A DNA stretch of 32,000 nt from Pseudomonas sp. FeN3W (GTDB lineage: Bacteria; Pseudomonadota; Gammaproteobacteria; Pseudomonadales; Pseudomonadaceae), in the NCBI GenBank assembly GCA_030263805.2, contig CP136011.1:349934-381933 (forward strand), in the 5' to 3' direction. Positions within the stretch are counted from its first letter, which is position 1, and each line of letters opens with the position of its first letter. Below are positions 1-32,000 of the stretch, one piece after another. The translations under genes were made by a program, and so were the position numbers. The notes beneath the pieces were generated by a model that was given only the letters and a program-made list of their open reading frames with translations, had not been told where the DNA came from and made no database searches.

Positions 1-3
1 TGT

Positions 4-543
4 TCAGCAGGGAGAGGGAGTATGAGGATACTGGCCTTGGTCGCTAGATGAAATGAGACTGATGTTATTCTCAAGAACGTAATTACGTATCGTGGTGGCA
101 TCTTGAACTGGGTGATGAGTTAGCTTATTTGACTCCACCCAGTTTTCGTACTCCTCTTTTTCTTTCGTAGATAATACGTCTAAAAGAGTCTTTATTGAGA
201 AAGCCATCTTCACACCACTGTCATCGAACAGCTTCTTTATCCAGTACGAATCCCACCTGCTGTCTGAATAAATTGACTTCCCCTTGAAAACAGCATTCAT
301 TTCTCTCGCCACCAAGAAGGCGTCACGACCCTGCTGGGTCAACTGCTCCCTGTCGATCCCATGAATGGCTTCAGCAAAGCTGTCCCACTCATCCCAGTCT
401 TCGAGTGGGCAGATCATCCAGTACCACACCTGCCCGTCCGGGCCGCTGACGCCTATCGAAATCGGATAGCTGTGCTCACTAAGGCCGCTTGACTCACAGT
501 CTAGGATCAGCAGGTCATTGGAATCTTTCATTAGGCGTCTCAC
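4..543 (-). CDS. DEDDh-type (DnaQ/RNase T-like) 3'-5' exonuclease
   Basis: 179-aa ORF. Exo I DxE in LILDCESSG, an Exo II-like Asp in YSDSRWD, and Exo III H-x4-D in THHPVQDA. Start is GTG at 543 or ATG at 531; stop TGA at 4-6. Confidence 0.7.
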   Translation of the reverse strand: MRRLMKDSNDLLILDCESSGLSEHSYPISIGVSGPDGQVWYWMICPLEDWDEWDSFAEAIHGIDREQLTQQGRDAFLVAREMNAVFKGKSIYSDSRWDSYWIKKLFDDSGVKMAFSIKTLLDVLSTKEKEEYENWVESNKLTHHPVQDATTIRNYVLENNISLISSSDQGQYPHTPSPC

Positions 544-655
544 AACATTGAATAGGCTTACCCGAGAGGATAACGCAAAAAATTCAAAATTTCTAATCCA
601 TCCAGGTTTATTGACGCGTATACTGATGACAGGTCACCCAGTTTGGAGTGAGTTT

Positions 656-3310
656 ATGCGTGCGTACTCAACATTTACATCCGATGATCTGCTGTCAGGC
701 CACAATGACTTACACCCGAAATTGCTCCAGGACGCTAGACGCCTGGCACTCCACTCCCAGCTTGCTTGCTGGACGTCGACAGATCTTCTCAGGGAGTTGA
801 TATCCATCCGAGGTAAATTAACTTTAAACAGGTCGCTTGATAAAAAATGGCCGTTTGAAATCGTCAATGGTCGCGTCATACGCGATCTTACTGAAACGCA
901 AGCATACAACGCGCTTATAACCGGTGACCTTGAGTCCTCACTCCAGGCCATTCCTGCTGCTCTACAAAACGGCATTAGGCTTTCCAGGCTGATAGAAGCG
1001 CAGAGGGCCAAAGGAATAGGAGTCTATTTCAAGACTACACTAAAACTAAGGACACAGTGGTATCACGATTACCAATACCATGATCAACTCGCGGCGGAAG
1101 CTATGCTCGCCTGGATAGGAATGTCCAGTTGTAGCATTAAACAGTTATTGACTAGCGAAAGCCTTTCGCGTGATGAAATCATTCTTTTGGAGATAGTCAA
1201 AGGCCACCGAAAGACAATAGCAAGCAAGGTTTTTATAAAGGGCGTTGAATCAACAATAAGGCATATTCCTCGCTCTTTCATCTTGAGTCCCGACTTCGCT
1301 TTTACTCTTATTCCGGCAAGCTCGGACGGATTCACCACAACCACTGAGTATTTCTCAGCGATAGACGCTGAGTTTCAGAAGATAATTGATACAAGCATGG
1401 AAATCACTGAGCCACTCCTATCCATGATCCCTGATCATACGAGGCTCTTGCTCATGAGCGACATCAATACATATGAAGCCGTTATGCATTTCAAAGACAA
1501 TGTAACGCTAGCGCTCAACAGGCACACATATGCTGAGTCATGCCAATTAGTCCTGGATGTGGCTGGTGAAAAAGTAGAGATCATTTGCCCTTTATCATTG
1601 CCCAGCAATATAGTTTTAACCAGTGAGATGTATGAGTCCCTCTGCGTTAGAGCGCGCAATAGCATGGAAGAATCTTTCAATAACTTAAAGAAAATAGCCG
1701 GATCATTTGATCTTGGGCTAATAGAAAAGCCATTTTTACTAAAGCTTTTGCGAATGAAGAATCGTCAAATGAAAAAGTCATTCTTTCCAATCATGGAAAA
1801 AATAAAAGGATCAATCGCCATGGCAGACATACTAGAGTCTGATCCAAGATTTACGCATTATCATGATCTTTATCCCGCAAGAAATATCAATCGCCAATGG
1901 ATTGCCTACCTTGGCCCAACAAACAGTGGGAAAACACATAGCAGCATGAATGAAATGGCTGCTGCTGAAAACGGAATATACCTATCGCCCTTAAGGCTCA
2001 TGGCCTTAGAAAATCAAGAAAGACTTGAGCAATCTGGCATACCTTGCTCGCTCGTAACCGGTGAGGAGCAGATTATAAGGGAAGGGGCATCACATTACTG
2101 CTGCACTGTTGAAGAATTTGCACGCTTCAAAAATCGAAAATGGGACGTGGTTGTGGTAGATGAAGTGCAAATGCTCTGCGACCAACAGCGAGGGTGGGCG
2201 TGGACGGACGCATTAGTGAGTGCGCAAACACCAAGGTTGATAGTGACAGGCCCTGGCGCTATAGAGCCAACAATAAGAAGCCTTGCGCAGATCTGTGGTG
2301 ATGAGGTAGACGTCCTACTGAAAGATCGCCTGACAGATCTACAGATAGCTTCAGGGCCTGAAAAAATAGAGACCATAAGGGCCGGATCAATTATTGTCGC
2401 TTTCAGCAGAAAGACCGTTCTGGATATCAAGCGCATGCTCGACGCGAAAGGCAGATCCACAGCGGTGGTCTATGGCGCGCTGTCTCCTATGGTCAGAAAA
2501 GAGCAGGCCAGATTATTTCGTGAGGGGGAAGCAGAAATTATGATTGCCACAGATGCCATCGGCATGGGGCTCAATTTGCCTGCCCATTCTGTTTATTTTT
2601 ACGCTGACTCCAAGTTTGATGGGCAGTCTGTTCGCCCACTAACAAGCCAGGAGGTTAAGCAGATTGGGGGAAGGGCGGGTCGCTATGGGCTTTCAGAATC
2701 AGGAACAATAGGCGCCTTTACTTCTGAAGCTTTATCCAGCATCAGGAGCAGATTCAAACAAATTGACAGGCCCGTAGATCTTCAAAAATTCCAAGTCCGT
2801 CCTACACTTGCTCATCTATCCACACTGTCTGAAGTACTTGGCGAAAAAAGCCTTCTTAAGGTCTGGTTAAGCTTCATCAAGACAGTCAATTATGGAGAAG
2901 CATTTCGCGCAGTCCTGCCAACTGAACTCATGGAGTGGATAAGGCAGATTGACAATTGCGAAATAGATCTTGAACTACGGTGGATTTTTGCATGTGCTCC
3001 GGTGCATGGAGGGCTGGACGGTTACGCTAGTCAGTGGTTACAGGAGTGGTTGCGGTGCCTTCATAAGTCAAAGCCAATCACCTTGCCCATGTATTCACCT
3101 CAGCCTGGCCTCAAAGGCTATGAAGACGCTTTGCACATGATTGATGCATACCTTCATCTCGCCAGAGTTCTACCCGATCAATTCTTTCAAGCAGCCGATG
3201 CAGAAGCCCTGAAAACTACAATGAATGACAAAATGATCGACGCACTATCGACGCGTCGACGAAACAGCAAAACAAAGCCAAGCGCTGAGTCGACTACAAT
3301 GCAATGCTAG
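656..3310 (+). CDS. Suv3-like superfamily-2 RNA/DNA helicase with a ~410-aa N-terminal region of unknown function
   Basis: The C-terminal half carries the Suv3 motif series: GPTNSGKTH (Walker A, nt ~1913), SPLRLMALE, LVTGEE, VVVDEVQM, RGWAWTDAL, IVAFSRK, VVYGALSP, ATDAIGMGLNLP, QIGGRAGR. The ORF is open from 518 (TTG), which overlaps the exonuclease gene. I prefer ATG 656, which has GGAG 7 nt upstream. ATG 626 is an alternative without an SD. Confidence 0.85.
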   Translation: MRAYSTFTSDDLLSGHNDLHPKLLQDARRLALHSQLACWTSTDLLRELISIRGKLTLNRSLDKKWPFEIVNGRVIRDLTETQAYNALITGDLESSLQAIPAALQNGIRLSRLIEAQRAKGIGVYFKTTLKLRTQWYHDYQYHDQLAAEAMLAWIGMSSCSIKQLLTSESLSRDEIILLEIVKGHRKTIASKVFIKGVESTIRHIPRSFILSPDFAFTLIPASSDGFTTTTEYFSAIDAEFQKIIDTSMEITEPLLSMIPDHTRLLLMSDINTYEAVMHFKDNVTLALNRHTYAESCQLVLDVAGEKVEIICPLSLPSNIVLTSEMYESLCVRARNSMEESFNNLKKIAGSFDLGLIEKPFLLKLLRMKNRQMKKSFFPIMEKIKGSIAMADILESDPRFTHYHDLYPARNINRQWIAYLGPTNSGKTHSSMNEMAAAENGIYLSPLRLMALENQERLEQSGIPCSLVTGEEQIIREGASHYCCTVEEFARFKNRKWDVVVVDEVQMLCDQQRGWAWTDALVSAQTPRLIVTGPGAIEPTIRSLAQICGDEVDVLLKDRLTDLQIASGPEKIETIRAGSIIVAFSRKTVLDIKRMLDAKGRSTAVVYGALSPMVRKEQARLFREGEAEIMIATDAIGMGLNLPAHSVYFYADSKFDGQSVRPLTSQEVKQIGGRAGRYGLSESGTIGAFTSEALSSIRSRFKQIDRPVDLQKFQVRPTLAHLSTLSEVLGEKSLLKVWLSFIKTVNYGEAFRAVLPTELMEWIRQIDNCEIDLELRWIFACAPVHGGLDGYASQWLQEWLRCLHKSKPITLPMYSPQPGLKGYEDALHMIDAYLHLARVLPDQFFQAADAEALKTTMNDKMIDALSTRRRNSKTKPSAESTTMQC

Positions 3311-3701
3311 CCTCACAGCCAGGTTTAGTGGGAGCACGAAGCTCGCGCTGAACCTGTGCTGTAAGAAGATCAACCATCATGCCGTAACGATCCTTGGCGG
3401 GCGTTACGTGAGCCAAGTATTGCGCGACCTGCTCAATGTCCTCGATGGGTGCAATCCTTGACCACGGGCCTACCGCTGGCGAAAGAATGCTTTCACTTTT
3501 CATGCGTGCATGAATGCCATCAGAAAGTGATATTTTTGCATGGGTTGCCGGATCAACAGTCACCTCCCCCTTTCCAGCCATAACTATCATTTTCGAGTGA
3601 TCCACGACTAATCCTTTTTCAAGGCTGTCCTTGATTGCCATGGCAAGTGCCGCTTCAGAATTGAAGCCCATAAGTTCAGTGTAATGTTTGATAACGTTCA
3701 T
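3294..3701 (-). CDS. hypothetical protein (135 aa)
   Basis: ORF starts 3 nt after the stop of the upstream 641-aa gene, so it looks like the last gene of that operon. Its 3' end overlaps the helicase 3' end by 17 nt (convergent). No recognisable motif. Confidence 0.6.
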   Translation of the reverse strand: MNVIKHYTELMGFNSEAALAMAIKDSLEKGLVVDHSKMIVMAGKGEVTVDPATHAKISLSDGIHARMKSESILSPAVGPWSRIAPIEDIEQVAQYLAHVTPAKDRYGMMVDLLTAQVQRELRAPTKPGCEASIAL

Positions 3702-3704
3702 TGC

Positions 3705-5630
3705 TTAGAGCTCGAAGTCTGTCGATAATTTTTCGCGGCCCACTCGTCTTCTTATTTTATTGTCTAGCTTATCCAGCACGCCGCTCAAGTCGAAGTTGTT
3801 CACCACAAACTCGATTTGCTTTTCCGTGCTGGCGGCCTTAACAACTTCCATAATGTCAAATCTATCGAGGAGCCCTTTTATTTTTTCAATGTCTTCTGGA
3901 TCTTTGAGACGGCTAGATTTAGTAAGAAGGGCTTGCGGGGTTTCTCCGAAATTGGATGCAAGTCGTTTATACGCACCACCCAATCTTGCTCCAAGCCTTA
4001 ACTCTTTACTTATCCCATATGCTCCGCAAATGGTTTCATATTTCATGGGAAGACTTGGATCTTGCGCAGAAGCATTTTGTAAATTGAAATCTTCTTTTAG
4101 CCATGACACCTTCTCCAGATATTCCAGAGAACCCTTCAGGCTAATGTAGGGCGTAAAGCCCAAATATTCTTTCGCATATCTGAGCTCTTTTTTGAAATCC
4201 TCTAATGCCTGGTCAATATCATCACAAGACTGCATAATATGCACTGATTGTTGCTCATTTCGATACGTTCCGATAGTTTCGGATAGGTACTTCCTCATGA
4301 ACTCTACTTCATGCGATGTTGTCATTAACTTAAGCGTGCTGACGCTGCAAGCATCATGCGTGATCGACACTACACTATTCTGTAGTGATTGCCCCCAGTA
4401 AGCACCCCTTAGATAAAGCCTGGTTCCAATATCATTGCTAAACAATGAGTATTGCTGCGGGCGGCTTCCAGTCAGCCATTCAACAACTTCCGGCCTATGG
4501 TAACGCATTGCTGTTGATAGCTTTTCATCAACCTCGACACTCTGTTCACTTATGCTGCTATAAGGGATAAGCATTGTAATGTGGCTTTTGCTTTCAAGAA
4601 TCCTGCTTACAGACTCATGAGGCAGAAGCGTCATGGCCATCGCAGCTTCCACGTCCTCAACGCAATTATTGCCTGAAACTTTAAATCCTCTGTACGGAAC
4701 GACAGATGAGCTTGTTTCTTTTTGAGTGACGGGCATGGCTCTAACACCGCCAGCAGCCTCAACTGCGTTAGCTAGCGCCGGCTCAACAAGCACTGGGAGA
4801 TACTTTGGAAAGTTGCGTGCATTCCAACCCTGTGACGTATCTGGTTGATTCAGCCTTAGGGCCTCAACCCGAAACGCCTCTGCAAGCATTTTTCCTGTGG
4901 CAAACTCCGGCTTGCCTGATTTGATTTCCTTTATCAGAGGAATTCCCTGCTTCAGCTCCTTAAGCGTTTCCCCGACTAAATCAACTTGTGCCTGGAACCT
5001 CTTCAGAGTCCATGGATAATTTCTGGATGTGTGCTCATATTGGCTGAAATCGTCTGGCATCTCTAGCCCGAGTTTTGATAGCAAAACAATTGCATGCTCA
5101 TCCCAATTTGAAGGGTGGCCAACAAAAATAAACAATCCTTCCCGTTGAGAATATCGCGAGCTGAATAGCTTCACATCAGTTATTAATTCTTTGGCGAAAG
5201 CGTCTTTATCAATAAGACCAGAGTGGGCTGTGAGCGCCAAGTCATACATTGAACGGGACATATAGGTGCGGATTAACCTTCCCCTGGATTCTTCATCCAG
5301 TGGTTGATCAGCAAGTGAATTCAGAAATGCTGCGTAACCCGGTATATTTTTTACCAAGGAGTCTTGAAATAATCCGTTCAAATCTTCCGCACTATAAGCG
5401 CTTCTTAGCAACCCCTGCTTAAATTTATCGTTAAATAGATAGGGGGCTTTCTCAAGGGTTTGAACAACCTCCCGCAAAGAAATAAAAGGCAAAATTGCCG
5501 AAACAATATCCCCACGACTTTCTCGGATGGCTTCGCTATACAACTCGCCTATAATACTTTCAATGCTCATAAGATATTCCTGGAAAACTGCTTTGTATTC
5601 ATCACACCAGAAAATATCACGCGGCGTCAA
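3705..5630 (-). CDS. hypothetical protein (641 aa)
   Basis: Long uninterrupted ORF. Its start lies 1 nt after the stop of the upstream membrane-protein gene. No catalytic or binding motif recognised by eye. Confidence 0.8.
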   Translation of the reverse strand: MTPRDIFWCDEYKAVFQEYLMSIESIIGELYSEAIRESRGDIVSAILPFISLREVVQTLEKAPYLFNDKFKQGLLRSAYSAEDLNGLFQDSLVKNIPGYAAFLNSLADQPLDEESRGRLIRTYMSRSMYDLALTAHSGLIDKDAFAKELITDVKLFSSRYSQREGLFIFVGHPSNWDEHAIVLLSKLGLEMPDDFSQYEHTSRNYPWTLKRFQAQVDLVGETLKELKQGIPLIKEIKSGKPEFATGKMLAEAFRVEALRLNQPDTSQGWNARNFPKYLPVLVEPALANAVEAAGGVRAMPVTQKETSSSVVPYRGFKVSGNNCVEDVEAAMAMTLLPHESVSRILESKSHITMLIPYSSISEQSVEVDEKLSTAMRYHRPEVVEWLTGSRPQQYSLFSNDIGTRLYLRGAYWGQSLQNSVVSITHDACSVSTLKLMTTSHEVEFMRKYLSETIGTYRNEQQSVHIMQSCDDIDQALEDFKKELRYAKEYLGFTPYISLKGSLEYLEKVSWLKEDFNLQNASAQDPSLPMKYETICGAYGISKELRLGARLGGAYKRLASNFGETPQALLTKSSRLKDPEDIEKIKGLLDRFDIMEVVKAASTEKQIEFVVNNFDLSGVLDKLDNKIRRRVGREKLSTDFEL

Positions 5631-5631
5631 C

Positions 5632-6225
5632 CTATGGCTGATAGGCGCCTACATTGATTAGGTTTTCCATAGCCATGTTCATTGAGAGCGTGCACCCATA
5701 GAAAAGCAATACCGAGACCGACACTGCGGCAAGGATGACCATCCACGGCTTTACGTGCTCAAACCTGGCCTCGGCCATTTGAAAAGCGAACAGGGTTGCC
5801 GTGCCTGTCGTGATCGTGATTATGGAGCGAATTAACGACAGAGGATCCATTCCCACCTGCCATGCCACCAGAGAAAAGAACCCAACCATGAGAGTATGGG
5901 CCATGAAATATCCATGGAAGACCAAAGAAGAATTTAAAAAACCTTCGGAAAACCTAAATAGAAAGTCGCCTTTGCGATTATCACATAGCATCTGAGGCGC
6001 TGTGAGTAACGCCATCATCATGGCGAACATCATCACGAAGAAGCCGATCACCACAGGATTCATGCTGCTTAAAGCCGCCCCAATTGAAGCGAACAGTAAT
6101 AGATAGAAGGCTGCCAGGCTGGCCTTCATCATCGAGGGCTCATTGACCCACAGCCTGAACAGTTGAGGTGCGTGTGTGATTGCCCCGAAGGTATAGTGGA
6201 TAGGGTGAACGATTTCTCTAAGCAT
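5632..6225 (-). CDS. integral membrane protein (about 5 hydrophobic helices)
   Basis: 197-aa ORF with hydrophobic stretches, e.g. ASLAAFYLLLFASIGAAL, PVVIGFFVMMFAMMMALL, MAHTLMVGFFSLVAW, WMVILAAVSVSVLLFYG. AGGA lies 7 nt upstream of ATG 6225. Confidence 0.7.
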   Translation of the reverse strand: MLREIVHPIHYTFGAITHAPQLFRLWVNEPSMMKASLAAFYLLLFASIGAALSSMNPVVIGFFVMMFAMMMALLTAPQMLCDNRKGDFLFRFSEGFLNSSLVFHGYFMAHTLMVGFFSLVAWQVGMDPLSLIRSIITITTGTATLFAFQMAEARFEHVKPWMVILAAVSVSVLLFYGCTLSMNMAMENLINVGAYQP

Positions 6226-6250
6226 GGTTTAATCCTGTCAATTCACATTG

Positions 6251-6279
6251 ATCATATTACGAAAACAAGGCGTTGGAAA
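6251..6279 (-). promoter_or_regulatory. candidate sigma70 promoter for the 5632-6225 operon (TTTCCA-17 nt-TATGAT)
   Basis: Minus strand: -35 TTTCCA (6279-6274), 17-nt spacer, -10 TATGAT (6256-6251). Predicted leader is ~25 nt. Confidence 0.35.
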
Positions 6280-6319
6280 GCCGCCAGTGGGTCGCTTCTC
6301 TGTGTTTCTATGCTGACTA

Positions 6320-6348
6320 TTGACAGAATGTCATTTTAAATGTATAGT
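6320..6348 (+). promoter_or_regulatory. sigma70 promoter of the TerD gene (TTGACA-17 nt-TATAGT)
   Basis: Consensus -35 TTGACA at 6320-6325, exactly 17 nt of spacer, and TATAGT at 6343-6348 preceded by TG. It lies ~50 nt upstream of ATG 6398. Confidence 0.7.
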
Positions 6349-6397
6349 TATCTGCAAATGGCTCAGCGCCATTTCAAACACCACAAGGAGATGCAAC

Positions 6398-6985
6398 ATG
6401 GGAACCCTGAACCTCGACAAAGGCCAGAAGCTCAACCTGGACAAGGTTGCGCCCGCGCTTTCAGTAGCCATGATCGGCCTGGGCTGGGAGGCACGCACCA
6501 CCGATGGTCAGCCGTTTGACCTTGATGTCAGCGCCTTCATGCTCAATGCCAGTGGCAAGGTGCGAAGCGATAAAGATTTCATCTACTACGGGAACCTGAA
6601 ATCCATTGAAGGCGCCGTTGAACACACTGGCGACAACCAGACGGGTGACGGCGATGGTGACGACGAATCCATCAAGGTGAACCTGGCGATGGTTCCTGAA
6701 GATGTGCAGCGCGTCGTTTTCACCGTAACGATCTACAAGGGATCTGAGCGCCGCCAAAGCTTCGGCCAGGTCAAGGGTGCGTATGCACGCCTGATCGACA
6801 ACGTGACTGGCGCCGAGATCGCGCGCTTCGACCTGACTGAAGACTACAGCACCGAGACCGCAATGCAGATGGTCGAACTGTACCGTCGCGATGGCACCTG
6901 GCGTTTCGGTGCTATTGGCCAAGGCTATACTGGTGGCCTGGCGGCAATGGCTACCGACTTCGGCCTGGATGTGGTTGGCGGCTAA
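6398..6985 (+). CDS. terD: TerD-family stress/tellurium-resistance protein with an intact Ca2+-binding motif
   Basis: MGTLNLDKGQKLNLDK N-terminus, FDLDVSAF, the canonical GDNQTGDGDGDDE motif, and VVFTVTIY. AAGGAG RBS at 6385-6390. The 6320 TTG extension was rejected because it sits inside the promoter. Confidence 0.9.
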   Translation: MGTLNLDKGQKLNLDKVAPALSVAMIGLGWEARTTDGQPFDLDVSAFMLNASGKVRSDKDFIYYGNLKSIEGAVEHTGDNQTGDGDGDDESIKVNLAMVPEDVQRVVFTVTIYKGSERRQSFGQVKGAYARLIDNVTGAEIARFDLTEDYSTETAMQMVELYRRDGTWRFGAIGQGYTGGLAAMATDFGLDVVGG

Positions 6986-7028
6986 TTGCCTGTTCAAGCG
7001 CGGGCCTCCGAAGGGATCCGTGACTGAG

Positions 7029-7052
7029 AAAGGGCTCTTCGGAGCCCTTTTT
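7029..7052 (+). terminator. rho-independent terminator after terD
   Basis: AAAGGGCTC (7029-7037), TTCG loop, GAGCCCTTT (7042-7050), followed by TT. Confidence 0.85.
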
Positions 7053-7077
7053 ACTTTATTGAAAAAGGGAAATCATC

Positions 7078-7728
7078 ATGGCAGTGGACATCACGAAGCG
7101 CGAAACGCCCGCTCAGGGAAAAAGCGTCATCAACCTCGATAAGCGCGGCTCGACCCTATCTCTCGATAAGAAAACGGGGTTCGACAAAATTGTTGTGAAT
7201 CTCAACTGGAACCAGGGCAAGCCGCAGAAAGTGGGCTTTCTAAAGTCGCTATTTGGCGGAGAATCCAAAACCGGCGTTGATCTTGATCTAGGATGCCTAT
7301 TTGAGCTCAAAAATGGGCAAAAAGGCTGCGTGCAGGCGCTTGGTAACGCCTTCGGTGACTACCGTAATGCCCCTTACATCCACCTGCTTGGCGACGACAG
7401 GACAGGAGCCAACCAGAATGGCGAATTCATGTGGATCAACGGCGCCTTTTTCAGCCAAATAAAGCGGATCGTTATCTATGCCTTCATTTATGAGGGCGTC
7501 GCCAGCTGGGGTGAGACGGATGGTGTTATTACCGTTCAAACACCTGGGCATGACACGATTCAGGTTGCGATGGATTCAAATGCCGATCTCCCGCTTTGTG
7601 CAATTGCCATGATTGAAAATGATCATGACAATCTTAAAATCACCAAGCTGGTAGAGTTTTTCAGTGATCAGGAAAAGCTCGATATCGCCTATGGATGGAA
7701 CATGAATTGGTCGGTAGGATCCAAGTGA
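7078..7728 (+). CDS. TerD-domain paralog with a degenerate metal-binding motif
   Basis: INLDKRGSTLSLDK and VDLDLGCLF mirror the TerD N-terminal strands. GDDRTGANQNGE occupies the position of the GDNxTGxGxGDDE motif but has lost several acidic residues. RIVIYAFIY matches the TerD core strand. Confidence 0.8.
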   Translation: MAVDITKRETPAQGKSVINLDKRGSTLSLDKKTGFDKIVVNLNWNQGKPQKVGFLKSLFGGESKTGVDLDLGCLFELKNGQKGCVQALGNAFGDYRNAPYIHLLGDDRTGANQNGEFMWINGAFFSQIKRIVIYAFIYEGVASWGETDGVITVQTPGHDTIQVAMDSNADLPLCAIAMIENDHDNLKITKLVEFFSDQEKLDIAYGWNMNWSVGSK

Positions 7729-7740
7729 CTGAATGAAGGA

Positions 7741-7778
7741 GAAGGCCCTGGGGCAACCTGGGCCTTCGCCATCGTTTT
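7741..7778 (+). terminator. rho-independent terminator after the TerD paralog
   Basis: GAAGGCCC (7741-7748) pairs with GGGCCTTC (7760-7767). A TTTT run follows at 7775-7778, slightly distal. Confidence 0.6.
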
Positions 7779-7846
7779 GTAGCAGCCTCATGAGATTGTG
7801 TTGCGCTTCAGTTTGAAGGGTATTGCAAGGCTACGTTCATTTTTGT

Positions 7847-7866
7847 AATATCTATATTGACAGGAT
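7847..7866 (+). promoter_or_regulatory. composite motif site: AATATCTATATTG + TATATTGACA + ATTGACAGGAT, upstream of hsp20
   Basis: AATATCTATATTGACAGGAT ends 45 nt before ATG 7912. It shares a 13-mer with 15441-15453, a 10-mer with 18164-18173 and 31754-31763(rc), and a 12-mer with 28624-28635. Confidence 0.45.
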
Positions 7867-7911
7867 CATTCGATCTGTCTAACAACACGTCGCTCAACGA
7901 GGACACAATCC

Positions 7912-8361
7912 ATGAGACAACATTATCTGTACATCAATTTCAGCGATCTATTCAACAGCCTTGCCGAAATTGCCAACCCCAAAAAAGCTTTTGGCTTTCC
8001 CCCAACTGACATTATCAAGCTGACAGAGACTCAGTATCAGATCCAGGTCGCTTTAGCTGGCTATCGCAACGAGAATGTTACGGTTACCTTTGAGCCATGC
8101 GGCGCCCGTAGCCATGAAGGCCAGCTTGTTGGTGATAGGAACCTTCTTCGGATCGAAGGAAACTTTCCCAAGCCGGAAGGTGATTCAGGAATGGTGACCT
8201 ATATTCAGCGCAACATTGCCCGACGTAACTTCAAACATGCGATTGCGCTAGATCGTCATATTGAAGTTGAAAGCGCAAAACTTGAACATGGATTGCTAAC
8301 CATCGATCTTAAGCTTGTTGTGCCGGACGAGCACAAGCCGCAAACAATAAAGATCAATTGA
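7912..8361 (+). CDS. small heat-shock protein, Hsp20/alpha-crystallin family (IbpA/IbpB-like)
   Basis: YQIQVALAGYRNENVTVTFE ... LLRIEG ... YIQRNIARRNFKHAIAL ... AKLEHGLLTIDLKLVVPDEHKPQTIKIN matches the IbpA layout. GAGGA RBS upstream. Confidence 0.9.
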   Translation: MRQHYLYINFSDLFNSLAEIANPKKAFGFPPTDIIKLTETQYQIQVALAGYRNENVTVTFEPCGARSHEGQLVGDRNLLRIEGNFPKPEGDSGMVTYIQRNIARRNFKHAIALDRHIEVESAKLEHGLLTIDLKLVVPDEHKPQTIKIN

Positions 8362-8365
8362 GTCA

Positions 8366-8393
8366 AAAGAGCCGGTCGAAGACCGGCTTTTTG
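8366..8393 (+). terminator. rho-independent terminator after hsp20
   Basis: AGCCGGTC (8370-8377), GAA loop, GACCGGCT (8381-8388), followed by TTTT. Confidence 0.85.
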
Positions 8394-8429
8394 TATAACA
8401 ATGTTCATCACAGCATCAGGTGTTATTAA

Positions 8430-9281
8430 TTGCAGAACTACATAAATGGCTTGCAATACATCCCAGCAAGTCTAACGAAGAAAGACATTCAAGAGATTGC
8501 GTGCCCTTCTTACGAACGATTGATCATTGATCCCGAACACCCCTCTTATCGTGATGCGTGTGAGCATTTTTCACAAACTAAGTATAAATATCCATATTTA
8601 CCACTTTATCTTGGGAATCATGACATACCAAATGTAGAGAAAATCGACTTGAACGTCTTGCGCCTTTTGATAAGAATGAATAATTCAGAGGCGTCTATTT
8701 ATTTACCAATGCAACTTCTTCCTTTGAAAGAACTCATTCTTTGCACAATTAATTACCATCGCCAAGCGTATTCAGCAAACAAGGATTGCTTTGTTTATTT
8801 AACTGTTAGGGCATGCACGTTTGAACAACTCTATTACAAGAACTCAATGGGTTGGCACATTGATGGTTTCCAGGGATCCAGAATTGAACGTCACATTATT
8901 GAGCAAGACGCTTTCTGGTGTAACTTATCAGCAACACAATTCCTATTGCAGCCAATGTTTTGTGAAGGCTTGAACCCAACAAAGCACGATATCAACATGT
9001 TCTTTGATAATCAGGCAGATAGTCGATTCATGGTTCAATCCCTCGAAAAATCGATATACCTTGCAACACCATACAATATCCATAGAGTGAATCCCAATCC
9101 GTTTGATGGCAAAAGAGTTTTTGTAAGAATTAACTTTTCCCCTGTATTGATAGAAGATCACACAAACACCTTCAATCCTGAATTTCCAGAGTACAAATTC
9201 AAACCCAGGGTTGATGTCAGGGATTTTTTATGGCAATACAATGCCTGCGAAGTTAGCGACTCCGGGTTTATCTTTGCCTGA
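8430..9281 (+). CDS. hypothetical protein; candidate double-stranded beta-helix 2OG-Fe(II) oxygenase
   Basis: 283-aa ORF in a markedly AT-rich block. It has an HxD in GWHIDGF, a distal His in PYNIHRV ~70 residues later, and RVFVRINFS ~14 residues after that, which is the AlkB-like HxD...H...R spacing. There is no in-frame ATG near the 5' end; TTG at 8430 or 8451 are the only early starts. Confidence 0.5.
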   Translation: MQNYINGLQYIPASLTKKDIQEIACPSYERLIIDPEHPSYRDACEHFSQTKYKYPYLPLYLGNHDIPNVEKIDLNVLRLLIRMNNSEASIYLPMQLLPLKELILCTINYHRQAYSANKDCFVYLTVRACTFEQLYYKNSMGWHIDGFQGSRIERHIIEQDAFWCNLSATQFLLQPMFCEGLNPTKHDINMFFDNQADSRFMVQSLEKSIYLATPYNIHRVNPNPFDGKRVFVRINFSPVLIEDHTNTFNPEFPEYKFKPRVDVRDFLWQYNACEVSDSGFIFA

Positions 9282-9363
9282 CCTACATGATGAAATGGAT
9301 TAACATGCAGTTTTTGAGTTAAACTGAAAAAATAAACGACCAAAACTGAGTTTTTCAATCGTC

Positions 9364-10251
9364 ATGACCAAGACAACAATCCTTTACCATGCCAACTGTT
9401 TTGATGGCACGTTCTCAGCAGCAGTAGCCAAAGAGCATTTTGGGGATTCGGCAACCTACGTGCCCGTAAGCTATGATAAGCCTCTTACTGACTTTTCTAA
9501 TCAGCGTCTGTTTTTCCTTGATGTCGTCTACAAGGAAAAAGATATGCAATTACTTTTGGGCAAGGGCAATGAGATTCATGTCATTGATCACCATCGAGAC
9601 AATGTAAAACCCATCGCCCATCTTCCTTTGGCCTCTTTGAGGTACGATGCAAATGAATCCGGCGCCTCCTTGACTTTCAAGCACCTGAATCCAGGAAAAG
9701 AGCTGCCGCTTGCCATTGCACATGCCAGAGATTATGACCTTTGGCGCTTTGAATTGACGGGAACCCGCCACTTTGTGGCGAATCAGGCGACTCCCCCCCT
9801 CGAAGTAGACAGCTACCGCGAACTGCTCAGGCTTGAGGGCCGAGATTATGAGCAATTCGTTGAAGCTGGCAAGGGAATACTGGCGTATAAGAACAAACTA
9901 GTCGAAGAAATTTCCGCAAGTGCAATAAATATCAAACTCAAAGGCATCGAGGGATGGATGGTCAATGGGCCAGCAGAACTCAGAAGCGAAATTGGCAATT
10001 ATCTATCAATAAAGCATAAAGCAGCTTTCGCCCTGATTTGGAGTGAGCGCTCTGACGGGAAGATCAAAGTATCATTGAGGTCAAGCGAAGGAGATGCGCC
10101 TCTCCAGATTGCGAAAGCGCTTGGAGGTGGCGGCCATGACCGGGCAGCCAGTGCCGTCATGGAAAAATCAAAGTTCAATAGACTGGCTAGTTCAGCAAAA
10201 AAATCTGTGCAAGCGCGATCCCTGTCAGACTCCTGCTGCGATCATCATTAA
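9364..10251 (+). CDS. DHH/DHHA1-family phosphoesterase (NrnA/RecJ-like fold)
   Basis: Motif I HANCFDG, motif II FFLDV, motif III VIDHHRDN, and the DHHA1 motif GGGGHDRAAS near the C-terminus. Confidence 0.8.
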   Translation: MTKTTILYHANCFDGTFSAAVAKEHFGDSATYVPVSYDKPLTDFSNQRLFFLDVVYKEKDMQLLLGKGNEIHVIDHHRDNVKPIAHLPLASLRYDANESGASLTFKHLNPGKELPLAIAHARDYDLWRFELTGTRHFVANQATPPLEVDSYRELLRLEGRDYEQFVEAGKGILAYKNKLVEEISASAINIKLKGIEGWMVNGPAELRSEIGNYLSIKHKAAFALIWSERSDGKIKVSLRSSEGDAPLQIAKALGGGGHDRAASAVMEKSKFNRLASSAKKSVQARSLSDSCCDHH

Positions 10252-10258
10252 AGCAAAA

Positions 10259-10276
10259 CCGCCAGCATGCTGGCGG
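10259..10276 (+). terminator. perfect 18-nt palindrome/hairpin downstream of the DHH gene
   Basis: CCGCCAGCA|TGCTGGCGG starts 8 nt after the stop codon. It is followed by TAATTCAT, so the U-tract is weak. Confidence 0.45.
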
Positions 10277-10316
10277 TAATTCATATCACACTTCGAAAAC
10301 AACCGCTTTAAACAAC

Positions 10317-10333
10317 CTATCCAAACCTACTCA
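10317..10333. repeat. inverted repeat, tnpB-side end of the IS (CTATCCAAACCTACTCA)
   Basis: 16/17 match to the reverse complement of 12736-12752, including a perfect 13-nt core CCAAACCTACTCA. Confidence 0.6.
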
Positions 10334-10370
10334 CGCAGTTTGAACAGTGTTTAAAACCTCAAAGTCGCCC

Positions 10371-12038
10371 TTAAAAGGGCACATCTTCGAGGCCGTCACT
10401 CCCGCAGTGAGGGTGACTCGCGTGACGGGGTCTCACCGTCAACGTCCGGGTAGGGCTCAGTGAATGGGCCAGGCCTTTGCGTGTTGCCACGCATTGCTTG
10501 GCCGAAATCACAGGCGCAGGGGATTGTTTATGATCCCCAGACCGCACGTGCGCTGCATGCGCCGCTGACAGGTTTTTCCTCACGCCCGCCCAGAATGACC
10601 ATACATGCTTCGCCCGATTCCTTGCAGGTAGGGCAAAGGTGACATGGCCACCCCCGCGTGTGGGTGCAACACCCGCTCGCGTGGACAGACGTTCGGAAAA
10701 ACCCAATCCACGTCGGGCGATGGCCGTGGCCGCGCCCTGGTGGACAGAAATGCCTCGGACACTGGCGTGATTCACCGCGCCAATCACCGAGGTGTAGGCC
10801 GGGTTGACGTCAATGACTTCTACTCCGGCCCTGAAACAGGCGCTGCGTAACGCAGCCCCCACCTGTGCGTAAAAGAACCCAGAGAGCAGGCGTGCTGCCT
10901 TCGGATTCATCATGGTTAAATCGGATTTCTTCTGACGAAAATCCAGCTTTTCCAACACCAGTGGCTTGCCAGCGGCGGCGCACTGCGCCGCCACAGCCTT
11001 GGCCAGATCACCTATTTTGGCCTTGGCCTGATCGGTGGATAGACCATAGGTGGCGCATTGCAGGCGTTGGGTATTGGTCAAATTACCAAAACGATCCAGC
11101 TCGGCCAACGCCAGGTGATCGGCATTCAGATCGAGGCCAAAGGCACCAAGCCCGCGTTTCGTGACTATCGGGACATCGTCGTGCTGGGTCGAGACAAAGA
11201 CGCGCCAGCCCTGATCGTCTCGGATAAAGCGATAGCTCAGCGCTCGCCCTGCTACCAGGGAATTCAAAATGGATGGGTGGCCATAGGCAAACTGGACATC
11301 GGTCAGTGTGATGTATTTGCCCAGCGCTTCTGGCAAGCGCACCCTGAGCCTCAGGCGCTGATCAGCCTGCACAGTCGCCACGCAGCTCTGGCAGCCTGCG
11401 GTTTCATCCTTGGAGCCGACCAGGAAGAACTGATCACTGCGGCTGGTTTGCCAATCCTTTTTCCAGTCAGCGTGCGTCAATTGTGCATCATTGAATTGGC
11501 TGCGAAAACGCTTGCGAGAGCCAAAGCATAAACGGACTTTGCCGCAGGCTTTCTCAGTAATCATGCGTTCCAGGCGCGCCTGCTGGCGCGCCAGGCTGCG
11601 TTTCTTTTGATGCAGTGAGAACGCTAACTTATCGATCTTGACTGGATCGACAGTTGTCATTTTCTTTTTGGGTTTGCGCAGCACCTTAAGTTCTTTGTCC
11701 AGGCGCACAAGGGTTGAGGTCAGTCGCTTAATCTTGCCCTGAGCCTCATGAATGAGGTCACCCTGACGGGACTTAATCGACTCAATCTTGCCTTCCAAGA
11801 GCATGCGGATGGCATTGAAATGCCGGGCGGTGATGCCGTAGTCAGCAATAAACCTGGATTTTAGTTGGGCAATAGAAACCACTTCATCCTTGCGGTGGCA
11901 AGCGGCAAGCGAAGTGTTCTTCACCATAGCGGCAAACAACTTGCGCTCCAGTTGCCCGTATTGCTTCGCATAGGCATTTAAGGCAGCGTCTTGCGCAGCC
12001 TCTAGTACTAAGCGAGTTTGATAGGTGAAGACGGGCAA
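10371..12038 (-). CDS. tnpB: TnpB-like (OrfB) protein, atypically long and lacking the zinc-ribbon
   Basis: RuvC-I-like FGLDLNADHLA, RuvC-II-like LVLEKLDF, and NPAYTSVIG in place of the usual ..YTSQxCxxCG. No CxxC pairs follow, and SVHQGAATAIARRG sits where DxNAAxNI is expected. A long charged, coiled-coil-like insertion lies near residues 80-170. Confidence 0.85.
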   Translation of the reverse strand: MPVFTYQTRLVLEAAQDAALNAYAKQYGQLERKLFAAMVKNTSLAACHRKDEVVSIAQLKSRFIADYGITARHFNAIRMLLEGKIESIKSRQGDLIHEAQGKIKRLTSTLVRLDKELKVLRKPKKKMTTVDPVKIDKLAFSLHQKKRSLARQQARLERMITEKACGKVRLCFGSRKRFRSQFNDAQLTHADWKKDWQTSRSDQFFLVGSKDETAGCQSCVATVQADQRLRLRVRLPEALGKYITLTDVQFAYGHPSILNSLVAGRALSYRFIRDDQGWRVFVSTQHDDVPIVTKRGLGAFGLDLNADHLALAELDRFGNLTNTQRLQCATYGLSTDQAKAKIGDLAKAVAAQCAAAGKPLVLEKLDFRQKKSDLTMMNPKAARLLSGFFYAQVGAALRSACFRAGVEVIDVNPAYTSVIGAVNHASVRGISVHQGAATAIARRGLGFSERLSTRAGVAPTRGGGHVTFALPARNRAKHVWSFWAGVRKNLSAAHAAHVRSGDHKQSPAPVISAKQCVATRKGLAHSLSPTRTLTVRPRHASHPHCGSDGLEDVPF

Positions 12039-12090
12039 GTGGGGTATTCCAAACTGAATGGCTTGATACTAATCAGATCTTCTATACGGG

Positions 12091-12699
12091 TCAAGCCGCT
12101 TGCTGCAAGTGTTTTAGGTTTTTCCGTGAACGCGAGCCATATAACCTGGCAGAAAACACCGTCATCAACTCGATAACGTCAGCAACAAGGCTGGTTTCCA
12201 GATTGGCCTCTACTGGTTGATCAACAATCACCACCTGTGTTTTATTCAACTTGCACAATTCAAAAATGATATCCGCACCAAACCTGAGCAAGCGGTCTTT
12301 GTGAAGTAGTACCAACGTTGATACCTGGCCTAGCGCAATCATCCGCAGTAGCTTGAGAAAGGCTTTCTTTTGATAGTTCAAGCCACTGCCCAAGTCGCTG
12401 AGTATTTCTACATCCCTGTGTCCAGCGCTGTGACAATACTGAATCAGCCTGTCTCGTTGTCGAACCAGGTCTTCCTTTTGATCATGGCTAGATACGCGAG
12501 CATAGCCCACCACCTTACGTTGTTCTGGACTGTGCCTGCCTATCAGCGCATGGAGATCATTCACAGCATAACGACGATGCTGACCACAGGTGCGAAAAGA
12601 GGGTCGCAAGCGGCCATCTTTTTCCCAACGGCGAAGTGTTGAAATGGATACGCCGAGTAATTCGCTGGCTTCGACTATTGATAAATGCTGCATGATCAT
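12091..12699 (-). CDS. tnpA: IS607-type serine recombinase transposase (MerR-like HTH + resolvase catalytic domain)
   Basis: LSIVEASELLGVSISTLRRWEKDGRL (HTH) followed by VGYARVSSHDQKEDLVRQ (catalytic Ser motif) and LVLLHKDRLLRFG. Confidence 0.9.
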   Translation of the reverse strand: MIMQHLSIVEASELLGVSISTLRRWEKDGRLRPSFRTCGQHRRYAVNDLHALIGRHSPEQRKVVGYARVSSHDQKEDLVRQRDRLIQYCHSAGHRDVEILSDLGSGLNYQKKAFLKLLRMIALGQVSTLVLLHKDRLLRFGADIIFELCKLNKTQVVIVDQPVEANLETSLVADVIELMTVFSARLYGSRSRKNLKHLQQAA

Positions 12700-12735
12700 G
12701 ACTCACTTGTTATTGTTTGGTCAGATTGTAACAAA

Positions 12736-12752
12736 TGAGTAGGTTTGGTTAG
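12736..12752. repeat. inverted repeat, tnpA-side end of the IS (TGAGTAGGTTTGGTTAG)
   Basis: Reverse complement matches 10317-10333 at 16/17 positions. Confidence 0.6.
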
Positions 12753-12771
12753 TTATTTATCTTGCAGTAGA

Positions 12772-12792
12772 AGCCCCGCCATTAGCGGGGCT
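12772..12792 (-). terminator. hairpin downstream of ligA (no U-tract)
   Basis: AGCCCCGC / GCGGGGCT 8-bp stem with a 5-nt loop, 5 nt after the ligA stop. No T-run follows on the minus strand, and the IS end lies 20 nt away. Confidence 0.4.
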
Positions 12793-12796
12793 GCCT

Positions 12797-14881
<2,085 letters not shown>

Positions 14882-14908
14882 TCACATGCTTTGCCCTGGT
14901 ATCGCTTC

Positions 14909-15499
14909 ATGACGTCGTCATGGATCCTTACGCCGACATCGAGTAAGCCTTCAGGCTTACCGATGATGATGGGTGGAAAGTCGCCATTGATTTACGCTCC
15001 CCTGCCCTGCGCCCATTGCGGCGATGAACTCGACTTCGTTGGCGTTTTTCCCGCCTGGTCTGGACGCCTATTTGGGCTCTGGCAGTGTTTCGGTTGCTTG
15101 CCTGCAATGCTAGGGAACCATGAAATCAAATGGTTAAAAGGCGAAGACCTATCCATATTGCGTGCCTGCTCAGGCATGAAATGGCTTGAGAGTACTCGCG
15201 CCCCCTCCCTGCCTGGCCCTCATCATTTTTCACAAAATCGCTCACTTGCCCTCACTGCCAGACACGATCAACTGCCAAGACAACGTCAATTAGCTTCGTT
15301 TGATATACAAACGCTTGGGTGGTCTCACTCTTTCACAAATGCCATGGATCCGCTTTGGCGCAAGCAACCAAGATCAACGCGCCTCCTAATACAGATAAAA
15401 TCTGATAACGCGATTGACTTTCATCATTCAGGATTGTTCAAATATCTATATTGCCCAATTAAAAAACAGACGGTTTTAGACTATGAGCCAATTCAGTAG
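14909..15499 (+). CDS. doubtful ORF; possible small CxxC...CxxC zinc-ribbon protein
   Basis: This is the only long ORF in the 650-bp gap. No SD was seen at ATG 14909 or 14963. The product is Trp/Ser/Pro-rich. It contains CAHCGDEL...(21 aa)...CFGC. Confidence 0.3.
   Translation: MTSSWILTPTSSKPSGLPMMMGGKSPLIYAPLPCAHCGDELDFVGVFPAWSGRLFGLWQCFGCLPAMLGNHEIKWLKGEDLSILRACSGMKWLESTRAPSLPGPHHFSQNRSLALTARHDQLPRQRQLASFDIQTLGWSHSFTNAMDPLWRKQPRSTRLLIQIKSDNAIDFHHSGLFKYLYCPIKKQTVLDYEPIQ
15441..15456 (+). promoter_or_regulatory. motif site AATATCTATATTGCCC upstream of the NIF phosphatase gene
   Basis: The 13-mer AATATCTATATTG is identical to 7847-7859. The site ends 26 nt before ATG 15483. Confidence 0.4.
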
Positions 15500-16067
15500 A
15501 CCTTTGGTGGTCTTCGATCTTGATGAAACTCTCATCTACTGCAATGAAAAGCCGTATCGTGATGCCCAAATCACAACACCGCATGGGCACCTATCAATTC
15601 GCGATGGGCTGGAAGATATGCTGGAAAAAATATCTGATGTGTATGACATCATGGTATGGAGCACTTCGGGAAAAGAATATATTGATGATATGCTTGCCAT
15701 TATTTGGCCAATGCATATCCCTCTGGTAGATGTTTTTACCTCGGCGGAATGTGGCATTAAGAGCTTTGAAAATGTTGGAATCCCGCATTACAAGGATATG
15801 AAAAAAATAATTAAAAAACACCCTTGCTATACCCTGGATCGGATCGCTGGGGTAGATGATACTCCAGACAAGTACAAAAGAAACTTTGGCAATTTGGTAT
15901 CAGTGAGTCGCTTCACTGGCGCGCAGGATAACGAGTTAATAAGGTTGGGTGACTATCTAATAACGCTAAGTTTAGCAAGCAGCATAAGAAAAGTTGAAAA
16001 GAGATACTGGAGGCGCGTGGATCAAGGATCGGCCTTAAGTGATCCGGAAATTAACAAGTGGCCCTGA
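15483..16067 (+). CDS. FCP1/NIF-type (CTD-small-phosphatase-like) HAD phosphatase
   Basis: DxDxT motif in VVFDLDETLIYC, WSTSGKEY (motif II region), YKDMKKI, and VDDTPDKY (motif IV-like Asp pair). Confidence 0.8.
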   Translation: MSQFSRPLVVFDLDETLIYCNEKPYRDAQITTPHGHLSIRDGLEDMLEKISDVYDIMVWSTSGKEYIDDMLAIIWPMHIPLVDVFTSAECGIKSFENVGIPHYKDMKKIIKKHPCYTLDRIAGVDDTPDKYKRNFGNLVSVSRFTGAQDNELIRLGDYLITLSLASSIRKVEKRYWRRVDQGSALSDPEINKWP

Positions 16068-16081
16068 GAAACCAGGGCCAC
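16058..16081. terminator. hairpin between convergent genes (bidirectional terminator candidate)
   Basis: GTGGCCCTG (16058-16066), AGAAAC loop, CAGGGCCAC (16073-16081). It overlaps the TGA of the + gene and lies 8 nt beyond the stop of the - gene. Confidence 0.5.
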
Positions 16082-16088
16082 TTAGTCA

Positions 16089-16709
16089 TCACGATGGTCT
16101 GAATCCTTCGAGTATCTCTTCAAAATCGATTTGTTTTGGCTCATCATTCAGAAGTGCGTCAAGGACGTCTTGCGCGGCAAGCCAATTGTACTGAGGCCAC
16201 ATTTGCAGCCCTTTCTTTATGTATGCGGAGAAAGAGTTTGTGCGTTCTCGATAAATCCTTCTCGCCGCTTTGCCAACCCCTTCATTGTTAATGTGATGAA
16301 TGGCTTCCATGATGTCAGCAAGTTTGGTAATGATGCCTAGGTGCGTATCAGCCGTCTGATCCGCAAGATCTGCATACGGCTTACAGATTTTTCGCTCAAG
16401 CATTTCAATGGGAGACATTTGATCAGGAAATAGTGACTCAAGATATCGCTTGAGAGGTGTGCTCATGTCACCTGTTGAAACCTCGGCCATATCATGCCAG
16501 AGACACTTTCGTACCAGAAGCAACTGATCTTTCTCACTCATGTCTGGGTCGATCACTTTGGCCAAGTACTCTGCGTACATGGTTACTAGAAAGGAGTGTT
16601 CAGCAACGCTCGGATGACGCAAGCAGCGAACCGAATGCCAGCGTGTCACATTTGCTGCATGTGCAACGTTGGCTATGGAATAGTTTTCATTTTCAAGCTT
16701 CGAACTCAT
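16089..16709 (-). CDS. HD-domain phosphohydrolase, YfbR-like 5'-(deoxy)nucleotidase type
   Basis: RWHSVRCLRHPSVAEHSFLV and LWHDMAEVSTGDMSTPLK match the YfbR-type H...HD...D pattern. AAGGAG RBS 7 nt upstream of ATG 16709. Confidence 0.8.
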   Translation of the reverse strand: MSSKLENENYSIANVAHAANVTRWHSVRCLRHPSVAEHSFLVTMYAEYLAKVIDPDMSEKDQLLLVRKCLWHDMAEVSTGDMSTPLKRYLESLFPDQMSPIEMLERKICKPYADLADQTADTHLGIITKLADIMEAIHHINNEGVGKAARRIYRERTNSFSAYIKKGLQMWPQYNWLAAQDVLDALLNDEPKQIDFEEILEGFRPS

Positions 16710-16775
16710 GGCATCACTCCTTGGTGTCTATTCAGTTTAACGCACTTAACATGAAACATCCCGGACGGACTCAAA

Positions 16776-17504
16776 TCAAGCCTTTGAGCAAGCAAAAATG
16801 GCCAAATAAGGCTCTCTCGTGTTTGAGGTAGACAATATTTTAAGATAGGCAATTATAAGGAAAGGCCACATCAACAGAACCCCAGAGTCGAAATTCAGGC
16901 TAGTTACGACACAAAATAAACCGATACCCGAAACACCGATTAGCTTGAATGGCTCTTCAAAACCCTGAAGTTTGTGCAGATAGCTTCTTTGTTTCCAAAT
17001 TACTAGTGGAAATATTATCAAAGCTATCGAGACAATCAATGAATATTCTTCCGGCTGCACCCCACCCAAGGAAACCAATGGCATTATTCTTGCCAAATAG
17101 CATGCGGTTACACATAGTGCAGTGGATAATCCATAACCACACTGTTTTTTTATAATGAGGTTGTAAAAAAAATTAACACCCCAATAAAGTAAGACCCACC
17201 TGAAGGAAAATTCATGTGGCCATACAATCCAGGAAGTTAAAAAAAGTACAGGTAATAACACAATTGCGCGCTGAACACTTAATGCGCCGCTTGCTATGGG
17301 TCGATCCTTTCGATCTGATCTTAGCGCATCGTCTTTTCTATCCATAATGTCATTGAAGACATAAACCGCACTTGAAGCAAAACAAAATCCTATCACAAGA
17401 AGCAGGCTTGAAAGCGTCGGCGTAACTGTTGCTACAAGGAGAGCACTCAGGCACAGAAGGTTTTTGTACCACTGATGTATTCTTAGAACATCCAAGATAG
17501 CCAT
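16776..17504 (-). CDS. UbiA-superfamily polyprenyl-phosphate transferase, decaprenyl-phosphate phosphoribosyltransferase-like
   Basis: N-terminal RIHQWYKNLL, Asp-rich NDIMDRKDDALRSDRKDRPIASG, multiple TM helices, and KQRSYLHKL resembling the KRxxE region. At 242 aa it is shorter than typical family members. Its start lies 4 nt after the lipoprotein stop. Confidence 0.7.
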   Translation of the reverse strand: MAILDVLRIHQWYKNLLCLSALLVATVTPTLSSLLLVIGFCFASSAVYVFNDIMDRKDDALRSDRKDRPIASGALSVQRAIVLLPVLFLTSWIVWPHEFSFRWVLLYWGVNFFYNLIIKKQCGYGLSTALCVTACYLARIMPLVSLGGVQPEEYSLIVSIALIIFPLVIWKQRSYLHKLQGFEEPFKLIGVSGIGLFCVVTSLNFDSGVLLMWPFLIIAYLKILSTSNTREPYLAIFACSKA

Positions 17505-17508
17505 GCCC

Positions 17509-18030
17509 CTACTCCCTGGTAAGCAAAATCTCGCTGTCGCGCCCCTTGATCACCAAACTATTATTCGAAATGGAAAGTGTGAGCACGTCTCCCTGCCGTA
17601 TCAAAGGGCAATCACTATAAGAGATTGACTGGACGCGGTGCGTGAGGCTTCTGACGCATGCAACCTGACCAACTGTAACAACGCGCCCTTTCCTAGAGAA
17701 CTCAGCTGATACACTGACAATAGGAATGCTGCCATCACTATTGAAATCGATGGTTGGGATCTTGGCGTCAAGGTCAATTGATACACTAATGCCTTGGTGA
17801 CTCCCGCGCCAAATCCCTGCTAGAGAGCCGATGGGACGCGAAAGTGCCTGTAATTGCCGCTCTTCAAGCACAGCCGGGCGAAGATCAGTGATGAGATCGA
17901 CATTTTCGCGGAGCGGCTGATTTTCAGCTCCCGCACCCCCAAGGAGTATGCCAGCACAGGCTAGCAATGAGATGCTCATGATTGCGAGAAGCGTTGATTG
18001 GAGGGGTTTGTTCAGGGCAAGGCCTTTCAT
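17509..18030 (-). CDS. putative lipoprotein
   Basis: MKGLALNKPLQSTLLAIMSISLLAC has a signal peptide with a lipobox-like LLAC. AAGGA RBS upstream. The ORF-track start at 18060 overlaps the -10 element, so ATG 18030 is preferred. Confidence 0.6.
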   Translation of the reverse strand: MKGLALNKPLQSTLLAIMSISLLACAGILLGGAGAENQPLRENVDLITDLRPAVLEERQLQALSRPIGSLAGIWRGSHQGISVSIDLDAKIPTIDFNSDGSIPIVSVSAEFSRKGRVVTVGQVACVRSLTHRVQSISYSDCPLIRQGDVLTLSISNNSLVIKGRDSEILLTRE

Positions 18031-18055
18031 TGCAGCGTCCTTAAGATGTGCGCGA

Positions 18056-18085
18056 ATCATACGCTGAGGCCAAACGAACTGTCAA
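18056..18085 (-). promoter_or_regulatory. sigma70 promoter of the lipoprotein/UbiA/HD operon (TTGACA-18 nt-TATGAT)
   Basis: Minus strand: TTGACA (18085-18080), 18-nt spacer, TATGAT (18061-18056). Confidence 0.6.
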
Positions 18086-18163
18086 TTGTCGGCAATCACT
18101 TTTTAGACGACTACGAAGAAGCTATTGGCTTTTTGGTCACATGCCGATAGTATCCGTAACGCA

Positions 18164-18173
18164 TATATTGACA
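18164..18173 (+). promoter_or_regulatory. TATATTGACA motif site upstream of ATG 18203
   Basis: Exact 10-mer, 29 nt before ATG 18203, which has AGGGAAG upstream. No acceptable -10 lies 16-18 nt downstream of the TTGACA part. Confidence 0.4.
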
Positions 18174-18202
18174 GCCACGAACAGGGGTTTACCAGGGAAG
18201 AA

Positions 18203-19624
18203 ATGAACAGCATAAGCCGCATGAATTATGGCGTTACTCGATGCGCATTGATCAACACACGCCACCATAGCCTGGCTGTCTCACCTTTCTGGCCTGGCGC
18301 TCTCTCGACGCTGTACACGCAGGAGGTAGAGCTGGGCGAGTTGTCTAGCGCAATGCAATTGCTCTTAATGGGTCGTATTGGAGAGCATGATTTGGATACG
18401 CATGATGCATGCAGATCCAGAAACCTGTTTTTACCCGAAGAAACCAGTTTTGCAGTAATGGAGCTGTCGCTTCGCGATGGGGTCTATCTGCTCGGCGCCC
18501 ACGGAGCAGAATGCGATGAAATGCAAGGATATAGCCATTTTGTATGCAAAAAAAGATTGGACTTAAGCGATTTCATTGAAAATGGCCGCAATCTCTCATA
18601 CAGATGTGTTTTTGAGAAATGGCGTGCTAGCGGGTGTGCTTTAAAATTCCTCAACCATAAAGAGGTGGTGCAAATCCTCTATGGCGAATTCCCCCGTGTT
18701 GGATGCGGTCTTCTCGATTTGACTCTCGCTCCTCTCGTCGGTGCTGGTAATACAACCTATAATGAATTTTTAGGGATTTATAAACATCTTCTGTCTAGGT
18801 CTAGCATTACCGGAAATTCTTTTAAACAAATGGTTTTGCATGCGCTTTGCTTGAATAAAAAACACTGCGAATTAAAGGCGCCAATGAAAGATGACTTTGA
18901 AACATTAGAAAATTCGATAACATACGCGGCTCAAGCATCGGCCTTAATTAATGAGCTCAAAAAGATCAATAGATTCATTGACGACATTAACAAGGTGTTT
19001 AATAAAGTATATTGCACAAGAGGCAGGATTTATTTTCGCGCTCAAGATGTTGGCCAGGTTTCCGAGCTAATTCGCAATCTGGTTACCGAATACAATAAAA
19101 CTCAAATTGAGCGTAATGATCTGTTTCTTGGTATGTATGACTCTAATCTTGAAAACAATAATGCTTTAGCGATTGCACTAAAAAAGCTAAGGCAATTCAT
19201 GCTAAGCAACGAAATAAATTATATTACAATTTCATCAATTTTTGATTTATCGTTTAAACTAGATAATTCCAAAAAGCACGAGTTTGAACTCGTTGAATAT
19301 TTGGACGACGAAAATGCATCCCTCATTTCAATGTTTCTCATGCAATACTTTAAAGACAATAAGTCTGGTGGAGACACATCTCTTCCATGTTGTATATTTT
19401 TATCCAAAAGCCCAAGTCAAATTTTGGTTAAAAATATTGCTGAAATTTCAAGTAAATTTGGTTTCTCTCCAATATTTTTTGATAAATATGGTGATGCATT
19501 CTATTTACATCAAATCGATAAACATTACAAAACAAAATGCTTGCTTGATGATGAAGGCATTAACAATAGCTCAACAAGGGCAAGACTAGTTACTGAATAT
19601 CAATTAGGATTTCAATTCCAGTGA
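18203..19624 (+). CDS. hypothetical protein (~473 aa)
   Basis: ORF is open from 18125 (TTG). ATG 18203 is preferred because of the SD-like AGGGA and the upstream motif. The 3' half (from ~18750) is visibly AT-rich and Asn/Lys/Ile-rich. Confidence 0.65.
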   Translation: MNSISRMNYGVTRCALINTRHHSLAVSPFWPGALSTLYTQEVELGELSSAMQLLLMGRIGEHDLDTHDACRSRNLFLPEETSFAVMELSLRDGVYLLGAHGAECDEMQGYSHFVCKKRLDLSDFIENGRNLSYRCVFEKWRASGCALKFLNHKEVVQILYGEFPRVGCGLLDLTLAPLVGAGNTTYNEFLGIYKHLLSRSSITGNSFKQMVLHALCLNKKHCELKAPMKDDFETLENSITYAAQASALINELKKINRFIDDINKVFNKVYCTRGRIYFRAQDVGQVSELIRNLVTEYNKTQIERNDLFLGMYDSNLENNNALAIALKKLRQFMLSNEINYITISSIFDLSFKLDNSKKHEFELVEYLDDENASLISMFLMQYFKDNKSGGDTSLPCCIFLSKSPSQILVKNIAEISSKFGFSPIFFDKYGDAFYLHQIDKHYKTKCLLDDEGINNSSTRARLVTEYQLGFQFQ

Positions 19625-19663
19625 TTGCGGCTCTGGCCTGGCTGGGCGGTGGTTCGCTAAGCG

Positions 19664-19672
19664 TGGTATAGT
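19664..19672 (+). promoter_or_regulatory. extended -10 promoter (TGgTATAGT)
   Basis: TGGTATAGT lies 42 nt upstream of ATG 19714. AGGAGG RBS at 19701-19706. Confidence 0.55.
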
Positions 19673-19713
19673 CTAATAAATCAGAGTCTATCTACAGCCC
19701 AGGAGGTATCCAG

Positions 19714-20922
19714 ATGAGCATGCCCGACATCCGCAAGGTTTTTTCTGACCTAGGTGAAATCAGCGGGCAGGCATTGTTAATGCCAATGCCCAAGCGAATG
19801 GCACTCGATGAAGTCAAGGCACTTAAGCGCGTAACGCTGGGAGAATCGTTCGATAGGCTGCTGAAAGACATAGCAGCCACTGGAGTAAGCGCCTCTACTG
19901 CTTACGGCATGCTTCAGGAATCTGATGCGGCTAGAAAAGTAATTGCTGATAAGCAATTTACAAAAGTTACTATTGTCTCTCTTTACATGATAACTAAACA
20001 TATGATGCGCAAGGCACCTTTGTTTAGTGTGAATCCTGCTCTTAATCTATTGCTGGAAGATACTGCAATTAAGGTGGTAGTGCCAGCAATGTTTTTTGCC
20101 CCTCCATTTCCTGAGTGCTTTGTAGAATTTGACCCTGCTGAAAGACGTATTCAATCAGAGCGCATCACATACTCCGGTGGAGAAAAATGTATATGCGAGG
20201 GCGCGTATATACAAGAAACTAAATTTGAACGTCTACCACCGGTTAGTCGGGATGTTAGAGAAGTGCTAGAGCTCGATCCAAACAAGCCGGCAAGAGTGAT
20301 AGAGATTGGATTTAGCGCGTCGCCAGTAAACTCAACAAAGGCAGAAGCTACTGGAGCGCCCGTTGCGTTCGACAATGTTGACCTTATCAGTATTTACATA
20401 CAGGATGAGCATGAAGCTATCAGCGATATTTTGGACAGGCATTTTGAGCTGTATTCACAAAGGATGTCGGAATCCCATTGTTCAGATGAAAATAATAGCT
20501 TTGTAAAGCTTTTTAAGAGTAATTTTGCTCATTTAACTAAAATACTGTTCTATCTTCATGTCGAGAAAGCACAGCGGCGCACTGAATTTGAAGAATCAAA
20601 ACTTTCTGAGCGTATCAGCCAGGTTCAGGACAAGAAAAAAGAAAAGCTTAAGAAACAATTAACTAGAGTTTATGACCGAATTGTAGTCGGGCCTGATCAT
20701 TACACGCCAATCAAGGATCTAGTGTCCACAAGCAATCTTCCAAAGGGTACGAAAAGCCCTCATTACCGGAGAGGTTACTTTGGTATACGATGGAAAGGTA
20801 TTGGTGAAAATAAAGTACCAGAACTAGTGAAGGTATCCCATACCATAATCAACGAGTCATTAATGAAGCAGTCGCTAAAGGATGGCAAGGATAAGTCTCC
20901 TAAAGACTACGAGATTCGTTGA
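19714..20922 (+). CDS. hypothetical protein (402 aa)
   Basis: Strong AGGAGG RBS at 7-nt spacing and a long ORF. It has a Lys/Glu-rich coiled-coil-like segment (QDKKKEKLKKQL) and a basic C-terminal HYRRGYFGIRWKG. No family recognised. Confidence 0.8.
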   Translation: MSMPDIRKVFSDLGEISGQALLMPMPKRMALDEVKALKRVTLGESFDRLLKDIAATGVSASTAYGMLQESDAARKVIADKQFTKVTIVSLYMITKHMMRKAPLFSVNPALNLLLEDTAIKVVVPAMFFAPPFPECFVEFDPAERRIQSERITYSGGEKCICEGAYIQETKFERLPPVSRDVREVLELDPNKPARVIEIGFSASPVNSTKAEATGAPVAFDNVDLISIYIQDEHEAISDILDRHFELYSQRMSESHCSDENNSFVKLFKSNFAHLTKILFYLHVEKAQRRTEFEESKLSERISQVQDKKKEKLKKQLTRVYDRIVVGPDHYTPIKDLVSTSNLPKGTKSPHYRRGYFGIRWKGIGENKVPELVKVSHTIINESLMKQSLKDGKDKSPKDYEIR

Positions 20923-20924
20923 CC

Positions 20925-21866
20925 CTAAAGGGAGAGGCCGTGAACAAGCGCGGCCTTCTTGTGTGCCGGTGATTCCATGTCGTCAATAACTGATTCTATT
21001 CCAAGCTTGAAAGCCATCACTCTAAGGTCATCGTCTAGAAGCTCAGATTTACGAGTTTTCTCGTCCATGTTATGTAAGTAACTTACAAGTACCGTCCCCA
21101 CTGACTTATATTTATTAATTATTGTATCGGTGTCATAAACATCGCCCGATAATTTTTGGCAGAGTTCTTGTAGTAGCCCACGCCAGCTATAATCTTGAGT
21201 ACCCAACTCCTTGGCCATAGCTCTTCTAATCAAGGATATGCTGCTTTCTTGCCGAGCTGACGTCAAAGCCTGCATATAAGCCCTGCTTCTGCACAGAATG
21301 TCAACATGGGCTATTTCAGGAAGAAACTCATCCAAATTAGCCAATGCCAAAGACTCTCTATCGAAACGAGAAAGGCTCATTTGGACTGACGCCGACTCGC
21401 CCAAGCTTTCCATCCAGTGTGCAATGTCATTAGCAAGAGAATGCCTGTTCATTTGCATTGAATAGGTTAAGACGCCCTGACGATAATGAGTTGAGATAGT
21501 GTCCAAACACCCGTCACTTTTAAGCCACAATGACAGCCTTATCCTTGCAAAGCGCTCAGACATGTACATAAGTGTAGACATGAACACGCCTTTACCCATG
21601 CCTATTGAGCTTTCCAGACTTGATGAAAGTGCTGAAAACAGCTCCTCATTCATCAATGGACAAAGTTTCTCACCTTGTTCCAGCAAGAGTCTATTTACCT
21701 GGCTAGCAAGTTTGCGATTTGTCGCAAGTAGATTTATTAGGTCAATGCCCTCTGATTCCAGATTGCTTGACTTGCCAAATGCTTGGATAAGTGTTTCTGC
21801 GCTAATAACTCTGTCGATCATATTGCTTGCGGGTGCGCAGCAGCCGCTCCTGACTAGTAATTTCAA
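20925..21866 (-). CDS. hypothetical protein (298-313 aa)
   Basis: Long ORF. Start is ambiguous: TTG 21866 or ATG 21821, and neither has a good SD. It converges on the 19714-20922 gene with a 2-nt gap. Confidence 0.7.
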   Translation of the reverse strand: MKLLVRSGCCAPASNMIDRVISAETLIQAFGKSSNLESEGIDLINLLATNRKLASQVNRLLLEQGEKLCPLMNEELFSALSSSLESSIGMGKGVFMSTLMYMSERFARIRLSLWLKSDGCLDTISTHYRQGVLTYSMQMNRHSLANDIAHWMESLGESASVQMSLSRFDRESLALANLDEFLPEIAHVDILCRSRAYMQALTSARQESSISLIRRAMAKELGTQDYSWRGLLQELCQKLSGDVYDTDTIINKYKSVGTVLVSYLHNMDEKTRKSELLDDDLRVMAFKLGIESVIDDMESPAHKKAALVHGLSL

Positions 21867-21882
21867 AAAACCGGGTTCTACT

Positions 21883-22362
21883 CTAGTCTGGGCATATCAG
21901 TTCTTCGGGGTCAAGTAAATCGGCTTTTGTTTTGCGAATGAGCTCAAGCGTAAAGTTTTCCGGGCCCGTCATAAATATTCTGAGACAGGACTCTTCATGC
22001 CTTAGATGCTTAAGCATGGGTTTGGTTTTCAAGTCACTTAAAGAAGTGGGTTTTTTCTCCAAGAAACCCATTAAGTTTTCATCAATACGCCAATACGGGC
22101 TCTCGTTTATGATGAATGTTTTAGGCTCTCGCTCCTCCTCTACAAGACCAATGAAATCTACGCCTTTTTGGCTGTAAATCTTTTTGATGACCTCGTAATG
22201 TGAAACGCTGATCCTATCAGGCCGCAACTGAGCATCTTTGAATGCCACTGCAAGCTCTGAGGTTGTGACAAGCTCATTGCCCTGATAAAGCATAAGCTCC
22301 GTGGCGGAGCTGAGCGCACTAAACGTAACAAGCACAAATGCGGCGATACAATTCATATTCAT
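21883..22362 (-). CDS. secreted/periplasmic hypothetical protein
   Basis: N-terminal signal peptide MNMNCIAAFVLVTFSALSSA|TE. AAGAGGAA RBS. It has its own promoter. Confidence 0.7.
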   Translation of the reverse strand: MNMNCIAAFVLVTFSALSSATELMLYQGNELVTTSELAVAFKDAQLRPDRISVSHYEVIKKIYSQKGVDFIGLVEEEREPKTFIINESPYWRIDENLMGFLEKKPTSLSDLKTKPMLKHLRHEESCLRIFMTGPENFTLELIRKTKADLLDPEELICPD

Positions 22363-22380
22363 GGCATTTCCTCTTGATGC

Positions 22381-22409
22381 ATAATGACACCAATGCCATA
22401 AATTGACAA
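22381..22409 (-). promoter_or_regulatory. sigma70-like promoter (TTGTCA-17 nt-CATTAT)
   Basis: Minus strand: TTGTCA (22409-22404), 17-nt spacer, CATTAT (22386-22381). It overlaps the palindromic AATTGACAATTGCAATT at 22401-22417. Confidence 0.55.
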
Positions 22410-22416
22410 TTGCAAT

Positions 22417-23553
22417 TCAAAGATCCAGCTGGCTAAGTAAGATTGGTTTTTTGTCCTGCTGCCGAGCAAAACTCATCCACCCCTGGCCTGGCATTAGCTC
22501 CTGGAGGGATGCTATGAGGTTTTTTGAGCGATTTCCCTTTATGATTTCTGCTTTATCAGTGCCCGAGAAAAGATCCGACAAACCATTGTTGATTTCGACG
22601 GGAATTTTCTTGGCCCAGTGCGCGCCGATTGCCTTAGCTAATCGTTCTATTGGATCCAGGAGCTTCTGATACTCATCTACCGAAATAACGTAACCATCTC
22701 GCTTAGCTGCCAAAAATAGATCAACTTGTCCCTTGAAGGCCGTAAATGCTCTCCCGTCAGCCACCGCTCTTTTTAATGGGTAATATCGCGAGAGATCAAA
22801 AACTTCCGTAGCGACCCTAAGCGTTTCTTGCCACATTACACTACTGCTTTTGCTGGAAAGCTTATTAATATAGGCATCCTTTTGTAACCAAAAATTGTTG
22901 GCTTGATCCGCCAAACCATAGACATCTTTATCCCCCCTTGCCTTTAGGTCTTCCATTAGCATTGAATGCAACTCGTGTTTTCCTTCGAAGAAGGGCCTCA
23001 TCCAGTCTTTCACATTTGCCATGATCAATTGGCTGTTGGGAAGATCCTTTTCCTTGAATCTTTTATAAAGAAATTCAAATACATCGAGGTTTCCTGCTGA
23101 AAGTTCTCGGTTCAAATGCATAGTTCCAAGAAATGGATGTATTGCCCCGCCAAGCTTGTATATATGAAACTCATCAATCAAGAAAAACATCTCGATATGT
23201 TGATCAGTCGTTAGCGGCGGGCTGATTCTATGCATGGCCTCTTTCATCGAAACAAGTGCTGTCCCGATTGCTTCAAAATCGTAATCAACCTGTTCGTCTG
23301 TCTGATTAGCTATAAGCGTTGTTGGCTGATTCGCCACTAACTCTTTAACAAGGTCTACGACTGACTCATAATCTCCTGATTTCATCAGTAATTTTGGTAT
23401 GTCGTACAATGGAATATACGAGGTGGAGGCGTCAAAACCCCTCAGGGCAGGGAACGCGGCCATGGCTAGTTGTGTGACTTCAGAAAGACTTGGGCCCTTG
23501 GCGGGCCCAGCCCAGTACGCGTCTATGAGTGCTTTTTTTTCATTGCCAGTCAT
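22417..23553 (-). CDS. hypothetical protein (378 aa), last gene of the GHKL operon
   Basis: Its ATG overlaps the upstream TGA (ATGA at 23550-23553). No recognisable motif. Confidence 0.75.
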   Translation of the reverse strand: MTGNEKKALIDAYWAGPAKGPSLSEVTQLAMAAFPALRGFDASTSYIPLYDIPKLLMKSGDYESVVDLVKELVANQPTTLIANQTDEQVDYDFEAIGTALVSMKEAMHRISPPLTTDQHIEMFFLIDEFHIYKLGGAIHPFLGTMHLNRELSAGNLDVFEFLYKRFKEKDLPNSQLIMANVKDWMRPFFEGKHELHSMLMEDLKARGDKDVYGLADQANNFWLQKDAYINKLSSKSSSVMWQETLRVATEVFDLSRYYPLKRAVADGRAFTAFKGQVDLFLAAKRDGYVISVDEYQKLLDPIERLAKAIGAHWAKKIPVEINNGLSDLFSGTDKAEIIKGNRSKNLIASLQELMPGQGWMSFARQQDKKPILLSQLDL

Positions 23554-25223
23554 GGGTTCAGACCTGTTTCATCGTTAGAGAGCTGGTTTTTTGTCTTACG
23601 CCTTGAGGACTTGTTAACGCTATGTGCTTCGCGCCAACCCGAAACAGCGTTTTCGAATGCGCTGATGATCTCGCGCTCACCAATGTCCCTACGCATGATC
23701 CTCCTCAGGCGCGATTCGCGGATAGTGAAGGCTTCGCCGTGGTAGTCGATATCCAAGTGTGTCAGCTCGTGATGTGCAATATCTATCAAATCACCAACCG
23801 AAAGCTTTTCATCTTCAGCAACCTTGGGGTTGAACAGAATAGCAACTCGTTTAGCCTTCTCGTCACGCTGGCAAATTCCTTCTGGAGATCCAAACACAAA
23901 TCCCGTGTGAATCAACAGGTCTTCATGGAAAAAGGCGTTGCCACGCTTAACCACTCGCAGTGATTCCCTATAATTTTTGGATTCAAGTAGCGTGTTGATG
24001 ATCGCTTCCCAGCCTGCGGCAAGCTTTCCATAACGTTTGAGGTTCATCTTCTGTGCGATTTCACCCGCATATTGATGAGCGCCTTCTGGAGAGCTTGATT
24101 CATCGAGATATTTTACTTTAAAGTTTTCTGGATACCATTCACTCGGTATTTTATTTATTTTGGAATCCAGATGATTTTTGACACGGTTGATTTTTTCAAC
24201 GAGATGTCCAAATGGGTGCTTGGCGCGACCATCAATAACCTCATCAGCAGCATCTTCAAGGTAGGTGAGCATTTGCTCCGGATCCATGCCTTTGCTATAT
24301 GCGGCCTCTCTAATTTCATTCTCAAGCTCTACGCCATAAGCCGATATATTTCGCTCGTTTAGCAAAATATCGATGTCACCACTAAGCTTAAGCTTCTCCC
24401 TGTCATTAGACAGTTGCTGCATAATTTGATTTAAAACATCGCGATGATTGCGATTAAGCGAATCACGGTTCGAAGTCATCAGATCCTTGGAATCACCCTC
24501 AAGCTCAAGGTAGCCCTCAAATGCCGTCCCTGAGCTCATGTAAAGCCGCTCGTTGAACATCGCAAGGCCACGCATCCTCACCCACAGCAATGATGTTGAG
24601 TACCCGTGCGGCTGGTCTTTGAAGGACAGGGGGCCAAGAGGGGTTTGCTTGGTGTACGGATGATCATCAACACCGCAAGCCAGAGATTCGCCATTTAGGG
24701 TGATTTTCACTGCCGAGGGAAGGCGAGAATGATGAATCAGTCTTCTTAGCGAATCCTCCATCATCCAGATTTCAGCCTCCTCCTTGGGCATGTCAGCTGT
24801 AAGGCGAACACCAGGCATGGTCTCATTGCCTGTCGTCCAGGAGTAGCTACCACCTGCGCCCGTAAGGTGTATGCCCTTTGTTTCAACTTCATAGCGAGTG
24901 TGCGCGAAGGCCAGAATGACCTTGGCATAGCCAAACCCCCCGATGCTTCCCTCCTCTTTCTCGGATTGACCGAGAGCTAGAAAGACGTTGAAGAGCTTGT
25001 GCTCATCCATGCCACGACCATCCCCATGGCAAACGACACGCGTTAGCCCTGGATCTTCAGCGTTCGGGCAGATGGTGAAGTCGATATGAGTGGCTCCCGC
25101 ATCCAGTTCATTCTGGATGGCCTCCCTGAACCAGGCGATGCGCCAATCTGCATATTCGTTTTTGGCTTTTGCGTAATAGCTGGCAGGAAGCTTGACCTGC
25201 CCGTGATGAATCATATCAGTCAT
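23550..25223 (-). CDS. GHKL (HSP90/MORC/MutL-type) ATPase fused to a C-terminal SprT/YgjP(DUF45)-like zincin motif
   Basis: N-box E34-AIQ-N38-EL-D41-A, G1 box D68-GRGM, and G2 box GGFGYAK (95-101) preceded by LGQSEKEEGS. C-terminal H485-ELTH-LDIDY-H495-GEAF follows the HExxH-x5-HGxxF pattern of SprT/YgjP/WLM-type metallopeptidases. Confidence 0.7.
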   Translation of the reverse strand: MTDMIHHGQVKLPASYYAKAKNEYADWRIAWFREAIQNELDAGATHIDFTICPNAEDPGLTRVVCHGDGRGMDEHKLFNVFLALGQSEKEEGSIGGFGYAKVILAFAHTRYEVETKGIHLTGAGGSYSWTTGNETMPGVRLTADMPKEEAEIWMMEDSLRRLIHHSRLPSAVKITLNGESLACGVDDHPYTKQTPLGPLSFKDQPHGYSTSLLWVRMRGLAMFNERLYMSSGTAFEGYLELEGDSKDLMTSNRDSLNRNHRDVLNQIMQQLSNDREKLKLSGDIDILLNERNISAYGVELENEIREAAYSKGMDPEQMLTYLEDAADEVIDGRAKHPFGHLVEKINRVKNHLDSKINKIPSEWYPENFKVKYLDESSSPEGAHQYAGEIAQKMNLKRYGKLAAGWEAIINTLLESKNYRESLRVVKRGNAFFHEDLLIHTGFVFGSPEGICQRDEKAKRVAILFNPKVAEDEKLSVGDLIDIAHHELTHLDIDYHGEAFTIRESRLRRIMRRDIGEREIISAFENAVSGWREAHSVNKSSRRKTKNQLSNDETGLNP

Positions 25224-25422
25224 GATTTTTGCCTGCGGTTCTTATGAGTATACGAATTGCTTCCTGTTTTGACAGGCCCTTGCTGGCTTTTTTGGACATT
25301 GCTTTGGTCACGTTGCACAGAATCGCCCAGTCACTTTCGGTCAACGGCAAGCCAACAGCTCGCATGCATGCCTCAGCCTGCAACCTCGGCCTCCCAGCTT
25401 TTCTTTTTCCGGAAAGGGTCAT
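25216..25422 (-). CDS. small basic protein, possible ribbon-helix-helix/AT-hook DNA binder
   Basis: 68 aa with KRKAGRPRL near the N-terminus and two helix-like segments. It overlaps the upstream gene by 4 nt (ATGA) and the downstream gene by 8 nt. Confidence 0.55.
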   Translation of the reverse strand: MTLSGKRKAGRPRLQAEACMRAVGLPLTESDWAILCNVTKAMSKKASKGLSKQEAIRILIRTAGKNHD

Positions 25423-25877
25423 GGCGCACCATCCTCAAGCCCCTGTGCGGGCTTCAGGTGTGGACAGGTTTCATAGAGTATATCTAACAAGATCTTTTGG
25501 TTAAGGCTTGAAACAAGATACTCTTTATTTTCCGAATATCCTTCGAGTGATACGGTAAAAGCGGTCACAGGATTTGAAAATTTTACTGCCTTTTCAGCAG
25601 CCTCCAAAGCCATGTGCTCTTTGACCTCCAGCAATTTATGCTCAATGCTGTTAACCTTTATTTTCTTCATCACGCCGTATTCATGGCGAACTATTTCGCT
25701 TCTTCTTTTGTCCGCAATCATGGCCAGCATTGATTTTTCACTATCTCGACCAATGCTGTACCAGGAAAAATCATCGCCACGCAGATAATATTGCTTGAAG
25801 ACAAGGCGCACAGGCTTTTCCTTTGGGCTAAACCCTCTGGAAATTTTCTTGCCCTCGTTGTAAATCTTGATCGCCAT
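25419..25877 (-). CDS. hypothetical protein (152 aa), first gene of the GHKL operon
   Basis: ORF with ATG 25877. Its stop overlaps the next start. No motif recognised. Confidence 0.7.
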   Translation of the reverse strand: MAIKIYNEGKKISRGFSPKEKPVRLVFKQYYLRGDDFSWYSIGRDSEKSMLAMIADKRRSEIVRHEYGVMKKIKVNSIEHKLLEVKEHMALEAAEKAVKFSNPVTAFTVSLEGYSENKEYLVSSLNQKILLDILYETCPHLKPAQGLEDGAP

Positions 25878-25950
25878 GTGATTACCCTATATCGTAGATA
25901 TAAGTTTGACCCATGAGCGACACCTTATTCAAGATACGAGAGTCAAGAAA

Positions 25951-26496
25951 ATGTTAAACGCGCGTGAGAAAAGGCTTTTGATTACAGCACTCAAGATCCT
26001 GGTTGCACTTGATTCGAGAAATCCAAAGCCCATTATGAGGCTTCTAAACAAGCACAGGGGAAACGCATTAAAGTTTATGCCTGAAAAAGAGTTTGAGGAG
26101 GCTTTAATAGCAATTAATGAGATAACAACTAGCGCGCCACTTTGCCACACCAAGGACAAAAGACGCAAAGACATCCTTGATTTACTAGAACAGGATGATG
26201 ATCGCTCAATGGTTATTTCACATCACTCGCGTGATGCACTGAACCTATTCATGCGGGTAGGAATTTTGCAGTTTGATATTATTTCAGAAGAACTATTCTT
26301 GCCCTTTACTTCTGGTCGATATGACTCGCTTGTTGAAATCTTAAGGGGATCGAGGAATTTTGCCAGGCCAGGAATACATTCACAGAAAATAGATCCTGTT
26401 TTCAAAAGAGCATATGAGCTTGGCGATAAACTCAAACGCCTTTCAGAAAACCCTCTGGAAAAATTTATCCAGGGATCTGATGGTAAGCAATTATAG
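25951..26496 (+). CDS. hypothetical protein (181 aa)
   Basis: ATG 25951 has GAGAG upstream. The ORF-track TTG at 25906 is less likely. Divergent from the GHKL operon. Confidence 0.65.
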   Translation: MLNAREKRLLITALKILVALDSRNPKPIMRLLNKHRGNALKFMPEKEFEEALIAINEITTSAPLCHTKDKRRKDILDLLEQDDDRSMVISHHSRDALNLFMRVGILQFDIISEELFLPFTSGRYDSLVEILRGSRNFARPGIHSQKIDPVFKRAYELGDKLKRLSENPLEKFIQGSDGKQL

Positions 26497-26728
26497 CTAT
26501 TGCACTTAAGGAAACTATTTGTAGGCCTATTTTTATTCGATTCATTACTTTGTGTATTCGTACGTACACCCCAATTGCTTCTATCGCTAGATCCCGATCA
26601 GCACCAGTAAGCTTATTGGAAATAAAAATATTCTTTTCTGGCATCATGATTGACGCCATGCCGAATTTTTCTAAAGCATCACAGAATTGGAGGGCTTTGA
26701 CGTAATAGTTGAGAGCTTTCATGGACAT
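26465..26728 (-). CDS. small hypothetical protein with a C-terminal hydrophobic helix
   Basis: 87 aa ending in LQIVSLSAIAIIAY. It is driven by a good TTGACA-16-TATACT promoter. Its 3' end overlaps the convergent 25951-26496 gene by 32 nt. Confidence 0.5.
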   Translation of the reverse strand: MSMKALNYYVKALQFCDALEKFGMASIMMPEKNIFISNKLTGADRDLAIEAIGVYVRIHKVMNRIKIGLQIVSLSAIAIIAYHQIPG

Positions 26729-26737
26729 CCTGCTGCC

Positions 26738-26765
26738 TTGACAATTTCCTGTCTCCTAGTATACA
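26738..26765 (+). promoter_or_regulatory. candidate promoter TTGACA-16 nt-TATACA facing the HNH gene
   Basis: TTGACA at 26738-26743 and TATACA at 26760-26765. The -10 overlaps that of the opposing promoter. Confidence 0.4.
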
Positions 26766-26785
26766 GAACCACTGATGAATGTCAA
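26758..26785 (-). promoter_or_regulatory. sigma70 promoter TTGACA-16 nt-TATACT for the 26465-26728 gene
   Basis: Minus strand: TTGACA (26785-26780), 16-nt spacer, TATACT (26763-26758). Confidence 0.6.
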
Positions 26786-26834
26786 GTATCAATAAATGTG
26801 TTATACAATACTCTCAACCATTCACAGGCTTACC

Positions 26835-27212
26835 ATGAGCAAGCATCCACTCTCTCCAAAATTTAGCAAGAAGCAAGCTGGCGAAAAAATGGGCGAATCG
26901 CCGCTGTGGCAGAATTTTGCGCTTCGGATCCAGCATCATCCAGATATCAAGCAATCATTGATCATCCTGCAACAGGGCAAATGCCCTTTGTGCCAGATGC
27001 CTGTTGTGCATACTGACACCGTCCATCATTTAAGCTACTTGTCTAAATGTATTACAGAAGAGGTAGTTTCGTTTCCAACCCCCACGCAAAAACGACCCAG
27101 CAAGACCAGTAAGGCACCACCCTGCTCAGGATGTCCTGAGCAGCAGCGATGCCTGAGACTGCTGGCACTTGTCCATGATCGTTGTCACTACAAGATTCAC
27201 GCGAATGACTAA
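26835..27212 (+). CDS. HNH-like (beta-beta-alpha-Me) endonuclease candidate
   Basis: CPLCQMPVVHTDTVHH ... CSGCPEQQRC ... LVHDRCHYKIH gives two Cys pairs plus His-His and the H..CH...H tail typical of HNH. No SD at ATG 26835, and the ORF is open from 26796. Confidence 0.5.
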   Translation: MSKHPLSPKFSKKQAGEKMGESPLWQNFALRIQHHPDIKQSLIILQQGKCPLCQMPVVHTDTVHHLSYLSKCITEEVVSFPTPTQKRPSKTSKAPPCSGCPEQQRCLRLLALVHDRCHYKIHAND

Positions 27213-27214
27213 GG

Positions 27215-27862
27215 TTAGGCGATGAACTGAATTACGCGTGACATTTTTTCATTAATTACATTGAAGACGTCATTTATCACCTGATCCAATGATTTAGATG
27301 CATCAATAATCCGATAGTCATCCGGGTTCTCCCTCGCCTGCGCAAGAAACCCCTCCCGAGCCCTTGCATGAAAATCCAGCTCAGCCAACTCCACTCTTTC
27401 GAGCTTCTCGCCTCGCGATTTGACGCGCTGTGCACCCACTTCAGGATCAATATCAAGAATAATTGTCAAATCAGGCTTGAAGCCACCAAGCGCTATTGCA
27501 TTTAGCGATTTGATCAAGTGAAGTGAAATCCCCCTCCCGTAATGTTGAAAACTCACGCCCGATGCTGCGAAACGATCACAAATCACGACCTTTCCTGCCT
27601 CTATGGCTGGAATGATAAGCTGCCTCACATGCTGAGCTCTCGAAGCCGCAAAGATCATTGCCTCAGTGACATCATGCATTTCAGGTGTGTCAGGAGACAG
27701 CACAATCTCTCTTAGCTTTTCACCAATAACCGTTCCTCCTGGCTCTCGACTGAATACAACCTGGTGACCATCGGCACTTAGTCGATCCCCAACCATCCTA
27801 ATCACGCTTGATTTTCCAGCGCCATTGCCGCCATCGAAAGCGATCATAAAACCTTTTTTCAT
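27215..27862 (-). CDS. tmk: thymidylate (dTMP) kinase
   Basis: P-loop FDGGNGAGKSS, SREPGGT, DRFAASGVSFQ, and LID region VKSRGEKLERVE. ATG 27862 is preferred. The ORF-track start at 28027 would run through the upstream terminator and gene. Confidence 0.9.
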   Translation of the reverse strand: MKKGFMIAFDGGNGAGKSSVIRMVGDRLSADGHQVVFSREPGGTVIGEKLREIVLSPDTPEMHDVTEAMIFAASRAQHVRQLIIPAIEAGKVVICDRFAASGVSFQHYGRGISLHLIKSLNAIALGGFKPDLTIILDIDPEVGAQRVKSRGEKLERVELAELDFHARAREGFLAQARENPDDYRIIDASKSLDQVINDVFNVINEKMSRVIQFIA

Positions 27863-27898
27863 GTACTTCTCTACTCGTCGATATGCATAGTGAATGAA

Positions 27899-27937
27899 CA
27901 AAAAATCCCGCCTTATGCGGGACTTTTCTTTTTTTGG
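27899..27937 (-). terminator. rho-independent terminator (bidirectional sequence features)
   Basis: TCCCGC (27906-27911) pairs with GCGGGA (27917-27922). It is flanked by an A-run on one side and a T-run on the other, and lies 5 nt beyond the stop of the 27942-28589 gene. Confidence 0.8.
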
Positions 27938-27941
27938 CGAA

Positions 27942-28589
27942 TTAAAGCTGATCAACCACGGCTGGGTCAGCTGACACCAGTACAAGGACGCAATCCTCTT
28001 GCACCGTGTCGCAGGCCTGCTTCTCAACTGCGGGCGCTGGATCAGCCACGAGATCTTCTGCGACGAGCGCGCCTTGAGTTACCTCGACTGATGCTGCCAC
28101 GGGCGACACGCTGGTCTCCTGGCTGTCATGAGTCAGGTCATCATCCTGATCACCTGAATTGGCGTGCCTGATGCCAAGAACATCGAAGAGATCCACCGTC
28201 TCTTTGTCTTTGAGCTCAAACGGCATTTTTCGAACGTGCTCTGAAAGCTGAAGCAGTGCATCTGCAAGCACTTCATTGCTAACAGAGCTCTCGCGAAGGC
28301 CAACAACTGCTGTGAGGCGCGTATTGAGGATTCTTGCGCGAAGTGTGGTGGTCATCGAAGCGTCACGCGTGGTTCTGGCGCTGTCGCGTGAGCAATCGAT
28401 AAGCTCCAGACGCGGCGTGTCTCCGAGAATGACCTTAATCTTCGCATCAGGAACCTGTGACTCAAAGTCTTCAGCCCATTTTGCCATTTCTGCGGTAACC
28501 ACCTCCACAGGAGCCTTTACCGACTGGAGGACGTTGAAAATATTGTTTACGTTCGCCCATAGGGCTTTTTGCTGCTTGTTGAGATTCAT
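27942..28589 (-). CDS. hypothetical protein (215 aa) with an acidic C-terminal third
   Basis: AGGAGA RBS 7 nt upstream of ATG 28589. No motif recognised. Confidence 0.7.
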   Translation of the reverse strand: MNLNKQQKALWANVNNIFNVLQSVKAPVEVVTAEMAKWAEDFESQVPDAKIKVILGDTPRLELIDCSRDSARTTRDASMTTTLRARILNTRLTAVVGLRESSVSNEVLADALLQLSEHVRKMPFELKDKETVDLFDVLGIRHANSGDQDDDLTHDSQETSVSPVAASVEVTQGALVAEDLVADPAPAVEKQACDTVQEDCVLVLVSADPAVVDQL

Positions 28590-28623
28590 GAATTTCTCCT
28601 GTTAGACCAATATGATAACATGG

Positions 28624-28635
28624 TATTGACAGGAT
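28624..28635 (+). promoter_or_regulatory. TATTGACAGGAT motif copy in a minus/minus intergenic gap
   Basis: 12-mer identical to 7855-7866. It is oriented on the + strand, where no ORF follows. It lies 35-46 nt upstream of the minus-strand ATG 28589. Confidence 0.35.
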
Positions 28636-28669
28636 ATTTAGACGCTTTATCGAAAATTTACGATTGCGT

Positions 28670-29314
28670 TCAGCTTTCAATCATCGATTGAGCGTCAATC
28701 GCCCACTCCACGTCGACGCAGCAGGCTGCATCAATACACGCATCTTCAAGCATGATCCGCCCCCCGTTTTCAATCAAATGATTGAACCATTGTTCTCCTG
28801 TGTACGTTAGGGCAATGGTTGAGTACCCTTCACTCAGCATGAATGTCGAGGTTGCCACTCTCTCAAGGTCACTTCCAATCAAGAATTGATCCTCAGGAAG
28901 CGCTCTGACGAGGTTATGATGACGCTCAATGGCTGCTGTCATGCACCCAGGCTTCCACCTCAGGAAAATAGCTTTGGCGTGCGGCTTACCCTTTCCATTG
29001 ACCATTTCGCTCGCCATAAACTGCCAGGCGAAGGATCCTTGCTGCACCTGTACAAGCCATTTGTTGACGCTCTCATCTCCCTGCTTTCGCATGGTTTGAA
29101 GCATGATGCCCGCTGAGCGATCAGCTACTGGCAGGTTGTCCACGAAGATGACAGCAACAAGCCCATGGGGTGTATCGCATAGCCCCGACAACCCAGGCAC
29201 AGACTTCGACGTCAAGACCGATGTGCCTGTAATCAGAGAATAGCTGCTGTCGGTACTAAAGTAGGGTGACAGCATTCCCGCGTAGCTAATGAGTGAAATT
29301 TGATCAATGAGCAT
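28670..29314 (-). CDS. hypothetical protein (214 aa)
   Basis: Starts 17 nt after the patatin stop, so it is probably co-transcribed. No signal peptide or motif recognised. Confidence 0.7.
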   Translation of the reverse strand: MLIDQISLISYAGMLSPYFSTDSSYSLITGTSVLTSKSVPGLSGLCDTPHGLVAVIFVDNLPVADRSAGIMLQTMRKQGDESVNKWLVQVQQGSFAWQFMASEMVNGKGKPHAKAIFLRWKPGCMTAAIERHHNLVRALPEDQFLIGSDLERVATSTFMLSEGYSTIALTYTGEQWFNHLIENGGRIMLEDACIDAACCVDVEWAIDAQSMIES

Positions 29315-29331
29315 GGTGGAAGCTTGACCCC

Positions 29332-31737
29332 CTAAACAGCTTTGAGTGATCTGTCATCATGCGTTTTGTCTTCCCTGTCGTCAATACCACTCATTGGCTT
29401 TTGATGATGAGCTGACGTGCTGGGTAATGATCCGGACAGCAAATCTCCAAAACTCACCTCTTTATCAAACGCATCATTCAATGCTTGAGCCAGGAGCCTC
29501 GCGTCATTCATGGCGAGCGCGGGTATTTGCAACTGGCTTTGCTCACCCATTTTCTCACAGAGCTCGTTTTCGATATTGATCAGACTTGAAAGCCGGTCTT
29601 TTGAGAAGCGCAGATGCCGATCAGAATGATCACTCAGTATGCTCAGGGCGGCCCGTTTTCCAGCGCTTATCAGCACATCCTTTTGATCTGCCGAAAGATG
29701 GAACTGCTCGGTTTTCACCATTCCTGTGTTGACTACACCGGTATTTTCCAAGATCTGCTCAGATGGGAGGGCTGCATTGTATTTATCCATAATGCTCTCA
29801 ACCATCCAGCCAGCTGCCTTGCCAAGTGGCGCGGTCAAAAGTGACTTGATCTGGCTGGCCGCATCACCAATTCTCAGCGACCCAAGGTTTAATCCAAGGC
29901 TGTATAGGAAAATGCCGAATTCAACACTCGCCGTTTTGGCTTTGTTGATGAATCCCTCTGGGTATCGCTCAAGCTCGATGGCCATCTGCTTCTTGGCAAC
30001 CTTGGCCATATCATCAATAGCCAGGCTTTCCATATCTGAGTCTATTGTTGAGAGAACAAACCCTATTGTCTTCTCCTCGGCCAATTTCGGATCGTCACCG
30101 AATTTATCGAGAAATATTGAAAATGGGTTGTTCGCTATCATCCCGCCGTCAAAATGCTTCTTCCCTTTGTAGCGCATGGTGTCGAACACAAATGGCAGGT
30201 TCATGCTGGCGCGAACAGCTGTCTTGACCGGCATATCTACGTAGTCGCCACCGCCAGCCCGCGCAAATACAGGTTTGAAATTTGCATGCTCATCCTTTAT
30301 TTGGTGGGCAGAATCATTCACATCCACTTTCCCGAATAAGGACTTCAATGACCTTACGGCGCTATCATAGGCACGTGGAAACCAGCCTAGCGTCATAATA
30401 TGGCTTTCAGTGATGGCTACCCCAAATTCCTTGAACGATTGATAATTGCTCTCCTGGGCAAGCCCTTGTAGCTCTGTAAAGCTTATGGCCCTCATCTTTT
30501 CCTTTGATGTGAGGGTCTTTGCCATTTCGGATGCCGGGTTTTTTTCAATATAGCGCGAGACAGCAATCTCAATGATGTCGGCAAGGTATGACTCGATCAT
30601 GTCATTCTCAGGATGATACGACTCACGGCAGCACCGCACAGAGGTTGCGCAGGCCTGAAGATACTCGCTTCGCCCTGGCAGGCCTGAGAACTTGATTACA
30701 TCAACCTCATTTACCCTTCCTGATGAAATCAGATGTCGCTCGTATGCATCCTTCGATTCCCTATATAGCGCGTCAAGATTGGCCCCCTGATCCCTCAGAA
30801 GCGAATCAAGCTCAGTGTCCTTAAGCATGATCAAATCGATCCTGGCTATGCCTGTTTCTTTCACCAGCCTTGGCAACATGAATTTTTCAGCAAACTCTGA
30901 CAGATTGAAGCCTTCGAGGTATGGGTGATCTTCTGGCTTGAGTGTGCCTCTCCAGCGATCAATAATTAGCCCAGGCGCGGCCATCAACTTGAATATTTGC
31001 GAACTTTGAGCGAAAAATTGAGCAAATTGACCGTTTCGAACGATTGAGTTTATCTCTTGCGACTCAAATCCCATGGAGACAAGCAGTCCAAGCAGCGCCC
31101 CTGCTGATGTACCTGCCACATATTTAACATTCGACGTGATGCCGGCCTTCGTCAAAATCTCTTCAACCCCTGCATAGCTCATCCCTTTTGCCCCACCACC
31201 CTGAAACGTCAGAATTTCAGGGCAGAACCCACGCCGCTGACGTCTAAACATATTTTCAGCACGGTCAATGGCGCTTGGGATTAGTGATTCGAATTGCTTG
31301 ATTGCCCGCCCAATTTTCTCCACAAGTTTAATGGGTCTATCGGCTGGGTTTAGGGGGTACGCCTTAACCATGTCTTCGAAGCTTCTAATGTGCTCAATGA
31401 CACGGGTGTAGCGCAATCTACTATCAGGGTCGTTGCAAATCGCCTTGGCAATCGCATACGTCGCCTCTCCTCCGACTCTGCGAATAAGCTCAGGGGAGGG
31501 CCTTGGCTGCTCAACAGCCATGAGCATCTGCGTTGTAAAGATCTTGTGAACAACAGGTATCAGATTTTCAGCCCTGATATAGTCACTAGGGTTGTCGCGC
31601 TGTGCTATTGCAGCATTGATTACATCCGGCAAAACCCCTTTGATGACTGCTGCCATTTCATGGATGGCGAGATCCTTTAGAAACTGCGCGCTGGCTTTCT
31701 CGCGCGCCTCTCGCACCTTTGATAACAATGCTCTCAT
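29332..31737 (-). CDS. patatin-like phospholipase A, ExoU/VipD-type, with long N- and C-terminal extensions
   Basis: Oxyanion GGGAKG (180-185), nucleophile elbow G-T-S211-A-G, ASMNLPFVF, and catalytic D530-GG. 801 aa in total. Confidence 0.9.
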   Translation of the reverse strand: MRALLSKVREAREKASAQFLKDLAIHEMAAVIKGVLPDVINAAIAQRDNPSDYIRAENLIPVVHKIFTTQMLMAVEQPRPSPELIRRVGGEATYAIAKAICNDPDSRLRYTRVIEHIRSFEDMVKAYPLNPADRPIKLVEKIGRAIKQFESLIPSAIDRAENMFRRQRRGFCPEILTFQGGGAKGMSYAGVEEILTKAGITSNVKYVAGTSAGALLGLLVSMGFESQEINSIVRNGQFAQFFAQSSQIFKLMAAPGLIIDRWRGTLKPEDHPYLEGFNLSEFAEKFMLPRLVKETGIARIDLIMLKDTELDSLLRDQGANLDALYRESKDAYERHLISSGRVNEVDVIKFSGLPGRSEYLQACATSVRCCRESYHPENDMIESYLADIIEIAVSRYIEKNPASEMAKTLTSKEKMRAISFTELQGLAQESNYQSFKEFGVAITESHIMTLGWFPRAYDSAVRSLKSLFGKVDVNDSAHQIKDEHANFKPVFARAGGGDYVDMPVKTAVRASMNLPFVFDTMRYKGKKHFDGGMIANNPFSIFLDKFGDDPKLAEEKTIGFVLSTIDSDMESLAIDDMAKVAKKQMAIELERYPEGFINKAKTASVEFGIFLYSLGLNLGSLRIGDAASQIKSLLTAPLGKAAGWMVESIMDKYNAALPSEQILENTGVVNTGMVKTEQFHLSADQKDVLISAGKRAALSILSDHSDRHLRFSKDRLSSLINIENELCEKMGEQSQLQIPALAMNDARLLAQALNDAFDKEVSFGDLLSGSLPSTSAHHQKPMSGIDDREDKTHDDRSLKAV

Positions 31738-31753
31738 GGGAATGTCTCGAATT

Positions 31754-31772
31754 TGTCAATATATTTATTATA
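31754..31772 (-). promoter_or_regulatory. perfect TATAAT plus TATATTGACA motif upstream of the patatin gene
   Basis: Minus strand: TATAAT (31772-31767), then AAATATATTGACA (motif at 31763-31754), ending 16 nt before ATG 31737. No SD is visible. Confidence 0.45.
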
Positions 31773-31789
31773 GGAATGGCCGCATCTGG

Positions 31790-31999
31790 TTAAGCAACCA
31801 TAAAAGGTTTGTACCATCCCGAGCGGGTTGCAATTCTGAGCGGCTGAATATCCACTGCCCGAATTTCGATTTGCTCACCCTCATCTGCGTCTGACTCATG
31901 GGGCGTGAACTCAACCACGGCTCCACGCAGGATTGACTGATCTGTGACTCTTACAGAGTCATTGTGGAAAATGGCGTAACCACAGTTTTCTGGTGCCAT
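31790..31999 (-). CDS. small hypothetical ORF at the window edge
   Basis: 69-aa ORF whose ATG is at 31997-31999. Upstream context is outside the window, so the start and the reality of the gene are uncertain. Confidence 0.35.
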   Translation of the reverse strand: MAPENCGYAIFHNDSVRVTDQSILRGAVVEFTPHESDADEGEQIEIRAVDIQPLRIATRSGWYKPFMVA

Positions 32000-32000
32000 T

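Follow-up and report, generated by a model that had tools for sequence, protein, structure and literature searches.

Mitochondrial Suv3 works with 3'-5' exoribonucleases (PMC5818665). Its known partners are PNPase and the RNase II-like Dss1, neither of which is a DEDDh enzyme. REXO2, which does belong to the DEDDh group, acts downstream of SUV3-PNPase (PMC7261184). The DnaQ-like DEDDh exonucleases, among them Pol III epsilon, the PolC exonuclease domain, ExoI, the N-terminal part of DinG and Cas2-DEDDh, have an RNase H-like fold and the DxE/D/Hx4D catalytic pattern. Bacterial Suv3-family proteins are annotated, the chromosomal homologues considered below carrying the NCBI name "SUV3 family DEAD/DEAH box RNA helicase" (~786 aa), but no functional study of them was found in the literature searched. 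Genes for DNA synthesis and repair abound in the pMPPla107 family of Pseudomonas megaplasmids, according to Smith et al. (2019, PMC6482414), who also stress the helicases that resolve conflicts on such plasmids.

The stretch analysed here, hereafter the window, comprises 32,000 nucleotides of Pseudomonas sp. FeN3W. At its start, a Suv3-family SF2 helicase gene (656..3310, plus strand, 884 aa) lies divergently beside a DnaQ-like (DEDDh) 3'-5' exonuclease gene (4..531, minus strand, 175 aa). The protein encoded at 656-3310 is a genuine Suv3-family helicase. The RecA1 domain (1871..2314, plus strand, placed by Pfam and motif positions) matches DEXQc_Suv3 (PF22527) with an E value of 3.6e-48 and 163.5 bits against a cut-off of 27 (residues 416-563 in an 894-aa reading), and contains Walker A GPTNSGKT (1913-1936), motif II DEVQ (2159-2170) and the Suv3-typical RGWAWT (2189-2206), all on the plus strand. 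The RecA2 domain (2378..2689, plus strand; Helicase_C, PF00271, 1.3e-12, above the gathering score) contains motif VI QIGGRAGR (2660-2683, plus strand), and the SUV3_C C-terminal domain (PF12513, 8.6e-8, 32.3 bits against a cut-off of 27) is located at 3110..3250 on the plus strand. The Suv3 motifs that the first-pass annotation had listed in the C-terminal half, RGWAWT and QIGGRAGR included, were all found where it had placed them. GPTNSGKT and DEVQ are invariant in 19 homologues, and QIGGRAGR and QRGWAWTD are likewise invariant.

The sequence matches the human and yeast Suv3 structures at ~1e-58 to 1e-61 (yeast Suv3 6f4a_B, 8e-61; human SUPV3L1, 5e-58). The closest folds to the AF2 model are 3rc8, 3rc3, 6f4a_B and 7w1r (Foldseek E values of 4e-34 to 5e-22), with human Suv3 3rc8 giving E=3.8e-34 and a TMt of 0.70; Ski2, Hel308 and Mtr4 come next at ~1e-14. 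The Pfam domains, the Suv3 sequence matches and the fold thus bear out the family assignment. The window helicase shares RecA1, RecA2 and the C-terminal domain with mitochondrial Suv3 (SUPV3L1 3rc3/3rc8; yeast mtEXO 6f4a) by both sequence and fold, as well as the DExQ box, RGWAWT and QxxGRAGR. However, the identity is only ~26%, the N-terminal region is ~270 aa longer and has no sequence match to Suv3_N, and neither PNPase nor Dss1 is encoded here.

The N-terminal region of ~410 aa has no Pfam or PDB sequence match, whether searched alone or as a profile. That it carries no recognisable domain, as first annotated, stands after these searches; ~300 aa of it are, however, not plasmid-specific but common to stable chromosomal homologues. 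The first ~107 aa (656..976, plus strand) form an extension that occurs in the megaplasmid helicase clade only and is absent from chromosomal homologues; when residues 1-410 were searched by phmmer in a set of 1.84 billion representatives, P0003 was the only cluster to contain the stretch. AF2 models the extension as a small alpha/beta unit with low to moderate confidence (pLDDT about 47-78). The remaining module of ~295 aa (977..1861, plus strand), with no known domain, is predicted to consist of helices plus two beta-hairpins and is common, at ~22% identity, to Suv3-family helicases encoded on the chromosomes of Stutzerimonas, Pseudomonas, Azotobacter and Serpens. The profile of the N-terminal module gave no match to the N-termini of Suv3-like proteins from Ideonella, Methylobacterium and phage SCTP-2. 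The Foldseek alignment of the helicase model to human Suv3 covers 568-586 of ~607 target residues, which exceeds the core plus the C-terminal domain, so that part of residues ~300-412 would, by length only, fall on the human N-terminal domain. Judging from this alignment length, the last ~100 aa of the ~295-aa module are probably the counterpart of the N-terminal domain in Suv3.

Chromosomal homologues of the helicase were found at 68 loci, 66 of them in Pseudomonadaceae and 2 in Sphingomonadales. The helicase core is 55-57% identical to those of chromosomal Pseudomonadaceae, versus 34% for Suv3-like proteins from alpha- and betaproteobacteria. The chromosomal proteins of Stutzerimonas, Pseudomonas and Azotobacter have the same order of ~300-aa N-terminal module, DEXQc_Suv3, Helicase_C and SUV3_C, with 44% identity over residues 118-879 and with all helicase motifs invariant. 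The window protein differs in being plasmid-borne, in its ~107 additional N-terminal residues and in a promoter region specific to its clade, whereas no exonuclease gene adjoins the chromosomal copies. None of the 68 loci has a detectable exonuclease-family or RNase T-like ORF within 6 kb, in a flank survey made with two subfamily probes only (the exonuclease profile and three RNase T-type sequences), which a very divergent DEDDh enzyme could escape. In Stutzerimonas, the divergent upstream gene encodes a lipoprotein and the surroundings are those of an ordinary glp region.

The 175-aa protein is, by its predicted structure, an exonuclease of the DnaQ/DEDDh fold with an intact D-E-D-H-D set. 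The catalytic residues D11 and E13 of Exo I (nt 504-493), D94 of Exo II (within nt 261-247) and H139-x4-D144 of Exo III (nt 117-97), together with an HGI motif (nt 363-352), are all encoded on the minus strand. The AF2 model (pLDDT 81, pTM 0.78) adopts an RNase H-like fold, and Foldseek matches it to DnaQ, the DinG exonuclease, the PolC exonuclease, ExoI and Cas2-DEDDh with a probability of 1.00, and also to Pol III epsilon, the best match having E=1e-6 and a TM of 0.67. D11, E13, D94, H139 and D144 are kept in the window protein and 9 of the 12 other homologues compared, while they are degenerate in those of loci L006, L007 and L085. The fold and the intact residues agree with the DnaQ/RNase T-type identity first proposed; an mtEXO-like complex would have a partner nuclease with an RNB (Dss1) or PNPase fold, which this protein lacks. 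It differs from the described DnaQ-like enzymes in being only 14-20% identical to solved structures and in belonging to a small stand-alone family. It has no Pfam family at E<=0.01 and lies below the gathering threshold of RNase_T (PF00929), with weak profile matches to PADLOC DEDDh (2.5e-6) and phrog_192 (5e-6). The family forms 8 clusters in a 5.8-billion-protein database, with matches of 25-46% on 83 plasmid records. IMG/VR yielded no relatives of either the helicase or the exonuclease.

The start ATG 656 is common to all helicase homologues, and gene callers give 884 aa in the near-identical contigs; ATG 531 as the exonuclease start is backed by 8 homologue clusters. The overlap at 518-543 in the first-pass annotation is real for the longest ORFs (518..3310, plus strand, and 4..543, minus strand) and appears because these were used, whereas the homologue-backed starts give a divergent intergenic region of 124 nt (532..655). 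An alignment of the five helicase-bearing loci shows a conserved block, AACGCAAAAAA, at 572-582. A -10-like TATACT(GA) at 619-626 is conserved across the helicase-bearing clade, as is a Shine-Dalgarno GGAG at 645-648 preceding ATG 656. These promoter-like motifs occur once per helicase-bearing locus and are absent 5' of the exonuclease in helicase-less relatives, whose exonuclease genes have signals of their own upstream, and 5' of chromosomal helicase homologues. A scan of the region for consensus sigma-70 promoters gave no match.

The 135-aa backbone gene beyond the helicase (3294..3701, minus strand) is convergent with it, the 3' ends overlapping by 17 nt, and has homologues of 30% identity on pMPPla107 and pBASL58. 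The adjoining backbone gene of ~620-640 aa (3705..5630, minus strand), with no assigned function, is a marker of the pMPPla107 lineage: it matches only pMPPla107, pBASL58 and a P. silesiensis megaplasmid in a tblastn search of 72,556 plasmids, and is collinear in all related loci. Ten window genes are collinear with homologues on pMPPla107 and pBASL58. This collinear block consists of the HD 5'-deoxynucleotidase, NIF/HAD phosphatase, ligA, DHHA1, Hsp20 and TerD genes, genes of ~190, ~620 and ~130 aa, and the DnaQ-like exonuclease gene. The ligase is 54% identical to the copies on pMPPla107, pBASL58 and the P. silesiensis plasmid, and the exonuclease homologues on the first two show 44-46% identity. 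Differences are the low protein identities (25-54%), the GC content (47% in the window versus 53-55%), an IS607-family insertion in the window, and, at the position of the window's Suv3 gene, an RNase T-type exonuclease on plasmids that have no Suv3 gene. The longest contigs related to the window are 100-326 kb. Judging from the collinear backbone genes in these 32 kb, the window is a relative of the ~1-Mb pMPPla107 megaplasmid family, in line with the earlier assignment to accessory DNA. The window also carries a patatin-like phospholipase and an ATPase pair that are defence-like in look.

The helicase is present in the window and the near-identical contigs L086-L089, and in L001/L002, L003, L008 and L079. 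These make up a sub-clade of five distinct loci, in all of which it lies divergently beside the exonuclease, though the helicases of distinct loci are only 56-58% identical. In L009, L010, L080/L084, L081 and L083, the helicase is absent and an RNase T-type exonuclease stands in tandem with the DnaQ-like one instead; L007, L006, L082 and L085 also lack the helicase at this position. Outside the sub-clade, the exonuclease adjoins the RNase T-type exonuclease or other genes, and a neighbour-joining tree of the exonucleases places the helicase-bearing loci all in one clade. No Suv3 match was found anywhere on the three Pseudomonas megaplasmids, while 55 plasmid records have one overall; since the related loci are mostly metagenome contigs, absence across the replicon is proven for these three complete plasmids only.

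These comparisons suggest, with a probability of about 70%, that the helicase was inserted into an older backbone block beside the exonuclease and that the two are neighbours, not a conserved helicase-nuclease machine. The plasmid lineage carries a conserved block of housekeeping-like genes for nucleic-acid and nucleotide metabolism (TerD, Hsp20, a DHH/DHHA1 phosphoesterase, an NAD-dependent ligase, the HD 5'-deoxynucleotidase and exonucleases), in which the DnaQ-like exonuclease would be an old member, ancestrally in tandem with the RNase T-type exonuclease and with the two genes overlapping by 4 nt. In one sub-clade, a Suv3 gene from a subfamily otherwise stable and chromosomal in Stutzerimonas, Pseudomonas and Azotobacter would have entered that slot, oriented the opposite way; on gene order, the borders of the slot are the 135-aa gene on one side and the exonuclease gene on the other. 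The helicase would have brought its own promoter-like region and gained the ~107 N-terminal residues, with the RNase T-type gene gone. The divergent pair would then be a product of insertion and not a co-inherited two-gene system.

In a dedicated plasmid-encoded machine, analogous to mtEXO with another nuclease fold, the helicase would instead feed 3' strands to the exonuclease under shared divergent control. The catalytic motifs are intact in both proteins, the divergent adjacency is found in 5/5 distinct helicase-bearing loci despite ~57% protein identity and along with conserved intergenic blocks, and the helicase stands in for another 3'-5' exonuclease, whose translation in relatives is coupled to that of the DnaQ-like protein; the mitochondrial partnership with 3'-5' exoribonucleases and the place of REXO2 downstream also fit such a machine. 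It is nevertheless quite unlikely. Joint inheritance of the two genes is confined to a single clade with a wholly collinear neighbourhood, the exonuclease family occurs on complete megaplasmids without a Suv3 gene, and 0/68 chromosomal homologues have a DEDDh neighbour. The conserved intergenic motifs are on the helicase side only, the exonuclease having signals of its own in helicase-less relatives. A version in which the helicase docks through its ~107-aa extension on the DEDDh exonuclease in place of the RNase T-type partner, as an mtEXO counterpart under 124-nt divergent control, is very unlikely. The mtEXO-like pair proposed in the first-pass annotation is largely not upheld: in the synteny survey that it had called for, the pairing was not kept beyond the single sub-clade. 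Because both the adjacency and the intergenic region are conserved at only 56-58% helicase identity, the two genes of this clade may be co-regulated or may cooperate, and the position of the helicase in the exact slot of a second 3'-5' exonuclease could reflect selection for a partner of the DnaQ-like enzyme, not random insertion. Judging from the gene order, the pairing is positional, and the comparisons yielded no evidence for functional cooperation.

Helicase plus nuclease is a common logic of defence, and the locus might be an anti-phage or anti-plasmid module, with the helicase as sensor or motor, the nuclease as effector and the N-terminal module as sensor. PADLOC's CRISPR-associated DEDDh model gives the best profile match to the exonuclease (2.5e-6), and the phospholipase and the ATPase pair in the window can be counted on the same side. 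However, the PADLOC matches of the helicase are limited to the generic Helicase_C region (residues ~590-720, ~100 aa; HamB/DpdF, E>=1e-8), with no system-specific match in PADLOC-DB v2; the neighbouring genes have no matches there, and no defence system was recognised. The exonuclease is a conserved backbone gene, its neighbouring proteins being only 25-45% identical between plasmids, and not a gene of a variable island, while many Pseudomonadaceae species have the helicase subfamily as one stable gene copy on the chromosome, in ordinary metabolic surroundings. No link between Suv3 and phage defence was found in the literature searched. The defence reading is highly improbable.

The helicase might act mainly on DNA, with a replication-fork, R-loop or repair role for the megaplasmid alongside the surrounding DNA-metabolism genes. 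This is rather unlikely. It is for RNA decay that Suv3 proteins are best known, the genes around the chromosomal homologues are not those of DNA repair, and the window sequence does not discriminate an RNA from a DNA substrate. Nonetheless, the surrounding block is mostly devoted to the metabolism of DNA and nucleotides, with NAD ligase, exonucleases and nucleotide enzymes, and the closest folds to the exonuclease are DNA exonucleases (DnaQ, PolC exonuclease, ExoI and DinG). The genes for synthesis and repair of DNA and the helicases for resolving conflicts that are stressed for the plasmid family (PMC6482414) point the same way, as does human Suv3, which is described in PMC9044407 as unwinding duplexes, whether DNA-DNA, DNA-RNA or RNA-RNA.

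For an inserted helicase, a function can be proposed. With Walker A, DExQ and motif VI intact, it would, on family knowledge, most likely be an ATP-driven 3'->5' translocase, unwinding RNA, RNA-DNA or DNA duplexes with 3' tails and exposing 3' ends for 3'-5' exonucleases. Candidates are PNPase or RNase R of the host and, possibly though not necessarily, the adjoining DEDDh enzyme. The ~300-aa module is probably an extension of the N-terminal domain of Suv3 that serves as a platform for binding substrates or partners. A very large plasmid might benefit in dealing with structured RNA, R-loops and transcription-replication conflicts.

Finding Suv3 on a plasmid beside a 3'-5' exonuclease might have offered an obvious way into bacterial Suv3 function, but this way in is weak because the adjacency appears to have arisen by one insertion into an older backbone. 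A Suv3 subfamily specific to Pseudomonadaceae, whose ~300-aa N-terminal module is uncharacterised, is now defined, and the divergent stand-alone DnaQ-like family typical of very large plasmids is another point of value. The related loci suggest that pMPPla107-like megaplasmids swap nucleic-acid enzymes at one variable slot, which holds an RNase T-type exonuclease, a Suv3 helicase or nothing.

The large plus-strand protein is a Suv3-family helicase. It matches the Pfam domains DEXQc_Suv3 (E = 3.6e-48), Helicase_C (1.3e-12), and SUV3_C (8.6e-8), each above the gathering score. Among PDB sequences it matches yeast Suv3 in the mtEXO structure (6f4a_B, 8e-61) and human SUPV3L1 (~5e-58), the alignment to both beginning at residue ~413. 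The AlphaFold2 (AF2) model (mean pLDDT 77.7) is nearest to human Suv3 (3rc8; Foldseek E = 3.8e-34, TMt 0.70), and Ski2, Hel308, and Mtr4 are ~20 orders of magnitude more distant from it by Foldseek. These results agree with the Suv3 motifs cited in the first-pass annotation, which are found on the plus strand as GPTNSGKT (1913–1936), DEVQ (2159–2170), RGWAWT (2189–2206), and QIGGRAGR (2660–2683). Suv3-family proteins are ATP-driven 3′→5′ helicases on 3′-tailed duplexes of RNA, RNA–DNA, or DNA (PMC5818665; PMC9044407), and the window helicase should, by analogy, act in the same manner. The 3′ ends that it exposes might be handed to host PNPase or RNase R, or to the adjoining DEDDh enzyme.

Despite having no Pfam match and no PDB sequence match, the minus-strand protein is plausibly an active DnaQ-type 3′–5′ exonuclease, because it is detected by the PADLOC DEDDh model (2.5e-6) and phrog_192 ("DNA polymerase exonuclease subunit"; 5e-6), its AF2 model (pLDDT 81, pTM 0.78) matches DnaQ-domain, DinG-exonuclease, PolC-exonuclease, ExoI, Cas2-DEDDh, and Pol III epsilon structures at probability 1.00, and its DEDDh residues (D11, E13, D94, and H139-x4-D144) are all in place. 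Catalytic residues are lost in three homologues (compared loci L006:8001–8501, L007:4369–4854, and L085:~6001–6330), with D→E or E→K in Exo I, D→T in Exo II, and D→S or a missing motif in Exo III; none of the three has a helicase or RNase T-type gene beside it. Since several other positions of the family (YP, IG, W, HG, GRD, and REMNA) stay invariant while the catalytic residues are lost, the family may have a role beyond catalysis.

The long ORFs had been described as overlapping at 518–543. The overlap applies only to the longest ORFs (518–3310, plus strand, and 4–543, minus strand), since ATG 656 is the start position in all helicase homologues and ATG 531 in all exonuclease homologues; gene callers likewise give an 884-aa helicase in contigs near-identical to the window. 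The real genes are separated by a spacer of 124 nt. In the alignment of the helicase-bearing clade, the blocks AACGCAAAAAA (572–582) and TATACTGA (619–626), upstream of the helicase, and GGAG (645–648) are conserved. The first two are kept in all five helicase-bearing loci, though the helicases are only ~57% identical. All three are confined to these loci; relatives that lack the helicase do not have them ahead of the exonuclease gene, which is preceded there by an upstream region of its own. TATACTGA resembles a −10 box, and AACGCAAAAAA an operator or UP-element. A consensus promoter/terminator scan of 400–800 called nothing, including these two blocks, so the promoter-like elements are proposed from conservation only. 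AACGCAAAAAA is present just once in the window and is therefore not a repeated regulon motif. A promoter in common with the chromosomal helicase homologues was looked for and not found.

Chromosomal homologues in Stutzerimonas (~786 aa), named "SUV3 family DEAD/DEAH box RNA helicase" by NCBI, share 44% identity with the window helicase over residues 118–879, and the latter is a member of this already named bacterial subfamily. A scan of GTDB species representatives gave 68 chromosomal loci, consistently with ~320 aa ahead of Walker A; 66 are in Pseudomonadaceae (Stutzerimonas, several Pseudomonas groups, Azotobacter bryophylli, and Serpens) and two in Sphingomonadales. In the helicase-core tree, the plasmid clade falls with the Pseudomonadaceae subfamily (55–57% identity), and alpha- and betaproteobacterial Suv3-like proteins are far off (34%). 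The Stutzerimonas gene has an ordinary chromosomal context adjoining glp genes; the divergent gene upstream of it, which seemed promising as a conserved partner, encodes an unrelated lipoprotein. Around all 68 loci, ORFs up to 6 kb away were searched with the exonuclease-family profile and three RNase T-type probes, without a match; profile and probes do not cross-detect, so this flank survey could miss DEDDh genes of great divergence. The more distant Suv3-like genes of Ideonella, Methylobacterium, and Salicola jumbo phage SCTP-2 have no such exonuclease neighbors either. In SCTP-2 (440 kb, MF360958.1), gp83 (67468–69288; L090:4593–6413), annotated as hypothetical, is a Suv3-core homologue (40% identity over 333 aa, core only) and the sole close Suv3-like match among 50,697 phage records; it has no DEDDh-like neighbor. 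Among the loci compared, helicase–exonuclease synteny is found in one plasmid clade only.

The exonuclease side was compared over 13 distinct loci, with the near-identical pairs L001/L002 and L080/L084 counted once each and L086–L089 (near-identical to the window) and the 2-kb fragment L083 left aside. A Suv3 helicase (56–58% identical to that of the window) is divergent to the exonuclease in the window, L001/L002, L003, L008, and L079. In L009 (pMPPla107), L010 (pBASL58), L080/L084, and L081, an RNase T-type 3′–5′ exonuclease lies in same-strand tandem without a helicase, an arrangement also found in L083. Neither neighbor occurs in L007, L006, L082, or L085; in L007 a ~600-aa gene runs directly into the exonuclease. 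In tblastn of the helicase against all plasmids, none of the 55 records is a Pseudomonas megaplasmid, and hence no Suv3 gene is present on three complete relatives (pMPPla107, pBASL58, and a P. silesiensis plasmid). In the neighbor-joining tree, exonucleases from helicase-bearing loci group as one clade, sister to helicase-less L007, and the RNase T-type arrangement occupies two separate branches. The simplest history would be that the helicase gene inserted once, oriented opposite to its neighbors, between a ~130-aa gene and the exonuclease, and that the RNase T-type gene was lost from this slot. The divergent arrangement is stable in the clade, where the helicase has replaced a second exonuclease; both points favor cooperation of the two proteins within the helicase-bearing clade, but we consider such cooperation unlikely.

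The RNase T-type gene (206–219 aa) immediately precedes that of the DnaQ-like homologue, in the same orientation (L009:11384–12501, L010:11320–12492, L080, L081, and L083), with a 4-nt overlap in pMPPla107. Because the tandem encodes two DEDDh-type proteins that differ from each other, the exonuclease may be heteromeric. At its other end, the helicase gene overlaps a convergent 135-aa gene by 17 nt at the 3′ ends (3294–3310), and the two are ~55 nt apart in L001 and L003.

A defense role, which the first-pass annotation saw in the logic of such pairs on accessory DNA, is unlikely: PADLOC gives no system-specific match and so rejects a known system, the exonuclease gene belongs to the plasmid backbone and not to an island, the chromosomal helicase homologues look like ordinary housekeeping genes, and no literature link was found. 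The observation of adjoining helicase and exonuclease genes stands. The first-pass interpretation is supported in part, and its idea of an mtEXO-like or defense pair is largely not supported.

Residues 1–410 of the helicase, annotated as a module free of recognizable motifs, indeed give only noise in Pfam, NCBIfam, and PDB searches, alone or as a 12-sequence profile, so that no known domain was accepted. Against 1.84 billion representative proteins, phmmer found three clusters only, and Suv3-like proteins of Ideonella, Methylobacterium, and the phage have N-termini that the N-terminal profile fails to match. Judging from its homologues, the region is composite: its first ~107 residues (nt 656–976) are confined to the plasmid clade, whereas residues ~108–402 (numbered on the 884-aa protein) are common to the named chromosomal subfamily (~22% identity). 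The AF2 model predicts helices and two β-hairpins, followed by long helices into RecA1. Since the Foldseek alignment to human Suv3 covers 568–586 of ~607 residues, exceeding the core and C-terminal domain, the last ~100 residues are probably a counterpart of the Suv3 N-terminal domain.

Other genes of the window should also be noted. A 2.47-kb IS607-family element (10305–12773; GC 0.54–0.56, above its surroundings) is inserted between the DHHA1 gene and ligA and is missing from L086 and L087, where flanking DNA is ~98.5% identical. It encodes TnpA (12091–12699; transpos_IS607, 1.5e-57, NCBIfam) and a divergent, unusually long TnpB-like ORF (10371–12038, 555 aa; guided_TnpB 2.3e-7, weak and C-terminal; no Pfam match). 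A 499-aa MksF-like (Mks condensin) protein (18125–19624, plus; NCBIfam 9e-17, N-terminal 210 aa only) and a following 402-aa protein with no match (19714–20922, plus) may form a plasmid-borne condensin-like or Wadjet-like module. Two minus-strand genes with a 4-nt overlap (22417–25223) encode a 557-aa protein with a GHKL-type ATPase domain (HATPase_c_3, 6e-5) and sacsin/MutL-like N-terminus, and a 378-aa protein with no match; the arrangement looks defense-like. An 801-aa patatin-like phospholipase (29332–31737, minus; Pfam 2.3e-23) is weakly similar to T4SS effector VpdC and CBASS phospholipase. Stress and nucleotide-metabolism genes are dense at 6320–10251, 15483–16709, and 27215–28027 (two TerD-like, Hsp20, DHH/DHHA1 phosphoesterase, NIF-type phosphatase, YfbR-like HD 5′-deoxynucleotidase, and thymidylate kinase), a theme shared with pMPPla107 and pBASL58.

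Megablast found no close DNA-level relatives in PLSDB or INPHARED, and IMG/VR holds no relatives of the helicase or exonuclease; a phage origin was accordingly set aside. Shared homologues and gene order place the window in a plasmid lineage akin to the pMPPla107 family, whose published description emphasizes its many genes for DNA synthesis, DNA repair, and nucleotides (PMC6482414). The NAD-dependent ligase has its closest matches, at 54% identity, on pMPPla107, pBASL58, and a P. silesiensis megaplasmid, where exonuclease homologues are found at 44–46%, and the ~640-aa protein downstream of the helicase matches only these three among 72,556 plasmid records. The common order includes HD 5′-deoxynucleotidase, NIF/HAD phosphatase, ligA, DHHA1, Hsp20, and TerD, and then ~190-aa, ~620-aa, and ~130-aa genes and the exonuclease. 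The window lineage differs in GC content (47% versus 53–55%), and tRNAs, typical of the family, are absent from the window. The helicase gene would have reached this megaplasmid lineage by capture or exchange, inserting next to an exonuclease of longer standing in the backbone.

Follow-up and report, generated by a model that had tools for sequence, protein, structure and literature searches.

The IS607-family element found in the window (the whole stretch of 32,000 nucleotides of Pseudomonas sp. FeN3W DNA that was analysed, contig CP136011.1, positions 349,934 to 381,933) carries a tnpB gene whose product lacks both the RuvC-III aspartate and the zinc ribbon of canonical TnpBs, and we asked whether such a protein is a damaged TnpB, an RNA-guided DNA binder or a nuclease with an altered active site. 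Profile searches bore out the first-pass annotation, made from the sequence alone, that an open reading frame of 555 aa on the minus strand (10371-12038) follows an IS607 transposase gene (NF033518, 194 bits). The features of the element are collected in Table 1.

Table 1. Features of the IS607-family element and its junctions, in window positions.
Feature	Position	Strand	Basis
Whole IS607-family element with both GG core dinucleotides	10303..12775	minus	2471 bp inserted, no target duplication
tnpA, IS607 serine transposase	12091..12699	minus	NF033518 194 bits (cut-off 110); PF00239, PF00376
tnpB, very probably RIIIr-4 type, 555 aa	10371..12038	minus	ORF, family search, structure model (pLDDT 91)
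Left end of element	12700..12773	minus	common to copy 2
Left junction: host G(G) + GG core, predicted TAM 5'-(R)GGG-3'	12774..12777	minus	family junctions; TAM role by analogy with CboTnpB
Host hairpin downstream of ligA, insertion target	12776..12796	minus	fold energies
Long basic antiparallel helical hairpin, REC lobe, aa 71-165	11544..11828	minus	model helices 71-121, 132-165
RuvC-I Asp303	11130..11132	minus	kept in 146/147 relatives
RuvC-II Glu363	10950..10952	minus	kept in 144/145 relatives
RuvC-III His433, replacing Asp	10740..10742	minus	139/144 relatives; register from profile-profile alignment
Folded C-terminal extension aa 446-505, beta-hairpin + helix, predicted to be dual-coded with omegaRNA	10524..10703	minus	pLDDT >90; synonymous constraint
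Disordered tail aa 511-555, predicted translated read-through of RNA helices	10374..10508	minus	pLDDT ~43-55
Predicted omegaRNA scaffold, ~380 nt, ends CGG	10303..10680	minus	synonymous constraint, covariation; 5' end inferred
Predicted omegaRNA helices	~10651-10595, 10565-10420, 10441-10423, 10417-10395	minus	RNAalifold covariation
Predicted guide, host DNA just beyond right end	10283..10302	minus	conservation falls sharply after CGG
Terminator-like hairpin after guide	10277-10258	minus	

A canonical TnpB has a D-E-D triad and a zinc ribbon and scores at least 100 bits, the cut-off, against the model NF040570; the 555-aa protein, which starts with a TTG codon at the position used by its relatives, fails on these counts and scores 30.5 bits. 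Profile-profile alignment to the canonical TnpBs of the same plasmid (prob 93.9, E 1.5e-7) anchored the A-A-x-x-I-x-x-R-G helix, and counting back without gaps from this last RuvC helix, where hhalign itself placed a two-column gap, put H433 at the position of the RuvC-III Asp. The same alignment paired E363 with the canonical Glu at the canonical strand position, which rules out a Fanzor-like RIIr TnpB, whose RuvC-II Glu has been relocated to a position immediately ahead of the zinc finger. The RuvC-I and RuvC-II motifs are thus intact (D303, E363) and the RuvC-III Asp is missing, as had been read from the sequence, His occupying its place in nearly all relatives. The C4 zinc ribbon is absent after RuvC-II, and both the alignment and the structure model place a short helix there. 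The earlier statement that the protein has no Cys pairs holds for this region, not for the WED region far upstream, where the single CxxC of the protein, C216-x-x-C219, is found; in the wider family, Asn mostly takes the place of C216. Further conserved acids in the family alignment, candidates for an additional active-site acid, are E449, E212, D315 and D366.

The final AlphaFold model, built from an alignment of 129 sequences, reached a pLDDT of 91 and a pTM of 0.85; an earlier run with a shallow alignment had left aa 450-555 unresolved, a shortcoming that the deeper alignment mended. The best fold matches of the model were SpCas12f1, ISDra2 TnpB and Cas12k, with Z scores of 15-16, while a sequence search of the PDB gave no match and the ESM Atlas returned same-family clusters only. 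What had been taken for a large Lys/Arg/Glu-rich insertion is a hairpin of the REC lobe present across the family (median 83 aa) in which the tip alone varies. The segment is indeed charged (28% Lys+Arg in aa 88-165); with four Glu only, it is basic and not Glu-rich.

Family searches recovered at least 2549 homologues of similar length among the candidates scored, and 4202 clusters at 50% identity matched the TnpB family profile. Residue counts were taken from the best 150 of these 50%-identity cluster representatives, in which D303, E363 and H433 are conserved at 99%, 99% and 97%, respectively; the full D-E-H set is present in 134 of the 138 complete representatives at ~35-50% identity, compared with a mean column identity of 22%. 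A CxxC between RuvC-II and RuvC-III was found in one of 144 relatives only, and that one is apparently aberrant. The spacing between RuvC-I and RuvC-II is fixed at 60 aa across the family, versus 84 aa in a canonical plasmid TnpB and 68-69 in RuvC-II-rearranged TnpBs. The length of 555 aa, previously considered beyond the typical range, is normal for a family with a median of 521 aa. The gene body of tnpB is under strong purifying selection, the two plasmid copies differing by seven synonymous and three non-synonymous changes, an IS607 tnpA homologue adjoins 65 of 84 family loci, and related elements reach up to seven near-identical copies per genome. Since the D-E-H set is retained in 134 of 138 diverse relatives, H433 and the missing ribbon are not the result of damage, and none of the oddities of this TnpB (the His, the absent ribbon, the hairpin, the length) is private to this copy.

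These features agree with RIIIr-4, one of the five major TnpB clades, in which the RuvC-III Asp is changed to His and the C4 zinc finger is lost (Altae-Tran et al. 2023, PMC10691335); the same authors argue that this clade is active. In their tree of 6,931 sequences, RIIIr-4 stands beside five smaller RIIIr branches. The FeN3W protein shows the RuvC-III His and no C4 zinc finger together with a canonical RuvC-I Asp and RuvC-II Glu, and sequence comparison leaves little doubt that the element is an intact, recently transposed IS607 with a TnpB of clade RIIIr-4. The suggestion of a distinct TnpB lineage was correct as to distinctness; the lineage had already been named, and the clade with its His-type TnpB was described in 2023, so that the finding is not new in kind. 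A member labelled as RIIIr-4 is ortholog 39 from Nocardiopsis dassonvillei, of 529 aa (Nety et al. 2023, PMC10278001), which was compared by short motifs and through a proxy, the Streptomyces plasmid protein L095, rather than by direct alignment. The omegaRNA sequence of ortholog 39 translates to the same His motif and its right end matches that of the family. L095 has four diagnostic motifs and its right-end sequence in common with ortholog 39 and matches the family profile with 201 bits (E 1e-57; 30% identity over aa 145-453). In the tree it sits on a long branch and groups with the FeN3W protein, apart from the canonical TnpBs, at 100/100. Membership in the clade is thus well supported, though by an indirect route. 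A close relative, AP023179, is within the representative set of Nety et al., unlabelled as to clade. A TldR or another fully inactivated TnpB, in which the RuvC-I and RuvC-II residues and mobility are lost, was ruled out; D and E are conserved and the element is mobile.

TnpA consists of a MerR-type HTH and a resolvase domain, with the YARVSS motif intact at aa 66. A serine recombinase with an N-terminal HTH upstream of tnpB, a GG core, the absence of a target-site duplication and a precise empty site all identify the element as IS607. A second copy, 98.7% identical, is located on the same megaplasmid (C2:295563-298032), and comparison of the two fixed the ends. One contig of sequencing run X1 joins position 10302 to 12774, omitting 2471 bp, with two letters (GG) that fit both sides; run X8 gave the same empty-site joint shifted by 2-3 letters. 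Because both runs show the empty site and X1 has the element at the second site only, the window copy probably arose in a recent secondary transposition into the hairpin that follows ligA. At the empty site a longer hairpin followed by a T-run is restored (-27.3 versus -19.5 kcal/mol for the occupied junction). A search of 60 related genomes did not recover the element.

Distinct left junctions of the family carry G at -1 in 33 of 34 cases and a purine at -2 in 30 of 34; the right end terminates in CGG and the next base is T or C in all 76 distinct flanks. The target of these related elements accordingly reads 5'-(R)G-GG-Y-3', and a GGG TAM is predicted from it. As the right-end GG is always followed by a pyrimidine, the target looks like the left end of the element itself (GG-Y), and a scaffold delimited by conservation may include one base too many. 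An 8-nt insertion at the tnpA start of the window copy (~12699-12707), absent from copy 2 and from run X1, may alter tnpA translation. Two further IS607 elements with His-type TnpBs and similar ends, L002 (C2:116209-118317) and L003 (C2:812053-814242), encode TnpBs 32-34% identical and TnpAs 71-72% identical to those of the window element, which suggests that tnpB has been shuffled under related tnpA genes.

The window lies on a contig of 910 kb with 47.8% GC and 55 tRNA genes, alongside a chromosome of 5.0 Mb. Since the LigA of this plasmid is closest (53-54%) to the LigA proteins of three Pseudomonas megaplasmids of ~1 Mb, we infer that the host replicon is a megaplasmid of that general kind. 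The replicon (C2) is a TnpB hotspot: the genome has 14 NF040570 matches, of which all those listed lie on C2, and four His-type copies in addition, compared with 0-2 NF040570 matches in each of 36 genomes of the same genus; several of the C2 copies have Gly at RuvC-II. A repeat of ~247 nt (G000:C2:643170-643415), with at least six further copies on the plasmid that are 89-96% identical, is possibly a MITE or a non-coding RNA. Plasmid cargo around the element (window 518-3310, 7078-10251, 12797-14830 and 16089-17504) includes a Suv3-like helicase, a TerD-like protein, Hsp20, a DHH phosphoesterase, a NAD-dependent ligase, a YfbR-like HD protein and a UbiA-like protein, and several long ORFs around the element have no Pfam match. 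Just upstream of the window, a tandem tRNA cassette Asp-Glu-Arg (G000:C2:342796-343751) comprises four units, the last without Arg, with differing Arg anticodons.

The C-terminal part of the protein had been described as a low-complexity tail that may be read-through of the guide RNA region. This holds for aa 511-555, which are disordered and dispensable in many relatives, and by half for aa 446-505, which are folded, contain the conserved residues P471, R473, W480 and W483, and are constrained both as protein and as RNA. Identity at four-fold degenerate sites rises from 0.37 in codons 1-430 to 0.61 in codons 446-545 (p ~1e-15, each codon counted as a unit although related sequences are not independent), the synonymous constraint setting in at about codon 453-461. 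Codons 451-480 still show lower conservation at position 3 than at positions 1 and 2, while in codons 511-540 all three are about equally conserved. RNAalifold analysis of 25 loci placed helices within the coding sequence. For 37 chosen omegaRNA pairs, 96% of cells pair and 22 of the 37 show double-sided changes; none of 500 shuffles scored as high and slid controls dropped to 31-45%, although these controls are biased towards the structure, which comes from the same alignment. The folding z of the region is -4.95. Computationally, the right end specifies a structured RNA with a sharp boundary between scaffold and guide, and we predict from these sequence patterns and the model an omegaRNA whose 5' part also encodes the folded protein extension and whose 3' part is translated as read-through only.

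Rfam gave no match over the window, neither to a group I intron nor to a catalogued omegaRNA. No match to GGG plus a 10-nt seed of either guide was found in the genome, an uninformative outcome, and a promoter scan gave chance-level hits only. A 183-nt contig of run X18 lies inside the predicted omegaRNA (10438-10620) and another lies in a flanking gene, contigs that cannot show expression, and run X14 may be DNA, so that none of these runs is counted as evidence. An orphan piece of 128 nt (L004, G000:C2:644507-644634), 90% identical to window 10519-10646 and surrounded by no other element sequence, corresponds to the 5' part of the predicted omegaRNA only. A longer version of it (10481-10647) with similar flanks occurs in run X1, indicating that it is stable across strains; this piece may be a remnant or an ectopic capture during repair.

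These observations can be assembled into a working mechanism. The junctions show that transposition by TnpA proceeds through recombination at a GG core into 5'-(R)G-GG-Y-3' and leaves no target duplication, the empty site being the precise rejoined sequence. A transcript across tnpB and the right end is very likely cut to a long structured omegaRNA of ~380 nt; it shares its sequence with the last 100 codons, and its terminal CGG is followed by ~20 nt of guide taken from the host DNA. TnpB with this omegaRNA would recognise a 5'-GGG TAM beside the guide match, an arrangement expected at the empty site only, because the occupied right end reads CGG. The D303-E363-H433 metal site would then cut the DNA and repair from the sister copy would retain the element, as has been demonstrated for the IS607 CboTnpB. 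By conjecture, the RNA-DNA duplex is probably held by the basic REC hairpin, and the role of the lost zinc ribbon may have passed to the folded aa 446-505. To the main reading of TnpB as an RNA-guided homing nuclease with a D-E-H site, which retains the element by guided double-strand cleavage of the empty site, we assign a probability of roughly 0.55.

The conserved triad, the purifying selection and the association with tnpA count in favour of a homing nuclease, as do the near-identical copies within single genomes, the observed empty site, the CGG/GGG arrangement of the ends, the covarying omegaRNA and the case made by Altae-Tran et al. for activity of the clade. It is known that ortholog 39 has a clear omegaRNA processing site and that processing by AmaTnpB requires an intact RuvC (PMC10278001), and that His completes other active RNase H-fold sites, e.g. 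the DEDH of Argonaute (PMC10772731). On the other side, mobility of the element requires only TnpA, which counts against inferring TnpB activity from it, and ortholog 39 was scored 'N' in an in vitro TAM screen, without DNA cleavage (PMC10278001). This negative result is weak evidence and possibly a false negative, because 32 of the 59 orthologs in the screen failed, many of them canonical (PMC10278001), and because the 466-nt RNA used for ortholog 39, the longest omegaRNA of that survey (PMC10278001), has its start ~170 nt 5' of the His codon, far ahead of the constrained region. Ortholog 39 is the only RIIIr-4 ortholog for which a test was found in the literature searched, and later tests of a His-type TnpB were not found there, many subscription papers lying outside it.

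A decayed or mis-called TnpB, in which the zinc finger and the Asp were lost by local damage or frameshift and the tail is read-through, would fit the weak score against the canonical model and the low-confidence last 45 aa of the structure model; it is refuted by the number of homologues with the same motif throughout the clusters, by the agreement of start sites among relatives and by the conserved D-E-H set, and the frame is open in both plasmid copies and folds with high confidence in the model. A nuclease-dead RNA-guided DNA binder similar to TldR or Cas12m, which would block or steer some process at the empty site, e.g. by attracting TnpA or obstructing it, is improbable. Loss of the canonical third Asp, a large basic hairpin that could strengthen binding, the presence of Cas12k and Cas12m among the fold matches and the lack of cleavage in the sole test of a RIIIr-4 member speak for such a binder, but conservation of two catalytic acids and the His stays at 97-99% even among distant relatives, whereas fully inactivated branches change all three residues (PMC10691335). 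Moreover, the element has no partner gene apart from tnpA, and the fold scores of Cas12k and Cas12m are tied with or below those of active Cas12f and TnpB. Of the readings offered in the first-pass annotation, a rewired active site on an active IS is correct, like the distinct lineage, and nuclease inactivity is not favoured.

A more serious, if still tentative, alternative is that the D-E-H enzyme is competent with a changed substrate or outcome, processing its own omegaRNA and nicking DNA or cutting ssDNA or RNA without a double-strand break, the element being retained or spread by nick-stimulated recombination or another route. RIIIr-4 TnpBs would then not be ordinary double-strand homing nucleases; through the D-E-H site, the loss of the zinc module and the dual-coded segment that replaces it, they might instead be RNA-guided nickases or ssDNA/RNA-directed enzymes, with an omegaRNA of unusual length. 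The tested RIIIr-4 member processed RNA and gave no dsDNA TAM, and Nety et al. suggest other substrates for such cases (PMC10278001). The zinc/TNB module of canonical TnpBs is missing, the shortened spacing between RuvC-I and RuvC-II points in the same direction, and conservation of the triad is explained equally well. This alternative is weakened by the TAM-like asymmetry of GGG and CGG, which a homing enzyme that cuts DNA would require but which a preference of TnpA alone might also produce, and by the little weight that the negative TAM screen carries. The homing nuclease with a D-E-H site is the reading that we prefer.

RIIIr-4 has thousands of members and, among the literature searched, has been assayed once, with RNA processing and no DNA cleavage as the outcome. 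For a re-test this locus supplies an intact, recently mobile gammaproteobacterial element with exact ends and an observed empty site, a TAM prediction based on dozens of natural junctions and a boundary of the omegaRNA derived from synonymous-site constraint. Cutting by the D-E-H site, if true, would show that the TnpB/Cas12 lineage can use D-E-H catalysis; a nickase or a binder would revise the reason why IS607 keeps RIIIr-4 genes, and a nickase would in addition mean a different maintenance mechanism for IS607 and a natural compact nickase.

Comparison with known systems places the FeN3W TnpB closest to ortholog 39, with which it shares the RuvC-III His, the absence of a C4 zinc finger, a length of 520-555 aa, the PAYTS...S-x-H-x-A-A...RR motif, a right end GAACGG/AGCGG and a long omegaRNA overlapping the coding sequence; unlike ortholog 39, the FeN3W member retains IS607 tnpA and moved recently, and it belongs to a proteobacterial megaplasmid sub-branch ~30% identical to the tested actinobacterial one. 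With the canonical ISDra2 TnpB (8exa) and Cas12f (9i8y, 7wju) it shares the WED-REC-RuvC fold (Z 15-16 over ~300-325 residues) at 10-12% identity, whereas these have D-E-D and a zinc ribbon and the FeN3W TnpB has a longer REC hairpin, a shorter linker between RuvC-I and RuvC-II and an extra folded C-terminal segment. TldR, Cas12m and Cas12k, all nuclease-dead RNA-guided binders, have an altered RuvC in common with it, and Cas12k and Cas12m also the fold likeness, but the FeN3W TnpB strictly keeps D and E, and its element has tnpA and neither a CRISPR array nor a partner gene. In the IS607 CboIStron, TnpB needs a TGGG TAM and the CGG right end protects the occupied site (bioRxiv 10.1101/2023.11.20.567912); the FeN3W element resembles it in the serine TnpA, the GG core, the G-rich target, the scaffold ending in CGG and the retention logic, and differs in its His-type TnpB, in having no intron by Rfam and in a target that reads (R)GGG-Y and not TGGG.

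Follow-up and report, generated by a model that had tools for sequence, protein, structure and literature searches.

A GHKL ATPase-minimal zincin fusion family of mobile elements, with a possible role as an ATP-gated protease

What could a protein that combines a GHKL-type ATPase with a zincin-type metallopeptidase do for the replicon that encodes it? The question is raised by a 32,000-nucleotide window from FeN3W, in which four minus-strand ORFs of 152 aa (25419-25877), 68 aa (25216-25422), 557 aa (23550-25223) and 378 aa (22417-23553) follow one another. As read from the sequence, the 152/68-aa and 557/378-aa gene junctions are both ATGA (25419-25422 and 23550-23553, respectively), and the 68/557-aa gene junction is the ATGACTGA overlap at 25216-25223. 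The overlapping arrangement and the translational coupling proposed in an earlier note on this DNA are confirmed, with ORF coordinates and junctions exact. Tight junctions recur in relatives, with the upstream 4-nt and 8-11-nt overlaps kept in two loci (L015 and L016) and an overlap of 4-14 nt between the fusion gene and the next gene in three (L002, L007 and L018). The 557-aa gene, which encodes a GHKL-transducer-linker-zincin protein, is the sole gene common to all related loci.

The N-terminal half of the 557-aa protein is a GHKL module. HATPase_c_3 and MutL/MORC/HtpG profile matches, the AF2 model (pLDDT 83.7) and column counts define a Bergerat-fold ATP-binding domain at residues ~5-165 (24729-25211, minus strand), with an N-box E34/N38/D41 (E34xxxN38xxD41A42) and a G2 box GGFGYAK at residues 95-101 within a low-confidence ATP-lid. 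Of ~293 aligned family members, 291 have E34 and N38, 291 have G95 and 292 have G98. A second alpha/beta domain, transducer/middle-like in the AF2 model and Foldseek alignments (residues ~166-292; 24348-24728, minus strand), carries a near-invariant T250-S-N252-R253-D254-S-L (R253 in 285/287) and leads into a variable helical linker of lower model confidence (residues ~293-361; 24141-24347, minus strand). In Pfam, HATPase_c_3 matches 35/35 family members (best E 8.7e-11), the window's protein itself scoring 23.4 bits, slightly below the 25-bit cutoff, and the family profile matches MutL, MORC2/3, PMS2 and HtpG in the PDB. The best folds in Foldseek are TRAP1/Hsp90 (4e-11), MORC3/4 (~3e-8) and MutL (1e-7); since these alignments span 340-370 columns (TRAP1 N+M, MORC3/4, MutL LN40), they cover the transducer as well as the N-terminal domain. 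Among viral proteins, a BFVD search gives mostly T4-type RIIA proteins as its best named matches. The GHKL assignment made from the letters of the window thus holds at the level of profiles and of fold.

The C-terminal half is a minimal zincin metallopeptidase domain (residues ~362-535; 23619-24140, minus strand), as defined by the AF2 model, Foldseek, a PDB profile search and Pfam. It is modelled as a helical bundle, a five-stranded sheet, an active-site helix and C-terminal helices (pLDDT 94.2 and pTM 0.90 for the isolated domain). The putative catalytic motif, HELTHLDIDYHGEAF at residues 485-499 (H485-E486-L-T-H489-x5-H495-G-E497-A-F499; 23727-23771, minus strand), stands out in the column counts: H485, E486 and H489 occur in 259/260 and H495 in 260/260 members covering the region, and HExxHx5H is invariant in 54 very divergent C-terminal domains with a mean column identity of 19%. 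The zincin profile finds only minimal zincins in the PDB (Wss1, E=0.0028; proabylysin, 0.032; Wss1p, 0.043), and Pfam matches YgjP-like in 17, WLM in 16 and SprT-like in 3 of the 54 domains (over all Pfam searches, 7-17 members for YgjP-like and 15-16 for WLM), the window's protein by itself giving no Pfam zincin match. With the isolated domain, the top seven Foldseek matches are selecase and Wss1, with modest E-values of at least 1e-2. These results bear out the zincin assignment. Indeed, E34, N38, the G2 box, R253 and H485-E486-x2-H489-x5-H495 are nearly invariant across about 260-290 relatives, a conservation far beyond chance.

The function that we infer for the 557-aa protein, with slightly less than even confidence, is that of an ATP-gated clamp protease acting in the establishment or maintenance of its element. 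The GHKL and transducer module would act as a dimerising 'molecular clamp', as in Hsp90, MutL, MORC and phage rIIA, and the helical linker would join this clamp to a C-terminal zincin of the Wss1/WLM, YgjP and minigluzincin kind. Closure of the clamp, driven by nucleotide, would trap a protein substrate or control its entry, and cleavage of that substrate would take place at the zinc site H485/H489/H495, E486 serving as general base. Such an enzyme would be an ATP-gated protease with a GHKL engine instead of an AAA+ engine.

The same parts could also make an Hsp90-like chaperone-protease, in which the GHKL module clamps clients and the zincin trims or degrades them, serving proteostasis or maturation for a giant element with no role in DNA transactions or host conflict. 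TRAP1/Hsp90 being the best structural match speaks for this, as do Pfam matches to Sacsin (Hsp90-like) in 11/35 members, the weak TPR-like match of the +1 partner, the invariant middle-domain L-T-S-N-R-D-S-L, which we take to resemble the Hsp90 catalytic-loop pattern L-N-x-S-R-E-x-L, and the acidity of the family, like that of Hsp90. This acidity (median pI 5.9, no basic domain) also weakens a direct DNA-clamp reading. However, the family has no Hsp90/HtpG Pfam match, sequence profiles place MutL and MORC above HtpG, the transducer-like domain alone finds no match in the PDB by sequence, Hsp90 included, and the TPR-like match is a single motif with insignificant per-domain E-values. Furthermore, the fusion gene does not lie beside structural or morphogenesis genes, and a general proteostasis factor is not expected exclusively on mobile elements. 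We consider this reading unlikely and retain the ATP-gated protease for the element's own use.

ATP gating itself is in question for the window copy. The N-box E34/N38, GGFGYAK and HELTHLDIDYHGEAF are in place as the earlier note described them, but the DGRGM cited there is out of register with the family G1 box (DxGxG), which at residues 67-72 (25008-25025, minus strand) reads GDGRGM. The window protein and its subclade have Gly at the canonical Asp position 67, with Asp one residue on at 68. Of 293 sequences, 260 have D at position 67, 21 have G and 12 have N; G67 is confined to sequences at least 51% identical to the window protein, and N67 occurs together with GxPM in a second clade. With the adenine-contacting Asp replaced by Gly, the description of the window copy as an ATPase sensor becomes uncertain, and ATP gating may fail because the subclade lacks the canonical ATP-contacting Asp. 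At the extreme, the G67 GHKL domain would be a degenerate scaffold, and the protein would be a protease, either constitutively active or regulated by its partners, or else would have a structural or regulatory function; in a variant, the zincin-like domain could act hydrolytically on something other than a peptide, a possibility raised for some YgjP-like proteins. The loss of the Asp throughout the subclade and YgjP-like matches as frequent as those to WLM fit this reading, and the gain of a 68-aa and a 159-aa gene by this subclade alone is consistent with rewired regulation. Yet the remaining ATP-site residues (E34, N38, D41, G69, G71, the G2 box, K101 and R253) are invariant in the G67 subclade, which argues that the nucleotide pocket is still under selection. 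The neighbouring D68 or N68 might take over from the lost Asp, and the four zinc-site/catalytic residues are all intact. A protein that has lost its ATP-gated protease function is, we think, improbable.

The four genes were initially taken as a conserved unit, which does not survive comparison across loci: the fusion gene alone is universal, the 152/68-aa pair is limited to the closest relatives and the 378-like gene to a single megaplasmid clade, and the partner genes (378-, 313-, 152-like and 68-aa) are absent from about 55 other fusion-gene loci. The putative protease has gained lineage-specific partners, including the basic 152-aa protein, in the Stutzerimonas/Pseudomonas megaplasmid clade. 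The 378-aa gene (22417-23553, minus strand), whose start codon overlaps the fusion-gene stop, has counterparts at +1 in 8/8 elements of this clade and nowhere else found. Its product, 100% identical to P5704_025495 of the FeN3W plasmid, is acidic, with a conserved C-terminal end (SQLDL-COOH) and no catalytic-looking motif, and is probably an adaptor, regulator or inhibitor. The 68-aa protein (25216-25422, minus strand; 3/8 elements) is basic, pI 10.45, and the GRPR element noted earlier lies in a GRPRL that is invariant among its three known homologues. By eye, its strand-helix-helix pattern GLPLT.DDWA.L ... LSKQEVIRIIIR suggests a ribbon-helix-helix regulator, for which Pfam and PDB searches give no support; it is probably an autoregulator of this type in the nearest relatives only. 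First in the coupled block, the 152-aa gene (25419-25877, minus strand) encodes a basic protein (pI 9.0) with family motifs MAIK..F.Q.Y..EAAEKAVK and no Pfam or PDB match, and 152-like genes lie immediately upstream of the fusion gene in 6/8 clade elements. As first noted, neither the 152-aa nor the 378-aa protein has a motif-level identity. A 54-nt gap with a promoter-like site separates the coupled block from two downstream genes on the same strand, of 159 aa and 313 aa (20925-22362); the former has a signal-peptide-like N-terminus and is found in the subclade only, and the latter has an invariant GxGKG motif, a 313-like gene being kept in 8/8 clade elements. Upstream of the 152-aa gene, the divergent intergenic/5' stretch (25878-25950) is unusually conserved and contains the palindrome TATATCTACGATATA (25888-25902), tentatively a candidate operator. 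Gene order kept within a syntenic backbone is not proof of functional linkage to the partners.

The fusion family is large, unnamed and uncharacterised, with 1,104 clusters (50% identity) at E<=1e-30. Pfam has no family model for it, PHROG gives no full-length match and a literature search found no paper describing it; the architecture is thus undescribed, as first suspected, in all databases and literature searched. All members examined are on mobile elements: megaplasmids of 0.7-1.2 Mb, integrase-flanked islands and IMG/VR contigs up to 500 kb. Carriers include Pseudomonas megaplasmids of 0.95-1.17 Mb, MAG contigs, a Bosea 709-kb plasmid and 48 phage-like IMG/VR contigs, 23 of them at least 100 kb and all with both motifs; no GenBank phage carries the family. 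Mobile elements carry defence genes too, and restriction to them is compatible with either offence or defence. The whole region of the window is syntenic backbone of the Stutzerimonas stutzeri FeN3W 910-kb plasmid, with the block order patatin, Tmk, HNH-like gene, GHKL-zincin gene and NAD-ligase, and this synteny holds across elements 45-61% identical. The fusion gene is inherited vertically in megaplasmids, within a backbone block of DNA/nucleotide-metabolism genes. In other loci the fusion gene lies near integrases, RadC, DnaB and HsdM, or near DNA methyltransferases, helicases, a clamp loader, RecA and a T4-type prohead protease. An AcrVA2-like anti-defence gene is also among the neighbours of the family. 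Confinement to mobile elements and vertical backbone inheritance point to a role in the element's own establishment or maintenance. The fusion protein would clear away proteins, of the host or bound to DNA, that stand in the way of the element or attack it, in a role like that of ArdC or rIIA or as a Wss1-type roadblock remover, and would not be a defence cassette. Of the two forms that this could take, a counter-defence or establishment protease is a reasonable possibility, and a maintenance role for the replicon itself, in which DNA-bound or cross-linked proteins are removed, is rather doubtful.

In the converse reading, a defence or exclusion module, the GHKL domain would sense an invader, the zincin would be an abortive-infection or exclusion effector cleaving an essential host or invader protein, and the small partners would be regulator or antitoxin. 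Sensor ATPase plus effector is a frequent defence layout, and the zincin Lit is a precedent for an effector that cuts an essential host protein. Defence genes are indeed found on megaplasmids and huge phages, the tightly coupled acidic 378-aa partner may serve as inhibitor or immunity protein, one distant member has a type I R-M methylase (HsdM) nearby, and prokaryotic MORC/MutL homologues are found in R-M contexts (PMC2292703). We nevertheless regard this as the least likely reading, as ten proteins from the cluster and its surroundings match no PADLOC model, none of the members seen lies in a chromosomal defence island, and the gene is a vertically inherited backbone gene rather than a patchy island cassette, solitary outside one clade with no conserved partner, among DNA replication, modification and recombination genes and the AcrVA2-like gene. 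The first interpretation of the locus is supported in part, in its GHKL and zincin domains, coupling and undescribed fusion; its conserved unit finds no support, nor do its accessory-DNA, defence-island layout, the genes lying in the syntenic backbone block without a PADLOC match, and its MORC/restriction analogy, no R-M genes flanking the fusion gene in the megaplasmid clade.

The proposed ATP-gated protease has several partial parallels. FtsH likewise combines an ATPase module with an HExxH zincin in a single chain, although its ATPase is AAA+, not GHKL, and it is a membrane-anchored hexamer without homology to the fusion protein. Wss1/WLM, SprT/Spartan, YgjP-like DUF45 proteins and the minigluzincins selecase and proabylysin share HExxH-x5-H then ExxF. 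These minimal zincins, the best profile and Foldseek matches, also share the compact sheet-plus-active-site-helix fold, at only 11-20% identity and with modest scores; the fusion domain differs in its extra N-terminal helical bundle and GHKL ATPase, and the acidic fusion family lacks the SprT zinc-binding subdomain and a ubiquitin/SUMO-related module. Phage T4 rIIA, described as a counter-defence GHKL ATPase whose C-terminal domain varies (PMC7824862), resembles the fusion protein in being mobile-element-encoded, with an N-terminal GHKL ATPase and second domain, followed by a co-transcribed partner gene (rIIB). However, hhalign similarity covers only 76 N-terminal columns (probability 85%), the rIIA PHROG does not match the fusion protein, T4 rIIA has no HExxH motif, and rIIB is unrelated to the 378-aa partner (probability 0.1%). 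ArdC, an anti-restriction factor made of a DNA-binding domain and a Spartan-like metalloprotease (PMC7213743), is common to plasmids and huge phages (PMC7213743; bioRxiv 10.1101/2025.02.27.640493). ArdC of plasmid R388 is likewise a two-domain mobile-element protein with a C-terminal metalloprotease, and acts for the incoming element; its N-terminal domain binds ssDNA and is no ATPase, its third metal ligand is Glu instead of His, and it has no sequence relationship to the fusion, which has no ArdC Pfam match. Finally, MutL, MORC and Hsp90 (GHL clade) share the Bergerat ATP-binding fold and transducer. The fusion protein lacks the MutL_C, DNA_mis_repair, HSP90 and MORC accessory domains, and the window subclade has lost the G1-box Asp; it has the MutL order of N-terminal clamp, linker and C-terminal effector, the effector being a metal-dependent endonuclease in MutL and a protease-type zincin here.

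The fusion gene lies in a tightly packed minus-strand block whose four open reading frames were called at the positions proposed in the earlier note: a 152-aa ORF at 25419-25877, a 68-aa ORF at 25216-25422, the 557-aa fusion ORF at 23550-25223 and a 378-aa ORF at 22417-23553. The three start/stop overlaps described there are also seen in the DNA, as ATGA at 25419-25422, ATGACTGA at 25216-25223 and ATGA at 23550-23553. Among the retrieved loci carrying relatives of the 557-aa protein, L015 and L016 retain the upstream 4-nt and 8-11-nt overlaps, and the overlap between the fusion gene and its downstream partner measures 4-14 nt in L002, L007 and L018. Because such tight junctions recur in related elements, the coupling is a conserved feature and no accident of the window sequence. 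Downstream, a 54-nt gap with a promoter-like site separates the block from two more genes on the same strand, encoding proteins of 159 aa (21883-22362) and 313 aa (20925-21866). Upstream, a perfect 6-3-6 palindrome, TATATCTACGATATA, occupies 25888-25902, 11 nt from the start codon of the 152-aa gene. Conservation of the intergenic DNA around it (25878-25950) is striking in L015 and L016, given that the flanking proteins share only 31-47% identity, and the palindrome is, with low confidence, a candidate operator.

The N-terminal half of the 557-aa protein falls into the GHKL ATPase superfamily. The Pfam model HATPase_c_3 matches the window protein with E = 6.4e-5, just short of the gathering score (23.4 versus 25 bits), and matches 35 of 35 aligned relatives (best E 8.7e-11), 31 of which also match HATPase_c. 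Against solved structures, the family profile finds MutL (5.8e-6), MORC2/3, PMS2 and HtpG, aligned on the N-box and the G1 box. An AlphaFold model built from the 35-sequence alignment (mean pLDDT 83.7) was matched by Foldseek to TRAP1/Hsp90 (4e-11), MORC3/4 (~3e-8) and MutL LN40 (1e-7) over 340-370 columns, a span that takes in both the ATP-binding domain and a second, transducer or middle, domain. The N-box ExxxNxxD is present as E34, N38 and D41, with E34 and N38 found in 291 of ~293 aligned members; so is the G2 box GxxGxG in the ATP lid, as G95-G-F-G98-Y-A-K101 (G95 in 291/293 and G98 in 292/293). The second alpha/beta domain aligns structurally in the Foldseek matches and carries the motif T-S-N-R-D-S-L, in which R253 is present in 285 of 287 sequences; we infer that this is the basic transducer residue that touches the nucleotide at its gamma-phosphate. 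The motif may resemble the Hsp90-like catalytic loop; a transducer-domain profile search of the PDB aimed at that loop gave no match. MutL_C and DNA_mis_repair domains were not found by Pfam in the 557-aa protein or its relatives.

The G1 box departs from this pattern in the window copy. In the family it reads D67-N-G-x-G-M, aligning with D58-N-G-C-G of MutL in the profile alignment, and in the window protein it reads G67-D68-G69-R70-G71-M72, so that the 'DGRGM' taken as the G1 box in the earlier note is one residue out of register. The canonical adenine-contacting Asp of the DxGxG motif is thus present in the family and missing from the window copy. At position 67, 260 of 293 sequences have D, 21 have G and 12 have N, and G67 is restricted to the window's own subclade, comprising every sequence at least 51% identical to the window protein. 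In a phage-type clade (loci L028-L031, L036, L041, L043, L049 and L051), N67 goes together with a change of GxGM to GxPM while the zincin motif stays intact, so that the canonical ATP site has eroded a second time, independently. The loss of the Asp could mean that the ATPase of the window copy is degenerate; the remaining ATP-site residues are invariant in both the G67 subclade and the N67 clade, and we regard degeneracy as unlikely. The D67G and D67N variants that occur in nature are ready-made material for testing the need for nucleotide binding.

At the C terminus, the zincin motif H485-E486-x2-H489-x5-H495 is invariant in 54 aligned domains whose mean column identity is only 19%. Of the 260 sequences covering the region, 259 have H485, E486 and H489, and every one has H495. 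Searched against the PDB, a profile of this domain picks up minimal zincins only, namely Wss1 of S. pombe (E = 0.0028), proabylysin (0.032) and Wss1 of S. cerevisiae (0.043), all aligning on HExxHx5H..F. When the 54 members were scanned one by one against Pfam, 17 matched YgjP-like, 16 WLM and three SprT-like models; across Pfam scans WLM appears in 15-16 members (best E 1.2e-6) and YgjP-like in 7-17, no single model covers the family, and the window protein itself has no Pfam zincin match above the gathering threshold. Modelled alone, the domain reaches a pLDDT of 94.2 and a pTM of 0.90, and its top seven Foldseek matches are selecase (probability 0.99) and Wss1 (0.54-0.90), with E-values of at least 1e-2. 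It belongs to the Wss1/YgjP/minigluzincin group as a divergent member that fits no one Pfam family cleanly. From motif, profile and fold evidence, therefore, both domain assignments of the earlier note hold.

The fusion is widespread. An exhaustive profile search recovered 5,515 representative proteins at E<=1e-3 and 1,104 (50%-identity clusters) at E<=1e-30, most of them 470-560 aa long and matching end to end; members of 783-1,241 aa, scanned for informative extra domains, yielded none. Among 56 locus-derived proteins tabulated, HExxH..H is present in 56/56 and ExxxNxxD in all except that of L045. A 909,734-bp plasmid of Pseudomonas sp. (now Stutzerimonas stutzeri) FeN3W, an iron oxidiser from marine sediment, encodes a hypothetical protein 100% identical to the window's 378-aa protein, so the window stems from this megaplasmid or from one nearly identical to it. 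Other carriers include Pseudomonas plasmids of 0.95-1.17 Mb (pPLMAXa and those of P. serbica and P. silesiensis), P. nitroreducens, Caenimonas, and metagenome-assembled genomes of Rhodocyclales, Propionivibrio and Gammaproteobacteria. In PLSDB, tblastn gave a full-length match only in the P. silesiensis plasmid, for which reason an assignment of the host element to the pMPPla107 family was not adopted; megablast found no nucleotide similarity to plasmids or phages. An alphaproteobacterial member, the 810-aa WP_069052602.1 (4968-7400 of locus L069), is encoded beside a tyrosine recombinase on the 709-kb plasmid pBSY19_1 of Bosea sp. RAC05; it carries the N-box, MTSNRDGL and HEVAHIFAPADH and is annotated merely as 'ATP-binding protein'. 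In the non-Pseudomonas genomes, tyrosine recombinases adjoin the fusion gene and RadC, DnaB, HsdM and tubulin/FtsZ-like genes lie in its vicinity, a setting that marks integrated mobile elements.

Forty-eight IMG/VR contigs also carry the family, 23 of them at least 100 kb and 12 at least 200 kb long. In a sample of 148 IMG/VR neighbours, most encode DNA methyltransferases, helicases, clamp loader, homing endonucleases, RecA and dCTP deaminase, and a T4-type prohead protease is seen once. Despite these matches we do not call the fusion gene a phage gene, because tblastn of three family members against 50,697 GenBank phage records gave no match. In PHROGs, only the N-box region touches phrog_6203, a family without known function, and the rest of the family is uncovered. 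Many of the 'viral' carriers may be huge phages, phage-plasmids or megaplasmids. One contig listed as viral in IMG/VR, PZKL01000037.1 of Aeromonas veronii (215,275 bp; retrieved as both L003 and L019), has SmpB, two Hfq, NUDIX and HNH genes around the fusion gene.

We surveyed the partners by clustering crude gene calls from 66 loci and the window (a family member was detectable in 63 loci and the window) and then searching the partner families across loci with HMMs; the counts refer to the megaplasmid clade of Pseudomonas/Stutzerimonas, which comprises eight distinct elements. The 378-like gene is at +1 of the fusion gene in 8/8 elements and the 313-like gene at +2 or +3 in 8/8; directly upstream, the 152-like gene is found in 6/8 and the 68-aa gene in 3/8, and the 159-aa gene lies downstream in 3/8. 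In the other ~55 loci all five families are absent, and the fusion gene is solitary, with unrelated genes on either side. The four-gene unit of the earlier note thus stands as regards the fusion gene and its 378-like partner within this clade, and not for the small upstream genes throughout it or for the family at large. Across the clade, gene order is kept throughout the region, with protein identities of 25-68%, and runs MvaT-like, NYN, patatin, two unknown genes, thymidylate kinase, a Cys/His-rich HNH-like gene, the cluster and NAD-ligase. Genes that travel together in a syntenic backbone say less about a functional link than genes that stay together in shuffled contexts, and the best argument that the fusion and 378-like genes work together is their conserved overlapping junction.

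The window otherwise holds a Suv3-like DExQ helicase (518-3310), a DHHA1 phosphoesterase (9364-10251), a full NAD-dependent DNA ligase (12797-14830), a thymidylate kinase (27215-28027) and an 801-aa patatin-like protein (29332-31737), a replication and nucleotide toolkit typical of ~1-Mb Pseudomonas megaplasmids; its GC content of 38-56% is low for the host genus. Three genes downstream of the block, a 402-aa gene (19714-20922, plus strand) is AcrVA2-like by a precomputed PF26125 match on the 96.5%-identical gene of locus L001 (a local Pfam search gave no match), and has homologues in L015, L016 and L008. Also close downstream, a 499-aa ORF (18125-19624, plus strand) corresponds to an L001 gene flagged as MksF-like (PF28007, precomputed) and may be a plasmid-borne condensin or Wadjet-type kleisin. 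The Cys/His-rich protein (138 aa; 26796-27212, plus strand) has weak PtuB/HNH and endonuclease VII matches; it is 46-68% identical in every locus of the megaplasmid clade, always just upstream of the cluster and usually divergent. In the marine metagenome contigs L004-L006, homologues of the 555-aa and 202-aa (resolvase-like) genes at 10371-12699 (minus strand) lie at a distance of 7-8 genes from the GHKL-zincin gene, which hints at a wider backbone common to this megaplasmid and uncultured marine elements.

As for the partner proteins, PDB profile searches with the 68-, 152-, 378- and 313-aa families gave no credible match, and PADLOC-DB v2 has no match for the four proteins of the block and only weak or irrelevant ones for the neighbours. 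The 378-like family is acidic, and none of its conserved residues looks catalytic, the invariant ones being W, F, G, A and L. Its best-conserved stretch is the extreme C terminus, which reads SQLDL, DDLGL or QELGI with L376 invariant, and which may resemble sliding-clamp-binding tails. A homologue search with single sequence and profile returned the 378-aa protein itself and one other. A TPR assignment was rejected, because the score against designed TPR proteins adds up repeats none of which is significant by itself. The 152-like family is basic (pI 9.0). The 68-aa protein (pI 10.45), with an invariant GRPRL and no Pfam or PDB match, shows a strand-helix-helix pattern by eye in a three-sequence alignment and looks like a ribbon-helix-helix regulator. 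The 159-aa protein has a signal-peptide-like N terminus (MNMNCIAAFVLVTFSALSSA); its gene is an insertion between those of the 378-like and 313-like families and is confined to the nearest subclade. For the 313-aa family, neither Pfam nor the PDB yielded a relative; its invariant GxGKG..E..R..D..D pattern looks enzymatic.

The GHKL ATPases of MutL, Hsp90 and MORC are dimers whose N-terminal domains close on ATP binding and whose transducer domain passes this movement to a C-terminal effector; MutL couples its clamp to a metal-dependent endonuclease. Because the effector here is an intact zinc-protease site on a GHKL clamp, we propose an ATP-gated clamp protease in which, by analogy, we infer that the clamp would capture or license a protein substrate and the zincin would cut it. 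We lean towards a function in establishing or maintaining the element itself, because the family is confined to mobile elements and is vertically inherited in the megaplasmid backbone, with genes of DNA metabolism and of anti-defence type around it; its structural likeness to phage rIIA points in this direction too. The protein could, like ArdC, destroy host proteins by which the element is attacked or silenced, or could, like Wss1, clear proteins stuck on DNA, here that of the element. The family is acidic (median pI 5.9), and domain net-charge analysis finds no basic DNA-binding domain or surface. This composition counts against the DNA-clamp version and lends no support to DNA-dependent proteolysis of DNA-protein crosslinks; DNA contact in the window operon might come instead from the two small basic partners.

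An Hsp90-like chaperone-protease would fit both this acidic composition and the best fold matches, and would leave the restriction to mobile elements unexplained; we consider it an improbable reading. A defence or exclusion module, the conflict layout suggested in the earlier note, is in our view unlikely, since backbone synteny, no conserved partner outside one clade, no PADLOC matches and the nature of the neighbours count against it. The evidence bears out only part of the earlier note's reading as a four-gene conflict system.

Returning to the ATP-gated clamp protease, our fullest reading, which is offered tentatively, is that GHKL-zincins may be an unrecognised class of ATP-dependent protease in which a dimeric GHKL clamp, with no AAA+ ring, gates a Wss1-like protease. 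Giant elements (megaplasmids, huge phages and large islands) would use it almost universally to strip away or destroy host proteins that sit on their DNA or close to it, such as defence nucleases, silencers or trapped enzymes. In Stutzerimonas and Pseudomonas megaplasmids it could form a multi-subunit machine with the 378-aa and 152-aa proteins, the C-terminal tail of the partner perhaps tethering it to a factor such as the sliding clamp. Many resistance and catabolic traits ride on the largest mobile elements, about which least is understood, and a family restricted to them is a candidate marker and key factor for their establishment and persistence in new hosts. The family is not rare, yet it is nameless: no family-level Pfam, PHROG or PADLOC model covers it, and literature keyword searches turned up no GHKL-zincin fusion, in line with the suggestion in the earlier note that the architecture is undescribed.

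Among known systems, phage rIIA is a GHKL ATPase with a variable C-terminal domain and a poorly understood counter-defence role (PMC7824862). T4 rIIA aligns with the family by hhalign over 76 N-terminal columns only, homology being limited to the ATP site, and, unlike the fusion family, it is without HExxH. The comparison of rIIB with the 378-aa partner has a probability of 0.1% and there is no rIIA PHROG match, so membership of an rIIA/rIIB system was rejected and the likeness is structural alone; the family nonetheless gives a handle on the long-unsolved biochemistry of rIIA-like GHKL proteins. ArdC turns a Spartan-like protease on host proteins that act against its element (PMC7213743) and is likewise common to plasmids and huge phages (bioRxiv 10.1101/2025.02.27.640493). 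Its third metal ligand is Glu (PMC7213743), whereas that of the fusion family is His; with no ArdC-related Pfam match, membership of the ArdC group (an N-terminal ssDNA-binding ArdC domain plus a C-terminal gluzincin) was rejected. So was membership of the MutL and prokaryotic MORC-paraMORC groups, given the missing MutL_C and DNA_mis_repair domains and the lack of flanking restriction-modification genes in the megaplasmid clade. The GHKL-zincin protein is a real, widespread and so far undescribed fusion architecture, a variant among GHKL-effector proteins and ATP-linked proteases, which in the megaplasmid lineage is encoded within a lineage-specific, translationally coupled operon. To our knowledge, all well-studied ATP-dependent proteases use AAA+ motors, and a GHKL clamp and a zincin, if coupled, would be a different engineering solution.
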